From positions 64,001 through 128,000 of IMG/VR virus record IMGVR_UViG_3300037424_000495: a stretch of 64,000 nucleotides of DNA. One strand, written 5' to 3'. This stretch comes from a virus. Lineage: Duplodnaviria > Heunggongvirae > Uroviricota > Caudoviricetes. The notes under the pieces were generated by a model. That model saw only the letters and a list, made by a program, of their open reading frames with translations. It did not search any database and had not been told where the DNA came from. This document shows positions 1-64,000 of the stretch, in pieces (within the stretch, counting starts at the first letter, position 1; every line of letters starts with the position of its first letter). The translations under genes were made by a program, and so were the position numbers.

Positions 1-1
1 T

Positions 2-1294
2 TTCGCCTTAGCTCTTCTCGCCAGCCGTGGTGACGACATTTGCCGTTGCCGGGCGCTCGCAGCCCTGTCCAAAGTCTGTCGCATTCCTACCCATCTGTTT
101 CAATTCATCTCTTTCTGCAAGGAAATGCGTGGCTGGGGCCGTGGTTTACGAACCGCCGTAGCAGCCTGGTACAATGAAAAACCAGTCGATAAACTGGCTT
201 ACCAGGTCACAAAATATCGGAATCGAGCCGGCTACACACATCGCGACGCACTACGCCTGTCCCACCCAAAAACGGATAATCCAGCCCGCAATGTACTGTA
301 TCGCTACACCACGAAGGGTGTTGTACCCGACGTATCTATCACCGATCCGCTTGCTATCGTTACCGGTTTCGAGGCTATTAGCGCCCTCACCACCGGCAAT
401 GAAAAAGCTGCAGTGCGTCTAATCCGCGATTACCAATTGTCGTGGGAGCACATCCCGACACCGTTGCTAAACAGCCCTGAAATATGGGACACCTTATTGC
501 CGCACATGCCATTAACCGCTCTCATACGGAACCTCGGCAAAATGACCAACCTCGGCTTACTCAAGCCACTGTCCGCAGCTACAAAACTCGTATGTGAAAA
601 ATTGAGTAATGTTTCGGAGTTAAAAGCTGCTCGCGTGCATCCGTTAGCCGTACTTTTAGCACAAACAACCTACAAGCAAGGCCACGGCGTGAAAGGCAGT
701 TTAGCATGGTCGCCGGTCTCACAAATTACTGCTGCATTGGAAAACGCATTTTACGCCGCTTTCGACGCCGTTGAGCGAACAGGCAAACGTCATCTATTAG
801 CACTTGATGTATCCGGTTCAATGGGCTGGGAACTCCTCGCTAATACGTCGTTGGACGCCCGCACAGCTTCCGCTTGCATGGCTCTTATAACATTGCAGAC
901 TGAGCCAGAAACCCACACAGTGGCATTTACGCATAAGTTAGTTCCATTGAATTTTAACGGCAACACACGACTGGATTCAGCCATCGATACGATCTCGCGA
1001 CTTCCCTTCGGAGCAACAGACTGTGCGGCTCCGATGGCATACGCTGCGGCACACCAACTCGAAGTGGATGTGTTCGTGGTCTATACCGACTGTGAAACCA
1101 ACTATGGCGGCATCCATCCAAGTCAAGCTTTACTGCAATATCGCAAAGCAACAGGTATCAATGCCAAGTTGATTGTTGTTGGTATGACGGCGACTAACTT
1201 CACCATCGCTGATCCGTCGGACCCTAACTCATTAGATATTGTAGGTTTCGACGCCTCGTGTCCAGCAGTCATGGCCGATTTTATTCGTCAATAG
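2..1294 (+). CDS. rsr: Ro60/TROVE-domain RNA-binding protein (5'-truncated by window edge)
   Basis: Frame open from base 2 (FALAL...VCRIPTHLF); RGWGRGLR, KYRNRAGYTHRDALRLSHP, MPLTALIRNLGKMT, vWA motif LALDVSGSM, GATDCAAPM, VYTDCET. Confidence 0.93.
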   Translation, partial: FALALLASRGDDICRCRALAALSKVCRIPTHLFQFISFCKEMRGWGRGLRTAVAAWYNEKPVDKLAYQVTKYRNRAGYTHRDALRLSHPKTDNPARNVLYRYTTKGVVPDVSITDPLAIVTGFEAISALTTGNEKAAVRLIRDYQLSWEHIPTPLLNSPEIWDTLLPHMPLTALIRNLGKMTNLGLLKPLSAATKLVCEKLSNVSELKAARVHPLAVLLAQTTYKQGHGVKGSLAWSPVSQITAALENAFYAAFDAVERTGKRHLLALDVSGSMGWELLANTSLDARTASACMALITLQTEPETHTVAFTHKLVPLNFNGNTRLDSAIDTISRLPFGATDCAAPMAYAAAHQLEVDVFVVYTDCETNYGGIHPSQALLQYRKATGINAKLIVVGMTATNFTIADPSDPNSLDIVGFDASCPAVMADFIRQ

Positions 1295-1308
1295 CTTTAG
1301 GAGAGACT

Positions 1309-1575
1309 ATGTTTCGCATTGAAATTGAAGCCCTTGTACTTTTAGTTGTCTTAGCTGTGGCCTTTTTACTATATCGTTTCCTGATCCGCAGTAAATGGTT
1401 CAGTCACTTAGTCCGCAGTACAAAACCGCTACCAGAATCCAGCGACGACATCATTAGCCGGCTGGACGATGCAGAATGTGCCGCTGTTGAATGTGCCAAA
1501 CAAGCTGTTGACAAAGCACATAAAAACTGTGCAACCGCACGCACGATTCAACGACGCATTAGCCGTAAACCCTGA
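1309..1575 (+). CDS. Small membrane-anchored hypothetical protein
   Basis: AGGAG RBS before ATG 1309; N-terminal hydrophobic helix. Confidence 0.7.
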   Translation: MFRIEIEALVLLVVLAVAFLLYRFLIRSKWFSHLVRSTKPLPESSDDIISRLDDAECAAVECAKQAVDKAHKNCATARTIQRRISRKP

Positions 1576-1579
1576 TCTG

Positions 1580-1630
1580 ATCCTTAACCTGTATCCTTAA
1601 CCTGTATCCTTAACCTGATTCCTGAACCCT
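1580..1630 (+). repeat. 13-bp tandem repeat ATCCTTAACCTGT, about 4 copies
   Basis: Units at 1580, 1593, 1606 and a degenerate one at 1619. Confidence 0.85.
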
Positions 1631-1644
1631 GGAGAAACGAATCC

Positions 1645-2988
1645 GTGAGTATTGCAACAAAGATTAAATTGACCGCCGCCGGAATTGTAACTGTCCTTGC
1701 ACTTATTACTATTGGCATCTTGTGGGGTGGTCTAGTCGGCTACAACAACACCCATGAATATCAAGTGTATCAAAGCGTCACCGGCTCTGTTAGCATCATC
1801 GATGCACCCGGTTACTATTACAAAGGCTTCGCCACTGTCTGGACCTATCCCCGGTCGATGCAATGTTACTATAGTACCAGTCAAAAAGAAGGTGGCCCGC
1901 AAGATGACAGCATCCGTGTGACATTCAACGATGGCGGCACGGCCCATATCAGCAGTTTCGTAAAGATTCAGTTGCCAACGGACCCTGAACATCGGCTTCT
2001 CGTACATCAAGACTTCAGTGCTAATCCGGCAAATATCACGGACGCTGTAAGGAGCCATTTAACAAATTGCATCAAATCCACCGGCCCAATGATGTCCGCT
2101 AGTGAGAATCAAGCCTCACGTAAGTCGGAATTCAATCAAACTGTTGAAGAACAACTTATCAAGGGCCTCTTCGAGATGCGCCGCACGGAAGTCGAATTAA
2201 ACGACGCTGCACAGTTAGAAGCCACCGGCAACTTTGACGCTAACGGCAAACCGATTATGCGTGAGAAAAAAGCCAAGGTCGCTGCGACTGAAATTGTCTG
2301 CGAAAATGGCAAGCCGATCATCATACAGAAGTCCCCATTGGACAGGTATAAAATCGACGTAATTCAATTCTCCGTCACCGAGACTCAATACGATGAGCAA
2401 ACCTTGCAGCAATTCGCCACAAAGAAGCAATCATACTTGGCGGCTGAACAGGCAAAGGCCCAGCGCCAAGAAGAGCAACAACAACGCCTGATGATTGTTG
2501 AAAAGGGTCTGCGTCAGGTGGCTGAAATTGAAGCCCAGCAGAACCAGGAAAAGAAGAAAGCAACCATCGCTGCGGATCAAAAGAAGGAAGTAGCCGCCAT
2601 TCAAAAGGATCAAGCGGTCATTGAGGCCGGTATGAAAGTCGCCGTGGCTGAGCAAGCACGACAAGAGGCCGAAACCTTGAAGAAGATTGCCCACCTCAAA
2701 GCTGAAACTGCGGAAATCGATAAGAAAGCCACAATCAGTGCAGCAGAAGCCAAGCAAAAAGAAATTGAGCTTGGCGGTGGCCTCTCAGAAAAAGAAAAGG
2801 TACTCGCCACTATCCGAGCCGACCGCGATGCAAAAGTTGCGGCAGCCCTGGCCGACATCAAAACACCAGGTATCGTCATTATCGGTGGCACGAATAAAGA
2901 CGGAAAAAGTAGCGACCTAACTACCACTCTGATGAATCTTTTATTGCTCAAAAGCACAGGTGTTCTTCCTGCACAAGAGCAACATTAA
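1645..2988 (+). CDS. SPFH/band-7 (flotillin-like) membrane protein
   Basis: N-terminal TM helix, VRVTFNDGGTA SPFH core, long A/E/K/Q-rich coiled-coil tail; GGAG RBS. Confidence 0.8.
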   Translation: MSIATKIKLTAAGIVTVLALITIGILWGGLVGYNNTHEYQVYQSVTGSVSIIDAPGYYYKGFATVWTYPRSMQCYYSTSQKEGGPQDDSIRVTFNDGGTAHISSFVKIQLPTDPEHRLLVHQDFSANPANITDAVRSHLTNCIKSTGPMMSASENQASRKSEFNQTVEEQLIKGLFEMRRTEVELNDAAQLEATGNFDANGKPIMREKKAKVAATEIVCENGKPIIIQKSPLDRYKIDVIQFSVTETQYDEQTLQQFATKKQSYLAAEQAKAQRQEEQQQRLMIVEKGLRQVAEIEAQQNQEKKKATIAADQKKEVAAIQKDQAVIEAGMKVAVAEQARQEAETLKKIAHLKAETAEIDKKATISAAEAKQKEIELGGGLSEKEKVLATIRADRDAKVAAALADIKTPGIVIIGGTNKDGKSSDLTTTLMNLLLLKSTGVLPAQEQH

Positions 2989-3033
2989 CTTTTGGTGTGG
3001 GTGCCCTAGCGATGCGAGTTTCGACTTGACATC

Positions 3034-3103
3034 GCAACCATGTAGCTCAATTGGCAGAGCGCCGGCAGGCCGGAGGTTGTGGGTTCAATTCCTACCGTGG
3101 TGC
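3034..3103 (+). ncRNA. tRNA-like RNA with intact D and T arms but no anticodon loop
   Basis: ACCATG/CGTGGT acceptor pairing, TA-GCTC-AATTGGCA-GAGC D arm, CCGGC-AG-GCCGG stem, GTGGG-TTCAATT-CCTAC T arm; no CCA. Confidence 0.75.
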
Positions 3104-3117
3104 TTTGGAGAAAAGAA

Positions 3118-3321
3118 ATGCCCAGTACAGATATCGACGGAAGCGTAATCGTTATTCTCTCCGAATTGGAAGCACGTCGAGTATACCAATACTTAGATGG
3201 TCCTTGCTTTCTCGACGAAGTGGAAGAAGTCTTAGCCCGAAAACTTGCTCGCGAGTTAAATCTGCCGCAAGTACAAACCTTAAGAATCAAAGATGCACAC
3301 TATAACCCTGAGCCGTCGTAA
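3118..3321 (+). CDS. Hypothetical protein
   Basis: GGAG RBS, ATG 3118, coupled to next ORF. Confidence 0.5.
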   Translation: MPSTDIDGSVIVILSELEARRVYQYLDGPCFLDEVEEVLARKLARELNLPQVQTLRIKDAHYNPEPS

Positions 3322-3547
3322 TCTATTGGCTATGCTCCATAAGTTGGAGATGTCAAATAGCAACCGTGGCATCATCAAGGATGTTGACGGTACATACGTG
3401 ATTATCACAGTCGCCCTGGACTCTGAAGTTTATACTGACCGCAAACCCGGTCCAATGCACCCAGAAACAGAAGCTTTCATCCAATACATGGACCACTGTT
3501 TAAACGCCTACCGCAGGCATCAAGCGATTGACAAAAGTAACACATGA
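3293..3547 (+). CDS. Hypothetical protein
   Basis: Member of a tightly overlapping + strand ORF chain. Confidence 0.55.
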   Translation: MHTITLSRRNLLAMLHKLEMSNSNRGIIKDVDGTYVIITVALDSEVYTDRKPGPMHPETEAFIQYMDHCLNAYRRHQAIDKSNT

Positions 3548-3732
3548 GCAGAACTAAAAAAGGATCAAAAGGCTCTGGTTTTGAGTTTTGGAGCCGGCGG
3601 CCGTCGAAGATCAAGTTTCCACCGCCGGGCAGAGAAACTAAAACAATTACACACCGGCTCGAACGTGCGGCTGTTAAACGTGATTTACACAAAGAAAATG
3701 AGGATTTAAACAACGAAAAAGAGAATCAATGA
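3544..3732 (+). CDS. Small basic hypothetical protein
   Basis: ATGA start/stop overlaps; K/R-rich (MSRTKKGSKGSGFEFWSRRP). Confidence 0.65.
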   Translation: MSRTKKGSKGSGFEFWSRRPSKIKFPPPGRETKTITHRLERAAVKRDLHKENEDLNNEKENQ

Positions 3733-4163
3733 GATTTCTACTTTGCACCTTGCTTCTCGCATTTACTCTCACCCCGAATCAAAAACTTATCGACACAGGG
3801 CGTGAATACCCCGTTAAAAGCATCTTAACAGGCCAACCTAATGCCATCTTGCAACGTGAAGCTGAACAACACGCTGCCTATCAAGCTCGCGTCCAAGTTC
3901 AAGGGCACCAAGGTTGGAATGCACGTTACCAGCGGCTAGCACGGCAACTTCCAGACTGTGACACTTTCAAAGAAGTAGCAAACGAAAGCTGGCCCGGGCA
4001 AAACGTCAACGATGCTGCGGCTGAAATGTACCATTCCTGGAAACAGTCACCTGGGCATTGGTCAGCCGTCAACGGTTCCTGCACCTATTACGGGTACGCA
4101 ATGGTTAGAGGAAAAAATGGCGTATGGTACGCTTGCGGCCTTTTTGCAGACAGGCGAAAGTAA
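3729..4163 (+). CDS. Secreted CAP (SCP-like) domain protein
   Basis: Signal peptide; EVANESW...WKQSPGHW...YGYAMVRG...WYACGLF. Confidence 0.75.
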   Translation: MRFLLCTLLLAFTLTPNQKLIDTGREYPVKSILTGQPNAILQREAEQHAAYQARVQVQGHQGWNARYQRLARQLPDCDTFKEVANESWPGQNVNDAAAEMYHSWKQSPGHWSAVNGSCTYYGYAMVRGKNGVWYACGLFADRRK

Positions 4164-4165
4164 TC

Positions 4166-4678
4166 ATGAATCTCTGTAAACATCCTGAACATGTCCGGTG
4201 GAACCGCCCAAACGGTGTTGTGCAATGCCATAAATGCGGACATGTTTGGACTCCACTCAACACTGACGCTGGACTGCCCTATGCAAAAGCAGTTGCGGCT
4301 GAACAACAGCGTTTAAACGGTGCTCAACTCCATCCGGCCAACTATAAAAAAGATTGTTATGACCCATTCAATGGAGACGATCCGCCTTGTCTCACTCGTG
4401 ACAAAGTGCCTTTCACCCCCGGGATGCCTCTTTTAACTGTCACTTCTGACGACTATGACTGTGTGAGGATAGACACCATTGACACTACAAATTGTGAACT
4501 ATTTATGTCGCCAGATGGTTGGCGACTTTGTCGCCCTGGCGATGAATCACTCAATGGAATGGGGCTAGTTAAAGAATACTACGCAACTCAAAACGCTGTT
4601 TGTTTAAGTGTGATCACTGCGACGTTGCGATCTCTAATTCACCAATGCCGAACCCTTTTAAAACTAGAGATAATATGA
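4166..4678 (+). CDS. Hypothetical protein with N-terminal Cys/His (Zn-ribbon-like) motif
   Basis: CKHPEH...CHKCGH; in operon chain. Confidence 0.6.
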   Translation: MNLCKHPEHVRWNRPNGVVQCHKCGHVWTPLNTDAGLPYAKAVAAEQQRLNGAQLHPANYKKDCYDPFNGDDPPCLTRDKVPFTPGMPLLTVTSDDYDCVRIDTIDTTNCELFMSPDGWRLCRPGDESLNGMGLVKEYYATQNAVCLSVITATLRSLIHQCRTLLKLEII

Positions 4679-4995
4679 AAAAGTATCTGTTCCTTATCAG
4701 TGTTGTTTTGCTCGTAATCTTACTAGGCACTTATCTTATCCCACATCCAGTAGAAAATTATGAGGTTTTAGCCGAGATCGCATACTATTCCAGAAGTGAC
4801 TACTATCCAACTGGCGACAGTTTATTTGTCGTAAAACTTGACAACGGCGAGTTAGTCCGCGTGAATGCTATCGGTGGAGTCACTGTCGTCAGCCCTGAAG
4901 TGGATTGTATCCATCAACTCACAGGCCGAGTTTTCATCCTCGGCACATTGGAAAAAGACGGGACAATAACAGCTAAATACATTCAGCAATGGTGA
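4675..4995 (+). CDS. Membrane-anchored hypothetical protein
   Basis: MKKYLFLISVVLLVILLG; overlaps previous stop. Confidence 0.6.
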   Translation: MKKYLFLISVVLLVILLGTYLIPHPVENYEVLAEIAYYSRSDYYPTGDSLFVVKLDNGELVRVNAIGGVTVVSPEVDCIHQLTGRVFILGTLEKDGTITAKYIQQW

Positions 4996-5004
4996 CAGTG
5001 TTTT

Positions 5005-5418
5005 ATGATATTTCACATGATTCAAGACATGGGAACCGGTCTCTTCTATAAACGCGGAGGCCAACATTACGGCCGCTGGGTGCCTCAAGAAGAAGCCTCT
5101 GTCTGGACAACACCCGGCGGTCCAAGAGGTTGTCTCGGTGCAATCAAACGCTATAACCGGCGTCTTGGCTTAAAAGTCCTGCGGCAACCAAACATTGTTA
5201 CAATTCAAACTGACAAGCCCCGGGTCATCCTCGTTTGCGGCGACGATTGGCAAGGACTATATATCAACGGCAAACTTGTGGAAGAAGGGCATAACATTCC
5301 ACTTGACGAGATTTTTAAATATCTAGGTATTGAAGGCCGTTCGATAACTGTCAATGACGAATGGCTTCAAGAACAAGGTCGTCTACCTGAAAATTTAGAT
5401 GAGGTTGAAAAAGGATGA
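5005..5418 (+). CDS. Hypothetical protein
   Basis: In operon chain, ATGA overlap with next ORF. Confidence 0.6.
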   Translation: MIFHMIQDMGTGLFYKRGGQHYGRWVPQEEASVWTTPGGPRGCLGAIKRYNRRLGLKVLRQPNIVTIQTDKPRVILVCGDDWQGLYINGKLVEEGHNIPLDEIFKYLGIEGRSITVNDEWLQEQGRLPENLDEVEKG

Positions 5419-6083
5419 TCGAAGCCCGCTATTGTCCACTGTTTGGCCGGCGTGCCACACTGCATTCTCAACCTGAAACAGAGCAAGATGCGTGGGTGCT
5501 CAAAACTCTAGACGGTAAAGAAAACGGTACATTCTTGGAGATTGGAGCCTTTGACGGTGTGTACCATTCCAATACACTGTGTCTTGAACGTGACTTCGGT
5601 TGGACCGGCTGGTTGGTTGAAAGTGATCCAGCCCATGCGGCGGCTGCGGCTAGAGTACGGCGGGCAAAGGTGCTTAACTACACGATCAGCCCTGCCTCAC
5701 AACGTGAACAATTCTTTGTCGCCCGTCAATGGGGCGGCTTAGTCAATTACACGCGGAGCAATTTACTCACAAACCATATTATACATAATAGCCCCATTAT
5801 TACGCGCCCAACCATTGATTTATTCAACGTCTTACGATCAGAAGCGTTGCCGCCAGTAATTGACTACCTTTCAATCGATGTTGAAGGCGCTGAATACCCA
5901 ATCTTAAAAAGCTATTTTGCCCACAAACCACCTATTCAATTTCGTTGCATGACGATTGAAGTCGGAATCTATGCGGACGACGTTCCTAAACTCTGTGAAT
6001 TATTAGACCCCCTCGGCTACCGTCTGGAAAATGTGCGAGCATGGGATGCCTACTTTATCCACCGGGAGTTATGCAGTGCCTAA
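5415..6083 (+). CDS. FkbM-family SAM-dependent methyltransferase
   Basis: GTFLEIGAFDG..SNTL.LE..FGWTGWLVE; IDYLSIDVEGAEY. Confidence 0.85.
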   Translation: MIEARYCPLFGRRATLHSQPETEQDAWVLKTLDGKENGTFLEIGAFDGVYHSNTLCLERDFGWTGWLVESDPAHAAAAARVRRAKVLNYTISPASQREQFFVARQWGGLVNYTRSNLLTNHIIHNSPIITRPTIDLFNVLRSEALPPVIDYLSIDVEGAEYPILKSYFAHKPPIQFRCMTIEVGIYADDVPKLCELLDPLGYRLENVRAWDAYFIHRELCSA

Positions 6084-6303
6084 CACCGAACTATGTGAAC
6101 GGTGCCAAGGTATGCAACTACATCAAGTTGCAGAGGTTCATGTTACGTATGGTCTATATTCAAAGCATCAAGAAGGTCGTCGTCATCACAGTGTTCTTTT
6201 ATGCCGAAGATGTGCTAAAGATTTATACGACGGTGACGGCTGCGTACCGTTAAAGAACCTCGTTACCGCCGGCCTCTGCCACTATTCATTGGAGCCAATT
6301 TAA
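6031..6303 (+). CDS. Small Cys-rich hypothetical protein
   Basis: CERC...CRRC; true start may be GTG near 6077. Confidence 0.5.
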   Translation: MCEHGMPTLSTGSYAVPNTELCERCQGMQLHQVAEVHVTYGLYSKHQEGRRHHSVLLCRRCAKDLYDGDGCVPLKNLVTAGLCHYSLEPI

Positions 6304-6305
6304 CT

Positions 6306-6599
6306 ATGTCAACTATCTTTTACGGCATATTAGTGCAAATCAATGGTACTTGGGTAAAGCGGCTGGTTGTCGGCGTCCCCGTGGAAGAACAACACGACGG
6401 GTTGAAAAGACTCTTGAAAGCTCTACATCGCCTTCAAGAATATGCAAACTGTCCGTGGAAAGAAGCCCGTATTGTTCGCATTGAGCCGAAAAATGAATCT
6501 AACTTACAAGAATGGCGTGAAACTGTTCGCGGTCGCTTCATGGTGATTGATTTAACGAGTTTTGAAGCAGCCATTCATGTTCTGTTCGGTCTAGCCTAA
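6306..6599 (+). CDS. Hypothetical protein
   Basis: In operon chain. Confidence 0.55.
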   Translation: MSTIFYGILVQINGTWVKRLVVGVPVEEQHDGLKRLLKALHRLQEYANCPWKEARIVRIEPKNESNLQEWRETVRGRFMVIDLTSFEAAIHVLFGLA

Positions 6600-6608
6600 A
6601 TAAAACCT

Positions 6609-7178
6609 ATGCGTTGTTATCTTCAATTCCTTAAATCAATGCTTCGACATAAATGGTACGTACTCATTGCTGGCTGGCGCTTGCAAGTACCATTCTGGCG
6701 GCTATTAGTCCACGATTTAAGCAAACTCACGCCTGCCGAATTCGGTCCCTACGCACGACACTTTTACGGCAAGGAAAATGATCCATGCTATTTTACAGTC
6801 GCGTGGCATTTCCATAAGCTACGCAACGATCACCACTGGGAATACTGGGTGAGCGTAGAAGGCAACATCCACGTGCGAGTCGAACGCCACAGAGTAGGGA
6901 TGCTTCTGTTGTTGCCTTACAAACGACGCTCACCTGCTGACGACGCCATAAACCCTCCGCTAACAATCCCAAGCGTCACAGTATTACCGATGCCACTTGT
7001 CTGTGTCCGCGAAATGATCGCCGATTGGTTCGCAGCCGGGCGTGCGTACAACGGAGCATGGCCCGATCCAAACAACTATAAATGGTATAAAACCAATCGA
7101 CCAAAGATGCACTTGCATCCTACCACCGAAGCACACATCGATTTGGTATTAACGGAAGCAAAGAAATGGGAGTGGTAA
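6609..7178 (+). CDS. HD-superfamily protein (DUF5662-like)
   Basis: RHKWYV...VHDLSK...H..RNDHHWEYW...EMIADW. Confidence 0.7.
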   Translation: MRCYLQFLKSMLRHKWYVLIAGWRLQVPFWRLLVHDLSKLTPAEFGPYARHFYGKENDPCYFTVAWHFHKLRNDHHWEYWVSVEGNIHVRVERHRVGMLLLLPYKRRSPADDAINPPLTIPSVTVLPMPLVCVREMIADWFAAGRAYNGAWPDPNNYKWYKTNRPKMHLHPTTEAHIDLVLTEAKKWEW

Positions 7179-7363
7179 TGCAACTAACCATTGAACAACA
7201 GCCGAATAAGAAATTCATGGTAAAGCGTGAGTCACACATTCTTGCCGTCGATGAAAATAATTGTGCGCGATGGGAGCGAGAATGCCAGACGAAAGAGTCA
7301 GATCATATTTGTTGGACGCTGCCTGAAATTGTTAAGATTCTCACAGACTGGAAAGCAATATGA
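7166..7363 (+). CDS. Hypothetical protein
   Basis: In operon chain. Confidence 0.5.
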   Translation: MGVVMQLTIEQQPNKKFMVKRESHILAVDENNCARWERECQTKESDHICWTLPEIVKILTDWKAI

Positions 7364-8028
7364 ACGACAATAATTGTTTAGACGGCACACCACTTGAATC
7401 CGCAGACTACCGACGTGGGTGTGATGACACGTTTAAATTCATGTGTTATCACATAGATAATATCTTAGACGGTAAAGACGACGGTCGTGGTCAAGCGAAT
7501 GAACCGTGGGAATCACTTCGACGAAGGCTGATGAATAAACATTCACTACCCCAGCCATTTAAGACACACTATTATCTTTCCATTATGGATGAAACCATTA
7601 CCGGACTCTCTGAGTGTCGGGCTGACAATCAACCCGCGAATTATTTCGATCTGACCGGTAAGCGACTGGTTGGTGGAACGTGGCCTTCGTGGTTCAAGGA
7701 TAACCACCTAGTCCGTGAAATCTCGAAGCAAGATGCTGCACGTATGATTCTTGACGCTCGAAAGAGAAAATTCTATCCGCAGCATACTGGAACGTATTTT
7801 GGCAAAGTTGTCAAGATAACCATGCAACACGTTGTTATGGCCTTTGATATTGCTGGTGACGTTGTAGAGTATGTCTTTCCCAACTACATTTTCAAGCCCG
7901 CTCCAATAAAAGGCAGTATCTATTTTGTTAACATCCGCATGCAACCTATGCCAGCCGGTGTCCATTTTGAAGGCCAGCATCCAATACACAAACGTAAAAA
8001 TGTAGTCCCGTTGCCACGAGTATTTTAA
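7360..8028 (+). CDS. Hypothetical protein
   Basis: 222-aa ORF, ATGA overlap. Confidence 0.6.
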   Translation: MNDNNCLDGTPLESADYRRGCDDTFKFMCYHIDNILDGKDDGRGQANEPWESLRRRLMNKHSLPQPFKTHYYLSIMDETITGLSECRADNQPANYFDLTGKRLVGGTWPSWFKDNHLVREISKQDAARMILDARKRKFYPQHTGTYFGKVVKITMQHVVMAFDIAGDVVEYVFPNYIFKPAPIKGSIYFVNIRMQPMPAGVHFEGQHPIHKRKNVVPLPRVF

Positions 8029-8055
8029 TACACAACAGAAAGTGAATAATAAACT

Positions 8056-8610
8056 ATGTCGTCTATCAAATCCGTACTAGAAGCACTCCGCACTGAACGT
8101 GAATACCGACGACGCCGATGGGGACACCGGCAGCCAGATGGTTCGATGATTGAAACTCCACATTCAATTGCGGATTTCATACTTTATATGCAAGACTACT
8201 ATCATGAAGCACGCCACCAATTGGTACGCGAACCTGGAATCACTAACACACTTAATACGTTACGTAAACTTATTGCACTCGGCTTTGCTTGTCTCGAACA
8301 ACATTACGGTTGTGGTCCCGTTGGTCATAAAAGACATGGTTATCCAATGTCTTTTGATGAATTGTATGCGGCATTCTTAACAGAAACAATAATCGAGCAT
8401 CCTAACACTGATTTCAGCACATTCATGTTTAAAATTAACCTTAGAATCGAAAACGCAGCCTTTAAAGCCGTTCGCATGGATTCAATAGATGCACTTCACA
8501 ATATCTACGCCGCTGTCCTACTAGGTATTGAATGTTTCAATAAATTTGGCATTGAATCCCGCGATCTAACACAACCCATCATCAATGCCCGCGATGGATT
8601 ACCTGCTTAG
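8056..8610 (+). CDS. Hypothetical helical protein (possibly MazG/dUTPase-like fold)
   Basis: EREYRRRRWG...LRKLIALGFACLEQH; fold call tentative. Confidence 0.5.
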   Translation: MSSIKSVLEALRTEREYRRRRWGHRQPDGSMIETPHSIADFILYMQDYYHEARHQLVREPGITNTLNTLRKLIALGFACLEQHYGCGPVGHKRHGYPMSFDELYAAFLTETIIEHPNTDFSTFMFKINLRIENAAFKAVRMDSIDALHNIYAAVLLGIECFNKFGIESRDLTQPIINARDGLPA

Positions 8611-8615
8611 ACTCT

Positions 8616-8975
8616 ATGAAGATTTGCATCATATATTCTAAACGAGTTCCCAAATGGTCCGTTAAGCTTGCTGAGTGTTTCCTTTCTTGGCTCGCACAAA
8701 ATCAAACGCTTAACCACAGTCTGCAAGTTTATCTACTCTCAACTAACCATATTAAAACATGCAAGGGACCGGCATGGGGCTTCTTTTCTCCCGGATGTCG
8801 GCCAACCATTGCCATCGCTTGCAAGAGGCCAGGGCTATTTAGTCTGCTTGACACGCTGGCTCACGAGTGGTGTGAATATGAAAAGTGGCGAGATGGTAAA
8901 GTCCGCAATCACCGTGGGTTGCAAAATCGCGTAGACGCACTGATTCAGCGCTTTCACTTGGAGATTGAGAAATGA
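8616..8975 (+). CDS. Hypothetical protein, possible zincin-like
   Basis: LDTLAHEWCEY is only a partial HExxH match. Confidence 0.45.
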   Translation: MKICIIYSKRVPKWSVKLAECFLSWLAQNQTLNHSLQVYLLSTNHIKTCKGPAWGFFSPGCRPTIAIACKRPGLFSLLDTLAHEWCEYEKWRDGKVRNHRGLQNRVDALIQRFHLEIEK

Positions 8976-9475
8976 CAAATACTGCACTCGTGGAACGTCT
9001 CTACGAACTGGCAACAAAACTCTGGTTTCGCTTTGTCAATGCACCCGGTGGCCACCCTGGTATTCCGGGGCCGGCAGGTGGTAATGAACCGTGGGATGCG
9101 ACTACAAGCACCCTCGAAGGTGCTGTCAGGACATTGGAAGAAGTTTTAGCTCAACCTGAACAATCAGCTTTAAATATACTTCGTCGCCTTGACGATGCTG
9201 ATGCTTTCCAAGTTGACACGGATTTGCTAAATGTTCAAGAGCATGACAAATTGAAAAAGATTCAAGGCGACGCCGAAAAATTACTAGAAAACACCAAGAA
9301 CATACCAGACCCGATCCAGACCCTCCGCGACCTATTTGACGCCGGCGGCCTGGACGATCACTTTTACCGTATCCGCGACAGCGAAGGTCAGGGGTGGGAA
9401 GGTCCGCGCATGTTAAAATGGGGCAAAGCTTGTGAAAATGCGCATAAATTGATGGACAACTCCAATAATTCGTAG
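8972..9475 (+). CDS. Hypothetical protein
   Basis: ATGA overlap, in operon chain. Confidence 0.6.
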   Translation: MTNTALVERLYELATKLWFRFVNAPGGHPGIPGPAGGNEPWDATTSTLEGAVRTLEEVLAQPEQSALNILRRLDDADAFQVDTDLLNVQEHDKLKKIQGDAEKLLENTKNIPDPIQTLRDLFDAGGLDDHFYRIRDSEGQGWEGPRMLKWGKACENAHKLMDNSNNS

Positions 9476-9508
9476 CCACATTGATTCAACTGTAGAGGAG
9501 AACTACCC

Positions 9509-9763
9509 ATGAAGATCGTTATACAACGCCTGTTCACCTATATTACTGGGGCACTTGCCCTCGCCATTGTAGCAGCATCCGCTGTCTCTGCTTTAATGTA
9601 TGCAGTTTTACACCACTCGGAGACGCTACGAAATCTTGCTTCATCGACGCTTTCGGGCATCGGTATGGCGGTTGGCGGTTGTCTCGGGAGTGCATTGATC
9701 CTCCGCTTCAAAGCAGCCCGCAAATTCCTCAAAAACATTTTAAACGAAATCAATACAAAATAA
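9509..9763 (+). CDS. Two-TM membrane protein
   Basis: GAGGAG RBS; two hydrophobic segments. Confidence 0.6.
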   Translation: MKIVIQRLFTYITGALALAIVAASAVSALMYAVLHHSETLRNLASSTLSGIGMAVGGCLGSALILRFKAARKFLKNILNEINTK

Positions 9764-9782
9764 ATGCTTTAGAGACTCAATT

Positions 9783-10115
9783 ATGCAAATCGGCAACACC
9801 AACGAACTTGTACGTAGCGAATGTCTGCAATTTCGTCTAAAAATAGACGCCAATCAAGCCCAAAAACATGCCAATGATATACACACTGTCACCAATTTTG
9901 CAGCCCCATTGCCTCTTGAAGGTGACACCCTTAGCCTAACTTACACGGTTTCACTCGACTATTTCGGCGACGTAACAAACCGGCTCGCAGCCCTTAGCCG
10001 CTTAATGAACGATCCTGACTTGCTGCGGCAAGTAAATGTGGATGAATTAAACCACGGGCACTCCTTATTTGTACACATCCTACAACAAATTGAAGAAATC
10101 CAGCGTAAAATTTAA
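9783..10115 (+). CDS. Hypothetical protein
   Basis: In operon chain. Confidence 0.55.
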   Translation: MQIGNTNELVRSECLQFRLKIDANQAQKHANDIHTVTNFAAPLPLEGDTLSLTYTVSLDYFGDVTNRLAALSRLMNDPDLLRQVNVDELNHGHSLFVHILQQIEEIQRKI

Positions 10116-10118
10116 CCT

Positions 10119-10619
10119 ATGTGTAACACCGGCCCTCAAGCAATCCAAGTTGTCCACCAAATAACACAGCAAGCCGCCGCCTTGCTTCGCACTGCTCAAG
10201 CCGTTTGCAAAGAACACAATATCGACCGCTACTTGTTGCTATACGAATACACCCAATACGCTTTATCTGTACTGAAAAAACATTTGGATCAAGATGTCCG
10301 ATTTATTGAACCGCCAATTCGTTTTGTGACCCCTGACGACATTGACACGTCACTCCGCGATTTTATATCCCAGCAGTATTCAAAACGCTACTGTATTGAA
10401 CCTAAGGATAAAAATTGTCCCGCACATGACATTCAAGACGGCCAATGCTTTCGGAAAGTCAATGGAACAACTATTTACCGACGCATCTCAAAGAGTTCAG
10501 TGAAATTTCACGGTCTGAATAATGATTTGGTCTACGGTATAGGCCGCAACGGGAATACAACAACCGTGCGACCGGGCACACTTGTAGTGAGAGTCAATGA
10601 ATCTAACTTGGACACCTGA
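10119..10619 (+). CDS. Hypothetical protein
   Basis: In operon chain. Confidence 0.55.
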   Translation: MCNTGPQAIQVVHQITQQAAALLRTAQAVCKEHNIDRYLLLYEYTQYALSVLKKHLDQDVRFIEPPIRFVTPDDIDTSLRDFISQQYSKRYCIEPKDKNCPAHDIQDGQCFRKVNGTTIYRRISKSSVKFHGLNNDLVYGIGRNGNTTTVRPGTLVVRVNESNLDT

Positions 10620-10968
10620 ATTCGAGGCCATGTGGCGTGCCCGAATAGAGGCATTACAAGGATCAAGTAGCTTTAGGTCATTCATCCAGAAGCTAACTGA
10701 TCTTGAAATCCAAGACGCTTTTCTACTTGCGCTTAATGAAATCAAAAGACTTAGAGACATGGCCCGATCTCACTACATATACCTTATTCGAGCTAAAGAT
10801 TCTAACACACTGTTAGGTGGCTTTACTGTAAAACATGAAGCGCACACCTGGGCCGACCGCGAATCCAAACAACCACGCAGTAATCTACAACTCTATCGAA
10901 TGCAAGACGGCCTAAATAAGACTAAGACTGAAGAAGCAACCCCCTGGGACACCACTGATGAAAATTAA
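10597..10968 (+). CDS. Hypothetical protein
   Basis: In operon chain. Confidence 0.55.
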   Translation: MNLTWTPEFEAMWRARIEALQGSSSFRSFIQKLTDLEIQDAFLLALNEIKRLRDMARSHYIYLIRAKDSNTLLGGFTVKHEAHTWADRESKQPRSNLQLYRMQDGLNKTKTEEATPWDTTDEN

Positions 10969-11143
10969 AGTATTCTTCGCGTGGTATGACCTGTGGATTG
11001 GTGCATACTGGGACCGGAAAGAACGTGTCCTCTACGTATGCCCGTTACCCACAATCGCCATTGCTGTAAAATTTACTGAAAAACGACAGCAACCAACACC
11101 AACGCACACTTCTGGCTTTTGGTATCCACATAACCAAGATTAA
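10958..11143 (+). CDS. Small hypothetical protein
   Basis: FFAWYDLWIGAYWD aromatic motif; overlap with previous stop. Confidence 0.6.
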   Translation: MKIKVFFAWYDLWIGAYWDRKERVLYVCPLPTIAIAVKFTEKRQQPTPTHTSGFWYPHNQD

Positions 11144-11168
11144 GAACCAAGATTAGTTCGGAGAAATA

Positions 11169-11420
11169 ATGCAAGAGCTAGTAACTATCGCCATTTGCGC
11201 CTTTGTGTTAGCGTTCTGTTATTACATGCTGGATAAAGACGACCGTGAAGGCGTCCGTTTAATCGGTAGCGTTGTACTTATGGTCATAGCCTTCGCCATG
11301 TTATGCTATTCCGTCGAACGTCTACTATCCCCACAAGAACCAACACTCGCACCGCCAAAAGCTACTGTAACTAATCCGAACGTCATTGAAGTCCCATTCG
11401 AGTACGAGATTAAACAATGA
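11169..11420 (+). CDS. Two-TM membrane protein
   Basis: GGAG RBS; two hydrophobic segments. Confidence 0.6.
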   Translation: MQELVTIAICAFVLAFCYYMLDKDDREGVRLIGSVVLMVIAFAMLCYSVERLLSPQEPTLAPPKATVTNPNVIEVPFEYEIKQ

Positions 11421-11473
11421 TAGACAGCCTCGGCGACAGAATGAAAAGCACGTTACGCGGAGATCACTAAACT

Positions 11474-11746
11474 ATGGGAAAGCGTAAGCCCGAAAGATAC
11501 AGTGACCGCTGTTTAGACGACACTCCCCGCCATCTTAAGCGTGGCAAGCAAGCTAAAAGATTCGGCTTTCAAGAATGGTCACATTTCTATCAAATATGGT
11601 TACCGCCACGTTGGTTTGCAACAGAAAAAGGACGCAACCAAGCTCTGGAAGATTGTAAAAGAAAGGAAATTACACGCAGACGATCCCACACGCTATCCCT
11701 CATACCACGTTACCGATTACGAACAAAAGCATCCGATCAGACCTAA
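11474..11746 (+). CDS. Small basic hypothetical protein
   Basis: GGAG RBS; K/R-rich. Confidence 0.5.
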   Translation: MGKRKPERYSDRCLDDTPRHLKRGKQAKRFGFQEWSHFYQIWLPPRWFATEKGRNQALEDCKRKEITRRRSHTLSLIPRYRLRTKASDQT

Positions 11747-11816
11747 GTTCAAAGGACAGACTCAAGCGCGCCTTTACACAAAACTTAGAAACCAATACAA
11801 AACCCAAAGAAGCAAT

Positions 11817-12149
11817 ATGACAACCGCCTCCCTCACACACGGGCCAATTGGCACCTACGGTCCAAACGACAGCGCCTATATCAACAAACTAATTCGCGAA
11901 GCGGCTCAATTGCTCGTCAATGCGACCTATATATTCTGTGAAGGCCATTACCCGCACTCGAACGCCCGCGATATACCGGCCAATCACCCTCTCTGCCTGG
12001 CGTTGGCTGCTTTAGCGGAAGTTGATCAAGAGACAGCACGCTTTGCCAATGAACTTCCTTGGTCACCGTTATTCGCGCCTCACCGACCAACCGACGACGC
12101 TAAGAATCGATGGAATAAACCAGCACCTTTTCCCAGAGTACGACAATGA
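11817..12149 (+). CDS. Hypothetical protein
   Basis: Likely start ATG 11817 inside the longer track ORF. Confidence 0.45.
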   Translation: MTTASLTHGPIGTYGPNDSAYINKLIREAAQLLVNATYIFCEGHYPHSNARDIPANHPLCLALAALAEVDQETARFANELPWSPLFAPHRPTDDAKNRWNKPAPFPRVRQ

Positions 12150-12425
12150 CACGCACGCACCTTTTTAACCGCATCATTACCGCCATTGCTTTGATTCTTT
12201 TAGCTGTGATCATAGGCAACTGGCTTTCCAAACCGCCAGTGACGGCTGCACCAACTCAAGTGCAAACAAATAGACGCTAAATCAAATGAAATGAAACAAC
12301 AAGAAGAATCCCATAATCTATTAGCTGGTGCGCCCGTAACCGCTTATTTCCACCCACGAAATACAACAATGGCCTGCGGAAGGATTAGATTAAATGCGAG
12401 CACTAAATCTTCAAGGAGAAACAAT

Positions 12426-12656
12426 ATGAACTCTTGGTGGTTAGATACTTGTCTTATCGGCTCTTGTGGTTTGACAATACTTGTCTTTGTAGGCATCCCG
12501 ATCTACGAACATCCAAAGCTAGCGGCTGTCATTGCTGCGGCTATCGGCAGTTGCATCATTGCATCCTTGTTAATTGGGCTACTGTGGCGAGGCGTCCCTA
12601 AACTGTGGTCAACAGTTAAACAATTGTTTCAAATTCAGTCAAAACATGACTTTTAA
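12426..12656 (+). CDS. Two-TM membrane protein
   Basis: AAGGAG RBS before ATG 12426. Confidence 0.6.
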   Translation: MNSWWLDTCLIGSCGLTILVFVGIPIYEHPKLAAVIAAAIGSCIIASLLIGLLWRGVPKLWSTVKQLFQIQSKHDF

Positions 12657-12817
12657 CGCCAACGGTGCCGAATGAGCGGGATGAGACAATTCATTTATAT
12701 CAACAAACGATCTAAACCGCTTGAAAAGTGGAAAGATATTTCCTGTAAGACACTTAATTTTACTGTGACGATAATTAGTGTTGCAATTCTCATCTTTTTA
12801 GTCAGCTTGATTTTAAA

Positions 12818-13135
12818 ATGTCTCGTATAAACATGAATAGTCCGCCCGAAGAATCATTCCGTAAGTACATAAATATCACAACTAATCCAGTAGCCGCTGC
12901 TATATTGGTACTCGCTGAAACTCTAAATAAACCCGAGACAATCCAACCAATTGTTCCATCTGTTCCATCTGATCCCGATTCACTTTCAGTCCGGGAAGCC
13001 GCGATCCGCCTGCATCTAACCAGCCGTCAAATCTATCAATTAGTCCTATCAGGACGAATGAAATGTTTTCGCGATCCCAGCATCCGTATACCGAGAGACG
13101 AAATCAATCGTTATGAACGCGATAGTGTTATCTGA
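12818..13135 (+). CDS. HTH_17/excisionase-like DNA-binding protein
   Basis: LSVREAAIRLHLTSRQIYQLVLSGRMK...IRIP. Confidence 0.75.
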   Translation: MSRINMNSPPEESFRKYINITTNPVAAAILVLAETLNKPETIQPIVPSVPSDPDSLSVREAAIRLHLTSRQIYQLVLSGRMKCFRDPSIRIPRDEINRYERDSVI

Positions 13136-13439
13136 CTTCAATGAAGCTTTGCGGTTAGTTGACGGGGACAAAGCTGCGGCCACCATGCTTGTCCTCGCTG
13201 CAGCTTTGCGTGAATCGCAGCCGGTAACTGACACGGCTTTAACTGTACACCAAGCCGCTCGGCGACTTAAAGTAGCCCCAAATACAGTCTATGGATTAGT
13301 TGAAACAGGCAAGCTAAAACATCATCGAATCGGCCGCACCATCCGTATCTTACCTGCCGATATTGACAGCTATCAACGGCAAGAGACCGACGCCACACGC
13401 CCTCAATCTCGGCCGGGAAAATACCACTTTGATCTCTAA
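13113..13439 (+). CDS. Excisionase-like (HTH_17) protein
   Basis: LTVHQAARRLKVAPNTVYGLVETGKL...RIGRTIRI; converges on integrase. Confidence 0.8.
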   Translation: MNAIVLSDFNEALRLVDGDKAAATMLVLAAALRESQPVTDTALTVHQAARRLKVAPNTVYGLVETGKLKHHRIGRTIRILPADIDSYQRQETDATRPQSRPGKYHFDL

Positions 13440-14470
13440 GAAACCACTGCGGCACGTTGATTCACTTTTTCTACAGCCGCCCGCAAAACAGAATTGTCGA
13501 GCCGCGCGTGTCCATAGCATTTAGTTATCATTGACGTGTCCTCGTGACCGCAAATTTCCGCCAAGACCGAATCTGGAATATTATTCTTCTGCCCCTCAGT
13601 AATAAAAGTATGTCGCATCGAGTATGCCGACACTTCATACGGTGTCTTCAAGTGTTGAAATCGGCAATTCAAAGCATTCTTTGTCCACGGCCGTCCGCGC
13701 GTGTTTCGGAAAAGAGGCCCCTCTGGATACTTCAATACTAGCGGTCTAATAATTAAAAGAACCACGTCGTCTAACGGCAAGAGCCGTTCTTTACGCTTTC
13801 CCTTCGCCAAATTCTTCGGTATACGAGCCACGCCCTCTTTCAAAAGAACGTGCTTCGCTTCCAAGAGTCTAATCTCCTTGGGCCGGCAGCCAGTGCGAAG
13901 CACCGTAACTAAAAAGTCGCGGAATTCACGATCCTTGATTCGTGATAGTAAATCCTCCATTTGTTCCGGGGCTAGATACGTAATCCGTCCTGTCTTAGGT
14001 GCTTTTCTAAACCCGTGCAGAGGCGAGTTAGCAATGAGCCGTTGATTCACTGCCCAATTAAAAGCGCCGAGTACGTCACTGGCGTAATCATGCCGAGTAT
14101 TATCGCTGGCGGGTTTACTCCCATCCTTCGGTTTCTTTGGACATCGCTTATCCAACCATTCAGTCAAATGCAACGGCAATAATCGACGAAGTCGCATCCT
14201 TGGCGGCAATGATTTACTGAAACTCTCCACATTCAACTTTATTCGATAATGTGTTGAGTCGGCGTGATTAGCAACACTCCAAATCAAATAACGATCCAAT
14301 ACATCAGCAACAAACAAATCGTGGCCGGGTGCCTCATCACTTCCGTGTACACGCATGAACTCGCGACGTGCGTCACTGTCCTTGTCACCTAAGAAATGCC
14401 AGACGCCTTTCTTTCTCGTCCACCAACCGCCTCGATCCGGTCGTTTACACATCTTTGGAGGGCGTGCCAT
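13436..14470 (-). CDS. int: Tyrosine recombinase/integrase
   Basis: TGCRPKEI, K (KGKRK), YSMRHTFIT, GHEDTSMITKCY catalytic set. Confidence 0.93.
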   Translation of the reverse strand: MARPPKMCKRPDRGGWWTRKKGVWHFLGDKDSDARREFMRVHGSDEAPGHDLFVADVLDRYLIWSVANHADSTHYRIKLNVESFSKSLPPRMRLRRLLPLHLTEWLDKRCPKKPKDGSKPASDNTRHDYASDVLGAFNWAVNQRLIANSPLHGFRKAPKTGRITYLAPEQMEDLLSRIKDREFRDFLVTVLRTGCRPKEIRLLEAKHVLLKEGVARIPKNLAKGKRKERLLPLDDVVLLIIRPLVLKYPEGPLFRNTRGRPWTKNALNCRFQHLKTPYEVSAYSMRHTFITEGQKNNIPDSVLAEICGHEDTSMITKCYGHARLDNSVLRAAVEKVNQRAAVVS

Positions 14471-14538
14471 AATCGTAATCTCCTTTATTTAAAAAGTAGT
14501 TTACGACGTGGAACCAAGCTAGAATTTGATACTAATTT

Positions 14539-14807
14539 TGTACCAATAATGTACCAATTGGTACGAAACGATGAGACAGATGTGCGGAAAGACGGGATTT
14601 TGCGGGCTTTTCAACTGTACTTTCGTAAACCTAAACTGCTCCCGAACCAAGCGCTCTAGCCAGGCTGAGCTACGCCCCGGGGTGTTCTAAGTTCTTATTC
14701 TGTAACGATTTACAGTTTTACGTCCTTCGTGCCCACACGTCTCATTATTCATTCTAAACCACCTGATTTCACGTCGTTTGAACTCAGTTCTGTACCATTG
14801 TGTACCA
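14539..14807. other. attP-like region with TGTACCA arm-type repeats flanking a tRNA-derived core
   Basis: TGTACCAA at 14539 and 14550, inverted TTGGTAC at 14558, TGTACCA at 14791 and 14801. Confidence 0.7.
14640..14679 (-). tRNA. 5' half of tRNA-Pro(CGG), ending at the anticodon loop (att core)
   Basis: CGGGGCG-TA-GCTC-AGCCTGGCTA-GAGC-G-CTTGG-TTCGGGA, then non-tRNA sequence. Confidence 0.85.
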
Positions 14808-15151
14808 GAACCAACAAAGAACCAATCATCACTGTCTCAAGAATACCTAACAGGTCGTAAGCCGTCAACCACAGGCATTCCAACCATCTCTTAAAATTTT
14901 ACTCCAAAAAATTGTACCGTCAGTGATTTAACCATAGAAACCAAACAGGATTTATATGCTATTAAACCACTGAGAATTCTACGGACCCCTCAGTATAAGT
15001 GAGCTAAAAGCAACGACTGTCATAGACATTTGATTACACGAATTTTGAAGGTTGCGCATAGGAGATTTCCCGACCCCAACCATCATTTGTAGGGTAGAGT
15101 TTTATTATAGGCAAATACAATCCATTCAACTGGGACATCCTCGTCCCCCAG

Positions 15152-15760
15152 ATGAATAAATGTGGAGCACCTATGAGAGGCACAACAATAAACACACACC
15201 TTGAAGAACTGTCCGACGAGCAGTTAATGGATGTACTGCAAAATGGTAATCAGGATGCCTTCACCATCCTTTATAGGAGGTATTACCCCAAAGTAAAGGG
15301 GAATGTCTGCAATCGACTTCGTGGTGAGTTAGCCGCCGACGCTGACGACATTGTTCAATCCGTTTTTCTTACTCTACATCGCTGTACCGAACGCTTTATT
15401 CGCAACAGTTTTGTATCCAGTTTTCTTTTGGCGACCACACACCGTCTCATTGTAAATCACTTGGAGCACGCACACAGGCAGAAACGGGATGTACGACGCC
15501 AAGGTTACGTCATCCATGAGAAATTGGCTGACAATCGTGCCTCGGAAAAGGCCGAAGCCGCCGAAGCCGCCGCCCATTTCCTTGAACGACTCACGCCGGC
15601 AGAGGCCGAAATCGTGCGTCTAATCGACATTGAAAGCAATACAGCCAAGGAAGCAGCCGTAATTATTAACGCCCCCATGACCACGGCTCAATGGCGATAC
15701 CGAAAAGCCTGGGAACATATCCGAGCACTCGCCGCACAGGAAGCCGTCGTCCCTGCATGA
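15152..15760 (+). CDS. ECF-type (sigma-70 group 4) RNA polymerase sigma factor
   Basis: LSDEQLM...GNQDAFTILYRRY, ADDIVQSVFL (region 2), EAAVIINAPMTTAQWRY (region 4). Confidence 0.85.
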   Translation: MNKCGAPMRGTTINTHLEELSDEQLMDVLQNGNQDAFTILYRRYYPKVKGNVCNRLRGELAADADDIVQSVFLTLHRCTERFIRNSFVSSFLLATTHRLIVNHLEHAHRQKRDVRRQGYVIHEKLADNRASEKAEAAEAAAHFLERLTPAEAEIVRLIDIESNTAKEAAVIINAPMTTAQWRYRKAWEHIRALAAQEAVVPA

Positions 15761-16032
15761 GTATCACGCTATTACATTGGCAACAATTGAAACTTGAAGG
15801 TTGTCCGCAGTGTGGATTACCTATAGATGATCTACAACATCAAAACCACTTTGTTAGCTGCCCATTATGTGCGTGGAAAATTAACGACGACCAACTACTT
15901 GGATGGATCGCCGGCGTCGCAGAATGTCGGATTTGTAGTAACAAGCAGACTTTTATTGCACCTTGTATTTGTGACCTAGATAATTTGGAATGTGATAACT
16001 GTGGAAACATGTCGGCCGAAATCATTAGCTAA
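15757..16032 (+). CDS. Multi-CxxC zinc-binding protein
   Basis: CPQC, CPLC, CRIC, CDNC; ATGA overlap with sigma gene. Confidence 0.6.
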   Translation: MSITLLHWQQLKLEGCPQCGLPIDDLQHQNHFVSCPLCAWKINDDQLLGWIAGVAECRICSNKQTFIAPCICDLDNLECDNCGNMSAEIIS

Positions 16033-16297
16033 CACTGTTGTTGTCAACATCCGAGAAAATGACTACGACATCCTTATCTGCCGCCCGTCGAAATGGGGTA
16101 ATCCATTTCCAATTGAGGGTAAGATAACACGCGAGAAAGCCTTACAAATGTACGAGATACACTTACGTCGAAGTCCGAAGCTCATTGCCGCGCTCCCAGA
16201 GTTAGCTGGTAAAAGATTAGGTTGTGTATGCAAGCCGCTTCCATGCCACGGAGACACACTAATTCGCTTACTCCACGAATTTTTTCCTGGCCTTTAA
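15992..16297 (+). CDS. DUF4326-family protein
   Basis: ICRPSKWGNPF...LAGKRLGCVCKPLPCHGD. Confidence 0.8.
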   Translation: MITVETCRPKSLANTVVVNIRENDYDILICRPSKWGNPFPIEGKITREKALQMYEIHLRRSPKLIAALPELAGKRLGCVCKPLPCHGDTLIRLLHEFFPGL

Positions 16298-16322
16298 CTT
16301 ACGTCAATACTGAAGTATAGTT

Positions 16323-16700
16323 ATGCAATTAGTTAAACCTGACGATCCGATCTTGCACTTTCCTTGCCGGGCTGATTTCACCGTCAAGATGCAAGACATC
16401 ATGAAGATGTTTGAAATTCTTCAACTCATGAAGGGATTGGGTCTAGCCGCTCCGCAGGTCGGTATCGACGCTCGTTTATTCATTACATATTGGGGCGAGG
16501 TATTCGTGAATCCCACCGTTGTAGGCATCAGTTATTCAATCAAGTCCAGTGAAAGTTGCTTGAGCCTACCTGGTGTATTCAAAGACAAACAACGATCATA
16601 CCGGATTCAATTGGCAGACGGCCGTATCTACACCAATGAAAAGGCTATCGTCATTCAACATGAAATGGACCACCTTAACGGCATTCTTATAACTGACTGA
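16323..16700 (+). CDS. def: Peptide deformylase (short form)
   Basis: GLGLAAPQVG, ESCLSLP, QHEMDHLNG. Confidence 0.9.
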   Translation: MQLVKPDDPILHFPCRADFTVKMQDIMKMFEILQLMKGLGLAAPQVGIDARLFITYWGEVFVNPTVVGISYSIKSSESCLSLPGVFKDKQRSYRIQLADGRIYTNEKAIVIQHEMDHLNGILITD

Positions 16701-16707
16701 GATCACT

Positions 16708-18006
16708 ATGACAGACATTGGTTGGCTTATCGCAGGCGGTGCGGCAATCTCCGGGACTATTGGTATGTTCTGGAACTATATTAAAAGTCTCTGGGCACAG
16801 CTTTCCAGCCGAGTGGTCGTTACCACAAAAATTGATGGTCAACTAAATTCAGCCGTGAATATGTATGTTTGGCAACATTTTAAACCAACAAAATTTGGCC
16901 AGAATTCTTATACCGGGTGGTCAACATTTGTTCGGCCAGTCAAACGAGTGCAACTTATTGCAATGGAGTCGTTCGGAGAGTTTGGCAAACTATTTTGGCA
17001 CGGTTGGCGGCCGCTCTGGCTCTCCCAAATACCAAAAGATAAGAACCAACACGGTAGCAACCCATCTGACGGGATGAAACTCACTTTTCTTCGGGGCACA
17101 TTCAATCTTGAAAAATTGATATTAGCTGCTGTCAGTGACTATAACCATATTCGCGCTGCCACGGATTCTAACACATCAAGCCGTTATCGAGTCATTCACG
17201 TCTTTGGCACAGCTAACAAAGTCGCCCAATCTAATAACGGCTGTAAAACCTTAGCTTCCGCCTCAGTCGGCACATACGATGCAATAAGTATGCTTGAAAA
17301 TCGTATTCTTGAATGGAACTACAATGACCTAGGAAATTGTCGGATGAACCACGGCAACGCACTCGGCCAACAAGCATTGTCCCCTGAAGCCGCCGACATG
17401 GTGGCTGAAATCAAACGCTGGAAAACAAGCGAAGATTGGTATAAAACCCGTGGAATTCCGTGGCGACGTGGTTGGCGTCTTGAAGGCCCGCCCGGCACCG
17501 GCAAAACTTCCCTTATCCGCGCGATCGCTGAAGATCTGGATTTACCAATTTTCGTCTTTGATCTTGCCACACTTTATAATGACGAATTACAAGAAGCATG
17601 GCAAAAAATGCTTGAAAATGTTCCTTGTATCGCACTTATTGAAGACATAGACGCCGTCTTTGACGGTCGCGAAAACAAAGTCGGCGGACATTTAACCTTT
17701 GACAGTTTGCTAAATTGCCTAGACGGTGTTGAACGGGCCGACGGCATCTTATTGGTAATCACCACGAACTATCCAGATAAATTGGATAATGCTTTAAGTG
17801 ATACTCGGCCAGGGCGAATTGATCGGGTACTAAAACTCCATGATTTGAATCGTGACGGTCGATATTTACTCTGTTCACGTATCCTTAAAGAATGGCCAGA
17901 ACTTTGGAATCAAGCCATTGAAGACGGAGCCGGCGAAACAGGTGCTCAGTTTCAAGAACGATTGACTCAAATCGCGCTGCACAGATATTGGAGAGATTCA
18001 GCATGA
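16708..18006 (+). CDS. BCS1-like AAA+ ATPase
   Basis: N-terminal TM; GIPWRRGWRLEGPPGTGKTS, LIEDID, LLNCLDG, TTNYPDKLD..L...RPGRID. Confidence 0.85.
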   Translation: MTDIGWLIAGGAAISGTIGMFWNYIKSLWAQLSSRVVVTTKIDGQLNSAVNMYVWQHFKPTKFGQNSYTGWSTFVRPVKRVQLIAMESFGEFGKLFWHGWRPLWLSQIPKDKNQHGSNPSDGMKLTFLRGTFNLEKLILAAVSDYNHIRAATDSNTSSRYRVIHVFGTANKVAQSNNGCKTLASASVGTYDAISMLENRILEWNYNDLGNCRMNHGNALGQQALSPEAADMVAEIKRWKTSEDWYKTRGIPWRRGWRLEGPPGTGKTSLIRAIAEDLDLPIFVFDLATLYNDELQEAWQKMLENVPCIALIEDIDAVFDGRENKVGGHLTFDSLLNCLDGVERADGILLVITTNYPDKLDNALSDTRPGRIDRVLKLHDLNRDGRYLLCSRILKEWPELWNQAIEDGAGETGAQFQERLTQIALHRYWRDSA

Positions 18007-18046
18007 ATTGTTTCAAGAACATCGAAGTCGTATAGTTGGAGGCACC

Positions 18047-18520
18047 ATGCCAAGCGTCTTAAAACCGTGGGTCGAACAATTGGGTCTACGCCATCAAGGC
18101 GTACTTATGGCCTGTGTACGTGGCTGTGATAGTGTACCCAAAGAAGACCCGACGAAAGCCCTAGCCCGTTGCTTTCGTGCAACAATTCTTCAATCATTCG
18201 ATCCAAACCCCACAAGCTTCATCGAAAACGTAGACGATACTGTTCTACGTGAGCGGATGGTCGCCGTCTTAAAGAATCACGATCATTACCCAATCCACTA
18301 TCTTTTGCACCTTATGCACGGGGCCGAAATCATTGGCTATAAATGGCCTGGTTCGGCTGCTATCTGCTGGCAATGGTTCTATGAAAAATTAGCAGCCTGT
18401 TTCCATTTACACCCGGAAACAGAAGAAGAATTAGATACTCGATTAGGAGCGTGTGAAGCAAAATTTGCTCAACAAGCCGCTTCTGCTTATGATCTACTAC
18501 ACCAGCAACTACACCAATGA
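18047..18520 (+). CDS. Hypothetical protein
   Basis: GGAGG RBS before ATG 18047. Confidence 0.65.
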   Translation: MPSVLKPWVEQLGLRHQGVLMACVRGCDSVPKEDPTKALARCFRATILQSFDPNPTSFIENVDDTVLRERMVAVLKNHDHYPIHYLLHLMHGAEIIGYKWPGSAAICWQWFYEKLAACFHLHPETEEELDTRLGACEAKFAQQAASAYDLLHQQLHQ

Positions 18521-18625
18521 AACAATAAGAATGAAACAACAAGAAAGTTGCAAAGACGCATCGCCCACATTGAAGCACAACTATTTGAATTGTACCGTGC
18601 AGCCTCAATTTTACACAAATATAAT

Positions 18626-18653
18626 TTGACTTTCACCAATTTTGATGTATAGT
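18626..18653 (+). promoter_or_regulatory. Sigma70-like promoter with internal palindrome, driving tracrRNA/cas
   Basis: TTGACT-N16-TATAGT containing CACCAATTTTGATG. Confidence 0.7.
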
Positions 18654-18660
18654 TTAATTA

Positions 18661-18780
18661 GTGAAGGTGACTTGTCACCTTGAAGGTGAGAACAGCTAAG
18701 AACTTCGAGAGTCTTGCAGCACTCACCAAAGTTTCATTTCAACTCGCCTCCCTGGCTTCCGAGCCGGGGAGGCATATTTT
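18661..18780 (+). ncRNA. Putative tracrRNA
   Basis: GTTTCATTTCAA (18731-18742) is the perfect complement of repeat nt 19-30; hairpins at 18664-18681 and 18686-18727; bounded by promoter and terminator-like hairpin. Confidence 0.75.
18746..18780 (+). terminator. Intrinsic terminator-like hairpin
   Basis: 12-bp stem GCCTCCCTGGCT/AGCCGGGGAGGC, TCCG loop, then ATATTTT. Confidence 0.6.
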
Positions 18781-18792
18781 GAAAGGTGTTGT

Positions 18793-20085
18793 ATGAAAAA
18801 GACTACAAATAAAGGCGAAATAAGCCTCGCCCGGTTTGAAATACTGGGTTTGGACAAAGAAACTCGACTCCGCTGGAAAAGTCTCGCCGATACAGTTAAA
18901 CGCATGACGAATTGTTTCTATCGCACTTGGCTTGTCTGCCACACGCAAGCAGGAAATGATATAAAAATCCGTGAATACATTGCAGCCATCGGTCAGTGGC
19001 ATAAGAACGGTGCCAAAGGTACTAAACCGCAATGTGAGGTGAAATGCTTGACGCCTGAAATAACGGCGTCTATCCGTAAAGCACTTGCAAATTATTCCAC
19101 CGTCAACACACGTTGTCTTGATCTTGCAATGCAACTTTTAGGGCGACGCTTAACGACATTAAAAGCCAGTAAAAGCAATTATCCACGCTGGATACGGATA
19201 CTTGCTGATGAAGGCGAGTATCCTAATTCAAGTTCACCGCTACCGATTCCATTTGATAAGAAGAATGCCGAATTGCTACCGCCCATTGACAACGAAGATT
19301 TCCAATTCAAACTCCGAATCGATAGACTCAACCGCCCCGGCAAAATGGCAACCAGTACGCTGGATACTTTTAAATTAAAAACCCGAGGACGACAAGTTGC
19401 CAGTCAAACCGCCATTCTCTGGAAAATTGCGTCCGGGGAGTATGATTTTTGCGGTTCAAATCTTGTCTATAAAGAGGCTAATAATAAATGGTTTTTACAC
19501 ATTTGTTACCGACAGCCCGCCACAACTACTGCGGCATTAAATCAAGATAAAATCGCATTCCTACATGCAGGATTAAAACAACCCTGGCGACTACGAATTG
19601 CCGGCTATAAATTTTCAGTTGGCGGCCCGACCGGCCAGCACATTGCATATATACGCCGGCAACTATTAACAAGCCGCTGGGGGCGACAGGAAAATACACG
19701 CTATACAAGTTCCTCTGTCCGTGGGCATGGCGTAGACCGTGCTATGAAACCACTCCATTTGCCACGTTTAAAAATGCGTTGGCGGGATGCTGTAAAAACC
19801 TGTAACCAACAAATGGTCGCCAACGTGATTAGACTGTGTCAAGAAAAACAATGTGGCCAATTAGTTTATTTTCAACCCGCCGAATCGAGACGTGACACAC
19901 GCTTCTTGCATCTCGCAGGCAAAATTCCAGACCGCCATGACAGTACGAGTTGGGATTGGTATCAAGTACAAAACATGTTGTCTATTAAATGTAAAGCGGC
20001 TGGAATTGAGTTAATTGTACATAAAATTGGCGAGAAAAACATCGATTTTTCAGATAAAAAATCACCACAACTCGCAGCCGCATAA
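18793..20085 (+). CDS. Cas12f/TnpB-like type V effector, predicted nuclease-dead and C-terminally truncated
   Basis: Adjacent to array; RuvC-I-like IAFLHAGLKQP (H258 at the Asp position), RuvC-II-like CGQLVYFQP (F360 at the Glu position), WDWYQVQNML..KCKAAGI, then a stop before the Zn finger and RuvC-III. Confidence 0.8.
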   Translation: MKKTTNKGEISLARFEILGLDKETRLRWKSLADTVKRMTNCFYRTWLVCHTQAGNDIKIREYIAAIGQWHKNGAKGTKPQCEVKCLTPEITASIRKALANYSTVNTRCLDLAMQLLGRRLTTLKASKSNYPRWIRILADEGEYPNSSSPLPIPFDKKNAELLPPIDNEDFQFKLRIDRLNRPGKMATSTLDTFKLKTRGRQVASQTAILWKIASGEYDFCGSNLVYKEANNKWFLHICYRQPATTTAALNQDKIAFLHAGLKQPWRLRIAGYKFSVGGPTGQHIAYIRRQLLTSRWGRQENTRYTSSSVRGHGVDRAMKPLHLPRLKMRWRDAVKTCNQQMVANVIRLCQEKQCGQLVYFQPAESRRDTRFLHLAGKIPDRHDSTSWDWYQVQNMLSIKCKAAGIELIVHKIGEKNIDFSDKKSPQLAAA

Positions 20086-20102
20086 CACCTTAACACTTTA
20101 TC

Positions 20103-21118
20103 ATTGTAGTTGACCCTAATTTGAAATGAAACAACAAGTCTAAGCGACTACATTGCAAAACGCTATGTATTGTAGTTGACCCTAATTTGAAATGAAACAA
20201 CAAGTGTATATTGATAATAGAGGGTGTTAAAGGCATTGTAGTTGACCCTAATTTGAAATGAAACAACAAGGACAGAGGGCGTAAGCGGCGGATGCTTTCA
20301 ATTGTAGTTGACCCTAATTTGAAATGAAACAACAAGATATACAGTAAAAAAATTTATAGTAGAGAATTGTAGTTGACCCTAATTTGAAATGAAACAACAA
20401 GTGTATATTGATAATAGAGGGTGTTAAAGGCATTGTAGTTGACCCTAATTTGAAATGAAACAACAAGGACAGAGGGCGTAAGCGGCGGATGCTTTCAATT
20501 GTAGTTGACCCTAATTTGAAATGAAACAACAAGATTTAAGCAACCGTCAAACCACGAATATAATTGTAGTTGATCCTAATTTGAAATGAAACAACAAGGC
20601 GAAGCCTTAACACGACTAGCGGCCCTAGATTGTAGTTGATCCTAATTTGAAATGAAACAACAAGGACTGGATTGCGTGCGTCTTTGAGGCCGTCATTGTA
20701 GTTGACCCTAATTTGAAATGAAACAACAAGAAACTTCTCGGTCGCGTGCGTCAAGAGTTATTGTAGTTGATCCTAATTTGAAATGAAACAACAAGTAACT
20801 GTTGGACAACCACGGCGCTATCTGGATTGTAGTTGATCCTAATTTGAAATGAAACAACAAGTACAGGAGACTTGAATCATGGTGGCTTCACATTGTAGTT
20901 GATCCTAATTTGAAATGAAACAACAAGGTGGCCCTTCTTTGTCCGCAGTAACGGATTGTAGTTGATCCTAATTTGAAATGAAACAACAAGGACTGCATTA
21001 CAGTCGGCTTTTCTATTTTGATTGTAGTTGATCCTAATTTGAAATGGAACAACAAGATGCAAAACTACATACGATTGGTACAAATATCACAGTTGACCCT
21101 AATTTGAAATGAACAACG
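20103..21118 (+). CRISPR. CRISPR array: 16 repeats (36 bp, last degenerate), 15 spacers of 27-30 bp
   Basis: Repeat ATTGTAGTTGA(C/T)CCTAATTTGAAATGAAACAACAAG; first repeat 17 bp after the cas stop codon. Confidence 0.98.
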
Positions 21119-21223
21119 TCTGTTCCCTTTGTCACCGCCCATTGAAAACAAAACGTAAATTTTGTGCTGACTGCGGCGCACCTAAGTTACGTCATTTTAC
21201 TGAACGCTTAAAGGAGACTTTAA

Positions 21224-21712
21224 ATGAATGTGAAAGAAATAAAACAACAAAGTTACAAGCAGCAGTTACTCGAATGCTTGGCACTCCGTCAACAGGGTGG
21301 GAAGAGCGCATACAAACGCGCTAAGATTCTTCTATTTGTCTACAACGACAATGATTTTCGTCTCGACCACAATAACTTTGACGACGACAAATTGGCTAAT
21401 ATCCTCGATACATACGTCGAAGATTTAGCGATACGTTTTTGGCATCTTAAAGCTCTACTTGAATACTTTCCCGACGAGCACCAATGGGCCGAAGGCCGGC
21501 TACGCTCCATGCTCGAAGAAATGCAAACCGCACAAGATGTTCAGCAAACAAAACCTATTCAACGGCGTAAAACAGCAACAGTCGCGGAGGTCGAAGCACT
21601 TAAAAAGCAACTTACACACGAAAAAGCCCGCTGCCAACGCCTGTTAAAAGAAAACATAGCGTTACGTGAAGAAAACCAACAACTCAAACAGCGTCTTAAA
21701 AAAGCGGCTTAA
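21224..21712 (+). CDS. Coiled-coil hypothetical protein
   Basis: AAGGAG RBS; C-terminal heptads. Confidence 0.65.
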   Translation: MNVKEIKQQSYKQQLLECLALRQQGGKSAYKRAKILLFVYNDNDFRLDHNNFDDDKLANILDTYVEDLAIRFWHLKALLEYFPDEHQWAEGRLRSMLEEMQTAQDVQQTKPIQRRKTATVAEVEALKKQLTHEKARCQRLLKENIALREENQQLKQRLKKAA

Positions 21713-21731
21713 TAATTCGAGAAAAGTAACA

Positions 21732-22007
21732 ATGATTCTTGCTTGTCAGTATTGTGGTGGTCTTGAAGTCGCAATTATTGCGGGCCTCATTGCTGTTTGG
21801 GGTTGGGTCAGTTGGATATGCGCCCGGCTATTCAAGCGTCGTAAGAAACCACCCACCATAATACCACAAGACTGCTTACAAGAAGGCACCTGGGAAGACG
21901 CGATTCATAATTCATATAGCTACAATCTCACCGCACAAGCTGAAGATCGTCTAACACGACCCCGGGCTTCAATAACTATAATTGACGAAAGAGACTCATT
22001 CCAATGA
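21732..22007 (+). CDS. Membrane-anchored hypothetical protein
   Basis: N-terminal TM segment. Confidence 0.5.
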   Translation: MILACQYCGGLEVAIIAGLIAVWGWVSWICARLFKRRKKPPTIIPQDCLQEGTWEDAIHNSYSYNLTAQAEDRLTRPRASITIIDERDSFQ

Positions 22008-22134
22008 ACCAGGCTGTTCAAGACTGTACCATTGCTTTGCGACAATTTAGCCACGCTGCACGTGATTGCGCAGCCATTCTTAAAAATCTGAACGCATCAC
22101 AAAACTATAAACAACAGTATCGTCGCTATTTAAA

Positions 22135-22368
22135 ATGGCTGAAACGTCGGAATTACAAACGATAATTGTAGCTTGTGCAAATTGTAAGAATGATATTCAT
22201 ACGCCGGCAGGACGGCGTATTATTTGTCTACATTGCGGCTTCGATTACGGCCACCTGTTAAACATGCCAGTCAAATTAACCATCGACCCTGATCGAATAA
22301 TCGACGGGCCAACTGAATATAGCTTAACGTATGCCTTGAATTTAATAACTGAGTGTCTAGCTACATAA
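22135..22368 (+). CDS. Small Zn-ribbon protein
   Basis: CANC...CLHC. Confidence 0.5.
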   Translation: MAETSELQTIIVACANCKNDIHTPAGRRIICLHCGFDYGHLLNMPVKLTIDPDRIIDGPTEYSLTYALNLITECLAT

Positions 22369-22372
22369 AATT

Positions 22373-22651
22373 ATGAAATTTGCTTATCGTCCATCAGTCG
22401 ATCAATACGACGAACTGTGTGAAGACCTAATTGACAAAGACAATGGCCACATCACCGTTTGCCGTGAGGTTGAAGAAGCATATCAAAATCTAATTCTTGC
22501 CGCGCCTCGTGGTCTAGAACTTGCCGAAGAAATTCTACGAACCTGTGATCCTACAACCGGTCGAATACTGAGTGATATAACACGGCGCGAAATCGAACCC
22601 ATTAGAAAACTAGCAGAAGCATTTCTAGTCCAAGTAAAAGGTTTACAATGA
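22373..22651 (+). CDS. Hypothetical protein
   Basis: ATGA overlap with rtcB. Confidence 0.55.
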   Translation: MKFAYRPSVDQYDELCEDLIDKDNGHITVCREVEEAYQNLILAAPRGLELAEEILRTCDPTTGRILSDITRREIEPIRKLAEAFLVQVKGLQ

Positions 22652-23796
22652 ATACCGTCACCACGGAACAAATTCCAATCAAACTTTGGCTTGACGACAT
22701 TGAAGACGGAGCTATGGCCCAATGTCGCAATCTAGCCAACCTTCCTTTCGCCTTTTCCCATGTTGCCATCATGCCGGATTCGCATCAAGGTTACGGTATG
22801 CCAATCGGCGGTGTTTTAGCTACACGCGACGTTATTATTCCAAATGCAGTCGGAGTTGATATTGGTTGTGGCATGTGTGCAGTGAAAACATCACTGACTG
22901 ACATCGATGTTACACACCTAAAAAGAATTTTAGGTGAAATCCGCAAAACAATTCCGGTTGGTTTCGCACACCACGCAACACCGCAAGATGCCGCTTTCAT
23001 GCCTAGCCACGCAAAAATGTCTATCTTCACTGTCTGCGGGCATCAATTTGAAAACGCTCGCACACAGATTGGTACACTAGGCGGTGGCAACCATTTTATT
23101 GAAATCCAAAAAGGCTCTGACGGGCATATCTGGATCATGATCCATTCGGGTTCCCGTAATCTAGGGAAACAAGTAGCCGATTGGTACAATAAACTTGCAA
23201 TAGAATTCAATGAAAAATGGCACACTAAAGTTCCGAAAGAATGGGAACTTGCTTTTCTTCCTTACACTACAGATGTTTGTCGGGATTATCTCAATGATAT
23301 GCAGTTTTGTGTAAACTTTGCGTTTGCAAATCGCAAGTTAATGATGGATCGAATTTGTGATATTTTCCAATGTACTACTGATCCAATGATAAACATTGCG
23401 CATAACTATGTGGCTCTTGAACGTCATTTTGGACGAGATGTTTGGGTCCATCGTAAAGGTGCGACACTTGCCAGTGAAGGAACAATAGGACTGATCCCCG
23501 GTTCCCAAGGCACAGCGTCGTATGTTGTAAAAGGTAAAGGAAACATTCATTCCTTCCGGTCCTGTTCACACGGAGCAGGGCGTAAGATGGGCCGTAAAGA
23601 AGCCCAACGGACTTTGAATCTTGCTGACGAGCAAAAGAAACTCGACGATCTAGGAATTCTTCACGCTATCAGAGGCTCAGATGATTTAGATGAAGCGAGT
23701 GGAGCCTATAAAGATATCAATGTTGTCATGAAGAATCAAGAAGACCTAGTTGACATCATCACCGAACTGCGGCCTTTGGCAGTTATCAAAGGCTAA
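22648..23796 (+). CDS. rtcB: RtcB RNA 2',3'-cyclic phosphate/5'-OH ligase
   Basis: MPDSHQGYGMPIG, PNAVGVDIGCG, GTLGGGNHFIE, HSGSR, HNY, HRKGAT, HGAGR, DEASGAYK. Confidence 0.96.
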   Translation: MNTVTTEQIPIKLWLDDIEDGAMAQCRNLANLPFAFSHVAIMPDSHQGYGMPIGGVLATRDVIIPNAVGVDIGCGMCAVKTSLTDIDVTHLKRILGEIRKTIPVGFAHHATPQDAAFMPSHAKMSIFTVCGHQFENARTQIGTLGGGNHFIEIQKGSDGHIWIMIHSGSRNLGKQVADWYNKLAIEFNEKWHTKVPKEWELAFLPYTTDVCRDYLNDMQFCVNFAFANRKLMMDRICDIFQCTTDPMINIAHNYVALERHFGRDVWVHRKGATLASEGTIGLIPGSQGTASYVVKGKGNIHSFRSCSHGAGRKMGRKEAQRTLNLADEQKKLDDLGILHAIRGSDDLDEASGAYKDINVVMKNQEDLVDIITELRPLAVIKG

Positions 23797-23797
23797 C

Positions 23798-23968
23798 ATG
23801 AAAATTGTCAAACGAGAAAATGGCTACTGGGTAACAGATTTTCCACTTGACGGCTGTCTTGATTGTGGACCATACGAAACTAAGACCCAGGCGGAAGAAA
23901 CACAGCGCGGATTACAACGAACATTTGACCATTGGGACGATAGAAAATACTGGACTGTTGAGAAATGA
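23798..23968 (+). CDS. Small hypothetical protein
   Basis: In operon chain. Confidence 0.5.
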   Translation: MKIVKRENGYWVTDFPLDGCLDCGPYETKTQAEETQRGLQRTFDHWDDRKYWTVEK

Positions 23969-24183
23969 AAATCAAGTTCGAGGAGCTAAAAGTCTTCTTA
24001 AAAGAGCACTGGAGACTTGAATTAAGACGGGCTGATCCAACACTCAAGGGACGATGTCGTTGTGGCGGTGCATGGAAATCTGGCTTTATTATTGAAGGTA
24101 TTTTACCTGGTTATCGACACTCCACATATCGTTTCAGAACATTGAAAGAAATAGCTCGACGCTCAAAATATAAAATCAAATAA
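23965..24183 (+). CDS. Small hypothetical protein
   Basis: ATGA overlap. Confidence 0.55.
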   Translation: MKIKFEELKVFLKEHWRLELRRADPTLKGRCRCGGAWKSGFIIEGILPGYRHSTYRFRTLKEIARRSKYKIK

Positions 24184-24189
24184 ACACAA

Positions 24190-24690
24190 ATGCCTTATCG
24201 ATTCCACCGTTGTCAGACACATCCGAAAATTCCCGACATGCAGGGTTGGTATCTCGAACTACGCCCCGACGATCCAGAAACACTCATGAAGATTCATCGC
24301 GGGGTAGCCGCTCTCTACTTTGTCAAATTCGGCCAAGGCCCGCACTTTAAAGATAATCCACATTACTCCTGGAGTAAACTCGCGGCTCAGTGGCTCGTAA
24401 GTGTTGAACGACTGCTATGGTCCGGCCCAGTCTTCGTCAATGAAAACGGTGGTATATTACCGGCTGATTCCATTATTAGTCTTGAAGTTGTTGAATCCGA
24501 ACACATTGATTGGGACGTAAGGTACGAGGACGAAGTCATCACAATCGCCCGTTGGCCAGAGGGGAATCACTACTACCTAGCATCTAACAAACATCGTATC
24601 TTCGTGCCCGATAAATATAATCACTATGCGGATGCTCGTAACACCGCACTTCGCTTTGTGACGGCAGATAGAATAAAAGGCAACTGTTAA
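24190..24690 (+). CDS. Hypothetical protein
   Basis: In operon chain. Confidence 0.6.
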   Translation: MPYRFHRCQTHPKIPDMQGWYLELRPDDPETLMKIHRGVAALYFVKFGQGPHFKDNPHYSWSKLAAQWLVSVERLLWSGPVFVNENGGILPADSIISLEVVESEHIDWDVRYEDEVITIARWPEGNHYYLASNKHRIFVPDKYNHYADARNTALRFVTADRIKGNC

Positions 24691-24692
24691 CC

Positions 24693-24929
24693 ATGACAAA
24701 AGATGATTTAATAGTCGGTCATGTATATTCCGCAAAGAGATCAAAACGTGACTTCTTTGGTTTCTTAAATGACCGACAAATAAAGTGGATAGGAGGCGAC
24801 ATGATTCAATATGATTCGCCCACTGTAGCAATGGGCAGGCACTACCCTAAAATTACAATGGAGAAATTCTTAAAATGGGCCAAAGAAGATGTGACAAAGA
24901 TAATGCCAGAAGGAGAATGGCGAACGTGA
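24693..24929 (+). CDS. Hypothetical protein
   Basis: In operon chain. Confidence 0.6.
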   Translation: MTKDDLIVGHVYSAKRSKRDFFGFLNDRQIKWIGGDMIQYDSPTVAMGRHYPKITMEKFLKWAKEDVTKIMPEGEWRT

Positions 24930-24963
24930 TGCACTAAAACACATTCCCCAGACTGAAATACTT

Positions 24964-25638
24964 TTATTCAAATTCATAAGAAGGAGGGATATTTTTATTT
25001 TCAATATCAGCCCCCTTAATATATTTAATTCTATCTACCAAACCTCCACACGAGTTAATGTAGATGCTTTTGTCATCACACCAGCGAATACGTTTTTCAA
25101 CTTTTTTCACTGCAATGTCTCTGGGTTCCGTCCAAAGCACGTCTGATTTATCTACAACCACAATTGCAGCATAGGTAAATAAATCATTCTCATTGTAATC
25201 TCTAGGCTCAGGTCGGAATGCGGCTTTATCCCCTGTAACGCCCAAATAAGGCGTATAATTCAATTCTTTTGAGTCCATAGTCCACAAAATCGAATTCGGC
25301 ATTGGTTGCACAGGCTTGCATTTAGGCCCTTTAGGATCAACATAATAAAAAGGAACCGTTTGTGCCACCTTTAAATTGTGTGGACTGTTCCAAGGTTCAT
25401 CCAATTTGAATTTCTTGTAAAGAGCTAATTCTGTGCTTGATCCATACTGAAGCAAATCTACACGCCAACTCAATAGTGGATTGCCTTCCCTATCTGTGAT
25501 GTTGGCTGGCATTTTTCCATTTACATGCAAATAATCATTCATTGATATGCTGATAAAACCAAGATGTTTACGGTCTTCATTTTCAGCATTCTTACACCCA
25601 CAAACAAAAAGACACAATAGTAATAGAAACTTTTTCAA
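24964..25638 (-). CDS. DUF1559-like planctomycete lipoprotein
   Basis: Lipobox-like signal; PLLSWRV.LL...LYKKFKLDEPWNSPHN; W.EP.DI. Confidence 0.75.
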   Translation of the reverse strand: MKKFLLLLCLFVCGCKNAENEDRKHLGFISISMNDYLHVNGKMPANITDREGNPLLSWRVDLLQYGSSTELALYKKFKLDEPWNSPHNLKVAQTVPFYYVDPKGPKCKPVQPMPNSILWTMDSKELNYTPYLGVTGDKAAFRPEPRDYNENDLFTYAAIVVVDKSDVLWTEPRDIAVKKVEKRIRWCDDKSIYINSCGGLVDRIKYIKGADIENKNIPPSYEFE

Positions 25639-25639
25639 T

Positions 25640-27748
25640 TTATAGGCTCCTATCCAATACTAAATCAACACCACGAATCCAATCATCGGAACTGATCTTT
25701 TCAGTCTTTGAATTATTTGAGCGAATTTGAATATCTGCGGCCAAAATATCAGATTCAAAAATTGGATCAAATAAATTATCGACTTTATTCACCGTGACAA
25801 ATTTATACGCCACAAGTTTAATTGAAGCCACAGACTCCATTTGAAAAGTAGTCTTTGGTTTTGATGATTCATTTTGAATCAAAGATTGGGATAATGTATT
25901 TACTGGCCAAATTAAATTTGTTTGGGCACAAAATTGTGTCGGTTGCCATTCATCATGTCTAACAATAATTGTGCAAACATAAATAACCAATCCTGGTCCA
26001 CGATTGACTAAGCATAAAGGTTCTACCCTCACCACTTTGGCCTCACCTTTACTATCGGCGGTTACTGTAACATATCCATCCCATGAATAATTTACTTTCT
26101 TCATTTTGCCATCAGGAATAGGATTTGTTGATGAAACACTAGTCCCCGAAAATGTATAAGGTGGGTCTGGATTATTACCTTTTACAATTCTTATTCCAGA
26201 TAAACCACCGCTTGGTGTTCCTCCTAAACCTGGGCGACTAGGATCAGCCGACGTGAATATAACACTAACCGTTACTTCATATTCAATATCGTGTTCGCTT
26301 CCGGGAGCCATTCCTGTTGCCCAAGCCTGGATTTCACCGCCGGATTTACTGCCTCCAACAGTATTGCATGTATAACCATTGGTGCCAAATAGCATTACAA
26401 CAACTTGATGAGTACCAACAGGTCCGCCTTCTTGACCTATTTTTACCTTCTTTAAGTCTTCATCGTATCCACTTGCATCACCGGCCGGTTGACCAAAATC
26501 ACCAGTTGCACACCCGCCGGAAATATCCGCGCCCGCCGCTGAATATGGATTAGTCCCTTTTGTAGTGTGAAATCTAGCCCTAACAGGATTAGTCGGTTCG
26601 CCTGCTTGTGCATAATTTCCATTTAAAGATTCTAGTGGAGGTTCATCCAAAATATAAACTATATCATCATACAAGGTTACATCTGCCGCTGAATAAACAT
26701 TTTGATACAAATAAATGTACTCATATTCTGTTGGAATAATTCTATTTGTTATTTCCAATTGCTGCGCTTCATTCCTAGTAATTGTTCTGTCAGGAAATTC
26801 ATCTACGTTAATTGTCGATTCAGCGGTTGAACCTTGACTTGATGTAGATACAACTAATTCGGCTGTTCCTGGAACAATACTATCAATACTTCCACTACCG
26901 TAAGTAGTGTTAGTAATTGCATCAATGAAATTATTTCCCATAAACGTCGTTCGACTTGTCGCGGTTTCATTCCATGCTACACTTTGATAATCTTGTTCCC
27001 CTGCAATCATTTCTCCAAAGCGATTACGATAAATTGTCAATTCAGTTGGTGTTTCGTGTTCAGTATCAGTATCGGAATGTGGCGGTGCAGGATCACCACG
27101 CGAAACAATACTGCCATTAACCGAACTAACATAGGGAAAAAGAACAGTATCCCCACCAACAATTGTTTCTGTGCTACGCCAAGCATTTTTAAGGTCAGGC
27201 GGATCAGTGCAAACAAGTGTTGGAGTATTGACTGTAGATAAATTTGGCAAAGCATCGCTGTTGTAAGTTAATATGCCACCATCCATTGTGGCTAACATAC
27301 CTGCCGGGTCGGGTGTTATGCCCGCTGGAGGTCCAACTGGTATTGGTGCGATCACCACTTTAGAACCTGCCCCTATGGTCAAGGTATTTTGGCAAATTGA
27401 TGTAGCGGTTAAAGTGCCGGATACAATCAGATTGCCAGTGCCGAATATAGGTCCGATGGTTTTGTCGCCACCTGTGACATTCAATGCACCGTTATTGATT
27501 GCATTCTTAATGCTGATATTCTCAACCGGATTTCCCGTAAGTTGAATCAGATTGATCGTGGCATCCGATTCTATGGTCAAATTTTCTACAGAAATAAAAT
27601 TAGCCGTCAAGTTTCCGCCGTCCACCGTGATAGCACTTGGATCAACCGGATAGGTAAGAGACAACAATGTCCGATCTTCCAATTGATCGAAGTATAATTT
27701 CCGACTGCGGGATATACTTGCCACCTTACGTTTTTTAGAAAACCACAT
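25640..27748 (-). CDS. Secreted surface protein with planctomycete-type N-terminal export motif
   Basis: RSRKLYFDQLEDRTLLS; S/T/G-rich beta-type segment QNTLTIGAGSKVVIAPIP. Confidence 0.75.
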   Translation of the reverse strand: MWFSKKRKVASISRSRKLYFDQLEDRTLLSLTYPVDPSAITVDGGNLTANFISVENLTIESDATINLIQLTGNPVENISIKNAINNGALNVTGGDKTIGPIFGTGNLIVSGTLTATSICQNTLTIGAGSKVVIAPIPVGPPAGITPDPAGMLATMDGGILTYNSDALPNLSTVNTPTLVCTDPPDLKNAWRSTETIVGGDTVLFPYVSSVNGSIVSRGDPAPPHSDTDTEHETPTELTIYRNRFGEMIAGEQDYQSVAWNETATSRTTFMGNNFIDAITNTTYGSGSIDSIVPGTAELVVSTSSQGSTAESTINVDEFPDRTITRNEAQQLEITNRIIPTEYEYIYLYQNVYSAADVTLYDDIVYILDEPPLESLNGNYAQAGEPTNPVRARFHTTKGTNPYSAAGADISGGCATGDFGQPAGDASGYDEDLKKVKIGQEGGPVGTHQVVVMLFGTNGYTCNTVGGSKSGGEIQAWATGMAPGSEHDIEYEVTVSVIFTSADPSRPGLGGTPSGGLSGIRIVKGNNPDPPYTFSGTSVSSTNPIPDGKMKKVNYSWDGYVTVTADSKGEAKVVRVEPLCLVNRGPGLVIYVCTIIVRHDEWQPTQFCAQTNLIWPVNTLSQSLIQNESSKPKTTFQMESVASIKLVAYKFVTVNKVDNLFDPIFESDILAADIQIRSNNSKTEKISSDDWIRGVDLVLDRSL

Positions 27749-27959
27749 AGATTCCGCCCTTTCTATTCATGGTCACAGGAAAAGCAACCCAATAATGTTG
27801 ACGCTACAATCGGACTTTATTTTGACACTGCTCTTTTGAATGTCAATACACCCCCTCCCTTCAGAGTGTTGTTACCAAAATAGTGTAAACACCCCACTAA
27901 ATCCAATTCGTACCCTGGAATTTGATAGAAAGACCGGAGAAAACAATAGAAAGCAGACA

Positions 27960-28277
27960 CTACTGTGCTGTTACGCGGTAGATCGCATTCCCGGAAGTTA
28001 GAACTTCGTAGACCTTGACGATTGGCACGCCGCTGCTCGTGCTCGAATGAATACGAACCTTGTAACAGCCGTGTGAATTATCCACTATTTCATACTCTGT
28101 CACAGCATAGAATGTGACCCGAGGTGGCATCCCTTCGCCCTTGATCCAATACTCAAGACCGTCGCCGCCCTTACGCAACGCTTCCAGCCATGAATACACC
28201 GCCTTATCAGTCTGATCCTCAGATCGACACGCTGGGTAGAATACTAGGCAGCACGCCAACAACAAACAGTATTTCAT
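27960..28277 (-). CDS. Secreted/lipoprotein hypothetical
   Basis: Signal peptide; ATGA overlap. Confidence 0.6.
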   Translation of the reverse strand: MKYCLLLACCLVFYPACRSEDQTDKAVYSWLEALRKGGDGLEYWIKGEGMPPRVTFYAVTEYEIVDNSHGCYKVRIHSSTSSGVPIVKVYEVLTSGNAIYRVTAQ

Positions 28278-28537
28278 TTCTGGCTTGGATTTGGTTTTGA
28301 TTCCTGCACACGAATAGGCTTACCATTCGCACCCGTTTTAACTGTCGTAGTTTTAATCGTCGGTGTTTTTTCCTTCAGTCCCTTAACACGCGAGATTCGA
28401 TTTTCTTCTTCAACACGAGCTTTCAGAGCCTCTACTTTCGCGGCTTTGACGACCGCATCCTTGGCTTGCTTAGTTGTGTTACCACCCGCAGCTAAACTGC
28501 AAGTCAGAATTAAACAGATAATCATTAAGTACCGCAT
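28274..28537 (-). CDS. Secreted hypothetical protein
   Basis: GAGGAG RBS; signal peptide. Confidence 0.6.
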   Translation of the reverse strand: MRYLMIICLILTCSLAAGGNTTKQAKDAVVKAAKVEALKARVEEENRISRVKGLKEKTPTIKTTTVKTGANGKPIRVQESKPNPSQK

Positions 28538-28623
28538 AGTAAAGTCTCCTCAGTGTGTATGTTACCTATTATAAATATAGCATAGGGTCAGAATGAATCA
28601 AAATAATGACGGGGCAATCCTGG

Positions 28624-29322
28624 CAGGGTCAAATGGCAAGCGCTTAGAGGCGCTTAGCGCCGGCGCGCTTAGAGATTTTGCGCTTAGAGACTACATGTTA
28701 AATGAAACCGCCGTATTCGAGACCGTTTACACGCTCTTAGGCGACGTAGCGGTGCTACTCAAAGAGTCACGGTGTATGCCACTATAACCGTCATAATTTG
28801 CCTAAACACTAGAAACCATGCCGGCACTCGAATACCCTCGGCCACCGCGAAACAGTTTCTAACCTCCACGGAGCAATCTGTTATCAATCTTCAGCCAGTC
28901 TTGCTGATCTTCAACTAATCTTACTGCGCTTCGACCGGTGCCTGTCTTTTTGCCGGTTGCACCAACGTATCCTTGGAGGCTGCATAAAGGGACAAGAAGT
29001 ATCCCTTTATGCAGCCTACTTCGTTGATCGCCAATTAACACTTGCCAAAGGCACATAGTCTGCATACACCACATGTGCCCTCAAAGATGTTTCTTCTACG
29101 ATGTATTCACCGTCAAACCAGCAAAAATTAGCTACGGTGATTGGTGACAAAGATTAGCGACAAAGATTCCTCGGAGATTCGAGGACAGTTTCTAGAACAT
29201 TTGGGAGGTGTCAAAGTCGCAATGAGAGTTCGATTAACAATAAAGCAATTTAAAATTCTACATGAATTTCGCCGGCGAAAATTTCCCCACGGTTTTCACC
29301 GGCGAAAATTTCTCCACGGTTA
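28624..29322. repeat. Non-coding module, copy 1 (GCGCTTAG repeats ... 45-bp element)
   Basis: CAGGGTCAAATGGCAA at 28624; GCGCTTAG at 28640, 28650, 28665, 28680; 45-bp element at 29278-29322. Confidence 0.65.
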
Positions 29323-29334
29323 GAATGCCTAGCG

Positions 29335-29664
29335 TTAAGCAAACCAATCATCAAAATCCGTCTGCCCGTTGCATCCGTTGTTTCCGTTACATCTCCTACC
29401 TGCGGTATCTTCGCCACCGCCGACACAACCGTTAATCCCAGGGCCTCCAATAGAGCCTCCGCACGCACCATGACACCCAGTGCAATCACACTCACCGTCA
29501 AGATCAAACAATTCGACAAGATTGATCGATGGCTCTTGTACTTTAGGCGGCCACATCAACAGAATTATACCGGCCGCCAATAGCGAGGGGAAAGCAATAT
29601 AGGACGGGGTCGGTGGAAATGCTGCAATCAGAATCAAAACAAAAGACGATAAGATCAGCCACAT
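29335..29664 (-). CDS. Membrane-anchored Cys/Gly-rich hypothetical
   Basis: GGAG RBS before ATG at 29664; two hydrophobic segments, CDCTGCHGAC. Confidence 0.4.
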   Translation of the reverse strand: MWLILSSFVLILIAAFPPTPSYIAFPSLLAAGIILLMWPPKVQEPSINLVELFDLDGECDCTGCHGACGGSIGGPGINGCVGGGEDTAGRRCNGNNGCNGQTDFDDWFA

Positions 29665-29994
29665 AGTGATTAACTCCAAGATTAAATCGATAAGATTCTT
29701 CAGTCTTACAGTTAAATCACTAGGCCCGCACAGAATTGGAGTACAACGTATCCAATGCAATAAAGAATGGCTGTGTTGCCAGCAAAGGGCCTCTTTAAGA
29801 AATGGTAGAAAAGTCATTTATTCAAGCATACCGTCGCGATGCTCTCACACACCGCCTCCTAGGTTATAGTAAATTGCTCCGTCACAACTCTATCACAATA
29901 TAGACGTAAGTCAAATTAAAATTTTTACTTGACTTACACCAATTTTGAAGTAGTATTAAATCGTGAGGCAAGCATTCCCTTGGAGAACACAACT

Positions 29995-30804
29995 ATGTGC
30001 AACAGCGTCATTTCTAAAAAGCAAGTTAAATCATTTCGAGCCGATTACATCAATGAACAGGGCGAAAACGAAACTTTAATTGCCCACGTTCGTTACGACG
30101 ATCAATGTGGCAATGGCCATAACACCTTTTCAATAACCGGGGACATCCGAGTAAAGAACCGCTGGGACCGGGGCGGCTGTATCCATGAGGACATTGCAAA
30201 ACGTCTTCCTGATCTTGCAAAATACATTAAGTGGCATCTATGCAACAGTGACGGACCCACGGGTTACATTCCCAACACTATTTATTTGGCCGGGAACAAA
30301 GATTGCTGGGGTCACGCCCCTGGCGAGCCATCTGATTATGCTTACGCTGTTAGATTTGCCGATTCACCCGTATCCCACCACATCCCGCATAGTTTTTGGA
30401 CGTTTTTAAAAGAACGTCACGGCACTGGCGACTTTCAAGTTGTCAGTATTGCACACGAAGAGACAAAAACTTTCGGGTGCGAAGCAACGCCGCACTACTC
30501 ACCAAAATACACGTTTGTTGGCTTTGCTGAACAATGGTATGAATGCCCCTTTGACAGCAAAATAGAGGCCGACGAATTTTGTGACGGAATGAACCACTAT
30601 CGAGTCGATTTTGTGACACTGGCCACGGCATTCAGCAAAGGAAAAGAACGTGAATTAGACGCCGCGCGCCGGGTAGCTATATGGCCGGAAGCTACGGATG
30701 AAGAACTAACTGTACCTGGCCTTAAAAACCGCCTAGAAGCGAGACTACCAGCTTTAATCGTCGAATTCCATCAAGCAATCGAAGAACTGGGTTTTATTTG
30801 GTAG
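29995..30804 (+). CDS. Hypothetical phage protein
   Basis: Promoter near 29929, GGAG RBS, long ORF. Confidence 0.7.
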   Translation: MCNSVISKKQVKSFRADYINEQGENETLIAHVRYDDQCGNGHNTFSITGDIRVKNRWDRGGCIHEDIAKRLPDLAKYIKWHLCNSDGPTGYIPNTIYLAGNKDCWGHAPGEPSDYAYAVRFADSPVSHHIPHSFWTFLKERHGTGDFQVVSIAHEETKTFGCEATPHYSPKYTFVGFAEQWYECPFDSKIEADEFCDGMNHYRVDFVTLATAFSKGKERELDAARRVAIWPEATDEELTVPGLKNRLEARLPALIVEFHQAIEELGFIW

Positions 30805-31093
30805 GAGACTACGTATGTTTAACTCTGAACTAGAACCCGCTCATCAACGCCTTACAGACGCCATTGCATTCCGCCAAAAAGCAGAAGGATGACATTTTAC
30901 AGCAACTTGCCGGCGTATGCTTTTGTCAATTTAATGCGCCGCCACTGGGGCGTAAACAAGAGGCTGAAAAACTCACAATGCAATGCCGCCAAAGACAACA
31001 AGACTTTGCAAAACTGCTTGATGACTTAGAACAGTGTCCAAACGCTGAAACTTTGGACCGTGCGAAAAATCTGTTATCATAGGAGTAACCACT

Positions 31094-31486
31094 GTGCAAG
31101 TATCATTACTATCTGGCCGTAGCTATACCGATCTGTCACCAATTCGTTTTGAAACACGGCCGCAACCCAAACCAGTTTTCTGGGCTGAAAATGCTAAGCA
31201 AGCAATTCGCCGCGCTTTTAGCCGCTTTATGACTGCCTACGGACCACTAAAACCAGCACGTAGATATTCATCAATTCAATTTGGCTGGGGCGATTGTGGG
31301 CTAGGAAGCATCGTAACCTACGCGCCTATCGGTACATTACATTGTGCTACCACCTTGACCCACGCCACTTGGATACTGGCGTTTTACTTCGGTAACAAAG
31401 CTGTAGATGCCATAAAGATTACTACTCCAATCACGGCATTCGAGGATGTAATCGATATCGCCGTGGAAGCTTTACACGTTGGATAA
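31094..31486 (+). CDS. Hypothetical protein
   Basis: AGGAG RBS, GTG start. Confidence 0.55.
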   Translation: MQVSLLSGRSYTDLSPIRFETRPQPKPVFWAENAKQAIRRAFSRFMTAYGPLKPARRYSSIQFGWGDCGLGSIVTYAPIGTLHCATTLTHATWILAFYFGNKAVDAIKITTPITAFEDVIDIAVEALHVG

Positions 31487-31778
31487 AACCATGCCACAAG
31501 AACCGCGTGAATTACTTTGTATACGTGTGGGCGACGCCGGGGAGTATGAAACTTTTGACACCTTAGACGCCGCCATCGATTACTTGAATGACCTACAAGT
31601 CGGACAAGTAACAAACTGGTTCCTCGGGCCGTGGGCATTCGGTTTCGAGACGCCGAATTATTGGGAAGTTGATTATATAGTATGTTATTGGGGTACTACT
31701 AACCAAAACTTTACACGCCCGTTAAACACCGCTGAAAAGACACTAATTGAAACACGCCTGAAAATGGCATTTATTTAA
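31479..31778 (+). CDS. Hypothetical protein
   Basis: In operon chain. Confidence 0.55.
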   Translation: MDKTMPQEPRELLCIRVGDAGEYETFDTLDAAIDYLNDLQVGQVTNWFLGPWAFGFETPNYWEVDYIVCYWGTTNQNFTRPLNTAEKTLIETRLKMAFI

Positions 31779-31801
31779 CAATAAAGGGGTTACACGTTGC
31801 C

Positions 31802-32077
31802 ATGAAAAAAGTACCGTTACGAGGCCGCGCCTTTTGGGAAAGATGTGTCCGCATGTACGAAACCTGTATTGCCGCGCATGGAAGCAACCGCCAAGGCTAT
31901 ATCAATTACTGGCATTACCGGCTGGGTAAACCAAAAGCTGAAGCAATCAATCAATTCGAGCAAGACACCCAACTACTAGCGGCTTGCAAACAAAAAGCCG
32001 CCGCCGGCCACAAACCACATCGACGGACTGACAAAGCACACACTAAAACCCAGGAAAATCTTTTTTATTCAATTTGA
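31802..32077 (+). CDS. Hypothetical protein
   Basis: In operon chain. Confidence 0.5.
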   Translation: MKKVPLRGRAFWERCVRMYETCIAAHGSNRQGYINYWHYRLGKPKAEAINQFEQDTQLLAACKQKAAAGHKPHRRTDKAHTKTQENLFYSI

Positions 32078-32101
32078 CTTACACCAAATTTGTAGTATAG
32101 T
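32074..32101 (+). promoter_or_regulatory. Sigma70-like promoter, cassette family
   Basis: TTGACTTACACCAAATTTGTAGTATAGT; siblings at about 29929 and 33552. Confidence 0.7.
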
Positions 32102-32382
32102 TATAATATACAAAGTTAATCTTTAACATGAAGGAGGGAATAATGCTGTTGGCAATCTTTATGGTTGCCTTACTAACTCTAGCCCTATCGCAACCGGAAA
32201 TCAATAAAGTTTCAGATGTTTCCGGTCCATTGAACCCCTTGAATAGAAAATACATCAAAGTTCATTGGAAAACTGATTACGGTTAGCGAGAAACAACACA
32301 TAAATAAGATAGGGAAGTCAGCGGCCGGCAATAACACCGGCCGCCGGCTATAGTGAGGCAAATAATCCACACGGAGAACACA

Positions 32383-32697
32383 ATGAGCACAACACTAGAC
32401 ACTGCCAAAGAAACTGATGTTGTCATCTTTCGTAAATGGAAAGACGGTTCTAGCATTATTGCGCTTTTCCCAGAAATACCGGCCGACAACCACGGTCGAT
32501 TCTGTGAAAGTTATGAACACGTCGGCCAACACGGCGGTGCAGATTATCATGGTGTCATATCACAATCAAAACCAGCCACTACCACAGAGGCAAAAGATTT
32601 ACACGATGAATTGTCACATCGTGGTTACAATTTAAAAATCATGCGCCGAGCTACTTCAAGACACCACCTAAAACGACTTGCGGCCGCGCGTATATAA
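32383..32697 (+). CDS. Hypothetical protein
   Basis: GGAG RBS; VIFRKW...IIALFPE...YEHVGQHGGAD. Confidence 0.7.
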   Translation: MSTTLDTAKETDVVIFRKWKDGSSIIALFPEIPADNHGRFCESYEHVGQHGGADYHGVISQSKPATTTEAKDLHDELSHRGYNLKIMRRATSRHHLKRLAAARI

Positions 32698-32742
32698 ACA
32701 AAAGCATAAAACCATTGCACCTTACACTATTAGACCGCGACA

Positions 32743-32973
32743 ATGAAGCAAAAACTACCCTGCAAAAAACACACTGTAGCCTTAACTGCCGCCGAAAAAG
32801 CCGCTTGCCGTCGAGCTGAAGAAGCATCCCGCTCCGGCTTACCGATCTGCGACAAAACACGCCACCACGTTGCTAGCGCCCGCCGCAAGTTGTATTTGTG
32901 GCGATATGGCAGGGAAGAAATAATTGCACCGCCACTTGTGCCAGAATCAAGTGTTTGTGGCCATTGTCATTAA
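32743..32973 (+). CDS. Small basic hypothetical protein
   Basis: In operon chain. Confidence 0.45.
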   Translation: MKQKLPCKKHTVALTAAEKAACRRAEEASRSGLPICDKTRHHVASARRKLYLWRYGREEIIAPPLVPESSVCGHCH

Positions 32974-32990
32974 ATTAGAGGAACACTACT

Positions 32991-33536
32991 ATGCTGACAT
33001 TCAAGGAAATCAACACCGGAACATTCCAAACCACTGACGGGGAGGACTGGTGGGTCTATGGCAAAGAATCGCCGACTGTCTTAAATTGCACCCTGATTGG
33101 GCATATTTGCCTTGTCACAGGTAAAACAAAAGACATACCTTGTAATGAATTGACTTTGTTAAAAGTCTACAATTGCGGCACTCGAATATCAACAAAGAAT
33201 AAAGTTGGTTGGTCAAGCAACGTGCGTTTTATCGTTTATATGCACAAATCACCTTTTGGGCGGGAAAAAATCGTAATCGTTAAAGATTGTGGAGGTGGTC
33301 CATACTTCTATGTTGTCGATCAACTCGATTTTCATGCAACTTGGCTAGCCCTTAGCCAACTAACCAATGTCAGTGACGCTATCGGCTGGGACATACTTTC
33401 TGCCCTCACTGGCACGTATGATAAAGGATACGAAGAAGGTAATAAGAAGATGGGCACCCTCTTCCTAGAAAACCGCCTTAAAAGACGTAAGCGAAAAGAT
33501 GCTTATCACCTCGAAATCTTACCGGCAACCAAATAA
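32991..33536 (+). CDS. Hypothetical protein
   Basis: GAGG RBS; ends just before a promoter. Confidence 0.6.
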   Translation: MLTFKEINTGTFQTTDGEDWWVYGKESPTVLNCTLIGHICLVTGKTKDIPCNELTLLKVYNCGTRISTKNKVGWSSNVRFIVYMHKSPFGREKIVIVKDCGGGPYFYVVDQLDFHATWLALSQLTNVSDAIGWDILSALTGTYDKGYEEGNKKMGTLFLENRLKRRKRKDAYHLEILPATK

Positions 33537-33634
33537 AATGTAAATTTTAGTTTGACTTACACCAAAATTGTAGTATTGTTATAAAGTGAGGTTAAACAAA
33601 CAACTGACTACCATGAGACTACTGTGAGGCAACT

Positions 33635-34033
33635 ATGAGCAACACCGCCACGCTAACGCAACTTGACAATTTCACAAAAGCATACTTGGAATGTATACTT
33701 TGGGCCGAAACCGATGATGTAGGAGATCCACTAGACGACACGCACACAATTGAAGATTTTGCACCGGAAGCAATTGCAAAAGCCGTCGATGATTGTGCCC
33801 GCTTCCAAGCTGCCAATGTCACCGAGCTAGCCCGCTATGATTCACCGCATTGGACTGCCGAGGAACTTGGAGGACACGATCTTTGGCTTACACGTAACCA
33901 CCACGGTGCCGGTTTTTGGGATCGTGATGACTGCTTACCGAAAGAGGCAAGGGACCGATTAACTGCCGCCGCTGAAGCCGTCCGTGAGTGTTTTGTCTAC
34001 GTAGGCGATGATGGAAACATTTATTTAGACTAA
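33635..34033 (+). CDS. Acidic hypothetical phage protein
   Basis: Promoter at 33552, GAGG RBS; GHDLWLTRNHHGAGFWDRD. Confidence 0.7.
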   Translation: MSNTATLTQLDNFTKAYLECILWAETDDVGDPLDDTHTIEDFAPEAIAKAVDDCARFQAANVTELARYDSPHWTAEELGGHDLWLTRNHHGAGFWDRDDCLPKEARDRLTAAAEAVRECFVYVGDDGNIYLD

Positions 34034-34124
34034 GTTGTGTTGCTCCTGGCCGGGTTTTCCGACCCTCACCGGAAACCCGGCCGCTCCTTAAATCAACCTA
34101 GAGCCGTTACTATGAGCCAACACT

Positions 34125-34298
34125 ATGGGCAACCACTTAAAATTCTGTAGTTGTAAAACATGCCGAGCCGGCCGGCATCGCGCCGGCAGCAAAGCAATGA
34201 TTAAGCGTGCAAGCCGTCGCTTGCGGTATGAGACTAAAAACGCTCTAAATAAAGGCAAAGAACCGCCAGATAAAGGCTCTGTCTCATACACCGATTAA
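34125..34298 (+). CDS. 57-aa basic hypothetical protein (not in ORF track)
   Basis: MGNHLKFCSCKTCRAGRHRAGSKAMIKRASRRLRYETKNALNKGKEPPDKGSVSYTD. Confidence 0.45.
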   Translation: MGNHLKFCSCKTCRAGRHRAGSKAMIKRASRRLRYETKNALNKGKEPPDKGSVSYTD

Positions 34299-34526
34299 CC
34301 TAACCAATTTAAAAAGGAGGCTGCCCGACACTACGCTAATATAACCCATTTGATGACGAACTTAGTTAGATGACACCGCAAGTTATTAACTACTTTGCTA
34401 TTCTAACACAAGGAACAAAACCATGAAAAATTAGGCTATTGAAACTAGAAGCATCCAAACAACCCGACTGAACTTGATTCAGCCGGGTTGTTCTATTGCG
34501 GAGGGTCAATTGGAGTCAGAATAGCA

Positions 34527-35242
34527 CAGGGTCAAATTGGCAATCGAAATTTTTAAAGCGCTTAGAGGCGCTGAATCGATCGGCGCTTAGCATTATTGGG
34601 GGGCCTCACAACAGAAATAATTCTATCAGGCGTACCGGAGCCACTCGCCTACTCATTCACGCACTCCTTGCAACCGCCCCCCCAATAATGCTAACTACAT
34701 CCCGCCACCAATCATGGCAACTACCTGGCCATTTATAATTATCCTTGATGGTTAACGTCAATCGGCTAAAAGGCTAACTGGTTGACGTTAATCATCAAGC
34801 TTCAGCCAGCCGGGAACATTAGACACTGTTTAGAATTACGACCTAGCTATAAACACCGCCAGCCGTAAGTATCGACCATTTAGAGCAACACCAACCGCCG
34901 CACCGACCATTGACTCATCTGTGCCTTCGTTGATTGACCGAACCAATCAAACCATTCTAGTCGTTGCCCCACGTTACAAGGACACAAGCAAGCTAGAGAT
35001 GCCGACAGTGGCTTAAAGACCAGCAGCGTTTAAACGCTATTGTTTTTAACAGATTAAGACTCTTTGAATTGAATGGCTTTTAGATGCTTGGAAGTTTAGA
35101 TTATTAGGGTCTTAGATGTTTAAATGCTTAGCTTCTTGGAGGTTTTGAAGTTTAGAAACTGATTGAAAACAAAATCCGCCATCAACATCTTCACAGCAAA
35201 ATTTCCCTACGGTTTTCACCGGCGAAAAATTCGCCACGGTTA
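34527..35242. repeat. Non-coding module, copy 2
   Basis: CAGGGTCAAATTGGCAA at 34527; GCGCTTAG at 34558 and 34583; 45-bp element at 35198-35242 (3 mismatches to copy 1). Confidence 0.65.
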
Positions 35243-35361
35243 ATATCTTTAGGCACCCATCAAATTGACTGTTAAAATCCTTGCAGCCGGCACAACCGTT
35301 AAAATTGGAACTACCCTAAGAATCTGCTTAATAGTTTAGATCGACCTAATCCATAGCACCA

Positions 35362-35580
35362 ATATATATATATATATATAGGCCGGGCGCGTGATCGGTA
35401 AGCCGGGCGGACCCAGAGCAAGGCCGGGCGGACCCAGAGCAAGGCCGGGCGGACCCAGAGCAAGGCCGGGCGGACCCAGGGCAAGCGGGGCGGACCCAGA
35501 GCAAGCCGGGCGGGCGCGTGATCGGCAAGGCCGGGCGGACCCAGGGCAAGCCGGGCGGACCGAGGGCAAGGCCGGGCGCA
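35362..35580. repeat. (AT)n tract followed by GC-rich 20-21-bp tandem repeats (GCAAGGCCGGGCGGACCCAGA, about 9 units)
   Basis: Directly visible; lies where the + and - gene blocks converge. Confidence 0.9.
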
Positions 35581-35676
35581 TAGTGTCCTGAGTATTTTAT
35601 TCTTTCCTAAGTGTAACCATTGAATAAATCGAACCCATAAACCCGGCCGCGCGTAGTTGTTCAATATGCCCTCCTT

Positions 35677-36024
35677 TTATCGTTGCCGCAACCGATGCAA
35701 GAGCGCTTGGCGCACTCTTGAACCAAGACAAGGGGCAATCCAATCTAACACAATTCGGTTGCCAATAAATTGCCGCAAGCGTACTAACTCCGTTTGATAA
35801 TCGTCTTGCGCTTTTCTTCCGCGAGGATACTTTACATCCTTTAAGTTTATTCGATCTTGGACCCCGTGAAAGAATTCACGAACAATATCAAGACCCCTGC
35901 AAGGTCCATAATCAATTAGACCACGATTAAAAGCATCTTGAGGGTGTTGTTTAGCGGTTTTAATAGCGTTAACATAGGCGCGCATGGAAACCCGCTTGCC
36001 GTCTCCTAGTCGAATTGTTAGCAT
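35677..36024 (-). CDS. Hypothetical protein
   Basis: AGGAG RBS; - strand chain. Confidence 0.6.
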   Translation of the reverse strand: MLTIRLGDGKRVSMRAYVNAIKTAKQHPQDAFNRGLIDYGPCRGLDIVREFFHGVQDRINLKDVKYPRGRKAQDDYQTELVRLRQFIGNRIVLDWIAPCLGSRVRQALLHRLRQR

Positions 36025-36039
36025 CGTTGACTCCTAGAG

Positions 36040-36798
36040 TTAAATTGTTTCCGCGCACTCTTCCGGCACTGTTGCAACGTAACAAGCACCGATGAAACCG
36101 GCCGCGCGTAGTTGTTCAACGCGCTCAATTGCTTCATATTCGATAGAATACTCCTCCTTTTCTTCCCCGGGATCATTCCAAGTTACAACATAGCAAACTG
36201 CCCATTTTGCAACATCGTCAAACGATATTGAATCAACTATTTTTTCAAAGTTGACATACACCCCGCCCTCATCGACCTCAAAACCGGCGTCATTGACTTC
36301 GTCAAAAAATGCGCGCAAGTTATCCGGCCAAACAAAATCATTGTCAGAAAACTGTTTCTCAAGCGCTTTTTCAAAATCAGATCGGATATAATCAGCCCAA
36401 GCGCTTTCAATCTCTTCCGCCTCTTTTTGGCTATACAACTCTTCGTCAAGAATCGGATAATCTTCCAATCGTTTCCATAGTTCATAGAATTTTTGAAACG
36501 CGCGCGTAATCCGCCCTTTGTTGTTGTAAACTTTGATTGACCACCCGTTGACGAATCCGCAAGCCCAATGCCTATGGGTTTCCTCCTTTGCGGTTTTCGG
36601 AAATTTCGATAATTCCTTGCGGATAACTTCAGCATTCGATTTATCTAGAATGCCGCTATCCCGATTATCAGTGTAAACAATACACCACTTTTCGGCATCG
36701 TCTGGCTTATCATGCCAAGAGAAACAATCGAATTCTTGCCAATTGCCTACCAATTGACTAGCGGCCGCCTCTAGTGTCTTTTCTAATGTTGCTATCAT
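36040..36798 (-). CDS. Acidic hypothetical phage protein
   Basis: HRHWACGFV...LEDYPILDEE; - strand chain. Confidence 0.7.
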   Translation of the reverse strand: MIATLEKTLEAAASQLVGNWQEFDCFSWHDKPDDAEKWCIVYTDNRDSGILDKSNAEVIRKELSKFPKTAKEETHRHWACGFVNGWSIKVYNNKGRITRAFQKFYELWKRLEDYPILDEELYSQKEAEEIESAWADYIRSDFEKALEKQFSDNDFVWPDNLRAFFDEVNDAGFEVDEGGVYVNFEKIVDSISFDDVAKWAVCYVVTWNDPGEEKEEYSIEYEAIERVEQLRAAGFIGACYVATVPEECAETI

Positions 36799-36800
36799 GG

Positions 36801-37283
36801 TTAGATTGTCTCCAGAAGTTTAATAGTCACCGTTACGCGCCGATATGTTATAGATTCATAATCATCAATCTTGCCACCACTTGACCATTGCCCCATGATC
36901 ATATTCTCCCCAAGAGGTTGCATCTCGTTTGCTTCCCCAAGATAGTATGCGGCAATATACCACTCCAGTGCTTTCCACTCTTCCGGCACATTGCCAGCAA
37001 GTTGAAAACAAACAGGATGACTTACAATAATAGTGGGGTTTCCATACAGTTTTTTATCGACGCGCGTTTTTCGTATGTAACATCTAACACGCCCTAAAAG
37101 CATAATCCCCTTGCGTCGATACGAACCGGGATTGCTCGCCCCTTCTGGCGCTTCGCAAGTTTGCTCATAATAACACCCGTCAATAGTTTGGGTATTTTTC
37201 CCGCCGGTTTGGAAAGTCAATCGAACCGGGCGCACTATATCACAGCATGTAGATAAGTGTTTAATCAATGCTTTCATTATCAA
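36801..37283 (-). CDS. Hypothetical protein
   Basis: - strand chain. Confidence 0.6.
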   Translation of the reverse strand: MIMKALIKHLSTCCDIVRPVRLTFQTGGKNTQTIDGCYYEQTCEAPEGASNPGSYRRKGIMLLGRVRCYIRKTRVDKKLYGNPTIIVSHPVCFQLAGNVPEEWKALEWYIAAYYLGEANEMQPLGENMIMGQWSSGGKIDDYESITYRRVTVTIKLLETI

Positions 37284-37792
37284 CGCCCTCCTTTAATAAC
37301 TTGAATTGATTTAAACGGGGTGCCAAAAACAGCCCCACCTCCTAAAGAATTCCGGCGTTTAATCTCTAGATGACAAGGTGCCCACCCGGTTGACTTGCCA
37401 ACTATAAAACGGCGCTTTTCATCGAAACTATCGACCACCTGAACACGCTTGCCCTCTAGCCCAATTAGTTGCGGGGTAAGAAAAACAGGGCAACACTTAC
37501 CGGTTGCGCGTAAATGTTGATGGGCAGTATCCAACACCTGCAGATAATTGCGGTATGCGTCAATTGTCCCGCGCTTAACTTTTTTAATTTCCGACAAACA
37601 GCGCGGTAAATAAGGTGTAATTTCCCAATTATCCCGCAACCATTGCCCAATGGCTTTTTGCCACGTTAGACAAACATCAAAACCCAAGCAGGTGTAGCCA
37701 TTCCCGCAAGGAATAACATACAAACATTGATCTTTGTTGATTGATACTTTATCCACGGTTGTACCTCTTATAGCTTGGCGAATTGTGCCCAA
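37280..37792 (-). CDS. Hypothetical protein
   Basis: - strand chain; RRFIVGKSTGWAPCHLEI. Confidence 0.65.
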   Translation of the reverse strand: MGTIRQAIRGTTVDKVSINKDQCLYVIPCGNGYTCLGFDVCLTWQKAIGQWLRDNWEITPYLPRCLSEIKKVKRGTIDAYRNYLQVLDTAHQHLRATGKCCPVFLTPQLIGLEGKRVQVVDSFDEKRRFIVGKSTGWAPCHLEIKRRNSLGGGAVFGTPFKSIQVIKGGR

Positions 37793-38580
37793 TCAATAAC
37801 GCTTACCATTGTTCCCTTGCTGTCCCAATTACATTTTCCGGCGGGGTCTAGATAGTAAATGGTGTATTCTCGAACCCCGAAAACCGTTCCATAGTGTAAC
37901 TTAGAGCGGTTATACAACTCTTCGGCCGCGCTCAATATGCGCTCTTGCTCTTTACTGGCATGGTTTACGCGCCACCATGCAAAGAGATAATCCCAAAGCC
38001 ATTCAGCCAATAACGCCGGTTGACATCGACGGCGCTTAAGATAGTCGGGGTTCTTCGTATACTGCCCATTTCGGCATTGAATAAATTCGGATTCATGCGG
38101 CCGGTTGCCAATATCCTCTTCGACGTAATCAAGTGCGTCTATGTCCGCGCGCTCTTCAGCCGGTTTATTATTCCAGTCTTCCGCTTGAATAATAACCTTA
38201 TAGACAATATGACCATCAACCAAACCGATTACATCGGTAATATGCGTATGGCATAAACGGCGGGGATGATAGGATGTAAGATCGACATTTGGCAACGGGT
38301 CTATAAACCCAGTGCGCTTTTCTAATTCGCGCCGATAAGGTTCGACAAACTTATGATCTAACGCGCTATCACAATAAAACCAAAGGCGCTTAGAGGGCTT
38401 GGATTCATAAACCAATTGACCCCTTTGGATTGCTTGCGCGTACTCGATTAGGCTTTCGGAATTCTCTTGATCGAAAATCCGAAAATGTTTTGACAAATCG
38501 ACCACTTCTTCAGAATTCTCGGCGGTTATCGTTAGATAACCTCCCCCGTCTTCTTGTATTTCAGCATGTTTAAAAATCAT
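37768..38580 (-). CDS. Hypothetical protein
   Basis: 270-aa ORF in - strand chain. Confidence 0.65.
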   Translation of the reverse strand: MIFKHAEIQEDGGGYLTITAENSEEVVDLSKHFRIFDQENSESLIEYAQAIQRGQLVYESKPSKRLWFYCDSALDHKFVEPYRRELEKRTGFIDPLPNVDLTSYHPRRLCHTHITDVIGLVDGHIVYKVIIQAEDWNNKPAEERADIDALDYVEEDIGNRPHESEFIQCRNGQYTKNPDYLKRRRCQPALLAEWLWDYLFAWWRVNHASKEQERILSAAEELYNRSKLHYGTVFGVREYTIYYLDPAGKCNWDSKGTMVSVIDWAQFAKL

Positions 38581-38591
38581 AGTTGTTTACC

Positions 38592-38789
38592 CTAGATTGA
38601 TAGGTTAATCTTTCTAACCTCATATCCATTTACGTTAGTTAGATTATCATTGATGTATGTCCACTCAGTAGGCTTTTTATTTGTGGTATTGTGGTACGCG
38701 CCTACCGGTCCGCCACAAGTTTTAACCGTTATAATTTTCCCTTCAGGGGATTTTATTTCATAAATTTCGTAATTCATGCTATTTTCCAA
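38592..38789 (-). CDS. Small hypothetical protein
   Basis: - strand chain. Confidence 0.45.
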   Translation of the reverse strand: MENSMNYEIYEIKSPEGKIITVKTCGGPVGAYHNTTNKKPTEWTYINDNLTNVNGYEVRKINLSI

Positions 38790-38970
38790 GCATTTTAGCT
38801 TGCCCCACTTGATTACCGTTGCTATCGAAAAGCTTTATAGTGTCCCCGCTCTCCTGCTTTCCATATTCGCGCAGTTTACGCGCTAGTTGTTTTAAAATGT
38901 CGATCAATTCTGTTGTTTGATTATCTTGAAAAGCATCATTAGCAACGTCAATTGATATTTCATATTTCAT
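38779..38970 (-). CDS. Small hypothetical protein
   Basis: GGAGGAG RBS. Confidence 0.6.
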   Translation of the reverse strand: MKYEISIDVANDAFQDNQTTELIDILKQLARKLREYGKQESGDTIKLFDSNGNQVGQAKMLGK

Positions 38971-39126
38971 TGTCTCTCCTCCCGTCTATCCCGCCACATT
39001 GCTAGCCGTTGGTCAAACGATGCAAGCCGCGCAACCAGTTTATTCCGCGTTTCCCTATCAACCGCCATTTCGATCATGCGCTCCACTTTCGTGATAGCTT
39101 CCCCTAGGGAAACCCAAAGCATTTTT

Positions 39127-39324
39127 CTAGTGAGTGGATTCATGGGCAAACTCCTTTCTGATAATCCGGCCGCCTTTGACCGTGATAAGGTCCAACTCAT
39201 TCCCGGCAAGGTCTTCGACACTATAGACACCCGCCGGAAGAACGGATAAAAACAATTCCAGGGTGTCTTCAGTAACCTTGCGCCCAACTAGTTTTCCGGT
39301 TGCTTTTCGAGTGATGTTTAACAT
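39127..39324 (-). CDS. Small hypothetical protein
   Basis: GAGGAG RBS; downstream of promoter at about 39446-39473. Confidence 0.55.
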   Translation of the reverse strand: MLNITRKATGKLVGRKVTEDTLELFLSVLPAGVYSVEDLAGNELDLITVKGGRIIRKEFAHESTH

Positions 39325-39557
39325 GGTTATCTCCTCAGTAGTATCGGGGCGAAATTATTTGCGTTTGAACATAAGCAATTACGATAACCGCAACAGCAAA
39401 AGTTATTAGAGTTGTTATCATGATCGATGCTCCTTTTCTATATTAAGCTTACACCACTTTTGCAGGGATGCAAATAGGTGCAAATAAAAAAGAGGGCAAT
39501 TTGCAAAGAAAAGGAGAATATAGGTGGGCTTATGCAGGTTATAGCGGAATTACACCA

Positions 39558-39818
39558 CTATTGCAGAAAATCCTTGATTGCCTTATACGTATGCTTGATC
39601 TTTAGACGCTTGCAGGTTGCTTTTATTGCCCTGCTATCTTTGTTAAAAGTGTCGGTTTTGATTGCGTTTAACATTCTATTTGCAATGCAATCCACTTCAG
39701 TTATAGCCCAAACGTATTCAAGCGGATATTCCCGCTTGGCGTTGCATAACTCTTGCCGGTATACTTCCGCGAAAAGATCAAACTTTGTAATGTTCATTAT
39801 CCACCTTTTCCAATTCAC
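39558..39818 (-). CDS. Small hypothetical protein
   Basis: - strand chain. Confidence 0.55.
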   Translation of the reverse strand: MNWKRWIMNITKFDLFAEVYRQELCNAKREYPLEYVWAITEVDCIANRMLNAIKTDTFNKDSRAIKATCKRLKIKHTYKAIKDFLQ

Positions 39819-39969
39819 TCAAAGGGCGACAAATTTCAACCCCTGAATAATTTACAATGGCCATAGGTATTGAATACGTGGTCTTGTCAATAGAAATAAC
39901 AATCCCAAGACCAAACCGACAATGCAAAACCGTATCAGCTATTTTAATTGTTGAAAAATCCATAATCAT
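39778..39969 (-). CDS. Small hypothetical protein
   Basis: - strand chain. Confidence 0.45.
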   Translation of the reverse strand: MIMDFSTIKIADTVLHCRFGLGIVISIDKTTYSIPMAIVNYSGVEICRPLSELEKVDNEHYKV

Positions 39970-40156
39970 TGCCTTAAAGAATCAAGGAGGTTAAACGGGT
40001 AGATTCTTTCGTGGTTGCTTTTCCCGCTCAAGTAGCATTGTATATGAACCCGTTGAAATTACTTTCCACCCGGCGGATACTAACCGTTCTGCTTGTTTCA
40101 AGTCTTTTTCTGTTCGGTTAGATACGCGCTTGTATTCATATTTCATTGTCCTACCT

Positions 40157-40753
40157 CTATTTCTTAAACGCCCCTGCTTTACCGGCCGCAACTAGCGCAG
40201 CCTTCAGAATTGCAACATTACCCCTTAACTCTAGCGTTGCAGTATCCCCGCCGGAATTGACATCAACATGCCCATAGCAGTCTTCACCATACCAAGACGC
40301 ATGGGCGTTAGTTGTTTTATCTCCCATGATCTTGGCGAAGTCTTGCGCAACAGTAAACTGTTGCTTTTCCGCTAACTCATTCGCTTGCAATCTTTCCAAA
40401 CACAAATTGTAAAGGCGCAAGTATTCGGGAATGAATCGACGAAGAATATCGGCCGCTAGTTTTTCGGGTGGTCTACCCATCGAAACCGATATTGACGGGG
40501 ATTCCTGATATTTTCCGTCAATGTAAATATCCCGGGGACTAGTCAAAGGTTGCCCTTCGGCATAGGGCCATGCGCCCGAGATATTAAGACGCTTTTTATG
40601 GTCAACATGTAAACAAATTGCCAATTCTCCGCGCTTCCTCTTTGCGCCTTGAATGAAATACCCCGCGCGAAAATCTTCGTCGAAAACATATTTCCAGCCG
40701 GGAAGATGTTCAGCAATAGCGGGGCCAATTTCATATAATAGATCAATACCCAT
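40157..40753 (-). CDS. Hypothetical protein
   Basis: AGGAG RBS. Confidence 0.65.
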   Translation of the reverse strand: MGIDLLYEIGPAIAEHLPGWKYVFDEDFRAGYFIQGAKRKRGELAICLHVDHKKRLNISGAWPYAEGQPLTSPRDIYIDGKYQESPSISVSMGRPPEKLAADILRRFIPEYLRLYNLCLERLQANELAEKQQFTVAQDFAKIMGDKTTNAHASWYGEDCYGHVDVNSGGDTATLELRGNVAILKAALVAAGKAGAFKK

Positions 40754-40758
40754 GATGT

Positions 40759-41133
40759 TTATGCTCCTACCAAACGGTAATTAGGAACTAATTCAGCGCG
40801 CTCTTTTTGCACCCACTCAGGCAAAATAGATAGAATCTGAAACATGAAATTTTCCAGCGCACTTGCTGCGCTCCACTTCTCAGCATCAAAATAATGATGA
40901 TTCCACTTGCCGGAATATGGATTGCAACAAACTTCTTTGGCTCTTGCGGGTTCAGCAAACCTTGTAAAAACCGTGCCGATAGCGTGTTTATAATGGGTTT
41001 CATCGATGAACAGAGAAAGCAAACCGAAATTTGTCTGCAATTCCCATCTTTCATCGTTCTTAACTGCGCCCATTTTGATTAAGAATGTAGATACATTCTT
41101 AATAAATTGGGTTCGATCTTTCTTTGTGCTCAT
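40759..41133 (-). CDS. Hypothetical protein
   Basis: GGGGAGG RBS; NPYSGKWNHH. Confidence 0.65.
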   Translation of the reverse strand: MSTKKDRTQFIKNVSTFLIKMGAVKNDERWELQTNFGLLSLFIDETHYKHAIGTVFTRFAEPARAKEVCCNPYSGKWNHHYFDAEKWSAASALENFMFQILSILPEWVQKERAELVPNYRLVGA

Positions 41134-41544
41134 TACTCTTGACCCTCCCCCAATAAAATCGACCGGTCTTGCGAATCAACGCCGAACACGCGAACAGCGC
41201 CAAGCGCTCTTAGATTACGATACCAATTAAAAACCGGTCCGGATTCTTTGCAATCAATGCGATAATGGAAACCATCCCGGGCAGTACATACAGCATAAAA
41301 AGATTGATACATGATTGATGCCTCCTAGATTTCCTAGATTCGATGCAACGCAACTAACACAGTTAAGAAGGGTAAACCCTGCTTGGCCGTCAACACTTTG
41401 ACAATCCCGCGAACCCCGCAAAGCTTATACATCAAGTAAGGGTGTTGGATAACAGTCTTTTTTGTGATTAAACCCGGCATAGTGTTTCTCCTTCTATTCA
41501 ATCTTACACCACTATTGCAGGAAAGCAAATAAATCCAAAAAATT

Positions 41545-41856
41545 TTATTTCACCAAAAGCACACAACCCGGCCGCATGTATTGCAACGCCCCTTTTAATG
41601 TAGTCTGGGCCGCCCTCAGTATGGTATCTTCAAACACAAAGAATCTATTGTCACCACCCGCCCGCAAGCATTCCTGAATACGTTTGGATTGATCTAACGA
41701 GGGTTTAACGCCTAGGCATTCCATTCCGTTGCTATGTCCATAGATAATAGGCAGATTCACCAGTCTATTGACTGGTGTTTCTGTTGCCTGTGCTACTTGG
41801 TGGATAGTACCACCTTGCCACCCCAACGCCTTGCAGTAGATATCTAATCGTGTCAT
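41545..41856 (-). CDS. Hypothetical protein
   Basis: GAGG RBS; directly downstream of promoter. Confidence 0.65.
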   Translation of the reverse strand: MTRLDIYCKALGWQGGTIHQVAQATETPVNRLVNLPIIYGHSNGMECLGVKPSLDQSKRIQECLRAGGDNRFFVFEDTILRAAQTTLKGALQYMRPGCVLLVK

Positions 41857-41874
41857 TGTTTCACCTCTAATACT

Positions 41875-41903
41875 ATCTTACACCACTTTTGCAGAGAAGT
41901 CAA
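41875..41903 (-). promoter_or_regulatory. Sigma70-like promoter (second family)
   Basis: TTGACT-tctctgcaaaagtggtg-TAAGAT (17-bp spacer); siblings at about 39446, 41501 (-) and 43450 (+). Confidence 0.75.
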
Positions 41904-41957
41904 ATAAATAAATACCGCGCCGAATTAAAGAGATGGATTGCGCCGTAATAATCCGAC

Positions 41958-42969
41958 TGCCTAATAATTAGGCATAACCTGCAAGATACTTAGACACTAG
42001 CGGATTGATAGTTAGACTCTTGAAGGTCAACCACTTACGTCAATTCGTGTTGACGTAAGTTATTGATATATAAATAGTTAGACTCAGGCAGGTTGACGTA
42101 ACTTTTTGATAGACAGACCGTTTAAACGGTCTACGGTTAGAGCGCTGTTTATACGGTTAGTGAGGTGCCTATAAATTAGGCAGCGATTGCACAATAAATA
42201 AGCAGTACAATCGATACAATCAAACGAATCCGAACAATTCCTATAATCGGTAGAACCGGCCTGGCTGTCCCACTCTTTCTATCCTGATTATGCCCTACCA
42301 ACGTAAACCATAGTCGTAAGTAGTTGTGATTACAGTAGTTATATCAATTATAACGTATGAATTGTATCGATTATAACAGCCGGCGGAATCCAGACAGAGC
42401 CGGGTGGGGTCAAAATCGTCACAACCAATCCAACCCTCAAAATCGGCATAACCCGCTGCTCCTATAGATCTGCAGAGGGAAAAGTAAAAGCTGATGACGC
42501 GGCATCGAAATGCCCTCTCCAAAAAGTCATACCGTCCACAGGAGGGATAACACCGCGTACTTGTCTGACGGGAGGGAGGTCAAATGATTACAATGTAAAG
42601 AAAGGTACTAAACATGGGTCAAGCAACAAATCAGTTGATTTTTGGTCAAAAATCTCGAAAAATCTCGAAAAATCCATGTTGTAACCCTTTACAGGGCAAA
42701 GAGTTATGTAAATAGTTAATCAGTTAGTTAATCGCGCTTTTGACGCATCTGCTTACACCACAACAGGTTACGAAAAATAGTTAATCAAGTTAACCGCGCT
42801 TCTATTATCGTTCAGGAGTTAGAAAATTAGTTTAAAGGGCATATAAAATTGAATAGTGAAAAGTAGAAAGATAATGGGCCGGTGGTTAACTTGATTAACT
42901 ATTTTCCGTAACCTCCAAGAGTCTAACGACTTACGTCAAAAGCGCGATTAACTAACTGATTAACTATTT
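41958..42969. other. Palindrome-rich non-coding hub (candidate origin or packaging/terminus site)
   Basis: Perfect 36-bp IR 42710-42745/42934-42969; 30-bp IR 42766-42795/42884-42913; palindromes at 41958, 42033, 42115, 42165. Confidence 0.7.
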
Positions 42970-43020
42970 GAAAACGGCGTCTTCGCAGGTGTTTTCCAAG
43001 GGAGGGGTGTCAAAGTTAGG

Positions 43021-43404
43021 TCAATACTGCCGCGTTCCAGGGCCGCTTGCAGGTAGTGGACCTTCCCAGTTAGTTGGGATGCTGTGGTAAAGATCGAGCA
43101 ATTCTTCGAGTGGACCCCAGCCGGCGTCAGCCGCCAATTCGGCCAGTATTTCGGTCTCGCGGCCGTCACCACCAACTCGAAGGGCCGGTGTGTAGTATTG
43201 CTCACCTGTGGAAAATAGAAAGAGCGTGCCGGTTGGGCGGACGTGAATCTGAGAGATCACGAGACCGGTTTGACGCAGCCGATTGATATTATTGAGCGCC
43301 GTTTGCGGAAGGCCCGTTTCCGTGGCTAATCCCTCGGGCTGGTAGCTGCGGACACCTTCACGAAAAAGTTGCAACATTTCGGATTGGCATGGTATTATTT
43401 TCAT
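43021..43404 (-). CDS. Hypothetical protein
   Basis: 127-aa ORF divergent from the recombinase gene. Confidence 0.5.
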   Translation of the reverse strand: MKIIPCQSEMLQLFREGVRSYQPEGLATETGLPQTALNNINRLRQTGLVISQIHVRPTGTLFLFSTGEQYYTPALRVGGDGRETEILAELAADAGWGPLEELLDLYHSIPTNWEGPLPASGPGTRQY

Positions 43405-43511
43405 AATACTACTTTAACCTCCCTTTGATCAATTTTCAAATTCTTATTTGACTTTACTGCAATTATGTTGTAAGATAGAAGTATGCTTACTAGCATATTT
43501 AGGAGACGCAA

Positions 43512-44249
43512 ATGAAACGCTACGTAGTTTACTATCGGTCTGGCCCCGCTCGTCGTGGTTCCAGGAATCTGGCTGATCAACGAAAATTGGCGCATGACTT
43601 TGTCGCATTTAACGGCGGCACCGTGATACGTGAGTTTATCGAGAAAGAGGTCGGTGACACTCGTACTGACCGACAGCGGCCAGTTTTATGTAAAGCTATT
43701 GCGTGTGCTCAATCTGAAGGAGTAACACTAATCATAGCAAGTATCGGCAGACTGTCCAGGAATCTACATTTTACTACGCTGTTGTTGGAGAGTCATATAC
43801 CATTTCGGTGCTGTGATATGGCGAAGGCGAACGAAAATACTATCCATGTTCTCCAAGCTTTGGCTCGTGATACAGCCCGTGAGATTGGCGACCGGACACG
43901 GCAAGCTTGCGTTGAAGCACGTAAGGAAGGGAAGGGCATTGGATCGAATCGGCCTGGCCATTGGGAAGGTCGTGAACACAAACGTGGCTGGCGGCAAGCT
44001 GTTGCAAAATCCTCACAATTACGGACCCAACGAGCAGCCCAGCAGTATGAATTTCTTTTGCCAGAGATTAAAGCCCGCCGCGAACGGGGTGACACTTTAC
44101 CTGAAATTGCGGATTGGCTGAATCAGACCGGACATACTACCACGGTCGGCAAAGCTTTTACGCAGACGGCTGTGTGGCGGATTATTAAAAGATACCTCGG
44201 CGACGAACTGCTTGGTAATAATTTAAGAAAGTTTGCGGACGTGTCATGA
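43512..44249 (+). CDS. Serine recombinase-family protein with degenerate active site
   Basis: YYRSGP in place of YxRVS; SIGRLSRN; C-terminal IADWLN..G..T..GK.F. Confidence 0.8.
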   Translation: MKRYVVYYRSGPARRGSRNLADQRKLAHDFVAFNGGTVIREFIEKEVGDTRTDRQRPVLCKAIACAQSEGVTLIIASIGRLSRNLHFTTLLLESHIPFRCCDMAKANENTIHVLQALARDTAREIGDRTRQACVEARKEGKGIGSNRPGHWEGREHKRGWRQAVAKSSQLRTQRAAQQYEFLLPEIKARRERGDTLPEIADWLNQTGHTTTVGKAFTQTAVWRIIKRYLGDELLGNNLRKFADVS

Positions 44250-44494
44250 ATAGGGTAGTTTATGTACGCTGGTATGGGCCGCTTTCACCCGCGAGGCAGA
44301 TTATACTCAATATCTTGATTCTGACCTTCGTAACGCTAAGCGTAATTTTGTCAAGTATTTATGCCATAAATATCCCGTGGACCAGTAGCGGGTCACGCAT
44401 GTATGTGGATTCGTGGAAATTGAATGAAAAGAATGTGTGCGACATTTACCAGTTTAACCATGAACAATATGTCAAATGGCTGTCAGAGCAATGA
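44246..44494 (+). CDS. Membrane-anchored hypothetical protein
   Basis: ATGA overlap; TM segment. Confidence 0.5.
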   Translation: MNRVVYVRWYGPLSPARQIILNILILTFVTLSVILSSIYAINIPWTSSGSRMYVDSWKLNEKNVCDIYQFNHEQYVKWLSEQ

Positions 44495-44892
44495 GCAAGA
44501 AGAGTTCGCCCAAGTATCCGCCTCCGTATGAATTCAAGTTTCGTGCTGGACCTTATACTCCACCGAAGATTAGTCCAGGAACGCTTGTACGGGATGAATG
44601 TGCTGGGGATGTGAGATGTGTTGGGATGTCAAGAGCACAGATCTCCTGGCCGGCATATCATTGCACGGCCGGTCGCCGTGTTGGCCCGATGCCGATTCTT
44701 ACCGGCGGACTGGTACGAGCAGTGTGCGAAGAAGAGGAAATTGTGGTCGCTTATTATTGGGGTGTGACTCGCTACATGGTCAATCGATGGAAATGTGCTA
44801 TTGCCGGGGCGCAGGACTCGAATGAAGTTGCTGTAAATTTGGCGTTACTACGGGAAAATAAAGAATTTAGAAGACGCTGGGGATTTAGTTAA
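44491..44892 (+). CDS. Hypothetical protein, possible C-terminal HTH
   Basis: VAYYWGVTRYMVNRWK. Confidence 0.5.
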   Translation: MSKKSSPKYPPPYEFKFRAGPYTPPKISPGTLVRDECAGDVRCVGMSRAQISWPAYHCTAGRRVGPMPILTGGLVRAVCEEEEIVVAYYWGVTRYMVNRWKCAIAGAQDSNEVAVNLALLRENKEFRRRWGFS

Positions 44893-45257
44893 TGACACCT
44901 AAGATGTGCCTTTTCAAGATTCAAAGAACCAATGAACCAATACTAGAAGTGCGGGGAGGATTAGTCGCTCAAGCGACTGGGAGCTATTATTATGTTCAAA
45001 TTATTCAAACAACGTATGGTGGCTTTGTGCTAATAATCGGTGACTACTGTAACGATTGGCAGGTAACTCATCAACCTTCATCTTATACGGGCTTGCTGCA
45101 TCTACTACGCAGTTTTGCGACAGAGCCGACACCGCCCAGTGTTCGGTCACTCATCAATGGTTGGCCGGACTCACCGAAGATACGCCAAGACCTGCTTGAT
45201 ACAGTAGACTCTGTACTTCGAGACGTTGGCGGACAAGTCGAAAGGCCGGAGTGGTGA
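44892..45257 (+). CDS. Hypothetical protein
   Basis: TAATG overlap. Confidence 0.5.
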   Translation: MTPKMCLFKIQRTNEPILEVRGGLVAQATGSYYYVQIIQTTYGGFVLIIGDYCNDWQVTHQPSSYTGLLHLLRSFATEPTPPSVRSLINGWPDSPKIRQDLLDTVDSVLRDVGGQVERPEW

Positions 45258-45282
45258 TAAAACGAGATTTATTTTAATTTTA

Positions 45283-45322
45283 ATTTGACTTTCATCAATT
45301 TTGATGTATAGTTAATATAGAA
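45283..45322 (+). promoter_or_regulatory. 40-bp promoter cassette, identical copy at 47675-47714
   Basis: ATTTGACTTTCATCAATTTTGATGTATAGTTAATATAGAA. Confidence 0.85.
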
Positions 45323-45341
45323 AGAGAGAGAGAGAACAACA

Positions 45342-45395
45342 ATGAAAAAGTTTTATAAACAACGAATCGTGGGTGAGAGACCACATATCCCATAA
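45342..45395 (+). CDS. 17-aa peptide, copy 1 (MKKFYKQRIVGERPHIP)
   Basis: GAGAGAG leader; first ORF after promoter. Confidence 0.5.
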   Translation: MKKFYKQRIVGERPHIP

Positions 45396-45472
45396 AGTTT
45401 TAATTTGGCACCTATCAAATTTGTAGCGTAGTTAAGCAGAGAGAACGAGAGAGAACAAGAGAGAGAACAACA

Positions 45473-45526
45473 ATGAAAAAGTTTTATAAACAACACATCG
45501 TGGGCGAGAGACCACATATCCCATAA
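45473..45526 (+). CDS. 17-aa peptide, copy 2 (MKKFYKQHIVGERPHIP)
   Basis: Duplicate of copy 1 with the same leader. Confidence 0.5.
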   Translation: MKKFYKQHIVGERPHIP

Positions 45527-45566
45527 AGATACTATTACTGAAAACAATCTTTAAGAGGATAATAAA

Positions 45567-45716
45567 ATGAAAATGTACTGTGACGAATGTAAGGTACGCC
45601 TTACTAAACTCGAAGAACTCCATCACTTGTGCAAAGAATGCCAAGTATATGAAGATGTGAAGAATTTTGAACGAATTTTTAAGTTGCCTTCTCAGAAGCA
45701 TACACTGGTAACTTAA
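45567..45716 (+). CDS. 49-aa Zn-finger-like protein
   Basis: GAGG RBS; CDEC...CKEC. Confidence 0.5.
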   Translation: MKMYCDECKVRLTKLEELHHLCKECQVYEDVKNFERIFKLPSQKHTLVT

Positions 45717-45813
45717 TTCAGTTTAAGACTGGTGCCTTAAACCACTCGGCGTGGCCGAGTGGTTTAAGTTCGTTTAGCAACGATTCATATTTGCAAAGTA
45801 GATAATTCCGTAT

Positions 45814-47061
45814 ATGAATAACATCTATGATATTCTTACGTACAATTATGACGCTCTTGTGGAAGCGGTGGCGAAGTTGAATCGGCGTGCTGTGAAACTA
45901 AATTGTCAGCCACTTCGTTTGCGAATTATCCGTGAGTATAAACACGAACGGAAGAGTAGCACTGGAGCAAAGTTTCTGCAAGCACGGATGGAGATTGAAT
46001 TGCTCGGTGAAACGCCGAAATTTGCGGGTTGGAGCCTCTTAGCAGTAGTTGAAATGCAGGAAAATGGCGAGAATTTAGTGCGTGCAGTGCCAGGAAAGTC
46101 GGTTCCCGAGTCTTATCGACAGACAGACACACATTGTGACCATTGCAAAAGTGGCCGTAAACGTAAGGAAGTTTTTATTCTTGCGCACGACGATGGTAGA
46201 GTCACTCAAGTTGGTCGTCAGTGTATCGCGGATTTCCTCGGGCATGTTTCTACTGAGAATCTAGCAATGCGTGCCAGTTGGGAATTCTCGGCACATGATA
46301 GCTGCAATGATGCTGGTTGTGATGATTATTGTGGCAAGCACGGCGAATACCGCCGAGATATTGCTGAGTACATGACGACGGCCGCTGTCGTGATTCGGCG
46401 GATTGGTTGGTGCTCGAATGCAGCAGCTTTTGAGTCTGGTAAATTGGGTATGTCCACATCACAAATAACGTGGACGGTGTTGCTTGATTCACGCAAGTCG
46501 TTTGTGCAAGATTGGATTGCGGAGAATGATCTACATGCTGAGGAAAGAGATGAAAAATTAGCCCAGGAAGCGTTGGAGTGGGCACGAAGTTTACCTCGAA
46601 GTGGTGTTGCAGATTACCTTTACAATCTCGGTGTGGCTTGTCGGCGATCATTTGTCAACTCGAAAATTATCGGACTTGTCGCCAGCGCGATCGTCGCATA
46701 CCAGCGGCATCTTGAGACTGAAGCGGAGTTGAAGACACGACGCCGCCAGAATTTTGAATCGAAACACGTCGGGGAGATTGGTAAGCGTAGAAATTTTGAG
46801 AAAGTCGTTGTACAGCGTATGCGATACTTCGAGAGCGAATTCGGGGTACGCACGTTTATCACCTTCAAAGATTCAGAGAATAACATTTTAATTTGGTGGG
46901 CTTCTAAGACACTCGATGATGTAGAGGAAGGTGATGTTGTGAATCTTCGCGGCACTATCAAGGCACACAATGAGTTCCACGGGATTTTGCAGACTGAGTT
47001 AAATCGTGTAGTGATTTCATCCGCTGATCCATCTGAGATTCCAGCCGCTAAAAGTGCATAA
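45814..47061 (+). CDS. Hypothetical protein with Zn motif and C-terminal OB-fold-like domain
   Basis: CDHCKSGRKR...GRQC; HVGEIGKR...GDVVNLRGTIKAHNEFHGILQTELNR. Confidence 0.65.
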   Translation: MNNIYDILTYNYDALVEAVAKLNRRAVKLNCQPLRLRIIREYKHERKSSTGAKFLQARMEIELLGETPKFAGWSLLAVVEMQENGENLVRAVPGKSVPESYRQTDTHCDHCKSGRKRKEVFILAHDDGRVTQVGRQCIADFLGHVSTENLAMRASWEFSAHDSCNDAGCDDYCGKHGEYRRDIAEYMTTAAVVIRRIGWCSNAAAFESGKLGMSTSQITWTVLLDSRKSFVQDWIAENDLHAEERDEKLAQEALEWARSLPRSGVADYLYNLGVACRRSFVNSKIIGLVASAIVAYQRHLETEAELKTRRRQNFESKHVGEIGKRRNFEKVVVQRMRYFESEFGVRTFITFKDSENNILIWWASKTLDDVEEGDVVNLRGTIKAHNEFHGILQTELNRVVISSADPSEIPAAKSA

Positions 47062-47113
47062 ATCCGACTCTAAAAGTATCGTTGAGTGTTGATTTAATTG
47101 TAGGAGATCAAAT

Positions 47114-47461
47114 ATGCCCAAGATTGAGGAATTAAAAGCCGGTGATAGTGTATTCGTTAAATGCGGTATTGAAACACTGTCTTTAACGCAGGTTGAGCGT
47201 GTGCTTAAAAATCTGATCATTGTAGACGGTGTACGGTATAATCGTAAAACAGGGTATGCTACGGGTGAGCGCACTGCTTGGCTACGTTCTTATATTAGAT
47301 TTGCGGACCCGGAAAGCATTGTAATTTGGGAGGCAAAACAATTTCAACTTAAACTAGCCCATCGTTTTTGTGCGTATGTGGAGGGCAATTTCAATGTTAT
47401 TAGGAATTTAGCGGCTGAGAAACTTATCGCTTTGTTAAAAATTCTAGAGGAGTCAACGTAA
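47114..47461 (+). CDS. Hypothetical protein
   Basis: AGGAG RBS. Confidence 0.6.
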   Translation: MPKIEELKAGDSVFVKCGIETLSLTQVERVLKNLIIVDGVRYNRKTGYATGERTAWLRSYIRFADPESIVIWEAKQFQLKLAHRFCAYVEGNFNVIRNLAAEKLIALLKILEEST

Positions 47462-47464
47462 CTA

Positions 47465-47680
47465 ATGGAGCAACGTAAGTTTATTCGTCCTGCTGGTCAC
47501 AATTGTTGTGTCAGTACAGGTATTCATGGCTACCTTACTTTTGGGTCTGGTGAATTGGATGGTAACGGTTTTTGGGAAAATCCCTGCGATGCGTGTGCTC
47601 GCGCACATGAAGAGCAATTTCCAGGTGAAGATTGTTGGCCGCACACCGAAGAATTTCTAAGAAAATTGCATGGGATTTGA
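47465..47680 (+). CDS. Small hypothetical protein
   Basis: GAGGAG RBS; GELDGNGFWENPC. Confidence 0.55.
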   Translation: MEQRKFIRPAGHNCCVSTGIHGYLTFGSGELDGNGFWENPCDACARAHEEQFPGEDCWPHTEEFLRKLHGI

Positions 47681-47716
47681 CTTTCATCAATTTTGATGTA
47701 TAGTTAATATAGAAGG

Positions 47717-48202
47717 ATGTTGATAATGAATTATAGACACGGTCTTGCTGACACACCACTTCATTATGTGTGGAGAGCAATGCGTCAGCGTTGCACTAAT
47801 CGGAACAACAAGCGTTACAAACATTATGGTGCTCGCGGTGTGCATGTCTGCCAAGCGTGGAATGACTTCGGTGTCTTCTATACTTGGGCGATGGCTAATG
47901 GATATCGGCCTGGGTTGACACTTGATCGGAAGCGGACGAATGGTAATTATTGTCCGTCGAATTGTCGCTTCGCCAGTTTTTCGCAACAGGCTCAGAGTCG
48001 CCGTAAGCGTCCGGGAAGATCATCTCGTTTTATCGGCGCGTCATTCCGCAAGGAACATGGTGACTATGTTGCCTATGTGAAATTATTGGGGCAGCAACGA
48101 GTCTTAGGTTACTTTCCTACGGAAGAGACGGCTGCGGTGGCACGGGACACTTATGTGCGGGAGCATTATGACGAATTCGCAACATTGAATGAGGTAGCAT
48201 AA
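47717..48202 (+). CDS. HNH-like + AP2-domain homing endonuclease-type protein
   Basis: MRQRC...YGARGVHVC..W..F..F..WA...GY..LTLDR...GNYCPSNCR; SRFIGASF...LGYF.TEE.AA.ARD. Confidence 0.85.
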   Translation: MLIMNYRHGLADTPLHYVWRAMRQRCTNRNNKRYKHYGARGVHVCQAWNDFGVFYTWAMANGYRPGLTLDRKRTNGNYCPSNCRFASFSQQAQSRRKRPGRSSRFIGASFRKEHGDYVAYVKLLGQQRVLGYFPTEETAAVARDTYVREHYDEFATLNEVA

Positions 48203-48830
48203 TGAATCGGGAGAGTTGGCTAGTTGCCTGTTTGGATCAATTGCGACCTGATTTCTTAAATGCGGGATTTGAGTTGCCGCAGAAGATTCGTGTCTCATGC
48301 TCGTGGCCCTCGAAAAGTGGCCTGGCTGTTAAGCGAAAACGCATTGGCGAGGCTTGGTCATCAAAGAATAGCGGTGACAATTCGTTTGAGGTTTTCATAA
48401 GTCCGGTTTTGAAAGACCCTGTTGAAGTGTCTGCTACTTTGGTACATGAATTGTGCCACTGTGCAGTCGGACTAGAAGACGGCCATAAAGGTAAGTTTCC
48501 GAAATGTGCGAAGGCTCTTGGTTTGGAAGGGAAAATGACGGCAACTACTGCCGGGGAAGAATTACGAAAGCAACTTGAAAACTTACAACCGAGATCGGGG
48601 CTTATCCACACGCCGAGTTGAAGCATTCTAATGCTCCAAAGACTCAGAGCACCCGAATGCACAAAGTCGTGTGCGTTGAGTGTGGTTGTATTTGTCGCAT
48701 GACGCAGAAGTGGCTTGATGAATGCGGATCGCCGACGTGTGCGTGCGGGAGTGCGATGTATCCTGAAGGCGACGTACCTGAAACTAAGTTGCTTGAGGAG
48801 TCTGAGGAGTTAGAAATAGCCGGAGTGTAA
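48202..48830 (+). pseudogene. SprT-like zinc metalloprotease, split by an apparent -1 frameshift at 48578-48581
   Basis: LVHELCH; the -1 frame continues EIGAYPHAEL...KTQSTRMHKVVCVECG...CAC. Confidence 0.7.
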
Positions 48831-48835
48831 ATTGA

Positions 48836-49597
48836 ATGAGTATTGTATATAAGACAAAATATGTTGCTTACTACCGTGTTAGCACTAAGAAACAGGGTGT
48901 GAGTGGCTTAGGGCTTGAAGCTCAGCAACGAGATGCGAATGCGTTGGTTCTCCGTAATAATGGTCAAATTATTGCAGAGTATATTGAAGTTGAAACCGGC
49001 AAAATGGCCGAGCGCCCGAAATTGTTGGAGGCCATGCAACATGCTCGGTTGGCAAATGCGACGCTTGTTGTCGCAAAATTAGATCGACTCGCACGCAACG
49101 CTTTATTTACTATGTCGCTTCAGAAATCGGGTTTACCCTTTGTTTGTTGTGATAATGAACATGCCACACCGTTGACTATCGCGTTTTTAGCTTTGATTGC
49201 AGAACATGAGGCGGATCAAATTCGTGCACGGACTAAAGCGGCTTTAAAAAGCGCCAAGAATCATGGCGTCTTACTTGGCTCGAATCGAATTGGATTCTGG
49301 GATGCGCCTGATCGCCAAGCAGCGCGGAAACGCGGACAAGAAAAGGGGTTGCCCAAGGCATGGGCCGCCAATGCCGAAAGGGCACGTAAACATTATTGTG
49401 AGTTTCTAATGCCAGAGATTGAACGCCGGCGGGGAGCAGGCGAGACGTTGCAACAAATTACTGATTGGCTCAATAGTCAAGGATTCACAACACGTCGAAA
49501 ACGGCTGTTTACTGTCAATAAGGTGTCGGAGTTAATCACACGGTATTTAGACGCAAAGTATCTTGGTAATAAAAAGCACGTCTTAAATAAAACATGA
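48836..49597 (+). CDS. Serine recombinase (resolvase/invertase family with C-terminal extension)
   Basis: YYRVSTKKQ..SGLGLEAQ, RPKL, AKLDRLARN. Confidence 0.9.
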   Translation: MSIVYKTKYVAYYRVSTKKQGVSGLGLEAQQRDANALVLRNNGQIIAEYIEVETGKMAERPKLLEAMQHARLANATLVVAKLDRLARNALFTMSLQKSGLPFVCCDNEHATPLTIAFLALIAEHEADQIRARTKAALKSAKNHGVLLGSNRIGFWDAPDRQAARKRGQEKGLPKAWAANAERARKHYCEFLMPEIERRRGAGETLQQITDWLNSQGFTTRRKRLFTVNKVSELITRYLDAKYLGNKKHVLNKT

Positions 49598-49977
49598 TTA
49601 TTCGATCAAGTGATGTACACATTGATTTTGATCGTGCTCGCATCGGTTTTACCCTCGCAGCGGAGAAATGGAGTGTAGTTTGTGATACACGCCTGATGTC
49701 ACAATGGCGTGTGATGATTCCTGACCATTTACGGAAAACATTTTTAGAGTTGGCACGTGACTTTGCTAAACAAGGCGAAAACTGCCAGCTACTTACAGTT
49801 GAAGGGCGAGTTGAAATTTATTGTGAGAAATGTAGTTCTAGTTTAGGTGAATACACTCGAATGCCTGGATGTAGTGTGGCTACATTTCGAGTGCCACCGT
49901 GTAAAACGTGTTTGGAAAATGCGTATGACGAAGGGGGACGGGAAGGTTACGATTTTGGCTCAGACCCACCATATTAA
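49594..49977 (+). CDS. Hypothetical protein with Zn ribbon
   Basis: CEKC...CKTC. Confidence 0.5.
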   Translation: MIIRSSDVHIDFDRARIGFTLAAEKWSVVCDTRLMSQWRVMIPDHLRKTFLELARDFAKQGENCQLLTVEGRVEIYCEKCSSSLGEYTRMPGCSVATFRVPPCKTCLENAYDEGGREGYDFGSDPPY

Positions 49978-50014
49978 AATTTACTTGCACTGAAATCTTG
50001 GAGTTTAATATTCG

Positions 50015-50917
50015 ATGCCACTAATTTGTTATAAATCTAAATCATTTCGTGCGGACACTCAAACACGTATCGATCAGGCTAATCAAATAATTGCAGAGTA
50101 CCAAGCACAAGGTTTCAAATTGACGCTTCGCCAAATATACTACCAGTTTGTTAGCCGCGATTTGATTCCAAATACGGTGCAATCATATAAGAATCTCGGT
50201 GATGTCGTGAATGATGGTCGTTTAGCCGGTTTGATTGATTGGGGTGCAATTGAAGATCGCACACGAAATTTGCAGAGCAGTCCACATTGGTCGAGTCCCC
50301 GGGCCATTGTTCGAGCTTGTGCCGATCAATTTGCTGTAGATTTATGGGCGACGCAGGAAAATTATGTGGAAACCTGGATTGAAAAAGAGGCGCTTGTTGG
50401 AGTAATTGAAGGTGTTTGCTCTGAATTAGATGTACCCTATTTTGCTTGTCGAGGGTACACGAGTCAGAGTGAAATGTGGGGCGCAGCGCAACGCTTGCTT
50501 GAACGAGAACAACGTGGTAAGAGGACAACGATTATTCATTTAGGCGACCACGATCCAAGCGGCATTGATATGTCACGGGACATTCAAGATCGATTGGAAA
50601 TGTTTGGATCATCGGCTGTGATTCGCCGTATCGCATTGAATTACGATCAAATTGAGAATTATAATCCGCCACCGAATCCAGCGAAGACAACTGATTCGCG
50701 GTATGAAAGTTATCGTGTGTTACATGGCGAAGAAAGTTGGGAACTTGACGCTTTGGAACCGCACACGATTGTGGAGTTAATTCGTGGCGAGATTGAATCA
50801 CATATTGATCGTGACACTTGGGACGATGCTTTACAACAGCAGGATTTAGGCCGCCAGCGTTTAAATCTTGTGTCACAAAAGTGGCACGATGTTATCGGAT
50901 ATTTGGGCGAGAATTAA
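50015..50917 (+). CDS. Topo VI-A/Spo11-like winged-helix + Toprim protein (Mini-A-like)
   Basis: TLRQIYYQF, WIEKEAL, CRGYTS, HLGDHDPSG, WELDALEP. Confidence 0.75.
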   Translation: MPLICYKSKSFRADTQTRIDQANQIIAEYQAQGFKLTLRQIYYQFVSRDLIPNTVQSYKNLGDVVNDGRLAGLIDWGAIEDRTRNLQSSPHWSSPRAIVRACADQFAVDLWATQENYVETWIEKEALVGVIEGVCSELDVPYFACRGYTSQSEMWGAAQRLLEREQRGKRTTIIHLGDHDPSGIDMSRDIQDRLEMFGSSAVIRRIALNYDQIENYNPPPNPAKTTDSRYESYRVLHGEESWELDALEPHTIVELIRGEIESHIDRDTWDDALQQQDLGRQRLNLVSQKWHDVIGYLGEN

Positions 50918-50959
50918 AGGTCGTATCTAAGAATCAATAAAATATAGACTAGCTGGAAG

Positions 50960-51181
50960 GTGGAGCTTATGCCAATTGAACGAATAATAAAAGGCGACTA
51001 TGAATTTCTGATCTGGGAGAAATGTCTTCAAGTCCACTGTGGTGATGATTGGTCAACGGTATTTAATCTTCAACGGCCTGTGACGCCGGGAGACATTGAA
51101 TTTATTCTTCGTTGTTTGAATGTAGGCGAATCGAACCACAAAAATAAAGTCAGAAAAGCTATGGCGTTTCTTAATGATTAA
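50960..51181 (+). CDS. Small hypothetical protein
   Basis: + strand chain. Confidence 0.45.
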   Translation: MELMPIERIIKGDYEFLIWEKCLQVHCGDDWSTVFNLQRPVTPGDIEFILRCLNVGESNHKNKVRKAMAFLND

Positions 51182-51218
51182 GATAAATAATCATACTTGA
51201 CTAAGGAGTTGTGATTAA

Positions 51219-51416
51219 ATGTTTAGATACCTTCTATTACTCATGATTCTGGCTTTATTGTGTGGTTGTAGTAAGCCTGTCCACTGTGATTACGTGTACG
51301 TTGATCGTGATACTAATCAAATTTATGTTGTACGGCGTGTAACTAGCACGTCACCAGAATTCGCACAGTCTCGCTTTATTTTATTAAAAGTCAAGGAAAG
51401 TCCTTCTCTAAAATAG
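51219..51416 (+). CDS. Small lipoprotein
   Basis: AAGGAG RBS; LLCGC lipobox. Confidence 0.55.
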   Translation: MFRYLLLLMILALLCGCSKPVHCDYVYVDRDTNQIYVVRRVTSTSPEFAQSRFILLKVKESPSLK

Positions 51417-51445
51417 TTAATCCGGCGTATAAAATACGGAGGTAG

Positions 51446-51628
51446 TTGACCTGCATGAAATATAGGTTAGTACAGGATGAAGATTGCCATTGGTATTGTA
51501 TTCCAGTTTCTTTAGTGACTAAGTTTAAGGATGCTTTGTACAGCGAGTCAGAAGACTTCATTGAGCAATTCGGTGAATACAGAGTTGATAGTCCAAAAGC
51601 AATTGAATTCGAGAAACCAGGGTGGTAA
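51446..51628 (+). CDS. Small hypothetical protein
   Basis: GGAGG RBS; LVQDEDCHWYCIP. Confidence 0.55.
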   Translation: MTCMKYRLVQDEDCHWYCIPVSLVTKFKDALYSESEDFIEQFGEYRVDSPKAIEFEKPGW

Positions 51629-51928
51629 ATGTTCATTCATGTAGAAGTAAACTGGCAAGACTTTCGCGGTGACGTTGGGGAAGATATTGCTTCTATTGAA
51701 AGTCGGTTTAAGAGTGGTTTTTGGCCTAACAAAGTAGAAATATATAATTATAAGAAATTCTCTTGTCTGCTATCCAGTTGGTGTGAAGTGGCTTTAGAGT
51801 TCGATTTATGGACCGATGCAGTGCAAAATGCTGCCTATGAATTGCTAAATAGGTGGAGTCGCACTAGTAGTTTTCACGTAAGTTATACCGAAATCCAGCC
51901 GCCAGTATTGATTGCAACGCCCTTATGA
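51629..51928 (+). CDS. Hypothetical protein
   Basis: + strand chain. Confidence 0.5.
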   Translation: MFIHVEVNWQDFRGDVGEDIASIESRFKSGFWPNKVEIYNYKKFSCLLSSWCEVALEFDLWTDAVQNAAYELLNRWSRTSSFHVSYTEIQPPVLIATPL

Positions 51929-52137
51929 AACAACTTAATCCGTCGATGATACCCGAGATTCGATCCGCAAGTCATCCGCATCCAGTTGATGAGGTGCGTG
52001 CTTTATCAGCACAAGAAATAATGGAGCGAGCGGGCGTGACGAATATGTTAAAAGGAAGGATACTTCGTTTAAAGTTGTTTATACATACATACGCACCGGA
52101 GAAACAAGCAAATGCCCAAACCAGAAAACATTCATGA
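51925..52137 (+). CDS. Small hypothetical protein
   Basis: ATGA overlap. Confidence 0.45.
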   Translation: MKQLNPSMIPEIRSASHPHPVDEVRALSAQEIMERAGVTNMLKGRILRLKLFIHTYAPEKQANAQTRKHS

Positions 52138-52405
52138 GTATTTTAGTCTTAGTTACGCGAGTTGGCTAGTGTTGCCACGAGTTATTTTGGAAGCAATGCC
52201 GGAAGACTGGCAGCGTCAATTCGTTGAAATGTTGGATCAGGTGAATGAGACATTTGATTGGTGCCCACAGGATTTAAGCTTTCAAGTAATCGGCCGGCAG
52301 CGTGGACGGCTAACATCTTTACCTGAAGTTTTATGTAGTTATCGGCACCCGGTGCGCAAGGACATTGAAGCGTTAAGATGCGACGGCAAAATATCTGGTC
52401 GCTAA
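52112..52405 (+). CDS. Hypothetical protein
   Basis: FSLSYASWLVLPRVILEAMPEDWQ. Confidence 0.6.
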   Translation: MPKPENIHEYFSLSYASWLVLPRVILEAMPEDWQRQFVEMLDQVNETFDWCPQDLSFQVIGRQRGRLTSLPEVLCSYRHPVRKDIEALRCDGKISGR

Positions 52406-52422
52406 ATATGTCTACCGTCAAT

Positions 52423-52458
52423 TTTGTAGTTGATCCTAGTTTGAAATGAAACAGCAAG
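52423..52458 (+). CRISPR. Solitary CRISPR repeat unit
   Basis: TTTGTAGTTGATCCTAGTTTGAAATGAAACAGCAAG; 33/36 identical to the GATCC array variant. Confidence 0.9.
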
Positions 52459-52473
52459 AAGGTTTAATCAACA

Positions 52474-53919
52474 ATGTTTTTACGCATTTGTAATCCTGGT
52501 GAAGCACCTGTTGAAGGTTACACGTTACTCGGTGTCAGTACAACTCGGAACTGCGGTATTGCCGGTACAATTGGGCAGTTTGGCAGCGGTGCAAAACATG
52601 CGATCAATGTGATTTTGCGGGCTGGCTTGAAAGTGATAATTTACTGTGGCCCGACGAAACTGGAATTTCTTACGTGTGACGACGAAATCAATGATGGCCT
52701 CACAACGAAGGCTGTCAAGCGTGTATTCTGTCGCATGGGTGGCACGTCTACGCGGACAATCGACTTAGGTTGGGTGCTTGATTTTGGTGCAATTGACTGG
52801 ACTGATCTTGGCATGGCGTTGCGAGAATTCATCAGTAATGCAATTGATCGCACAATTCGTCAGACAGGTGATTTTATTCCGGCGATGCGTGATGGTGATT
52901 TATCTGTCACTATGGTTGAAGATGAGAAACTGCGGGCGAAGACTGGGTACACCCAGGCGTTTATTCAGATCAATCCAGATGTGGAACAGTATCAACGGGA
53001 ATTATCACGGCGTTTTCTTCATTTTTCTGAACGTCCTGAGCAGGTTAAGCAATCACTTCTTCCGAAGGCAAATCGCAATTTGAACGGCAGTAAGGCCGCG
53101 ATGATTTATCGTGAAGGCGTATTTGTACGGGAGTTTAATGTCACCGATGCAAAATCGGTGTATGACTACAATTTTAGGGCAGATGAATTGCGAATTGATG
53201 AAAGTCGCAATAGCAGCGAATATGATGTGAAGGCTGCATGTGCAAAACTAATGCGAAAAGCAGCAGCTACCGAATTGGTGCCGGTTTTTAGAAGTCTCGT
53301 TGAAAAGGAAGAGATATTTGAAGCCGGACTAGACCCGTACTACATCTGTCCGTCATGGGAAACGCCGGGCGATGAACAGCAACAAAATTGGAAGCAGGCT
53401 TGGCAAACAGTGGCCGGTGATGCCGTGCTTTGCGGTCCGTCGGAAACGGTGATTGAATTTGTGGAGCATAAAGGTGTGGTAGCGAAGTCCATTAAGGTTG
53501 CGGCGTTGGTGGAAGTGGCCCGTCGCTTTGGAATTTTAACCGGCGATCAAGTATTGACCGACAATGAGCGCAAAGGTCGTGAAGTGCTTCCGGCTAGTGA
53601 TACAGCAATACAGGCTGTCCATACTGTGTGGAATTGGCTTGAGAAATTGCAGTTAATTAACGGGGCGACCATACCGCCGGTGGGTTGTTTTCGGGACGTG
53701 GTGAATTCAGGACAACGTCTTCTTGGTTACTGCGACGGTAAAGGCGTCTATCTGGCTGACGACCATGCTAGTGGCGGGGTGAATAAATTGCTTTTAAAAA
53801 CCGCACTGGAAGTATGTGTTCACTGGATCACAGGAGCGACAGATGGCAGCCGAGATGTGCAAGACTTTCTACTTCGGACGGTCATTGAGATCGTCACAGA
53901 GAATTGTTTGCTGAATTAG
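52474..53919 (+). CDS. GHKL-type ATPase with permuted motif order
   Basis: RICNPG and IGQFGSGAK at the N-terminus; LREFISNAID about 75 aa later. Confidence 0.7.
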   Translation: MFLRICNPGEAPVEGYTLLGVSTTRNCGIAGTIGQFGSGAKHAINVILRAGLKVIIYCGPTKLEFLTCDDEINDGLTTKAVKRVFCRMGGTSTRTIDLGWVLDFGAIDWTDLGMALREFISNAIDRTIRQTGDFIPAMRDGDLSVTMVEDEKLRAKTGYTQAFIQINPDVEQYQRELSRRFLHFSERPEQVKQSLLPKANRNLNGSKAAMIYREGVFVREFNVTDAKSVYDYNFRADELRIDESRNSSEYDVKAACAKLMRKAAATELVPVFRSLVEKEEIFEAGLDPYYICPSWETPGDEQQQNWKQAWQTVAGDAVLCGPSETVIEFVEHKGVVAKSIKVAALVEVARRFGILTGDQVLTDNERKGREVLPASDTAIQAVHTVWNWLEKLQLINGATIPPVGCFRDVVNSGQRLLGYCDGKGVYLADDHASGGVNKLLLKTALEVCVHWITGATDGSRDVQDFLLRTVIEIVTENCLLN

Positions 53920-53949
53920 TTTAGATTCAATGCCTTTGGAGACTAGCTG

Positions 53950-54236
53950 ATGGTAGATTTTGTTCGCCCTTTGTTTAGTTTAGGCCAAATAGTTGCCACT
54001 CCGGGAGCGCTGGAAGCGTTGAAAGACGCCGGTCAAGCACCTACTGTCTTTTTACAGCGGCATGTAATTGGTGATTGGGTGACTGTGGCAAGGAAGATGC
54101 CGCTGCCAACGATCAAGCTCTTAAGGATGGCAGCCGTATTTTTAGTGTCTATCATACTCTGAAGAATGAAAAAATATGGATTATTACGGAAGCCGATCGC
54201 GCGTCTACGTGCATTCTTCTTCCGAGTGAATACTAG
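53950..54236 (+). pseudogene. Small hypothetical gene with an apparent -1 frameshift at 54077-54079
   Basis: LGQIVATPGALE...RHVIGDW, then in -1 frame GDCGKEDAAANDQAL...IWIITEADRASTCILLPSEY. Confidence 0.7.
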
Positions 54237-54324
54237 TTTTATCTTACCTATGACTTGCAGGTTTAATGATTGTAAGCTAAAATTGAGACATTAAACCTGT
54301 TACGTAATGAGAGGGAGGTAAACT

Positions 54325-54648
54325 ATGGTTGAACGTGAAATTTTTTCATGGGGTGTGCGTCTTAGTGTGCGGCCTTTTGCAAATGGCGCGTATCCAAATC
54401 TAATTATTCAATCCGAAATAAGTCACTATAAGCCAAGTTGTGGCAGTGAAATTCGGATTACATTTTCAGGTGTGTCGGTAACGCCTCTACGTATCATTGA
54501 TGCCCAGATATGGCGGGAGGCGCTAGAGGCAATCATCAATGAGACGCGATCTGTGGCGAATGAGATGAAGTTATCAGCGAAGCCGGATTCAAAATCGGCG
54601 AAGAAGCAGGCGAAGAAGCCTGTGCGAAAATCAACTAAAAAAAGTTAG
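54325..54648 (+). CDS. Hypothetical protein, basic tail
   Basis: GGAGG RBS. Confidence 0.6.
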   Translation: MVEREIFSWGVRLSVRPFANGAYPNLIIQSEISHYKPSCGSEIRITFSGVSVTPLRIIDAQIWREALEAIINETRSVANEMKLSAKPDSKSAKKQAKKPVRKSTKKS

Positions 54649-54856
54649 TTGGTGGCAAGTTTGTTTTGCGAATGTGGGCCGGAATATATTCATATTTGCG
54701 CCGTAGCGACTCATTGGCGAGGTAAAGTTGTCTTACAACATCCATCATGGCGTCTTCAAAAGTCCAATCGCCATTGTGCCATTGCTGCAACGCCTCTTTG
54801 GCTTCAGTGCAATTTTGTATTAGGTGGAGTGTTGAAGAGCGGAGTGGTTTGTACAT
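54635..54856 (-). CDS. Small hypothetical protein
   Basis: - strand pair with next ORF. Confidence 0.45.
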   Translation of the reverse strand: MYKPLRSSTLHLIQNCTEAKEALQQWHNGDWTFEDAMMDVVRQLYLANESLRRKYEYIPAHIRKTNLPPTNFF

Positions 54857-54883
54857 GTGGAACTTTCTTAGCTAGTTTATAGT

Positions 54884-55414
54884 CTACTGATGGCCGGCAC
54901 TTGTCAATTCTTTTAATGCCTGCAAGACTTGAGTGTCAATCTCGCTAATGATTCGACGCAGTTCTTTATTGTTGTTATGTGTTGCACGAAATGTGCTGCA
55001 TTCTTTCGACTCGGGCGTTCCGGTTTGTTGTAGCAATGTTTTATATGTCTCAAGTAACGGTGGTTCGGGCTTTGTGTCTATAAGATATTTGCCTGCCGGA
55101 ATGAAACCATCTGCACAGAGGATTGTTAAGATCAGTAGCACGTTGCGTGAGCGACGACCGTTGCGGATGGCGTTTGCTTGGCGGTCAATATCACCACAAC
55201 CCGGTAGATTAGGGTTGACGATGTATTCAGGAATAAGCCCTGGTGTGCCTTCAGTTGCCATGTTGAAGTCGAAGTCCTCCCATCCAAAGACGTGACAGAA
55301 ATAGTTTTCGAGTTTCTTAATGTGGACTCGAAAAATTGGCAGTTGCGTCATTTCTAGTTTCGGCTTCGATTTACACGTTGCCGGTCGAGTAGTATGTTCA
55401 CGGTGAAAGTGCAT
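54884..55414 (-). CDS. Hypothetical protein
   Basis: GAGG RBS. Confidence 0.55.
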   Translation of the reverse strand: MHFHREHTTRPATCKSKPKLEMTQLPIFRVHIKKLENYFCHVFGWEDFDFNMATEGTPGLIPEYIVNPNLPGCGDIDRQANAIRNGRRSRNVLLILTILCADGFIPAGKYLIDTKPEPPLLETYKTLLQQTGTPESKECSTFRATHNNNKELRRIISEIDTQVLQALKELTSAGHQ

Positions 55415-55689
55415 CGCAATCCTCTAGGTAAATAAATTCGGGTCGCCCTGCTGTTTTTGCGGCAGCGAGATTTTATACGTGACGTATGCCGACCGGTATG
55501 GCAGGACGTTTACACGCTCTGACGCTGGTCAAGTTGAAGCCACGGTAATAGAAAATGATTAAGCGTCTCATGTCTCTAAAATTGAATCAGTGTGGCCGCG
55601 TGGGGTTGGAGTGACGCGGCGTGGAAATTTGAAAATATTCTGAATAAAACGAGTAAATTTTCGTTAGGTCTATTAGGAGAAATAGTTTT

Positions 55690-56241
55690 ATGCAAAGAGT
55701 CACAGACTTAGCCGATCCGAGACGGTGTAAAGGGTCCAATTCCGAGGGCCAGTGCATCAATCTGTCAGCAGACGGCTCTGAGTATTGTCTTGCGTGCGGC
55801 GGTGTTGATCGCGGTCCCGCGAGACGCTTACGGCAATACTATTTGGCGCAGGCACAAGAACAAGCCAAATTAGCTCATTTCGCAGATCATGAAGATTTAA
55901 AATCGTTGCGGGACGAGATTGGACTTGTTCGCATGATGATTCAAGCGACTTGGAATTCGGCTAAGACAGATGTTGAAAAGTTGCAAGCATATTCTAAAGT
56001 GAATACTTTTTGTTTGACTTTAGAACGGTTGGTAAAAACATGCCAGACGCTTGATCAAAGTATGGGGCATTTGATTGCCAAACCAGCACTTCTCCGATTA
56101 GCACAGAGTATTTGCAACATAGTTGTTACAGGCTTGGAAGGTGTGCCAGATTATGAGGCACGTTGCGATGTTATGATTCCACAGATCATTCAAGCGGTAG
56201 AAAAAATCAATAACCTTGAAACTACGCCGGGGTCAGAATGA
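55690..56241 (+). CDS. Possible terminase small subunit
   Basis: First gene of late block; N-terminal Cys motif, KSLRDEIGLVRMMI helical core; positional inference. Confidence 0.45.
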   Translation: MQRVTDLADPRRCKGSNSEGQCINLSADGSEYCLACGGVDRGPARRLRQYYLAQAQEQAKLAHFADHEDLKSLRDEIGLVRMMIQATWNSAKTDVEKLQAYSKVNTFCLTLERLVKTCQTLDQSMGHLIAKPALLRLAQSICNIVVTGLEGVPDYEARCDVMIPQIIQAVEKINNLETTPGSE

Positions 56242-56456
56242 GTCTTATCTGGTGTGCGTGCGGAAACTTGGTGCGTTACGCTGGTGACGCTCGTTGCGAG
56301 GAGTGTTTTGTTGCAGAGCAACAACGATTAGGCATTTCACGTCGTGGAACGAGTAAACATCTACACAACATTAACACAATGGTTCAGTCGAATCGGGAGG
56401 GCTGCGATGTTCCTTTTTCATCGGAAAATCGTAATGCCCGGCGAGGTCGAGTTTAA
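56238..56456 (+). CDS. Small Cys-motif protein
   Basis: CACG...RCEEC; ATGA overlap. Confidence 0.4.
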   Translation: MSLIWCACGNLVRYAGDARCEECFVAEQQRLGISRRGTSKHLHNINTMVQSNREGCDVPFSSENRNARRGRV

Positions 56457-57018
56457 GGCTGGGGATGTTCTTGGATTCTGTGGTTACACTTGGATCAGTG
56501 CTGCCATCAACATTGCAACTTATGGCATTCCTTTCTGGGGTATTAGCCACGTTGGAATCGTGGGCAGTTGCCCGGACGGTAAACTAAGATTGTTCGAGAG
56601 CACGACTCTTGACGGTAATGTACCGTGTGAGATTACGGGTAAAGCGATCTCGGGGGCGCAAGCCCATAGTATTGATGAGCAGATCAAGCGGTATGCAGGC
56701 AAATGTTACCATTATCCGCTTTACCGCGAGTTGTATCCGCAAGAGGATGAGCGACTCACTGAGTTCTTGGTGGAAACAATCGGTACGCCTTATGATGAGA
56801 TGGGCGCAATGCGTTCGGCCGGCGTCGGTCTATCATCGATTGAATCTCTTTTCCGAGAGCAAAATTTAACTTCGATTTTTTGCAGTGAGTGGGTGGCAGC
56901 AGCGTATGCAGTCATCGGTCTCCATCCAACGGACAATGTAAGTCGTTGGAATCCAAACAGATTGACTCGTCATCTTCGTCGGCATCGTATTCTGTGCAAA
57001 TCACGGAGGCTTAAATGA
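56407..57018 (+). CDS. Permuted papain-like amidase (YiiX/YaeF-like NlpC/P60)
   Basis: GDVL..., SHVGIV, LFES, PYD, FCSEWVAAAY (His before Cys). Confidence 0.75.
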   Translation: MFLFHRKIVMPGEVEFKAGDVLGFCGYTWISAAINIATYGIPFWGISHVGIVGSCPDGKLRLFESTTLDGNVPCEITGKAISGAQAHSIDEQIKRYAGKCYHYPLYRELYPQEDERLTEFLVETIGTPYDEMGAMRSAGVGLSSIESLFREQNLTSIFCSEWVAAAYAVIGLHPTDNVSRWNPNRLTRHLRRHRILCKSRRLK

Positions 57019-57566
57019 AAAAATTGTTGTTTGCACTGTTGTTACTCGTGGCGTGTTCCGGCTGCGAACAGCCACAGACAAAAAATGTGGTAAAGAAGGA
57101 GAGGCCAACGGTTAATGTGCCGATGTCGGATCAGCAAAAGAATTGGCTGGGTAATCAACGTGAAGGATCATGCGTCCATGCCAGTATGATTTCACTGCTT
57201 CGTTGGCAAGGTCGCTATAAAATGGCTGACTATTGGCGCAGCCACTACGGCAATGGCGAGTGGCCGGAAGACATGGAAGCAAAGTTTAATCGTGAAGGTA
57301 TCCGTTTTGCACAGACAACGAAAGGGGATGTGAAATTCCTAGAGTGGGCCTGCAAGACGCGAAGGGGCTGTGGTATTACGATCATGGGTGGGTCACACAT
57401 GGTCGATTTGGTTCATCTTGACAGCAAGTGGGCAGGACTTTTGGACAACAATGCTGTCGGGAAAATTATCTGGATTCCGCGAGAGACGCTGATCGCTGAA
57501 TGGAAGGCGAGTTATGGATGGGCGATAACGCCAGTTTACACTCCTGCGGCTCCGCTTCCTAAATAG
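57015..57566 (+). CDS. Secreted papain-fold (C39-like) peptidase lipoprotein
   Basis: Lipobox; GSCVHAS, GSHMVDLV, LLDNN. Confidence 0.6.
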   Translation: MKKLLFALLLLVACSGCEQPQTKNVVKKERPTVNVPMSDQQKNWLGNQREGSCVHASMISLLRWQGRYKMADYWRSHYGNGEWPEDMEAKFNREGIRFAQTTKGDVKFLEWACKTRRGCGITIMGGSHMVDLVHLDSKWAGLLDNNAVGKIIWIPRETLIAEWKASYGWAITPVYTPAAPLPK

Positions 57567-57598
57567 TGGTCACTTTAAACAGGTAAAGAGGTTATAAC

Positions 57599-58297
57599 AT
57601 GAACAAGCTGATTTTGAGTGTGTTGTGTGTGCTTGCTCTTTGTGCGGTAGTAGTCCCTTGTTTTGCCGACACGGTGAATGGGGTACTGGCCGAAGAGCGT
57701 GTAGTCAATCTTCCGAATGACGCTGGAAAATGGTATGTCAGTGTCGTCGGCAATGTTAACGATTCGCGTTACAATGAAATTGTGGGTTGGTTTTCAACCA
57801 ACGCCAATTTAAAAAAATTGAAAGATCAGGTACATTTTTGCCAAGTGACGACGAATACTGCGATTTATAAAGAACGTTATGCGGCCAATATCAAAAGTTT
57901 ACCTGCTGTACGGATGCAAAAAGCTGATGGCACTGTAATCTATGAGGCGGCTGGAAAAAATCTTCCAATGACGGCGGCAGGCTTGAATGGTGCTTTGGCA
58001 ACGGGTGTTTTAACGGCTGAAGGTATTAAACCTGTGTTGCCGTGGCGACGGGACATGGAGAAAAAATGTCCTGGACCTTGTCCGACGCCAGATACACAGC
58101 CGCAACCTGACATCGATCTCGATCCAGATGCGCAACCTCTTGATGACAACAGTGCTCCTATTATTGATGAACAATCAGTAGAAAGTTCTGTGCAGTGGGC
58201 ATGGCTTCCGATGCTGTGTTTTGCAGGCTTTTTAATCGGTGTTGCGTGTAATTACAGCCGGCAGTTGTATCAGAAGATGCACCCGCCTGTGAAATAA
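57599..58297 (+). CDS. Secreted protein with C-terminal TM anchor
   Basis: Signal peptide, Pro-rich linker, C-terminal hydrophobic helix. Confidence 0.6.
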   Translation: MNKLILSVLCVLALCAVVVPCFADTVNGVLAEERVVNLPNDAGKWYVSVVGNVNDSRYNEIVGWFSTNANLKKLKDQVHFCQVTTNTAIYKERYAANIKSLPAVRMQKADGTVIYEAAGKNLPMTAAGLNGALATGVLTAEGIKPVLPWRRDMEKKCPGPCPTPDTQPQPDIDLDPDAQPLDDNSAPIIDEQSVESSVQWAWLPMLCFAGFLIGVACNYSRQLYQKMHPPVK

Positions 58298-58372
58298 AGT
58301 GTGAAGTTATGTTTTGTCTACGGTCTTAAATAAAACGCTGCGAAGCAGCTAATTCTTTTTCGGAGTGAAAAC

Positions 58373-58759
58373 ATGAACCCTACTGTTGTTATTTGGATTC
58401 TTGCAGTTGTGTGTGCAGTTTTAGTTGGTCGCGAAGTCGGCAAGTGGCTTTTTGGTCAAAACGCCAAATTACAAGAAAAGAAACGTGCCGCTCAAATTCT
58501 TGCCAGCAAACTACGGATAGCGGGCTTGAAATGGATTCCATCTTTGTTTGAAGATTTTGCTGTCGGTGACGTGCAAGATATGGTGGAAAAGATTCACGAC
58601 CTGTCAAAATTAGTTGAAGCGGGAAGTGATGCCATCGAGAAGGAGCTAGCGGGCACGTATGAAAATGTGTTGAAAGCCAAATTAGCGTCTCCCGAGGGGC
58701 TGGCTTATATCAAAGCGAAGATCGCGGCTCTTGAAGCTCCGGCTCCTGTTTCTGCATAG
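58373..58759 (+). CDS. Membrane-anchored hypothetical protein
   Basis: GGAG RBS; N-terminal TM. Confidence 0.6.
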   Translation: MNPTVVIWILAVVCAVLVGREVGKWLFGQNAKLQEKKRAAQILASKLRIAGLKWIPSLFEDFAVGDVQDMVEKIHDLSKLVEAGSDAIEKELAGTYENVLKAKLASPEGLAYIKAKIAALEAPAPVSA

Positions 58760-59046
58760 ATCATTCAAAAATGTGTTGTTAACTGAGCGTCGAGAGCCAG
58801 ACACCGAGTAATCGGAACAGCGTAAGCGAGTGCCAAATGAACGACGCAAGCGGTGGCGCGTGGTACGGGCGTCGGTTTTCAGTTAGCAACATTTCAATAT
58901 ACCGACCGCACCGCTCCTATTCTAGTGACGTGCATTATGGGTCGGTTTTCTTGGAGATTAAATCTTGGGATTGTCAGCCCTGTGCATTGACACAGGGCTG
59001 ATTCTCAAAGGGCTTTAATAGCCCTTTGAGAATCGGAGAACTGACA

Positions 59047-59406
59047 ATGAAAAATATGAAGTCGCGGATTGCTATTTTTGCCACAGTGCTATCGTTACTA
59101 ATGTTGTTTGGCTGCGAAAAACCAAAGCAACTTAATCAAGGTGGCAATCGTGGATGTCAACGACCCAAGGTGGTCGCCTTTACTGCGTCTTGGTGTGGTC
59201 CATGTTCATCGGCTAAACCATTTCTTCGCGAGCTTCAAGTTAAAGGCGTGGAAGTGCAAATAATAGATACTGACGAAAATCCAGAGATGGCGCGGCAATA
59301 TGGTGTTACGAGTGTTCCTACCTTTTTCATTTATGCGTGCGGTAAGCAGACTGTAAAAACACAAGATATTGCAGTGGTTGTTTCTCTTACAAACTGCGGA
59401 CGTTAA
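59047..59406 (+). CDS. Thioredoxin-family lipoprotein
   Basis: FTASWCGPC, YGVTSVPTF; signal peptide. Confidence 0.85.
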   Translation: MKNMKSRIAIFATVLSLLMLFGCEKPKQLNQGGNRGCQRPKVVAFTASWCGPCSSAKPFLRELQVKGVEVQIIDTDENPEMARQYGVTSVPTFFIYACGKQTVKTQDIAVVVSLTNCGR

Positions 59407-59410
59407 CACC

Positions 59411-59671
59411 ATGCCACGACGCCGTTGTCGTAATTGCCCCAAGGAGGCGGTTCCTGAAGCGTTGCCGCCAAAGACGATGGCGGTCGTGTCGGAGGAAGGC
59501 AAAAAATTGTGGCATCAATCTTTGTTTACGTGTAACACAGTTGTTGAAATGATGGCTGGCTACGCGATGCTTGGTGTTCCGGGAAGTTCAATAAGTCAAC
59601 TGCGGAAGTTGGCGGGGCGCATCAATGATATTATTCAAATCTGTGACAAGCGAGAACACAATGAAAATTAA
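59411..59671 (+). CDS. Hypothetical protein
   Basis: + strand chain. Confidence 0.5.
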   Translation: MPRRRCRNCPKEAVPEALPPKTMAVVSEEGKKLWHQSLFTCNTVVEMMAGYAMLGVPGSSISQLRKLAGRINDIIQICDKREHNEN

Positions 59672-60047
59672 CGTTCCGTGGAATGATTTATTTCCTCAGT
59701 ATCGCATTTTGGTCAAGTATCCTGGTGCCGAACAGTCTTATTCTGCGGACGATAGTCATCGAATAGTTGAGATTACGTTGCCGGCAGGCGTCGATGAAAA
59801 TGATGTTGAAATCATTGGTTGTCCGCTTGATTCTCAAGGACAGCCGGCAGCCGGCTGTAGTCCATGTGTTATTAAGGCACGTACTCTAAAACTGGATACT
59901 ACGATTGAGCCGACATCCATTCAAAAAGCGCCGAGGAAACGGATTGTCGAAGCGGTTGAGCCAGTTGAGTCGGTTGTTGAAGCAATAAATCAGCCGGTCA
60001 GTGAATCTACAGAGGATACAGCAGCGAAAAGCCGCAATGAATCATGA
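59661..60047 (+). CDS. Hypothetical protein
   Basis: + strand chain. Confidence 0.55.
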   Translation: MKINVPWNDLFPQYRILVKYPGAEQSYSADDSHRIVEITLPAGVDENDVEIIGCPLDSQGQPAAGCSPCVIKARTLKLDTTIEPTSIQKAPRKRIVEAVEPVESVVEAINQPVSESTEDTAAKSRNES

Positions 60048-60115
60048 GGTTGCCCAGGATGAACGCTTAGCGAACCTGCGATTTGCAACCTTATAAACTA
60101 CTATGACGCACAACC

Positions 60116-61792
60116 ATGAACGAAATGCTGCAAGCCTTTGCCACGACTCTGACGGAGGGAATCCGTAGTCGTACTCTGACTACATGCAGTCGGTGGGCTG
60201 AGCATCGGCGCGTAATGGGTGCGCCATTCAACGGTCCTTATAGTTTTCAGTATCATCCGTGGTGCCGGGAGATACATAATAGTAAAGCGCAGTGGACCAT
60301 CGCCATGAAGGCGGCTCAACTGGGCGTAACTGAGACAGGTATCAATCGAGCTTTTTATACCCTCGATCAACTTAAGAGAGATGTTCTTTACGTATTGCCC
60401 ACGACGATAAATGCAAGTGATTTTTCTAAAGCTCGGTTTGCAACGGCGTTAAAATTAAGCGACTATTTAAAAAACCTTTTTGTTGATACAAATACTGTTG
60501 GTTTGAAATCCACAGGCACTAATGTATTGTATATTCGTGGTAGCCGTGGTGACAGCAATTTGAAATCCATTCCAGTGTCCGAATTGATTTTGGATGAGTT
60601 GGACGAAATGGATATTCACGCGGTGTGGCTCGCCTTAGAGCGTTTAAGCGGTCAACTTGAAAAACATATTCTGGCGATATCGACGCCGACTGTGCCAAAA
60701 TACGGTATTCATAAACTGTATTTGACAGGTACACAAGAGCACTACTATTTTCAATGCCCATGTTGTTCACGATGGACAGAGTTATTGTGGCCAGATTGCA
60801 TTGAAATTATTGGTGAATCTGTTAACGATCCTCGTTGTAAAGAATCGTTTCTAAAGTGTAAGGAGTGCAAAAATCGTCTTGAACACGCGGATAAGAGACA
60901 TTTTTTAGCTAATGGAGTTTGGCGACCAACTGAATTACAAGTTTCAGCGGATGAGGCGCGAAGCTTTTATATCAATCAGCTTTATTCCTCCACTGTCACC
61001 CCTAGTGAGTTGGTAATTGCTTATCATCGTGGTCTCGGCGATGAAGCAGCTAATACCGAGTTCCATAATTCAAAACTTGGAAATCCCTTCATCGGTGAGG
61101 GCGCACAAGTCACCGATGAAATGCTTGAGAACTGTATTCAAAATTACACAATCAATGAGTCACGCCCACAGATCGGTGGTGAACGTCTAATAACGCTTGG
61201 AGCCGATCAAGGTAAGACTGGTTACATTTCTGTTGTTGATTGGACGTTTGATCGGCATCCTGGTAGTGACATCAATGCAGCGGCGCTTGGTAAGTTACTT
61301 TGGTATGGTAAATTCCTTGAAGACGGCTGGGAATATCTTGAGGAATTGATGCGGGAGTGGCAAGTATTAGCGGCAGTTGTGGATGCTGATCCGAACGTCA
61401 ATGACGCCCGGCGATTTGCTAAAAAGTTTCATGGCTATGTATGGTTGACCCGATACCGGCGTGGTCAGACTGCAAAGGAAATTAGTGTTCAAGAGGAAGA
61501 GACTGGAGCACCGTTTGCTATTGTGGATCGTACTAGTTGGCTCTCATGCACGCTTGGAAGATTCAAAACAAATCCATCACGCATCATATTACCTCGCGAT
61601 ATTTCATTAGAGTATAGGGAACACGTAAAAAATTTAGTGCGCACGTATGAGAGAGATGACACCAACAACGTGAATGCTGTGTATGTTAACACGGGCGCAG
61701 ATCATTATGCTCACTCGCTGTGTTATGCAGACATTGGTTTATCGTTAGCTGCAATCAGTAGCGGCGGAGAAAACATCGGCAAAGCGCCCTAA
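60116..61792 (+). CDS. terL: Terminase large subunit (GpA-like)
   Basis: AMKAAQLGVTE (Walker A), LILDELDE (Walker B), ISTPT, FQCPCC, LGADQG, DHYAHS. Confidence 0.9.
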   Translation: MNEMLQAFATTLTEGIRSRTLTTCSRWAEHRRVMGAPFNGPYSFQYHPWCREIHNSKAQWTIAMKAAQLGVTETGINRAFYTLDQLKRDVLYVLPTTINASDFSKARFATALKLSDYLKNLFVDTNTVGLKSTGTNVLYIRGSRGDSNLKSIPVSELILDELDEMDIHAVWLALERLSGQLEKHILAISTPTVPKYGIHKLYLTGTQEHYYFQCPCCSRWTELLWPDCIEIIGESVNDPRCKESFLKCKECKNRLEHADKRHFLANGVWRPTELQVSADEARSFYINQLYSSTVTPSELVIAYHRGLGDEAANTEFHNSKLGNPFIGEGAQVTDEMLENCIQNYTINESRPQIGGERLITLGADQGKTGYISVVDWTFDRHPGSDINAAALGKLLWYGKFLEDGWEYLEELMREWQVLAAVVDADPNVNDARRFAKKFHGYVWLTRYRRGQTAKEISVQEEETGAPFAIVDRTSWLSCTLGRFKTNPSRIILPRDISLEYREHVKNLVRTYERDDTNNVNAVYVNTGADHYAHSLCYADIGLSLAAISSGGENIGKAP

Positions 61793-61900
61793 TGCAGTGT
61801 TTATTGCTTTAGTTGTGACCTCACGGTAACAACATTCTATGTGGCAGCCCTGAGTGCGGCTGGAGTCTATCATCTATAACTGTTTAAGAGAGACCAGGCA

Positions 61901-63697
61901 ATGGCTAATGGTATACCTAATCTCGTAGATTCTCGGCATCCCGGGTATTTAAGTGGTCAGAATGATTGGCGTAAATGGCGATTGACCTACCAAGGTGGTG
62001 ATGACTTTCGTGAGACATATCTGAAAAAGTTCAGTACGCGCGAGGATGCGGAAGAATATGCGTCGCGAAAAGAGATAACTCCTGTACCACGATTCGCCGG
62101 GGCGGCGATAGATGATATTCGTAATTCAATTTACCAGCGTATGCGGGACATTGTCCGCAAAGGCGGGAGTAAAGCATACCAAAATGCTGTCGCTGGATTG
62201 AATTATGGTGTTGACCGGCGCGGTTCGACAATGAACGCTTTTTTAGGCGTTAAAGTGTTGACTGAATTATTAGTCATGGGACGAGTTGGTGTCTATGTTG
62301 ATGCACCTGTTGTTGCGCCCGATGCTACAGTTGCGGACGGACAACAAAATCCTTATCTCTATTGCTATCAAGTGGAAGATATTTTGTCTTGGACGTGTTC
62401 CAAGGCAGATGAACCTAGTGAGTTTCAGGCTGTGTTATTGCGTGACACCGTCATGCAATATGATGCTACGTGGCTATTGCCAACATTACAAGTACAACGG
62501 TATCGATATCTTTGGATTGATCCTGTAACACAACGTGTTAATCTTCAATTTTACGATGTGGCAGGTCAACAAGTTGACGCAGATGGATTTCCATCGACTG
62601 GACCAATTGAATTAGAGTTGACACGTATTCCTTTTGTCATGCTTGATACCGGCCGGAGCATGATTCAAGACGTGTGCCAACAACAGATTGCATTGTTGAA
62701 TCTTGGCTCCAGTGATGTGAATTATGCTTTACGGTCGAATTTTCCCTTTTACGTCGAGCAAAAAGATTTGCGAGCCGTTGGTGCGCATTTAAAACACGCC
62801 GCGACGGCGGATGGAACATCGACAAGTGGCGGCCAAGGCGCAGCGGATGCTGATATTAAGGTCGGTGCGACACATGGCCGCGCCTACGATAAGGGAATGC
62901 AGCCTCCCACGTTTATTAACCCGTCGTCAGAACCCTTGAAAGCAAGTTTAGATTTACAAGAACGAATTAAAGGAGATATCCGTGAGCTTGTGAATCTAGC
63001 TGTTTCGAGTCTTGCCATTCGGGCGTCGGCTGAATCTAAGGCGATGGATAATCAAGGGCTTGAAGCTGGATTGTCATATATCGGACTCCTATTAGAGAGT
63101 GCCGAACGATTGATTGCTGGCTTTTGGGCAGCGTATGAAGAACGCACTGTAAGTAGGCGGTTAATTGCGACAATCAAATATCCAGAGCGGTATAGCTTGA
63201 AGTCTGACGGAGACCGCATTAAGGAAGCTCAAGATCTGCAGAAACTTATGAATGCTGTTCCAGGGCGGAAGATTAAACGTGAGTTGGCCAAAAGTATTGT
63301 ACAGGCGTTACTTGGGGGCAAGATCAGTGTGGATGATCTTGATGAGATTAACAGTGAAATTGAGCGCTGCAATTACACAACAAGCGATCCTGCAATAGTT
63401 TTACAAGCGTTAGAGGGTGGTGCTTGTGGCGAGAAAACTGCCTCTATAGCACTTGGTTTTGACGACAATGAACATCTACACGCACGCGAAGATCATGTAG
63501 CGCGTCTTGAGCGGATTGCAGCCACTCAAGGAATGGGCAGTGACAGTAATGTAAGTGATCCGGCTGCGCGTGGCTTAAAGGATTTGTCAGCTAATCTAAA
63601 CGCGGGACAGGATGAGAAAGCTGCTAGTCGTGATAACACCCTACGTGATACTACGGCTTCGCGAACACGTGGTAAAGGTAAGTTGAAAGTGGAGTAA
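61901..63697 (+). CDS. Portal protein
   Basis: 598 aa directly after terL; HPGY...W.KWR..Y.GG..F...YL N-terminal portal pattern. Confidence 0.75.
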   Translation: MANGIPNLVDSRHPGYLSGQNDWRKWRLTYQGGDDFRETYLKKFSTREDAEEYASRKEITPVPRFAGAAIDDIRNSIYQRMRDIVRKGGSKAYQNAVAGLNYGVDRRGSTMNAFLGVKVLTELLVMGRVGVYVDAPVVAPDATVADGQQNPYLYCYQVEDILSWTCSKADEPSEFQAVLLRDTVMQYDATWLLPTLQVQRYRYLWIDPVTQRVNLQFYDVAGQQVDADGFPSTGPIELELTRIPFVMLDTGRSMIQDVCQQQIALLNLGSSDVNYALRSNFPFYVEQKDLRAVGAHLKHAATADGTSTSGGQGAADADIKVGATHGRAYDKGMQPPTFINPSSEPLKASLDLQERIKGDIRELVNLAVSSLAIRASAESKAMDNQGLEAGLSYIGLLLESAERLIAGFWAAYEERTVSRRLIATIKYPERYSLKSDGDRIKEAQDLQKLMNAVPGRKIKRELAKSIVQALLGGKISVDDLDEINSEIERCNYTTSDPAIVLQALEGGACGEKTASIALGFDDNEHLHAREDHVARLERIAATQGMGSDSNVSDPAARGLKDLSANLNAGQDEKAASRDNTLRDTTASRTRGKGKLKVE

Positions 63698-63701
63698 GAC
63701 A

Positions 63702-64000
63702 ATGATTACTGACATCGGAAAAGAAGCTGCAACAAATCTGGGCTATGGGCATTGTCCTGTTAGTACGACGACACAGCGACTTTCATCTGTGTCAGCATCG
63801 TGTCAAAAAGGCGTGTTAATTCGTGCGCCCGGTGTATCTGATCCTGTTCCAAATACTGCGTGTGTATGGGTAGGAGACGCGCGTGTCTTGGCAACGAGTG
63901 ACGATGAGCGGGGTGGAATGCCAATTCCACCGGGTGAGTCACTTTTTGTTCCAATTGATGACCCGTATCGGTTGTGGGTGGTGTCAACGGCAAATGGTCA
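63702..64000 (+). CDS. Hypothetical protein, runs off the window
   Basis: GGAG RBS; open to the window end; PPGESLFVPID. Confidence 0.55.
   Translation, partial: MITDIGKEAATNLGYGHCPVSTTTQRLSSVSASCQKGVLIRAPGVSDPVPNTACVWVGDARVLATSDDERGGMPIPPGESLFVPIDDPYRLWVVSTANG

Follow-up and report, generated by a model that had tools for sequence, protein, structure and literature searches.

The best sequence and structure match of the system reported here is AsCas12f from Acidibacillus sulfuroxidans (PDB 8j12, 7wju, 8dzj), a miniature, active type V effector of 422 amino acids that works with a tracrRNA and a CRISPR array, and whose guides open with a 5' handle taken from the repeat and continue into the spacer. 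Type V-F effectors act as an asymmetric homodimer on one guide RNA. dCas12f-sigmaE of Bacteroidota (PMC13472631; PMC10691335; PDB 9n9c) is Cas12f-derived, C-terminally truncated and nuclease-dead; it uses single chimeric guides that match sites upstream of the operons it activates, and its operonic rpoE partner carries a C-terminal extension that docks on dCas12f. A separate, CRISPR-linked cluster of array-associated truncated dCas12f proteins with a covarying upstream RNA has been proposed to act as repressors (PMC13472631); it is chromosomal, occurs in Bacteroidota (a Chitinophagaceae MAG) and has a guide matching an efflux promoter of its own genome. Cas12m and Cas12k are also naturally cleavage-deficient type V proteins that act by binding. 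Cas12m (ca. 600 amino acids, no need for a tracrRNA, a modified RuvC site retained) silences by binding only (PMC10442227), and Cas12k (ca. 640 amino acids) directs the targeting of the Tn7-like transposons in which it resides alongside tnsB, tnsC and tniQ. TldR proteins (10.1101/2023.11.30.569447; fliC regulators, PMC13418256) are nuclease-dead members of the TnpB superfamily carried by temperate phages and thought to reprogram expression under RNA guidance; they descend from TnpB and use one omega-RNA-type guide, at the 3' end of their gene, with a fixed host target of the fliC or oppA type. Finally, Cas12r of Thermus Lalka phages (10.64898/2026.04.20.719267) is a compact phage-encoded type V protein without adaptation genes, whose array is aimed at rival integrative elements. 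The naturally dead proteins Cas12k, Cas12m, TldR and dCas12f-sigmaE each showed a new use of DNA targeting and became compact tools.

The locus analyzed here is taken, with middling confidence, for a functional CRISPR-type module that a phage carries and whose core is a Cas12f derivative lacking nuclease activity by nature. It shares with AsCas12f the small size and the guide architecture, and differs from it in the loss of the catalytic residues, of the zinc finger and of RuvC-III, in a conserved insert, in two additional conserved genes and in being carried by a phage. Truncation and an ECF sigma gene near the effector recall dCas12f-sigmaE, from which the locus departs by its separate scaffold RNA with its own terminator, its 16-repeat array, the partner genes, not described there, and its phage and Planctomycetota setting. 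The CRISPR-linked dCas12f cluster, compared by description only, lacks mention of the two partners in the text of the paper. Unlike Cas12m, the effector is of 430 amino acids and has a tracrRNA; unlike TldR, it has an upstream tracrRNA and an array, and its nearest relatives are Cas12f rather than TnpB proteins; and unlike Cas12r, which is an active RuvC nuclease of 564 amino acids with no need for a tracrRNA and with opposite crRNA polarity, it is predicted not to cleave.

A phage-borne locus with tracrRNA, effector gene and array

The window (the whole stretch of 64,000 nucleotides analyzed, positions 64,001 to 128,000 of IMG/VR record IMGVR_UViG_3300037424_000495) belongs to a complete phage of 129 kb that encodes a terminase, a portal protein and an integrase. 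The module comprises the following features, numbered from the first letter of the window:

18626-18653, + strand: putative sigma70-like promoter of the tracrRNA/operon, TTGACT-16-TATAGT
ca. 18660-18780, + strand: tracrRNA-like scaffold RNA (RNA ends deduced)
ca. 18662-18683, + strand: scaffold stem 1
ca. 18685-18727, + strand: scaffold stem 2
18731-18742, + strand: 12-nt perfect anti-repeat, GTTTCATTTCAA
18746-18773, + strand: 12-bp terminator hairpin of the scaffold
18793-20085, + strand: effector gene P0001, truncated, RuvC-dead, Cas12f-like, 430 amino acids
20103-21121, + strand: CRISPR array, 16 repeats of 36 nt (ATTGTAGTTGAYCCTAATTTGAAATGAAACAACAAG) and 15 spacers, last repeat degenerate
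21109-21324, + strand: four-cysteine zinc-ribbon mini-ORF starting inside the terminal repeat, conserved part ca. 21109-21240
21224-21712, + strand: accessory gene P0183, 162 amino acids, helical N-terminal domain and long C-terminal coiled-coil helix (homology, AlphaFold2)

The promoter, found by a consensus scan, agrees with the sigma70 consensus at 10 of 12 positions. The scaffold folds with a z-score of -3.3, and when eight loci were aligned with RNAalifold, 13 of its 21 pairs showed compensatory double changes. The anti-repeat lies 51 nt ahead of the ATG both here and in the related locus L021, and 59 nt ahead of it in L018, and in each of the three it is complementary to the repeat of its own locus. 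Judged from this covariation, and from an anti-repeat that changes together with its repeat, the upstream tracrRNA is real. The combination of a tracrRNA bearing an anti-repeat with a CRISPR array, a type V-F trait, is thus predicted from the sequence of the locus.

Spacers are 27-30 nt long, and the second and third recur as the fifth and sixth, leaving 13 unique ones. Arrays with a period of ca. 65 nt and a conserved repeat 3' end were found in seven other loci, the ending '...ACA(A/G)G' being kept in arrays of homologous loci. A 19-nt core of the repeat gave only two stray single matches in IMG/VR, and 401 Planctomycetota genomes searched with the repeat yielded one match with three mismatches and no array. 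Neither Cas1 nor Cas2 was matched anywhere in the 129-kb phage genome. Duplicated repeat-spacer units, present here and in L021, together with the absence of Cas1/2 suggest that these arrays may not be updated in the way immune arrays are.

No transposase-like ORF was found among the effector neighbours scanned with Pfam or PHROGs. A mobile-element context was recognized for this phage and for five related contigs, L020 and L021 among them, and the effector family is rare in host genomes (1 of 401 Planctomycetota genomes). Most of these elements had been read from the letters of the window alone in an earlier note, and its description of the promoter (as a sequence), the tracrRNA candidate, the 430-residue gene, the 16-repeat array, the phage origin and the lack of cas1/2 and of adjacent transposase genes was borne out. 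Its text lacks the zinc-ribbon mini-ORF, the accessory gene, the repeat copies outside the array and the ECF sigma gene 3 kb upstream, which are described below.

The effector is a truncated Cas12f derivative with a dead RuvC site

A profile of the effector family matched AsCas12f in the PDB with E=5e-27, a protein also retrieved by phmmer, and the sigmaE-type dCas12f 9n9c with 1.8e-11. The AlphaFold2 model of the effector (pLDDT 94) gave 8j12 as its top Foldseek match (E=7e-21). All top matches were Cas12f proteins, and every match was Cas12f, dCas12f or Cas12k, with Cas12m and Cas12k remote at E of about 1e-8. By profile search, AlphaFold2 and Foldseek, the protein therefore has the TnpB/Cas12f fold with its WED-REC-RuvC core, and the Cas12f-like identity that the earlier note had recommended checking with Foldseek is upheld, AsCas12f being the best match by both sequence and structure.

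In the HMM alignment to AsCas12f, the RuvC-I Asp is replaced by His258 and the RuvC-II Glu by Gln361. Homology stops at about residue 408 of 430, and the remaining 22 residues were modelled with low confidence; the zinc finger, with its target-nucleic-acid-binding segment, and RuvC-III are therefore absent, so that no position of the Asp-Glu-Asp triad is intact. This agrees with the earlier reading of an Asp replaced by His258, of a stop ahead of the zinc finger and RuvC-III and of the loss of all three catalytic positions. The loss of the RuvC-II Glu had been placed at Phe360; the loss stands, and the position is one residue off, Gln361 being the aligned residue. A further trait is a conserved insert at about residues 370-389, RFLxxAGKxPxRxDxTxWDW. 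Going by its residues and by their conservation in the family, the effector is genuinely nuclease-dead and truncated.

The dead site is conserved and under selection

The effector family comprises 182 clusters at 50% identity (E<1e-30), nearly all of 400-500 amino acids. Among 172 aligned homologues the Asp column holds Arg, His, Ser or Val, the Glu column is Gln in 134, and the C-terminal tail beyond the homology has a median length of 22 residues; the same truncation point and substitutions are thus found in at least 172 homologues. Values of dN/dS for the effector were 0.043, 0.085 and 0.095 in three pairs. An independent Logan assembly showed zero differences over 18600-20130, stop codon included, and this rules out misassembly as the source of the stop. 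By these sequence comparisons the family is under strong purifying selection. Family-wide conservation, low dN/dS and a covarying tracrRNA together argue that the loss of the active site was selected and is not decay. The earlier note had already denied decay and had named dN/dS, the reality of the early stop and the state of the homologues as the points to check: dN/dS proved to be 0.04-0.10, the stop is real, and the homologues, far from being all full-length active nucleases, have the dead, truncated site in common in at least 172 cases.

Two further conserved genes belong to the system

Downstream of the effector, the mini-ORF and an accessory gene of ca. 165 codons were found in 13 of 14 loci, among them loci whose effectors are only about 30% identical. 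Homologues of the mini-ORF occupied the same position in 10 loci, with four invariant cysteines and an F..R motif. Pfam returned generic Zn_ribbon matches only, and searches of the PDB and Pfam revealed no specific likeness to the TnpB/Cas12f finger. The accessory protein is 42-48% identical to the product of the ORF downstream of the effector in close loci, was detectable in 13 of 14 informative loci and has 28 database homologues. Its AlphaFold2 model (pLDDT 89) found no match in Foldseek searches of the PDB or in the ESM Atlas, and a single run of complex prediction with the effector scored 0.00, a value that counts neither for nor against contact between the two. The upstream 170-residue ORF at 18008-18520 was also considered as a recurrent partner and rejected because its alignment was unconvincing.

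The covarying scaffold and the two partners go with the effector family consistently, an array usually. On the strength of their conserved sequence and position, the system is more than effector, tracrRNA and array, and these two genes belong to it; as its companions, the zinc-ribbon and coiled-coil genes are previously undescribed. A simple roadblock needs no accessories, yet two are strictly conserved, which hints at a more elaborate output. A family of at least 180 clusters of proteins of ca. 430 residues that combines phage carriage, a multi-spacer array and two conserved partners of unknown fold suggests an output mechanism not yet described.

Spacer targets and proposed mechanism

The spacers were searched for targets at several levels. 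With blastn-short against the array-masked phage genome, nothing exceeded 16/18. The whole array gave noise only against 50,697 GenBank phages and a best E of 0.005, at chance level, against the 401 Planctomycetota genomes. Exact 21-22-nt seeds of seven of the 13 unique spacers had no match in IMG/VR, nor had seeds of two spacers in JGI metagenomes. Spacers of five related arrays matched neither this phage nor each other's loci, and array 1 of the jumbo phage G003 contained no self-targets. In L021, a palindrome after the last repeat that recurs twice in the contig was discarded as operator-like and not a protospacer. The earlier proposal that the phage silences competitors or reprograms its host thus found no backing, in that no protospacer turned up in the phage, GenBank phages, the Planctomycetota genomes or, by exact seeds, IMG/VR and the JGI metagenomes.

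Since no spacer target was found, the function of the module is one that we infer. RNA-guided DNA binding without cleavage, silencing external targets, would be its most likely function, one to which we give an even chance on the features of the sequence. The promoter at 18626 would drive the scaffold RNA, and transcripts that run past the terminator would supply both the effector mRNA and the pre-crRNA. In each repeat, bases 19-30 would pair with the anti-repeat, and the crRNAs loaded by the effector would consist of the repeat 3' handle and then the spacer. The complex would bind matching double-stranded DNA and leave it uncut, and by its occupancy would keep external targets from being transcribed or replicated. 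As all 13 spacers fail to match the phage itself, these targets would most likely be host genes or rival mobile elements. Both partner proteins would probably stabilize the complex or add an output function. Binding-only silencing by Cas12m, the Cas12r array directed at rival integrative elements and the CRISPR-linked dCas12f cluster with its proposed repressors set precedents for this reading.

In a wider and quite tentative reading, the locus would represent an undescribed phage type V subtype in which the truncated dead Cas12f is the DNA-finding subunit acting with zinc-ribbon and coiled-coil partners, perhaps with an ECF sigma factor in one lineage. Its array would address external DNA, and solitary repeats in the 5' parts of phage genes (see below) would turn the complex, or its tracrRNA, on the phage's own expression. 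If true, the phage would encode a transcription controller that is natural, programmable and multiplexed. The family also offers a way to study programmable DNA binding by phages against hosts or rival elements.

Alternative readings of the module

Among the alternatives, a rather unlikely one, though ahead of the others, is that the dead effector merely finds the target, and that the zinc-ribbon and coiled-coil partners, or a bound host factor, deliver the effect. Degradation, an abortive response, and recombination or integration are the effects named under this heading. Cas12k sets a precedent, since dead type V effectors can act as target finders for other machinery, and by analogy the same might hold here. 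The strict conservation of both small genes beside such divergent effectors fits this reading, as does L020, in which the zinc-ribbon frame overlaps the effector stop codon, where Cas12f bears its zinc finger; the mini-protein might replace in trans the finger that the effector has lost. Tyrosine integrase genes lie near L018, near L021 and here, where the gene is:

13436-14470: tyrosine integrase gene of the phage

Against this, neither partner has a recognizable enzymatic domain, the accessory being without a fold match and the mini-ORF a generic zinc ribbon, and neither a nuclease gene nor a transposase gene regularly accompanies the module.

Next in probability, and again unlikely, the module could be an activator in which the dead effector recruits an ECF sigma factor, directly or via the accessories, to sites chosen by the guide and so starts transcription. 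The gene in question, a possible partner, is:

15152-15760, + strand: ECF-type sigma factor gene, 202 amino acids (Pfam Sigma70_r2 2.8e-11, r4_2 2.3e-4)

Its best PDB match is E. coli sigmaE. A same-strand gene with sigma70 r2 and r4_2 domains lies upstream of the effector in all seven loci of the close clade, at 0.5-2 kb in six relatives and at 3 kb here, and it is this position directly upstream in the closest relatives that keeps an activator mechanism of the dCas12f-sigmaE type open. Several of these sigma-bearing loci have no array and only one repeat-like unit, and the effector of dCas12f-sigmaE is likewise C-terminally truncated (PMC13472631; PMC10691335). Whichever reading holds, the coexistence of array-bearing and sigma-adjacent, array-less forms makes the family a possible second, independent case of the evolutionary path proposed for dCas12f-sigmaE. 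However, five ORFs part the sigma gene from the effector here, where it is not operonic, and the phage protein ends at residue 202, without the docking extension; tighter linkage and variable C-terminal sigma tails were seen only in relatives L004 and L005. Seven distant loci have no sigma gene in their available flanks and retain the accessory genes, so the linkage may reflect synteny within one phage lineage. The family profile is also far nearer to active AsCas12f than to 9n9c, the guide is a tracrRNA with an array rather than a single chimeric RNA, and none of the phage operons has a spacer target ahead of it, nor were guide matches of that kind found in the genomes searched. The idea of a single guide in array-less relatives was examined in two cases and rejected in both: in G001 the conserved segment that follows the lone repeat-like unit occurs only once, and in G002 it recurs only in an incomplete copy of the module at a distance of 22 kb, which is not a target.

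A further set of features concerns repeats outside the array:

12286-12303, + strand: half-repeat, with 17 of the final 18 nucleotides of the repeat, overlapping the start codon of ORF 12291-12656
18516-18543, + strand: final 14 nt of the repeat, twice in tandem and once without mismatch, a short way ahead of the tracrRNA promoter
52423-52458, + strand: solitary full-length repeat with 3-4 mismatches; 15 nt separate its end from the ATG of ORF 52474-53919

A Logan contig links an array repeat to sequence flanking the solitary repeat. These copies raise the improbable alternative that the module is chiefly an RNA-level or self-regulatory device, in which the tracrRNA, together with the effector, pairs with repeat copies where phage mRNAs begin and controls the translation or processing of these mRNAs, or programs feedback on their genes. 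Proposed sites are the solitary repeat (52423), the half-repeats (12286 and 18516-18543) and the terminal repeat in which the zinc-ribbon ORF starts. All four extra copies lie on the + strand, either across a start codon or a short way ahead of one, and an ATG forms part of the 12 nt that pair with the tracrRNA. An exact repeat 14-mer is expected by chance about 0.001 times in this genome, and exact 14-mers exceed chance about 1000-fold. In the jumbo phage G003, too, an orphan repeat unit precedes a gene, at 65 kb from the arrays, and array-less relatives retain one repeat-like unit in the zinc-ribbon/accessory leader. Such regulation would leave a 13-spacer array of diverse non-self spacers unexplained, and the half-repeats could be a start sequence that these genes have in common (ATGAAACAACAAG codes for MKQQ) and not sites of regulation.

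Phages carry solitary repeat units as RNA anti-CRISPRs, and the effector is catalytically dead, as would befit a decoy or anti-CRISPR whose dead Cas12f copy and repeat RNAs titrate a host type V-F system's guide RNAs or tracrRNA. This is very improbable: each locus has its own tracrRNA covarying with its own repeat, the family is rare and the repeat without an array in the 401 Planctomycetota genomes, and the diversity of spacers would go unexplained. Least credible of all are decay from a once active Cas12f system and an artefact of assembly, which a truncated protein without catalytic residues or adaptation genes might at first suggest and which are effectively refuted by the recurrence of the truncation point and substitutions across the family, the low dN/dS, the covarying tracrRNA and an independent assembly identical over the ORF and its stop codon.

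The phage and its putative RNA-guided module

The virus of record is a tailed phage with terminase, portal and tyrosine integrase genes. Its complete record (129,143 bp, complete by CheckV), of which the window is the second half, had no close cultured relative, its terminase showing at most 26% identity to any GenBank phage. A promoter, a tracrRNA candidate, a 430-aa gene and a 16-repeat array, all proposed in the earlier note, were confirmed in place. The zinc-ribbon and accessory genes are further members of the module. The features are as follows.

13436-14470, tyrosine integrase gene
15152-15760, same strand as the effector gene and 3 kb upstream of it, ECF-type sigma gene
18626-18653, sigma70-like promoter
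18731-18742, anti-repeat, 12 nt, GTTTCATTTCAA
18746-18773, terminator hairpin
18793-20085, + strand, effector gene, 430 aa
20103-21121, CRISPR array, 16 repeats
21109-21324, zinc-ribbon mini-ORF, starting within the terminal repeat
21224-21712, accessory gene, 162 aa, first ORF past the array
60116-61792, large terminase gene
61901-63697, portal gene

Neither Cas1 nor Cas2 was found across the entire phage genome, which extends to the complete phage the absence of cas1/2 first noted for the window. Neighbours of the module, at 16323-18006 and 22648-23796, include an AAA+ ATPase (PF00004) and peptide deformylase-like and RtcB-like RNA ligase ORFs, the last two called from translations read by eye, with no family scan. 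In relatives the corresponding slot, flanked by the sigma and effector genes, is taken up by ThyX.

A family of truncated, nuclease-dead effectors

The effector had no Pfam match, and NCBIfam gave nothing but a TnpB match below threshold. A PDB sequence search retrieved AsCas12f at about 1e-11, improving to 5e-27 with the family profile, which makes it the nearest relative by profile. The AlphaFold2 model, built with 110 homologues as input, was of high confidence (pLDDT 94, pTM 0.84), and its best Foldseek matches were all Cas12f-type (8j12, E=7e-21), followed by sigmaE-type dCas12f, with TnpB, Cas12k and Cas12m more remote; the Cas12f-like identity was thereby upheld. Unlike AsCas12f, the phage protein lacks the RuvC-I Asp, the RuvC-II Glu, the zinc finger and RuvC-III. 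HMM alignment placed His258 at the RuvC-I Asp, as had been read by eye, and Gln361 at the RuvC-II Glu; loss of this Glu therefore stands, but Phe360, the residue originally named, is one position off. Similarity to AsCas12f ended at about residue 408 and the remaining 22 residues were poorly modelled, so that the zinc finger and RuvC-III have no counterpart, in agreement with the claim that the protein stops before them.

Searched exhaustively, 1.8 billion cluster representatives yielded 182 homologue clusters at E<1e-30, nearly all of 400-500 aa. In an alignment of 172 proteins drawn from these clusters, the RuvC-I Asp column was occupied by R/H/S/V and the RuvC-II Glu column by Q in 134, followed by a near-invariant Pro, and the tail beyond the last conserved strand had a median of 22 residues. 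Codon comparison of three informative pairs gave dN/dS values of 0.043, 0.085 and 0.095. The number of clusters, the dead site and short tail common to them and the low dN/dS effectively rule out decay of an active nuclease, as the earlier note had suggested. An assembly artefact is ruled out by a Logan assembly of a sediment metagenome, only partly independent in that its sample may be the source, which showed zero differences over 18600-20130, early stop codon included.

Guide RNA and array

An RNA of ~120 nt is predicted between the promoter and the effector ATG, with two stems, the anti-repeat and a strong terminator hairpin (fold z-score -3.3). The scaffold lies upstream of the effector gene in 8 loci, across which RNAalifold identified 21 pairs, 13 of them with compensatory double changes, and the anti-repeat covaries with the repeat of its own locus. 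Locus L021 carries an 11-nt perfect complement to its differing repeat 51 nt before the ATG, a spacing identical to that of the phage, and in L018 the complement is placed 59 nt before the ATG. The repeat was set at 36 nt (ATTGTAGTTGAYCCTAATTTGAAATGAAACAACAAG) because the initial spacer cuts all started with G; spacers are 27-30 nt, and spacers 2-3 are duplicated as 5-6, leaving 13 unique ones. The final repeat is degenerate, matching expectation for the leader-distal end. Arrays of 7 other loci showed a ~65-nt period and a common repeat 3' end, ...ACA(A/G)G, with varying 5' parts. Combined, the scaffold, the co-varying anti-repeat and the conserved repeat 3' end fix the predicted guide RNAs on the + strand, with a crRNA that would read from repeat handle to spacer.

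Partner genes

The accessory protein is 42-48% identical to the product of the ORF downstream of the effector gene in close loci, is detectable even where effector identity is only about 30-37%, and its gene was present in 13 of the 14 informative loci. Its predicted structure comprises an all-helical domain and a long C-terminal helix (pLDDT 89). Neither Pfam nor PHROG assigned it a family; the PDB offered no matching fold and the Atlas no meaningful neighbour. The mini-ORF, located across loci between the effector or array and the accessory gene, was found in at least 10 loci with four invariant Cys and a conserved F..R tail; family scores indicated a generic zinc ribbon and nothing more specific. 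The order of the parts is conserved: the scaffold RNA is followed by the dead effector, then by the array (or one repeat-like unit), the zinc-ribbon mini-protein and finally the coiled-coil protein.

The zinc-ribbon and accessory ORFs, which are in different frames, share 100 nt (21224-21324). The smaller ORF contains the Shine-Dalgarno sequence of the accessory gene, which suggests translational coupling.

Targets and mode of action

The 13 unique spacers had no match in their own phage genome, GenBank phages or 401 Planctomycetota genomes, nor did spacer seeds in IMG/VR (7 of the 13) or JGI metagenomes (2 spacers). Since none matched the phage itself, targets appear to be external DNA; mean spacer GC (45%, against 46% for the phage) gives a weak hint. 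Array 1 of a 364-kb jumbo phage (G003) likewise had no self-target.

The best-supported reading is that the guide RNA would take the dead effector to external DNA, where binding without cleavage would act by occupancy. Silencing by Cas12m is a binding-only precedent (PMC10442227), the phage type V array of Cas12r is directed at rival integrative elements (10.64898/2026.04.20.719267), and a CRISPR-linked dCas12f cluster was proposed by its discoverers to comprise repressors (PMC13472631). The strict conservation of two partner proteins argues for something more than simple roadblocking, and substantial weight goes to recruitment through these partners and to a sigma-linked activator mechanism like that of dCas12f-sigmaE, the RNA-guided activator type of Bacteroidota (PMC13472631, PMC10691335). 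The activator mechanism is kept alive by the closest clade (effector identity ~>=47%; mostly Planctomycetota MAGs or prophage-like contigs), where a sigma gene lay upstream of the effector in 7 of 7 loci, 0.5-2 kb away in six; several of these lack an array. Against it, the phage sigma lacks a C-terminal extension, the guide consists of tracrRNA plus array, and the family profile is far nearer active AsCas12f than sigmaE-type dCas12f. Moreover, no sigma gene was seen in the available flanks of seven more distant loci, several plainly phage contigs, so the linkage may reflect lineage synteny (CsrA, sigma, effector) and not functional coupling. In the close-relative loci L004, L005, L018 and L019 a small CsrA-family gene precedes the sigma gene as part of a conserved block.

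Truncated dead Cas12f proteins are already known, array-linked ones being mentioned in passing (PMC13472631), and loss of RuvC-III ahead of loss of the array has been described (PMC10691335). No description was found of a phage-borne dead-Cas12f family with zinc-ribbon and coiled-coil partners; the CRISPR-linked cluster of PMC13472631 may or may not be the same family.

Extra repeat copies and variant loci

Copies of the repeat also occur outside the array.

12286-12303 and 18516-18543, exact or near-exact copies of the last 14-18 nt of the repeat (AATGAAACAACAAG)
52423-52458, + strand, solitary full-length repeat with 3-4 mismatches, its end 15 nt upstream of the start codon (ATG) of ORF 52474-53919

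About 0.001 exact 14-mers of the repeat end are expected by chance. All copies run on into GAA, so that several ORFs start MKQQE. The first covers the start codon of ORF 12291-12656, those at 18516-18543 lie at the start of a 32-codon ORF (18531), and a 15-codon upstream ORF opens at an ATG within the solitary repeat, ahead of the 481-aa ORF (phrog_8203, no assigned function). The presence of ATG in the tracr-pairing core of the repeat makes an RNA-level or feedback role conceivable. The jumbo phage has a comparable orphan unit (repeat-spacer-partial repeat) 65 kb from its arrays, immediately upstream of a gene.

This complete jumbo phage (IMGVR_UViG_3300037067_012889, locus L002) carries two tandem dead-effector paralogues (434 and 401 aa) surrounded by three arrays with one common repeat, the accessory gene sitting between arrays. 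In L020 the array lies downstream of the accessory gene, and the zinc-ribbon frame (8251-8451) has no ATG and overlaps the effector stop codon. A Thermoguttaceae MAG holds, 22 kb from its complete locus L012 and adjoining a host glycosyl-hydrolase gene, a partial copy (L042, G002:C1:1368876-1371893) that includes the final ~25 nt of the effector gene and the repeat-like unit, together with the zinc-ribbon and accessory ORFs. This copy could represent a second, degraded element or a duplication at the boundary. The array of L021 (8249-8508) consists of three identical repeat-spacer units, and past its last repeat lies an operator-like palindrome, ACTGACAT-C-ATGTCAGT, that recurs at two intergenic sites of the same phage contig (2084-2104 and 11934-11956).

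Follow-up and report, generated by a model that had tools for sequence, protein, structure and literature searches.

Cas12f1 guide RNAs combine a long repeat:anti-repeat stem with a short pseudoknot stem of 5–7 bp, and short pseudoknots have been reported for Cas12f1, b, g and l, whereas Cas12k has a triple helix (PMC11246509). Cutting by AsCas12f1 requires D225, E324 and D401 (10.1101/2023.07.03.547593). Dead, C-terminally truncated Cas12f proteins occur in the Bacteroidota dCas12f-sigmaE systems (Hoffmann et al., Nature 2026, PMC13472631), which use short guides, some of them targeting their own locus; these systems have no tracrRNA, and their fused guides lie downstream of the gene. The same paper mentions an array-associated dCas12f cluster (Extended Data Fig. 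1a,b), in which dead Cas12f occurs near arrays with a covarying upstream RNA and for which repression was proposed; the example it names comes from a Chitinophagaceae genome and targets an efflux pump. Both the tracrRNA design and dead Cas12f proteins are already known. RNA-guided DNA binding without cutting, acting as a roadblock, is also described for Cas12m (V-M; PMC11013384) and for TldR (10.1101/2023.11.30.569447), which is derived from TnpB, uses one omega-type RNA and has no array. CreR RNAs and mini-arrays (10.1101/2023.03.03.530964, 10.1101/2023.03.10.532045) pair a standalone repeat with a guide against DNA upstream of a cas gene; they accompany an active immune system and make partial matches at promoters.

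The locus described here lies in a Caudoviricetes genome (IMG/VR record IMGVR_UViG_3300037424_000495; 129,143 bp, rated complete), within an analysed stretch of 64,000 nt that we call the window. It resembles V-F1 Cas12f1 (AsCas12f1; PDB 8J12, 7WJU, 8DZJ) in its putative separate tracrRNA with a long stem and a short pseudoknot, in the fold and size of the effector and in having the spacer 3' of the repeat. It differs in that the scaffold is shorter (a core of ~81 nt, or ~103 nt as a fused scaffold, against 171 nt for AsCas12f1), the effector is without catalytic residues or zinc finger, and the system is phage-borne, with no cas1 and with two partner genes. With dCas12f-sigmaE it shares the dead, truncated Cas12f, but neither an operonic rpoE with an extension nor a single fused downstream guide was found: the tracrRNA lies upstream of the gene and an array downstream, the host phylum is probably another, the system is phage-borne, and it shows no obligate sigma factor and no sigma C-terminal extension. 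With the array-associated cluster, as described, it has in common a dead Cas12f close to an array and a covarying RNA upstream. The word Planctomycete is absent from PMC13472631, and literature searches, of incomplete coverage, found no paper on the planctomycete phage clade.

The effector and its phage setting

The effector gene (18793–20085, + strand) encodes a 430-aa protein with no Pfam match. Its predicted model (pLDDT 90) had AsCas12f as best structural match (E 5.5e-22); by fold comparison Fta dCas12f (9n9c; Z 20.7, rmsd 7.7 over 331) and AsCas12f (Z 20.4, rmsd 8.2 over 350) were tied, and Cas12m scored lower (Z 13.4). Cas12m uses a crRNA alone. By sequence profile, AsCas12f1 (5e-27) stood far above Fta dCas12f (2e-11). 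In the profile alignment to AsCas12f1, D225 (the RuvC-I Asp) was replaced by His258 and E324 (the RuvC-II Glu) by Phe360, and the protein terminated ahead of the zinc finger, RuvC-III and D401. None of 165 relatives had a C-terminal zinc finger or RuvC-III motif. The model and the profile alignment thus predict a nuclease-dead Cas12f, which very likely binds DNA without cutting it. The effector's family is large, with at least 243 clusters at E < 1e-30.

Other assignments were rejected. The Cas12f fold of an active Cas12f1 nuclease (V-F1) is present, but its RuvC D/E/D triad and zinc finger are absent. An IS200/IS605 TnpB with omegaRNA was set aside on the NCBIfam TnpB score (34.7 bits against a cut-off of 100) and on the position of the RNA upstream of the gene, and a type V-K CAST (Cas12k) because no TnsB, TnsC or TniQ was found among the genes flanking the effector. 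Intact Cas12f-like nucleases were seen in Planctomycetota (L055 and L056, with frames of 552 and 570 aa, full catalytic motifs and a zinc finger).

Loci homologous to this one were found in genomes of Thermoguttaceae and Planctomycetaceae, beside phage genes, so the host of the phage is probably a planctomycete; the neighbours of these loci include terminase, portal and integrase. In the window the effector is flanked by small phage ORFs, an AAA ATPase, a deformylase-like ORF and an RtcB-like ORF, and contexts differ among relatives. The complete phage genome yielded no cas1, no thyX and no csrA-like gene. Several related prophages have a csrA-like gene close to the module (upstream in L001–L004, L007 and L057, downstream in L014 and L034).

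The putative tracrRNA and the CRISPR array

The initial annotation had proposed that the region upstream of the effector encodes a tracrRNA with two anti-repeat segments, and both segments held up. The long one (18731–18742, +) is the exact reverse complement of repeat nt 19–30, with which it would form 12 bp, and is the sole 12-nt anti-repeat match in the 129-kb genome (~0.0008 expected per 270-nt intergenic stretch, 0.37 genome-wide). The short one, CTTGT (18671–18675, +), is complementary to the final 5 nt of the repeat and would form a pseudoknot with them; alone this match is at chance level (0.10 expected per 120 nt), and it is supported because of covariation, not because of the pentamer itself. 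One unpaired base would separate the 12-bp and 5-bp repeat pairings. The short segment sits in the 6-nt loop of hairpin 1 (18664–18681, +; 6-bp stem 18664–69/18676–81), which is followed by hairpin 2 (18685–18727, +), the most conserved part; the two hairpins and the 12-nt anti-repeat make up a core of 81 nt (18662–18742, +). The stretch 18660–18782 folds better than shuffles (z = -4.8), and the two-hairpin scaffold occurs once in the window's genome. Rfam gave no match in the tracrRNA region, and a scan of IMG/VR with the tracr motif gave no matches.

The scaffold recurs upstream of the effector in ~25 related phage loci, down to ~30% protein identity. Among 19 sequences, 90.5% of cells of the intramolecular pairs were paired and 12 of the 21 pairs carried compensatory change, for a structure drawn from the same 19 sequences, which favours the model; 0 of 500 shuffles scored as high, and slid controls gave 30–44%. 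Compensatory changes were present at all 6 pairs of hairpin 1 in these sequences. The helices of hairpin 2 were 90–100% paired and contained nearly all of the 17 invariant alignment columns; this hairpin is probably protein-bound. Between the hairpin-1 loop and the 3' end of the repeat, the five pairs were formed in 118 of the 120 cells from 24 loci; compensatory changes and at least two pair types occurred at each of the five positions, and in one subfamily (four loci) the pairing was shifted by one base. Repeats differ greatly among loci, yet every anti-repeat fits its own repeat. With registers chosen by eye and 7 distinct types, the cognate assignment ranked first for the cofolded long duplex (exact permutation 1/5040) and was among the best 2 for the loop pairing (exact permutation 2/5040), and five loci left out of model building fit equally well.

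These results confirm the candidate at 18662–18742 as a real, conserved tracrRNA, an identity that, judged by covariation, we regard as close to certain. The split into long and short repeat:anti-repeat pairings, which had been likened to V-F and V-K guides, was likewise borne out; the V-F half of that analogy stands, and the V-K half is loose, given the Cas12k triple helix (PMC11246509). Covariation and co-folding had both been put forward as checks. Covariation in homologous loci upheld the call, as did the cognate ranking of the long duplex, but when all 121 nt were folded without constraint as a duplex with either repeat strand, the energies (-19.2 versus -20.1) did not tell the orientations apart. 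For the natural fusions described below, minimum-energy folding missed the covarying structure, as expected for a pseudoknot.

Upstream of the core, a candidate sigma-70-like promoter (18626–18653, +; -35 at 18626–31, -10 at 18648–53) predicts a start at ~18660. As a pattern match (10/12) it outscores every other site in 5 kb, yet it is not significant by itself: the scan returned 14 sites where 9.7 +/- 3.2 would be expected by chance. Downstream, a GC-rich terminator-like hairpin (18746–18783, +; a pattern match) has 12 pairs at 18746–18773 and a weak U tract; L057 has a similar one, and many homologues have none. The unit of ~120 nt with its own promoter and terminator that was first proposed was right in its small size, but the conserved core is shorter, and both signals are pattern matches. 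The terminator probably leaks into the effector gene, and because no other promoter-like site precedes the ATG at 18793, the tracrRNA probably doubles as the 5' leader of the effector mRNA. An open frame of ~43 codons (18521–18652), in frame past the stop of ORF 18008–18520, overlaps the promoter and is possibly a small gene.

The CRISPR array (20103–21121, +) comprises 16 repeats of 36 nt and 15 spacers of 27–30 nt, of which 13 are distinct, spacers 2 and 3 recurring exactly as 5 and 6 (20169–20497). Repeat variants with C or T at position 12 are arranged in blocks over the same stretch. The terminal repeat (21086–21121) is degenerate and without the pseudoknot end. Together with the tracr:repeat covariation and the relatives' guides 3' of a single repeat, this fixes the array orientation as +, with the spacer 3' of the repeat, in agreement with the initial annotation. 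The 5' half of the repeat (20103–20138) and the 36/30 geometry (repeats of 36 nt, spacers of 30 nt) resemble type II-C repeats read backwards, but a type II-C-like reading on the minus strand was rejected in view of covariation and the position of the relatives' guides. Repeat 5' halves vary widely among relatives and may mimic host repeats to borrow Cas1-Cas2.

Repeat sequence was also found outside the array. An orphan 3' half-repeat of 14 nt (18530–18543, +), with a 13/14 copy at 18516–18529, lies upstream of the tracr promoter; it had to be rejected as the true anti-repeat of a minus-strand array, since it copies the 3' end of the repeat directly and the conserved scaffold sits at 18662–18742. 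Another, of 17 nt (12287–12303, +; 0.0007 expected by chance), overlaps the ATG of ORF 12291–12656, and a near-full repeat (52423–52458, +; 33/36) ends 15 nt before the ATG of ORF 52474–53919. All three sites are at gene junctions, in + orientation, and keep the tracr-pairing end; they are possible extra guides or recombination scars. The sequences downstream of them gave no clear target.

Window spacers had no target in the phage's own genome (best 21/30). Targets bearing the relatives' flank motif were not above chance (5 matches against 5.4 shuffled), and matches in 401 genomes of the phylum, in INPHARED phages and in PLSDB stayed at chance level. Two exact spacer 18-mers were absent from IMG/VR.

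Relatives with a single repeat or a fused guide

Most related loci carry arrays. In six loci of the tree the tracrRNA is accompanied by a single half-repeat, located where the effector gene ends, and in L003 and L004 the anti-repeat and repeat are joined by a short loop, forming one guide upstream of the gene. We rooted the effector tree with the two active Cas12f-like proteins L055 and L056, a distant outgroup. In this tree the window's effector branched first, then L057, which has an array, and then the single-repeat clade (95/90), inside which the fused pair L003/L004 (100/100) was nested. This order suggests that tracr and repeat collapsed stepwise into a natural one-piece guide in related phages. 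A path from array to half-repeat to fused guide has been proposed for Sigma-TnpB (Altae-Tran et al. 2023, PMC10691335); here the states form a nested series on a tree.

All six single-guide loci for which upstream sequence exists have a guide that matches one homologous site, located on the opposite strand 200–400 nt before the tracrRNA (L003 3484–3498, L004 3794–3808, L007 7560–7574, L002 3587–3601, L009 7662–7676 and L014 57–71). Guides agreed with their cognate self site at 99 of 120 nt, against 11.3 of 20 for non-cognate sites (permutation 1/720, which overstates independence, as the six loci are kin); read with this kinship, the statistics indicate maintenance and not independent origins. 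Conservation was 66% in the self site, 50% in the PAM-side flank and ~30% in other flanks, and the shared 5' flank, TTA-S-Y, may be the PAM.

The self site corresponds to the EIRxY stretch of a phage thyX gene, of which the single-guide loci keep only a broken or nearly erased copy; in L057, thyX is intact and no guide is directed at it. Single guides that co-vary with a decayed upstream thyX site suggest autoregulation. A retained self-target under selection is hard to reconcile with cutting, and on the simplest reading the self-targeting spacer would be kept as a roadblock in the transcript entering the tracr-effector operon, although the site lies in a decayed coding region and not in a recognisable promoter, which counts against autorepression. 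The clade also differs from CreR in that no guide other than the self guide was found beside the gene and in the location of the site within the decayed thyX.

Several other arrangements were observed. The locus L006 (5204–10500), on a 364-kb phage contig, contains the tracrRNA in four copies, along with two effector genes in tandem and several short arrays. At L042 (~8337–9061; G002:C1 near 1370371), 22 kb from L009 in the same genome, a second set of half-repeat, guide, zinc-ribbon and coiled-coil genes stands without an effector. L058 carries a palindromic motif (TACTGACA, 3–4 nt, TGTCAGTA) in at least five copies (361, 3281, 5092, 11479–11500 and 14931–14955), twice directly after terminal repeats; it has three identical spacers and no partner genes.

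Possible outputs of the dual RNA and its effector

In our judgement the tracrRNA and repeat probably form the type V-F-like dual RNA of a phage-borne, nuclease-dead Cas12f and guide it to bind DNA without cutting, as a roadblock. The tracrRNA would be transcribed from ~18660. As the covariation shows, it folds into two hairpins and pairs with each repeat twice, over 12 bp with its 3' end and over 5 bp with the hairpin-1 loop; the spacer thus comes immediately 3' of the pseudoknot. The effector would load this dual RNA, probably as a dimer like Cas12f, find matching DNA and stay bound to it uncut, blocking transcription or replication. Since none lies in its own genome, the targets of the window phage would most likely be foreign: competing phages, plasmids or host genes. 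With no cas1 of its own, the phage would have to obtain its spacers through host Cas1-Cas2. Sister-clade loci combine this scaffold with one fixed guide against the phage's own upstream DNA, which would most simply serve operon autorepression. Repression is the outcome that we likewise consider probable; no target was found for any window spacer, and we therefore infer the output in the window phage from its relatives.

Two further genes follow the array. A small zinc-ribbon ORF (CxxC-x10-CxxC; 21109–21324, +) has its ATG inside the terminal repeat, and a 162-aa protein (21224–21712, +) consists of a helical N-domain and a C-terminal coiled coil. The two genes overlap out of frame, and the overlap recurs in relatives. 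Fold and family searches with the coiled-coil protein matched only generic coiled coils, and a suspected resemblance to DUF3102 was not recovered. The zinc-ribbon ORF was not supported as a split-off Cas12f zinc finger, given its spacing and its weak Pfam matches of zinc-ribbon/DZR type.

Of 37 loci with sufficient flanking sequence (near-duplicates counted), 35 have these conserved partners alongside the effector, across different phage regions and even where gene order has changed (L022). Such linkage, in a family whose effector has lost its own zinc finger, would fit a dead Cas12f that serves as a targeting platform and recruits the zinc-ribbon and coiled-coil proteins to the R-loop, where they would supply the activity. 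We hold this to be the less probable course: L058 and L035 have no partner genes within the available locus sequence, no catalytic motif or known fold was found, and the linkage is equally explained if the partners are regulated cargo of the operon.

The dead Cas12f could alternatively activate transcription by recruiting the phage ECF sigma factor (15152–15760; 202 aa), as in Bacteroidota dCas12f-sigmaE. That gene lies 3 kb from the effector, with genes between; homologues lie 0.5–3 kb upstream in the window and in L001–L004, L007–L009, L023, L030 and L057, and the C-terminal truncation of the effector resembles that of Fta dCas12f (9n9c, Z 20.7). No sigma homologue was found, however, within 6–10 kb upstream in L006, L024, L058, L059 and L061, five long and distant loci, so the link is confined to one related phage clade and looks like synteny. 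Region 4 of the window's sigma factor ends near residue 191, which leaves no room for the C-terminal extension of the partner sigmas (PMC13472631), and the effector profile favours AsCas12f1 over Fta dCas12f by the wide margin given above. The missing sigma in distant loci and the missing extension make sigma-coupled activation a weaker reading, and an unlikely one.

Action mainly on RNA is more doubtful still. The tracrRNA would here pair with repeats in phage transcripts to process them or block their translation, with DNA binding secondary. The three orphan repeats lie on the transcribed strand at gene junctions with both pairing segments kept, and their duplexes are computed at -9 to -15 kcal/mol; the zinc-ribbon ORF has its ATG within the terminal repeat, and tracrRNAs can convert mRNA into guides (PMC11246509). 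The orphans may nevertheless be recombination scars, and arrays broken up by genes are common in relatives; DNA recognition is also what the co-varying DNA target and its conserved 5' flank point to. That the locus is a decaying remnant, or the complementarity a matter of chance, as the dead effector, missing cas1, duplicated spacers and lack of found targets might suggest, is very improbable in view of the intact 430-aa frame, the size of its family and the compensatory RNA changes, and covariation largely refutes it.

The preferred reading, a DNA-binding roadblock, bears on the use of the scaffold. Compactness, originally pointed out as useful for a CRISPRi/a tool, is real but not unique, Bacteroidota dCas12f guides having 85–105 nt (PMC13472631); use in CRISPRi is plausible, and use in CRISPRa is unsupported. 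Covariation defines a minimal scaffold, about half the AsCas12f1 length, for a 430-aa effector predicted to be naturally non-cutting. The natural single-guide fusions L003 and L004, and the six matched guide-target pairs with a candidate PAM flank, would allow a compact CRISPRi test without guessing.

More tentatively, the loci may represent an undescribed large phage family in which an 81-nt tracrRNA and a dead Cas12f serve as a programmable platform with two partners and a new output, one lineage having been domesticated to a self-regulating fused guide independently of the Bacteroidota sigma-coupled systems; we give this broader picture a minor share of our confidence. In a separate lineage, the nesting of arrays, single repeats and fused guides on the tree supports the evolutionary path put forward for Bacteroidota dCas12f.

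Follow-up and report, generated by a model that had tools for sequence, protein, structure and literature searches.

A solitary copy of a phage's own CRISPR repeat before the start codon of a GHKL-like gene: a possible crRNA handle in an mRNA leader

The solitary repeat and the gene it precedes

The window analysed here (64,000 nucleotides) covers positions 64001-128000 of an IMG/VR phage record that is 129,143 bp long and rated complete. It contains a CRISPR array with a tracrRNA candidate and a Cas12f-like effector gene, and, 31.4 kb from the array and on the same strand, a further copy of the 36-nt repeat (Table 1). This copy matches the array repeat over its full length, with 33 of 36 positions identical (mismatches at repeat positions 1, 17 and 32), and the shuffle control gave no match in 100 shuffles. 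Its core TTGAAATGAAAC (52441-52452) is unbroken, and 15 nt separate its 3' end from the ATG (52474) of a gene for a 481-aa protein. A preliminary description of this DNA had reported a 36-bp repeat with three mismatches and an intact tracr-pairing core, ending 15 bp before an ATG on the array strand at a distance of 31 kb, and all of these statements agree with our measurements.

Table 1 Features of the solitary repeat site and of the CRISPR locus, with positions in the window.
Feature	Position	Strand	Remarks
Exact 17-nt repeat 3' end, minimal handle	12287-12303	+	ATG 12291 inside it opens a 121-codon ORF
ECF sigma factor gene	15152-15760	+	Syntenic with the effector in 7/8 loci that include upstream sequence
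Two tandem 14-nt repeat 3' ends	18516-18543	+	13/14 and 14/14 identical; directly 5' of the tracr promoter
tracrRNA candidate	18658-18785	+	Hairpin 1 with CTTG loop, GGTGAG/CTCACC stem, anti-repeat 18731-18742, terminator hairpin
Nuclease-dead Cas12f-like effector, 430 aa (P0001)	18793-20085	+	Fold and profile alignment
Source CRISPR array	20103-21121	+	15 repeats and a degenerate terminal repeat
Disrupted member of the phage promoter family	52405-52436	+	-35-like ATGTCT; 16-nt spacer ending TTTTGTAG; repeat sequence TTGATC in place of the -10 box
Solitary 36-nt CRISPR repeat copy	52423-52458	+	T variant (GATCC), shared with array units 8, 9 and 11-15
Pairing segment 1, 12 nt	52441-52452	+	Complementary to tracr anti-repeat 18731-18742; intact
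Pairing segment 2, CAAG	52455-52458	+	Intact complement of the CTTG loop in tracr hairpin 1
28-nt 'spacer'	52459-52486	+	Final 15 nt of the leader, then codons 1-4 and base 1 of codon 5
Conserved phage protein, 481 aa (P0002)	52474-53919	+	GHKL-like N-terminal part, zincin-like C-terminal domain
TTTGTA stub	52487-52492	+	Same 6 nt as at the start of the solitary copy, 64 nt further on

When the whole 129,143-bp genome was scanned with up to 12 mismatches allowed, no other full ectopic copy of the repeat was found. Shorter exact repeat 3' ends are present on the + strand at 12287-12303 (17 nt) and 18530-18543 (14 nt), and the chance expectation for the 14-mer is 0.003 per genome in a 3'-anchored exact-suffix test. 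These partial handles are distinguished from shuffles by this test only, as a gapped local-alignment scan alone scored them at shuffle level (34 and 28, against a null maximum of 32). The preliminary description had called the repeat solitary and had proposed a scan of the whole phage for further copies; the designation holds for full copies, but not for the shorter 3' ends.

The N-terminus of the 481-aa protein (MFL..NPG) is conserved in 20 homologues, and ATG 52474 is therefore the true start of the gene. Homologues number more than 849, at 55-68% identity, and the gene family is widespread in Planctomycetota phages. No Pfam match was obtained for the protein, and PHROG matches were just to families of unknown function. 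Residues E118, N122 and D125, which correspond to the N-box of the Bergerat fold (E-x3-N-x2-D), are invariant in 20 homologues. The structure model (pLDDT 86) showed weak fold matches to Hsp90 (Foldseek E 1e-3) and to MORC2 (Z 5.1 with VIA-align, residues 1-280), while residues 362-478 form a zincin-like fold (Z about 7). A Toprim/Topo VI-A-like gene is located nearby (50015-50917). The protein is a probable GHKL ATPase, as it had been named in the preliminary description: the invariant N-box residues speak for this name, but support is weak, the fold matches being poor and a Pfam match lacking.

The repeat had also been placed in a 5' UTR. It does lie in a leader before the gene, but this leader is a 68-nt gap between co-directional genes, with no working promoter of its own. 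A search of the gap, 3' of the upstream ORF, revealed no good sigma-70-type promoter and no terminator, and an Rfam search of 51800-52800 returned no family. For the upstream ORF (97 aa), a broken gene was considered: its match to phrog_3527 is confined to the C-terminal part, and the sequence upstream of it did not yield the N-terminal part.

The solitary copy has preserved both of its tracrRNA-pairing segments, and none of the three substitutions falls in the 16 paired positions; an A-to-G change at 52454 is in the 2-nt linker between the segments. A 15-codon uORF starts at an ATG (52446) in pairing segment 1 and stops at 52493. A ribosome-binding-site-like AAGAAGG (52456-52462) spans the junction between the repeat and the 'spacer', that is, between handle and guide. 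In a test for a second repeat that would make the unit a mini-array, just a 6-nt repeat start was found at +64 nt, within the coding sequence, and the period of the array is 63-66 nt. This stub exists because codon 6 of the 481-aa gene is TGT (Cys). Of 110 homologues, 107 have Gln and three have Lys at this codon and none has Cys, and a change from CAG to TGT requires three base changes.

A CRISPR locus with a nuclease-dead Cas12f-like effector

The array is composed of 15 near-identical 36-nt repeats (20103-21056) with spacers of 27-30 nt, and of a degenerate 16th repeat at 21086, inside which the ATG (21109) of a Zn-ribbon partner gene is situated. A promoter at 18626-18654 precedes the tracrRNA candidate, and the scaffold RNA is roughly 120 nt long. 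The effector P0001 belongs to a family of about 33 proteins and showed no Pfam and no PHROG match. Its model (pLDDT 90) has a Cas12f fold (Foldseek E 5e-22 to AsCas12f). In the profile alignment, Arg or His occupies the position of the RuvC-I Asp and a hydrophobic residue that of the RuvC-II Glu, and the alignment stops before the zinc-finger/RuvC-III part, the C-terminal part being absent. Therefore, the effector is nuclease-dead, as the preliminary description had maintained. A search of the phage for Cas1 found none. The components of the system are small: besides the 120-nt RNA, a 430-aa protein and a 70-nt leader.

An ECF sigma factor gene is found upstream of the effector in this phage (G000) and in L029, L031, L033/34, L097, L098 and L099. 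None was seen adjoining the effector of the distant phage G001 in a protein search with the G000 sigma factor, and this negative is weak because the same query missed the sigma factors of L029 and L031, which were later found by Pfam. RNA-guided transcription by dCas12f-sigmaE, together with an array-associated dead Cas12f cluster beside it, has been described (Hoffmann et al., Nature 2026, PMC13472631), and dispersed or discontinuous repeat units have been reported for dCas12f-sigmaE systems too (PMC13472631). The locus of our phage has in common with these systems a RuvC-dead, C-terminally shortened Cas12f, an ECF sigma factor in the locus and a guide just 3' of the effector. However, in the Planctomycetota-phage family the tracrRNA is still a separate molecule, with two pairing segments that covary, and there is no single chimeric guide; the sequence of P0001 is nearer to AsCas12f (profile E 5e-27) than to the solved dCas12f (2e-11).

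In the seven loci compared, the anti-repeat and the loop of hairpin 1 are each complementary to the 3' end of the locus's own repeat. The tracr scaffold is conserved in seven loci, and the hairpin-1 loop covaries with the end of the handle (six loci), giving four loop/handle-end pairs: CTTG/CAAG, CCTGT/ACAGG, CCTAT/ATAGG and CCTAC/GTAGG. The repeats of L098 are conserved only over the last 20 nt or so. From this conservation and the complementarity within each locus, we conclude that the functional handle consists of the complement of the anti-repeat, a linker of 1-2 nt and the complement of the loop. The crRNA handle of G002 was recognised by the hairpin-loop rule.

Relatives of the effector are encoded in metagenome-assembled genomes of Thermoguttaceae and other Planctomycetota and in phage contigs. 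The array-less relatives (L029, L031/L032, L097/L030 and L033/L034) have one handle each, located at the effector stop codon and 37-38 nt before the ATG of a partner gene, hence between the dead Cas12f gene and the partner genes. G001, a distant phage of 364 kb with an effector 33% identical to P0001, has three mini-arrays and also a solitary repeat, with three mismatches, on the array strand and 62 kb from the arrays. A 30-nt spacer and then a 13-nt handle come after this repeat, which is sited between convergent genes; the pairing core of the repeat has one change, which keeps a G-U wobble. The same phage has a 114-codon ORF whose ATG follows 8 nt after the end of a bare 13-nt handle, and no homologue of the 481-aa gene was detectable in it. 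A handle before an ATG thus recurs at the terminal repeat of the array, at 12287, in G001 and in the array-less relatives, so that it represents the basic layout of the family.

Close relatives of the phage itself were not encountered. Exact scans of viral and metagenome contigs for the repeat gave no match, it did not turn up in a sample of 401 Planctomycetota genomes either, GenBank phages showed no DNA match to this phage, and single-protein scans of viral contigs with P0001 and P0002 found no close relatives.

A disrupted promoter and the origin of the copy

The promoters of this phage form a family with the consensus TTGACT, 16 nt, TATAGT. When only the matrix columns outside the repeat were scored, the 22 nt directly 5' of the solitary copy ranked 33rd among 258,252 positions as a member of this family. 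With the full matrix, the remnant is among the 13 sites in the genome that reach at least 12 bits, and it is the sole one without a -10 box. An intact family promoter is found 69-83 nt before the homologous ATG in 13 of 38 distinct relatives (0/38 for control windows in coding sequence), and the remnant starts 69 nt 5' of ATG 52474. The score of the remnant and the promoter positions in the relatives therefore indicate that the repeat begins within the spacer of the promoter, where both have TTGTAGT, and stands in the place of the -10 box. Very probably, then, the element is an ectopic copy of the phage's own repeat that overwrote an ancestral -10 box and puts a complete crRNA handle in the leader.

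As to the way in which the copy arose, recombination or gene conversion may have carried it out of the array. A TTGTAGT microhomology shared with the promoter that the 481-aa gene formerly had would be the left junction, the -10 box of this promoter being overwritten in the event, and the right end would be marked by the 6-nt repeat-start stub within codons 5-6. Judged from the sequence, the succession of repeat, 28-nt spacer and start of a next repeat suggests a conversion tract from an array unit.

Function or scar

Since the repeat is in the leader, the whole crRNA handle, ending 15 nt 5' of the ATG, is present in transcripts that read through from the upstream genes. What binding of the tracrRNA and the effector to this leader would need is present: two intact pairing segments, the sense orientation, a dead Cas12f-type effector and a ribosome-binding-site-like sequence across the junction of handle and guide. 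The reading that we favour, with a probability of about 0.4, is that the solitary copy acts at the RNA level on the leader. The copy would then be a one-unit mini-array, the 'spacer' of which is the gene's own ribosome-binding region and start codon. The tracrRNA would pair with the 12-nt core and the terminal CAAG of the leader, and dead Cas12f would load the tracrRNA-leader duplex. With the ribosome-binding site and the start codon in the guide position, translation of the ATPase-like gene may be blocked or the mRNA may be processed there, and an mRNA-derived guide might arise as a by-product. A second gene would in this manner repeat the layout of effector, handle and partner genes that characterises the family. 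Such a role needs only base pairing that is supported by covariation, and it mirrors the core layout of the family; the recurrence of a handle directly before a start codon across the family makes a role on mRNA leaders credible. The preliminary description had suggested that action of the tracrRNA or the effector on the leader couples CRISPR to the gene, and this suggestion is partly supported by the features that we describe.

Several observations weigh against an RNA-level role. The pairing of 12 + 4 bp is short, and the loss of the gene's promoter looks like collateral damage. Furthermore, G001 has its solitary repeat between convergent genes and is without a homologue of the 481-aa gene. 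As this phage is densely coding and surviving insertions are confined to short gaps, it is partly trivial that the copy is near a start codon. Duplex energies calculated for the RNA with long partners were not informative, the shuffled mean being -27 kcal/mol and the values of the real units -26 to -32 kcal/mol.

The element looks like the product of a promoter-destroying recombination and could therefore be an accident. An inert scar, left by a one-off recombination between an array unit and the promoter and leader, would be transcribed but ignored, and the gene would be expressed by upstream read-through; we regard this as a serious possibility, nearly as likely as function at the site. In favour of a scar are the microhomology junction and the destroyed -10 box. 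In addition, the copy has drifted at 3 of 36 positions, the array repeats being near identical, its guide has no second target, and in a phage without Cas1 nothing maintains such units. The 3'-anchored fragments at 12287 and 18530 could likewise be conversion tracts of different length. Survival of insertions in short gaps only also fits a scar, and three substitutions would spare 16 of 36 positions by chance with p ~0.17. Yet both pairing segments are untouched. Moreover, all five ectopic units, from two complete phages, are on the array strand and in the sense of local transcription, each of the four partial units is exact and has its anchor at the junction of handle and guide, and the same layout is the conserved core of the family. 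These points speak against an inert scar.

Action on DNA was considered as well. In this case, a processed crRNA would send dead Cas12f to the start of the gene, either for self-limitation of the CRISPRi type or for the silencing of rival phages, with the phage's own copy protected by the repeat end that stands in the place of the TAM. We consider this improbable, although the unit resembles a mini-array in form (repeat, 28 nt, repeat stub) and although the gene family, with more than 849 homologues, is widespread in Planctomycetota phages. When the solitary 'spacer' was compared with the phage, using the whole guide and seeds of 16, 11 and 10 nt, matches were at chance level and there was no second target, so that the target search proposed in the preliminary description for the sequence downstream of the repeat ended negatively. 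A 22/34 match of the 'spacer' in the effector gene (19474) was rejected; it does not surpass the best chance matches of other spacers and is TAM-distal. The other guides gave a similar picture: array spacers and satellite guides had no match beyond chance in the phage, the array gave only marginal matches in the 401 Planctomycetota genomes (E about 0.005 per genome) and none in GenBank phages, two duplicated spacers had no match in viral and metagenome contigs, and all guides together had only chance matches in 0.6 Mb of related loci. With no protospacer found for any spacer, no TAM could be deduced. The sole perfect target of the solitary guide is its own template, and the TAM-proximal 15 nt derive from a leader unlike that of any relative, so rival phages would not match.

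A relative offers some support for guides that act on DNA. The single guide of L029 has a 17/20 match to a site between its sigma gene and its tracr, and the 10-nt seed of this guide recurs once more within 7 kb, which resembles the autoregulatory guides of dCas12f-sigmaE systems (PMC13472631). No guide-matching site of this type was seen in the L097 and L034 windows. A second match in G403 was rejected as a target, being a paralogous handle-plus-partner module.

Could the copy serve as a substitute promoter, at which the sigma-linked dead Cas12f starts RNA-guided transcription in place of the lost -10 box? The synteny of the ECF sigma gene with the effector in seven of eight loci would suit such a role, and the repeat ends in G, the published dCas12f-sigmaE start being 45-48 bp downstream of a minimal 5'-G TAM. 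However, the geometry at the solitary copy does not fit a dCas12f-sigmaE start 46 bp from the TAM: with the last G of the repeat as TAM, transcription would start near 52504, 30 nt into the coding sequence, and such an RNA could not encode P0002 because the N-terminus of the protein is conserved. No guide has a match 5' of 52410, and the tracrRNA is separate here, unlike in the published single-guide systems; we therefore regard this role as highly unlikely.

It is just as doubtful that the repeat is a decoy that soaks up the tracrRNA or the effector of the phage itself or of a related competitor: solitary phage repeats are known as RNA anti-CRISPRs (PMC10651486) and the handle is intact here, but the copy corresponds to the array of the phage itself and apparently to no host system, a search of the 401 sampled Planctomycetota genomes and of the viral and metagenome collections did not find the repeat, and the unit has neither its own promoter, the remnant lacking a -10 box, nor a terminator.

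The RNA anti-CRISPRs (Racrs) produced from solitary phage repeat units (Camara-Wilpert et al. 2023, PMC10651486) share with our element a solitary CRISPR repeat in a viral genome. Racrs are mimics of host repeats, made as small RNAs with their own expression signals, whereas here an own-array match is inside an mRNA leader. The analogy with Racrs drawn in the preliminary description is thus not borne out, the repeat being the phage's own and devoid of promoter and terminator.

Related to the favoured reading, in which the handle acts within the mRNA, are guides that derive from messengers. Non-canonical crRNAs are formed from cellular mRNAs by pairing with the tracrRNA of Cas9 in Campylobacter jejuni (Jiao et al. 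2021, PMC8224270), and reprogramming with non-canonical mRNA-derived crRNAs has been extended to Cas12 (PMC11246509). In both C. jejuni and our phage, a stretch of mRNA in sense orientation is complementary to the tracr anti-repeat, and the adjoining mRNA could be the guide. The C. jejuni case involves fortuitous partial matches and a type II nuclease system. In contrast, the leader described here has a full repeat of the phage's own array 15 nt before a start codon, the effector is a nuclease-dead type V protein, and the layout recurs in the family.

Other repeat units outside arrays are also comparable. In type V-K CRISPR-associated transposons, a delocalised atypical crRNA targets the chromosomal homing site. 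The likeness lies in a single repeat-spacer unit off the array and in a non-cutting, tracr-dependent Cas12; the difference is that no such homing target was found here. The tracr-L/scaRNA of Cas9 are crRNA-like regulators. Others are CreA of CreTA and the crlRNAs (bioRxiv 10.1101/2024.12.27.630466). As in CreA and the crlRNAs, where isolated or degenerate repeat units outside arrays give gene-regulating Cas guides, the unit of our phage is an isolated repeat outside the array. The guides of CreA and the crlRNAs are, however, partly complementary to a separate promoter target with a PAM, and here the guide is the leader of the regulated gene itself; for a separate partial target, no match beyond chance was found in the phage.

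More broadly, the sigma-linked dead Cas12f family of Planctomycetota phages and prophages might carry handles in mRNA leaders by design and have spread copies of them to other phage genes, so that the tracrRNA and dead Cas12f read the phage's own messengers as guides or gate their translation, in what would be a natural 'mRNA as crRNA' control circuit. This wider proposal is tentative, and we think it rather unlikely.

Even as a scar, the solitary copy is informative: it is the trace of a recombination that joined an array unit to a phage promoter, and it contributed to our description of an undescribed family, with its handle of two segments and the basic arrangement of its loci. Should the handle be in use, it would represent a CRISPR effector naturally wired to the virus's own mRNA. 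In that case, the tracrRNA and a Cas12f capable of DNA binding only would govern a conserved replication-type gene or take guides from it. Such a role would show guide units leaving arrays to become gene-linked regulators, and it would extend the biology of dead Cas12f, known so far from Bacteroidota sigma-E systems, to the phages of Planctomycetota.

Tracr hairpin 1 and the handle ends

Comparison of the hairpin-1 loop in the candidate tracrRNA (positions 18664-18682) with its equivalents in L018, L029, L031, L097 and L098 shows covariation between this loop and the final 4-5 nt of the repeat at each locus. Four different loop and repeat-end pairs were found. The covariation indicates a second tracr:crRNA pairing through the hairpin-1 loop, resembling the split repeat:anti-repeat of Cas12f guides. 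In the solitary units of this phage, the distant 364-kb phage G001, L029, L031 and L097, the first bases of the guide echo the end of the handle, i.e. the tracr-pairing 3′ end of the repeat (handle end/guide start: ATAGG/ATAGG, GTAGG/TTAGG, ACTACAGG/ACTACAGG and CAAG/AAGG, for example). This repetition was absent from the array spacers, of which four of 15 begin with GAC.

Arrays, outlying repeat copies and adjacent genes

The array contains a duplication, in which a block of about 173 nt (20169-20341) recurs 197 nt downstream (20366-20538) with 99% identity. The block spans the spacers at 20205 and 20271, and both are therefore present twice. Within the region 21086-21324, the degenerate terminal repeat includes the ATG (21109) at which the gene for a 71-aa Zn-ribbon protein begins; in the array-less relatives, homologues of this protein come after the effector. 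The product of the next gene (21224-21712) is a coiled-coil protein, about 165 aa long here and 169 aa in L029. The array of L098 (11397-12860) has about 21 units with short units at both ends (42-60 nt spacing); the 3′ half of its repeat is conserved and of a single type, and the 5′ halves are of two or three very different kinds.

Partial repeat copies were also found outside the array. Within the exact 17-nt copy of the repeat 3′ end is the ATG that opens an ORF of 121 codons for a membrane protein. The tandem 14-nt repeat ends are located directly in front of the promoter for the tracr and could be left over from an upstream array similar to that in G001.

Upstream of the solitary repeat, a 97-aa ORF (52112-52405) matched the C-terminal third alone of the 224-233-aa PHROG families phrog_3527 and phrog_33008; a search upstream of it for the N-terminal part of the family did not find that part. 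The 481-aa protein encoded downstream (52474-53919) appears to combine a GHKL-like N-terminal part with a zincin-like C-terminal fold of the Wss1/SPRTN/minigluzincin type (Z ~7), and it has no HExxH motif.

Single handles, their guides and ECF sigma genes

Coordinates of ECF sigma genes, single handles and repeat ends outside the array
Feature	Sequence	Position	Strand
ECF sigma gene	window	15152-15760	
ECF sigma gene	L029	8579-9253	
ECF sigma gene	L031	8686-9534	
ECF sigma gene	L097	8737-9543	
Single crRNA handle region	L029	11354-11405	
Single crRNA handle region	L031	11240-11300	
Single crRNA handle region	L097	11345-11402	
Single crRNA handle region	L034	10958-11015	
Repeat 3′ end, exact 17 nt	window	12287-12303	+
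Repeat 3′ end, 14 nt exact and 13/14 tandem copy	window	18516-18543	+

The array-less relatives (L029, L031, L097 and L034) each have exactly one crRNA handle, which overlaps the effector stop codon or directly follows it and lies 37-38 nt upstream of the ATG of the partner gene. A Thermoguttaceae genome carries, 22 kb away from its complete locus, a second module of handle and partner gene, in which the effector is reduced to its last codons (L127, G403:C1:1368871-1371890).

In seven of eight loci, the gene for the dead Cas12f is preceded by one for an ECF sigma factor. Some of the encoded sigma factors, at 268-282 aa, are long and may have a C-terminal extension like that of dCas12f-associated sigma-E.

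Between the guides of L029 and L097, the first 15 nt are better conserved (13/15) than the remainder (15/23). The 10-nt seed of the L029 guide has one further occurrence 5 kb downstream (16313-16322, minus strand). The guide also has a 17/20 match at 9555-9574 (minus strand), in the interval that separates the ECF sigma gene from the tracr. The chance expectation for this match is about 0.3 genome-wide, but only about 2e-4 if the count is restricted to sequence no more than 4 kb from the locus. The site is a possible autoregulatory target.

Follow-up and report, generated by a model that had tools for sequence, protein, structure and literature searches.

A solitary CRISPR repeat in the leader of a conserved phage gene and its possible use as a crRNA-like unit by a nuclease-dead Cas12f homologue

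The solitary repeat and the gene that follows it

The window, by which we mean the whole stretch of 64,000 nucleotides analysed here, is the second half of a viral record that represents a complete genome of 129,143 bp. A single copy of the phage's own CRISPR repeat lies between two ORFs of this window, with the following features around it.

52112 to 52405, + strand: upstream ORF of 97 aa (C-terminal part of phrog_3527), with 17 nt from its stop to the repeat
52423 to 52458, + strand: solitary repeat unit, full length, 33/36 identical to the T12 variant of the array repeat
52441 to 52452, + strand: tracr-pairing core TTGAAATGAAAC, exact, complementary to the tracrRNA anti-repeat at 18731-18742
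52456 to 52462, + strand: likely Shine-Dalgarno (SD) sequence AAGAAGG of the 481-aa gene, as read from the sequence
52474 to 53919, + strand: conserved phage gene P0002, 481 aa, possible GHKL-like ATPase, more than 800 homologues

The repeat copy (TTTGTAGTTGATCCTAGTTTGAAATGAAACAGCAAG on the + strand) differs from the T12 variant at positions 1, 17 and 32 and from the C12 variant at four positions; its divergence from the array consensus is 8%. Shuffled sequence gave no match to the 36-bp repeat at three or fewer mismatches, and a search of the 129,143-bp genome at up to 12 mismatches recovered only the 15 array repeats, a degenerate 16th repeat (21086-21121) and this solitary copy. No partial repeat or hidden mini-array was found within 100 nt on either side, where local-alignment scores stayed within the genome-wide null. 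Given its identity of 33/36 and its place after the stop at 52405 and ahead of the ATG at 52474, the copy is a solitary repeat unit in the sense of SRUFinder, that is, an intergenic copy with at least about 90% identity and coverage and no full or partial repeat within 100 bp. It lies on the array's strand, 31.3 kb downstream of the array, and ends 15 nt ahead of the ATG of the 481-aa ORF. A preliminary description of this DNA had reported a 36-bp repeat with three mismatches and an intact core in this orientation, 15 nt before an ATG and 31 kb from the array, all of which is borne out. We conclude from the repeat comparison that the element at 52423-52458 is a genuine copy of the type V-F-like repeat of this phage, diverged and delocalised. 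The three substitutions all fall outside the 12-nt core, a distribution that is not significant (p ~0.28). A small ORF (52446-52493) starts at an ATG within the repeat and has no SD sequence.

The protein encoded downstream has an N-terminus that is conserved among its homologues. It had been labelled a GHKL ATPase, which we find to be weakly supported: there is a Bergerat-like motif (ExxxNxxD, as E118-x3-N122-x2-D125) and some of the protein's language-model neighbours carry HATPase_c_3, but searches of Pfam and of the PDB gave no match. The only SD-like sequence available to this ORF, AAGAAGG, spans the junction between the repeat and the 'spacer' that would follow it, at a long spacing of 11 nt from the ATG. 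The ORFs that flank the repeat all share the + strand, prediction over 50800-52700 gave no terminator that would separate the repeat from the upstream genes, and no promoter-like site is predicted on the + strand within the repeat or the ~670 nt upstream of it, so that the repeat is most likely transcribed by read-through of the operon. The 'spacer' had been described as spanning the start codon, and indeed the SD and AUG would lie in the 'guide' segment of this probably co-transcribed leader. In folding, the leader is unstructured (z = +1.6), and a riboswitch-like structure was rejected as a candidate on the same result.

The genomic setting of the repeat is also relevant to its interpretation. 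Synteny with four relatives reveals a hypervariable slot between the phrog_6247 'topoisomerase' gene and the 481-aa gene, with different content in every one of them, and the solitary repeat falls precisely on the right edge of this slot, which is where a recombination scar would be expected. This edge position was overlooked in the preliminary description, and it keeps alive the reading of the repeat as a remnant. A sigma-70-like promoter occupies the position of the repeat in two relatives; in the closest homologue of the 481-aa gene, whose product is 68% identical, it stands at the homologous position with no repeat. A second assembly encodes an identical 481-aa protein and has the same 68-nt gap upstream of it.

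Effector, tracrRNA, array and further copies of the handle

The components with which the solitary repeat might act are encoded upstream in the window, together with two further copies of the repeat's 3' handle.

12287 to 12303, + strand: truncated repeat, an exact 17-nt 3' handle found by scanning with the repeat's 3' end, 5 nt after the stop of a small ORF
15152 to 15760, + strand: ECF sigma factor, homologous to the sigma gene beside the effector in relatives
18516 to 18543, + strand: handle fragments of 14 nt, two in tandem (13/14 and 14/14), across the stop of the ORF at 18008-18520 and upstream of the tracr promoter
18660 to 18785, + strand: predicted tracrRNA, with a promoter-like site (18626-18653), conserved scaffold, anti-repeat (18731-18742) and strong terminator (18746-18773)
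18793 to 20085, + strand: predicted nuclease-dead Cas12f homologue P0001, 430 aa, identified by profile search
20103 to 21121, + strand: CRISPR array of 36-bp repeats, the first 15 at 20103-21056 and a degenerate 16th at 21086-21121

The 430-aa effector has no Pfam match, and the profile of its 30 homologues matches AsCas12f1 (E ~5e-27), other Cas12f chains and a published 'nuclease-deactivated Cas12f'. Catalytic residue D225 (motif I) is aligned to an invariant L257 of the effector and E324 (motif II) to F360, the C-terminus is truncated such that the protein ends ahead of motif III, and no D or E is invariant across the 31 homologues. These comparisons identify the protein as a type V-F (Cas12f) homologue whose RuvC site is, by alignment, dead, in agreement with the dead effector proposed earlier. 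The system has relatives in Planctomycetota. In five related loci (L009/L010, L012/L016, L013, L176 and L177) an ECF sigma gene lies directly upstream of the effector or within 2 kb of it; L012/L016 is a Thermoguttaceae chromosome. The ECF sigma factor in the window is 3 kb upstream of the effector and is homologous to the sigma factors of these relatives at E = 1e-8. A 170-aa ORF that adjoins the effector was considered as a sigma factor and rejected, as it is not one.

The predicted tracrRNA is more stably folded than shuffled sequence (z = -4.6), and its scaffold is conserved in six loci (the window and five others, upstream of the effector), with compensatory changes in 8 of 18 pairs. The stretch that follows a conserved CCA(A/G)AGT complements the repeat handle in three lineages whose repeats differ, namely this phage, L015/G003 and L176. 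This co-variation between anti-repeat and handle supports a tracrRNA well and places the pairing core at repeat positions 19-30. Predicted cofolding with the tracrRNA gave -63.9 kcal/mol for the solitary repeat and -63.6 kcal/mol for the array repeats, with -51.0 kcal/mol for the tracrRNA alone; the duplex gain of the solitary repeat is ~-13 kcal/mol with 12/12 core positions paired, equal to that of the array repeats. Pairing with the tracrRNA had been anticipated, and on these model energies the solitary repeat can still pair with it to the full extent. Its handle and tracr pairing are intact in silico, and it may be able to load the effector.

The array begins 17 nt past the stop codon of the effector gene and is intercistronic. 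Its 15 spacers include 13 unique ones, spacers 2 and 3 being duplicated as 5 and 6, and no Cas1 is encoded by the phage. The ATG in the last, degenerate repeat (21109) is the only possible start of a conserved Zn-ribbon ORF, which comes after the effector in relatives that have no array. Together with the leader of the 481-aa gene, this means that repeats occupy the translation initiation region of a downstream gene twice in this genome.

A scan of the whole phage for more solitary repeats, as had been proposed, yielded no other full-length copy but did reveal the truncated handles at 12287-12303 and 18516-18543, which the preliminary description overlooked. The chance expectation is 1.5e-5 for an exact 17-mer and 1e-3 for an exact 14-mer, and the exactness of these two extra copies indicates that they are either recent or maintained. 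The handle at 12287-12303 stands 123 nt ahead of a well-supported SD/ATG at 12426. All three units outside the array are on the + strand, keep the guide-proximal 3' handle and the transcribed orientation, and are each followed by AAG or AAAG. Similar units are found in relatives. L176 has an array of 24 units that comprise two repeat families as well as handle-only ones, and what is common to all of them is the last 15-22 nt only, which points to the handle as the conserved functional part in this clade. The distant jumbo phage L015/G003, whose effector is 33% identical to that of the window, has two tracr copies and three mini-arrays. Remote and degenerate units are likewise found in G003, at distances of 62 kb and 190 kb from the main locus and each just 3' of an ORF, and pairing would persist as G-U after their one core change (C to T). 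The recurrence of remote, diverged or truncated units in this clade argues for use over accident. Neither the 12287 unit nor the G003 units lie beside start codons, and so translational control cannot be the general role of such units.

An intragenomic role for the dead effector had also been suggested, and insofar as this would act through DNA targeting our searches do not support it. The 15 spacers and three pseudo-guides were compared with both strands of the whole phage genome (allowing up to 7 mismatches over the full length and up to 2-4 in the first or last 16-20 nt, and with seeds of 10-12 nt required to be exact) and gave chance-level matches only, with no seed match of at least 11 nt and no near-full match on either strand of the 129 kb. 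The 20-mer downstream of the solitary repeat, put forward earlier as a query for targets, matches nothing else in the phage genome and, as with the repeat and spacer 3, has no exact match in IMG/VR. No DNA relatives were found among INPHARED phages, and the cultured phages searched gave no matches. A metagenome scan with the 18-mer core returned, among the matches listed, chance single ones only, with an identity of 9/18 or less over the 18 nt upstream. A search of 401 sampled Planctomycetota genomes gave no array with this repeat. In a Thermoguttaceae prophage relative, searches for repeats complementary to its anti-repeat and for targets of a putative fused guide both gave matches at chance level only. 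The homologous leaders in the relatives compared are dissimilar.

Possible functions of the solitary repeat

Our tentative interpretation, to which we would assign a probability of about 40%, is that the solitary repeat is an operon-embedded crRNA-like unit which recruits the tracrRNA and the dead Cas12f (dCas12f) to the leader of the 481-aa gene. Read-through transcription of the operon would carry the unit into the polycistronic mRNA, where its intact 12-nt core is predicted to pair with the tracrRNA, this being the one step with computational support. The nuclease-dead Cas12f would then take up the leader as a non-canonical, mRNA-borne crRNA, albeit on an RNA with a 3' extension of 1.4 kb, and either assembly of the RNP or trimming by RNase III or from the 3' end would occlude or sever the SD/AUG region. 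Since the first ~20 nt of the 'guide' comprise the SD tract and the start codon, the RNP or the trimming would hit the translation initiation region, and the expected outcome is that expression of the 481-aa gene goes down as the levels of tracrRNA-dCas12f go up. Conversion of mRNAs into guides driven by tracrRNAs is established for Cas9 (PMC8224270), and for Cas12 tracrRNAs it has been shown with reprogrammed tracrRNAs (PMC11246509).

Several lines of evidence argue for a crRNA-like unit. These include the identity and uniqueness of the repeat, the dead Cas12f, the conserved tracrRNA, the equal cofold energy and the unstructured leader, as well as the read-through context, the last repeat of the array as a second fusion of repeat and start, the extra handle copies and the units of G003. 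Weighing against it are the 68% homologue that has a promoter and not a repeat, the position at the edge of the slot and the p value of ~0.28 for the substitutions, together with the placement of other units away from starts, the 11-nt SD spacing and the 1.4-kb 3' extension.

A serious rival, which we consider only somewhat less probable, is that the repeat is a non-functional relic. Here, a repeat or a repeat-spacer fragment would have been moved to the slot junction by illegitimate or repeat-mediated recombination and tolerated between genes, its tail being incidentally part of the SD. The region from phrog_6247 to the 481-aa homologues differs in every relative examined and the repeat stands precisely at its right edge, as this explanation would have it; the copy has no promoter of its own, no target in our searches and a divergence of 8%, its substitution pattern is compatible with neutrality, and the phage has no Cas1. 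It is more difficult for this explanation that every extra-array unit has kept the guide-proximal handle and the transcribed orientation, that two of the extra units are exact, hence recent or maintained, and that the unrelated phage G003 has the same phenomenon with changes that preserve pairing. The second assembly, moreover, retains the same 68-nt gap.

An unlikely alternative, though one that fits the non-leader positions of the other units better than regulation in cis, is a trans-acting, delocalised crRNA whose guide of ~20 nt (AAGGTTTAATCAACAATGTT) takes dCas12f to DNA outside the phage, either by itself or together with the ECF sigma factor. Possible targets would be a locus of the host or, in kin phages that have no repeat, the homologous leader with a TAM in its place, such that superinfection would be excluded by CRISPRi. 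The truncated units of L176 and the remote units of G003 share the layout of a handle plus downstream sequence, every unit is found a short way 3' of an ORF and would be expressed there by read-through, and a sense-strand guide would pair with the template strand; the array spacers likewise have no intragenomic targets, and so the system looks outward. Against this, an exact match to the 20-mer is absent from IMG/VR, the homologous leaders of relatives are dissimilar, and such a guide would be heavily constrained by also encoding an SD and a start codon.

More speculative still, and in our view improbable, is that a repeat handle beside resident sequence is this phage clade's way of making 'self-derived' guides. 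The solitary repeat would make a crRNA from an essential conserved gene, using its leader and start; the copy in the phage itself would be spared since the repeat fills the TAM position, and dCas12f, possibly with the ECF sigma factor, would silence or rewire the same site in co-infecting kin phages that have no insertion, whilst the same RNP throttles translation in cis.

We regard it as very improbable that the repeat is an RNA anti-CRISPR (Racr), a decoy that titrates a host Cas12f/tracr system with the same repeat. Solitary repeat units in viral intergenic regions are indeed known as Racrs (PMC10651486), but the phage itself encodes the cognate effector, the tracrRNA and an array of 15 repeats, which would act as a decoy on a much larger scale, no promoter is predicted directly upstream, the neighbouring genes have no Acr annotation, and the 401 sampled Planctomycetota genomes offered no array with the same repeat to be titrated. 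Least credible is a self-templated, RNA-guided promoter, in which the unit's crRNA would bind its own DNA with the terminal G of the repeat as TAM and recruit sigma-RNAP in the manner of dCas12f-sigmaE systems. In its favour, this phage and five relatives have an ECF sigma factor linked to dCas12f, the repeat ends in G, and the published system has a 5'-G TAM with a start 46 bp downstream of it (PMC13472631), but this geometry would put the start at ~52504, 30 nt inside an ORF with a conserved N-terminus, and the published clade has no tracrRNA.

Relation to known systems

Solitary repeats, delocalised crRNAs, mRNA-derived guides and dCas12f-sigma systems are each already known. The combination of a phage-borne, tracr-dependent, sigma-linked dead Cas12f with operon-embedded handles fused to starts is not described in the literature that we compared. 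If the leader is truly loaded into dCas12f, it would be an example from nature of an mRNA with a built-in CRISPR handle, and a virus-encoded, nuclease-dead and tracr-dependent Cas12f would be tied to the expression of a core phage gene; operon transcripts would then serve such systems as a source of guides besides the array. Should the repeat be no more than a scar, it gives cause for caution, in that solitary repeats in array-bearing phages need not be anti-CRISPRs or regulators.

Delocalised crRNAs and crRNA-like regulators often have truncated or diverged handles, load the effector for a non-immune task, and are matched by a recognisable target beside a PAM in their own genome, often a partial one. 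Such a same-genome target was not found in this phage, where no site in the 129 kb is complementary to the guide in full or over a seed. What the solitary repeat does share with the delocalised crRNAs of CASTs, CreA/CreR, crlRNA (bioRxiv 10.1101/2024.12.27.630466), scaRNA and tracr-L is a repeat-like handle outside the array. With Racrs it shares the form of a single CRISPR repeat in a viral intergenic region. Racrs usually have their own promoter, are unlinked to cas genes of the element and mimic host repeats (PMC10651486), whereas the solitary repeat has no predicted promoter upstream and the phage that carries it also encodes the cognate effector, tracrRNA and array and is the source of the repeat that it copies.

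The resemblance to ncrRNAs, described for Cas9 (PMC8224270) and Cas12 (PMC11246509), is closer. In both cases a segment of an mRNA that is complementary to the anti-repeat forms the repeat part of the guide, and the adjacent mRNA forms the 'spacer'; in the present leader the complementarity extends over 12/12 core positions, with transcription expected from the operon context. The differences are that the segment is here a near-complete copy of the repeat and not a fortuitous partial match, that the effector is a phage-borne dead Cas12f, and that the would-be guide covers a translation start.

With regard to the effector, the dCas12f-sigmaE systems (PMC13472631) similarly combine an ECF sigma factor with a genetically linked Cas12f that has a dead RuvC site and a truncated C-terminus, and a cluster of dCas12f with CRISPR arrays was noted in the same work. 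The published systems are from Bacteroidota and use single gRNAs, with no tracrRNA, on targets upstream of genes. The system in the window has the ECF linkage, but it is phage-borne, depends on a tracrRNA instead of a single chimeric gRNA, has arrays and is closest to AsCas12f1, and no upstream or other targets were found for it in the phage. This locus defines a phage/Planctomycetota branch of sigma-linked dCas12f that keeps the tracrRNA and arrays, and it is possible that this branch is an intermediate between canonical V-F immunity and single-guide, RNA-guided transcription.

Handle copies outside the array

Two sites beyond the array and the solitary repeat carry copies of the handle, the 3' end of the repeat:

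12287-12303, + strand: exact 17-nt handle copy (TGAAATGAAACAACAAG), matching the repeat's 3' end
18516-18543, + strand: tandem pair of 14-nt handle fragments, matching the handle at 13/14 and 14/14 positions

The 17-nt copy could be a handle-only crRNA unit, for which we regard it as a candidate. A small ORF stops 5 nt before it and the SD/ATG at 12426 lies 123 nt downstream; an ATG within the copy itself (at 12291), which is without an SD, shares its frame with the ORF starting at 12426. The tandem pair covers the stop codon of the ORF at 18008-18520, with the tracrRNA promoter approximately 85 nt downstream. All three extra-array units, the solitary repeat included, are followed on their 3' side by AAG or AAAG. 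Elsewhere in the window, Rfam reports a tRNA at 3036-3103 (+; 47.8 bits) that is absent from the ARAGORN calls.

The array and its surroundings

Spacers 5 and 6 of the array are copies of spacers 2 and 3 (20205-20300 and 20402-20497), an internal duplication of 197 bp. Of the two repeat variants, C12 lies on the effector-proximal side and T12 is distal; the solitary repeat is of the T12 variant. The array's end merges into a coding region:

21086-21324, + strand: degenerate 16th repeat and 71-aa Zn-ribbon ORF

The only possible start codon of this ORF (21109) is supplied by the degenerate repeat. The ORF is kept after the effector in array-less relatives, and it shares sequence, in a different reading frame, with the gene that follows (21224-21712). 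Genes around the CRISPR module (13436-27748) encode an integrase, an ECF sigma factor, a DUF4326 protein, a peptide deformylase, an AAA ATPase and an RtcB ligase, and a DUF1559-like protein nearby points to a Planctomycetota host.

The slot upstream of the solitary repeat

Six small ORFs, all on the + strand, occupy 50960-52405, a slot whose gene content differs in every relative; one (L011) has a 501-aa HATPase_c_3 gene there. The 97-aa ORF may be part of a split gene, because its match to phrog_3527 is confined to the C-terminal part and it overlaps a 70-aa ORF. The window also holds an element of about 60 nt (CAACAATGAAAAAGTTTTATAAACAA...GAGAGACCACATATCCCATAAAG) twice, at 45347 and 45478 (+), some 131 nt apart, and 8.4 tandem copies of a 21-nt unit (GCCGGGCGGACCCAGAGCAAG) at 35402-35578.

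Guide architecture in relatives

In prophage relatives that have no array, GTTTC-TTTT-G(A/G)AAC comes right after the tracr scaffold (L012, 7925-7960; L013, 7960-7990; L009, 9560-9600). It may be an anti-repeat/loop/repeat fusion, which would amount to a naturally occurring single guide that extends into the leader of the effector. Neither a complementary repeat nor a target for this putative guide was found in the Thermoguttaceae genome that carries L012. A 364-kb jumbo phage (IMGVR_UViG_3300037067_012889) with a homologous dCas12f has its tracr in duplicate and three mini-arrays; further repeat units, degenerate or truncated, lie 62 and 190 kb from the main locus (199372-204545, 137404-137465 and 9926-9943 for the set). 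The 24-unit array of another relative (L176, 11403-12850) comprises two repeat families and handle-only units, which have only their last 15-22 nt in common; its tracr carries an anti-repeat that matches that array, and its terminator is built in the same way as that of the window's tracr.
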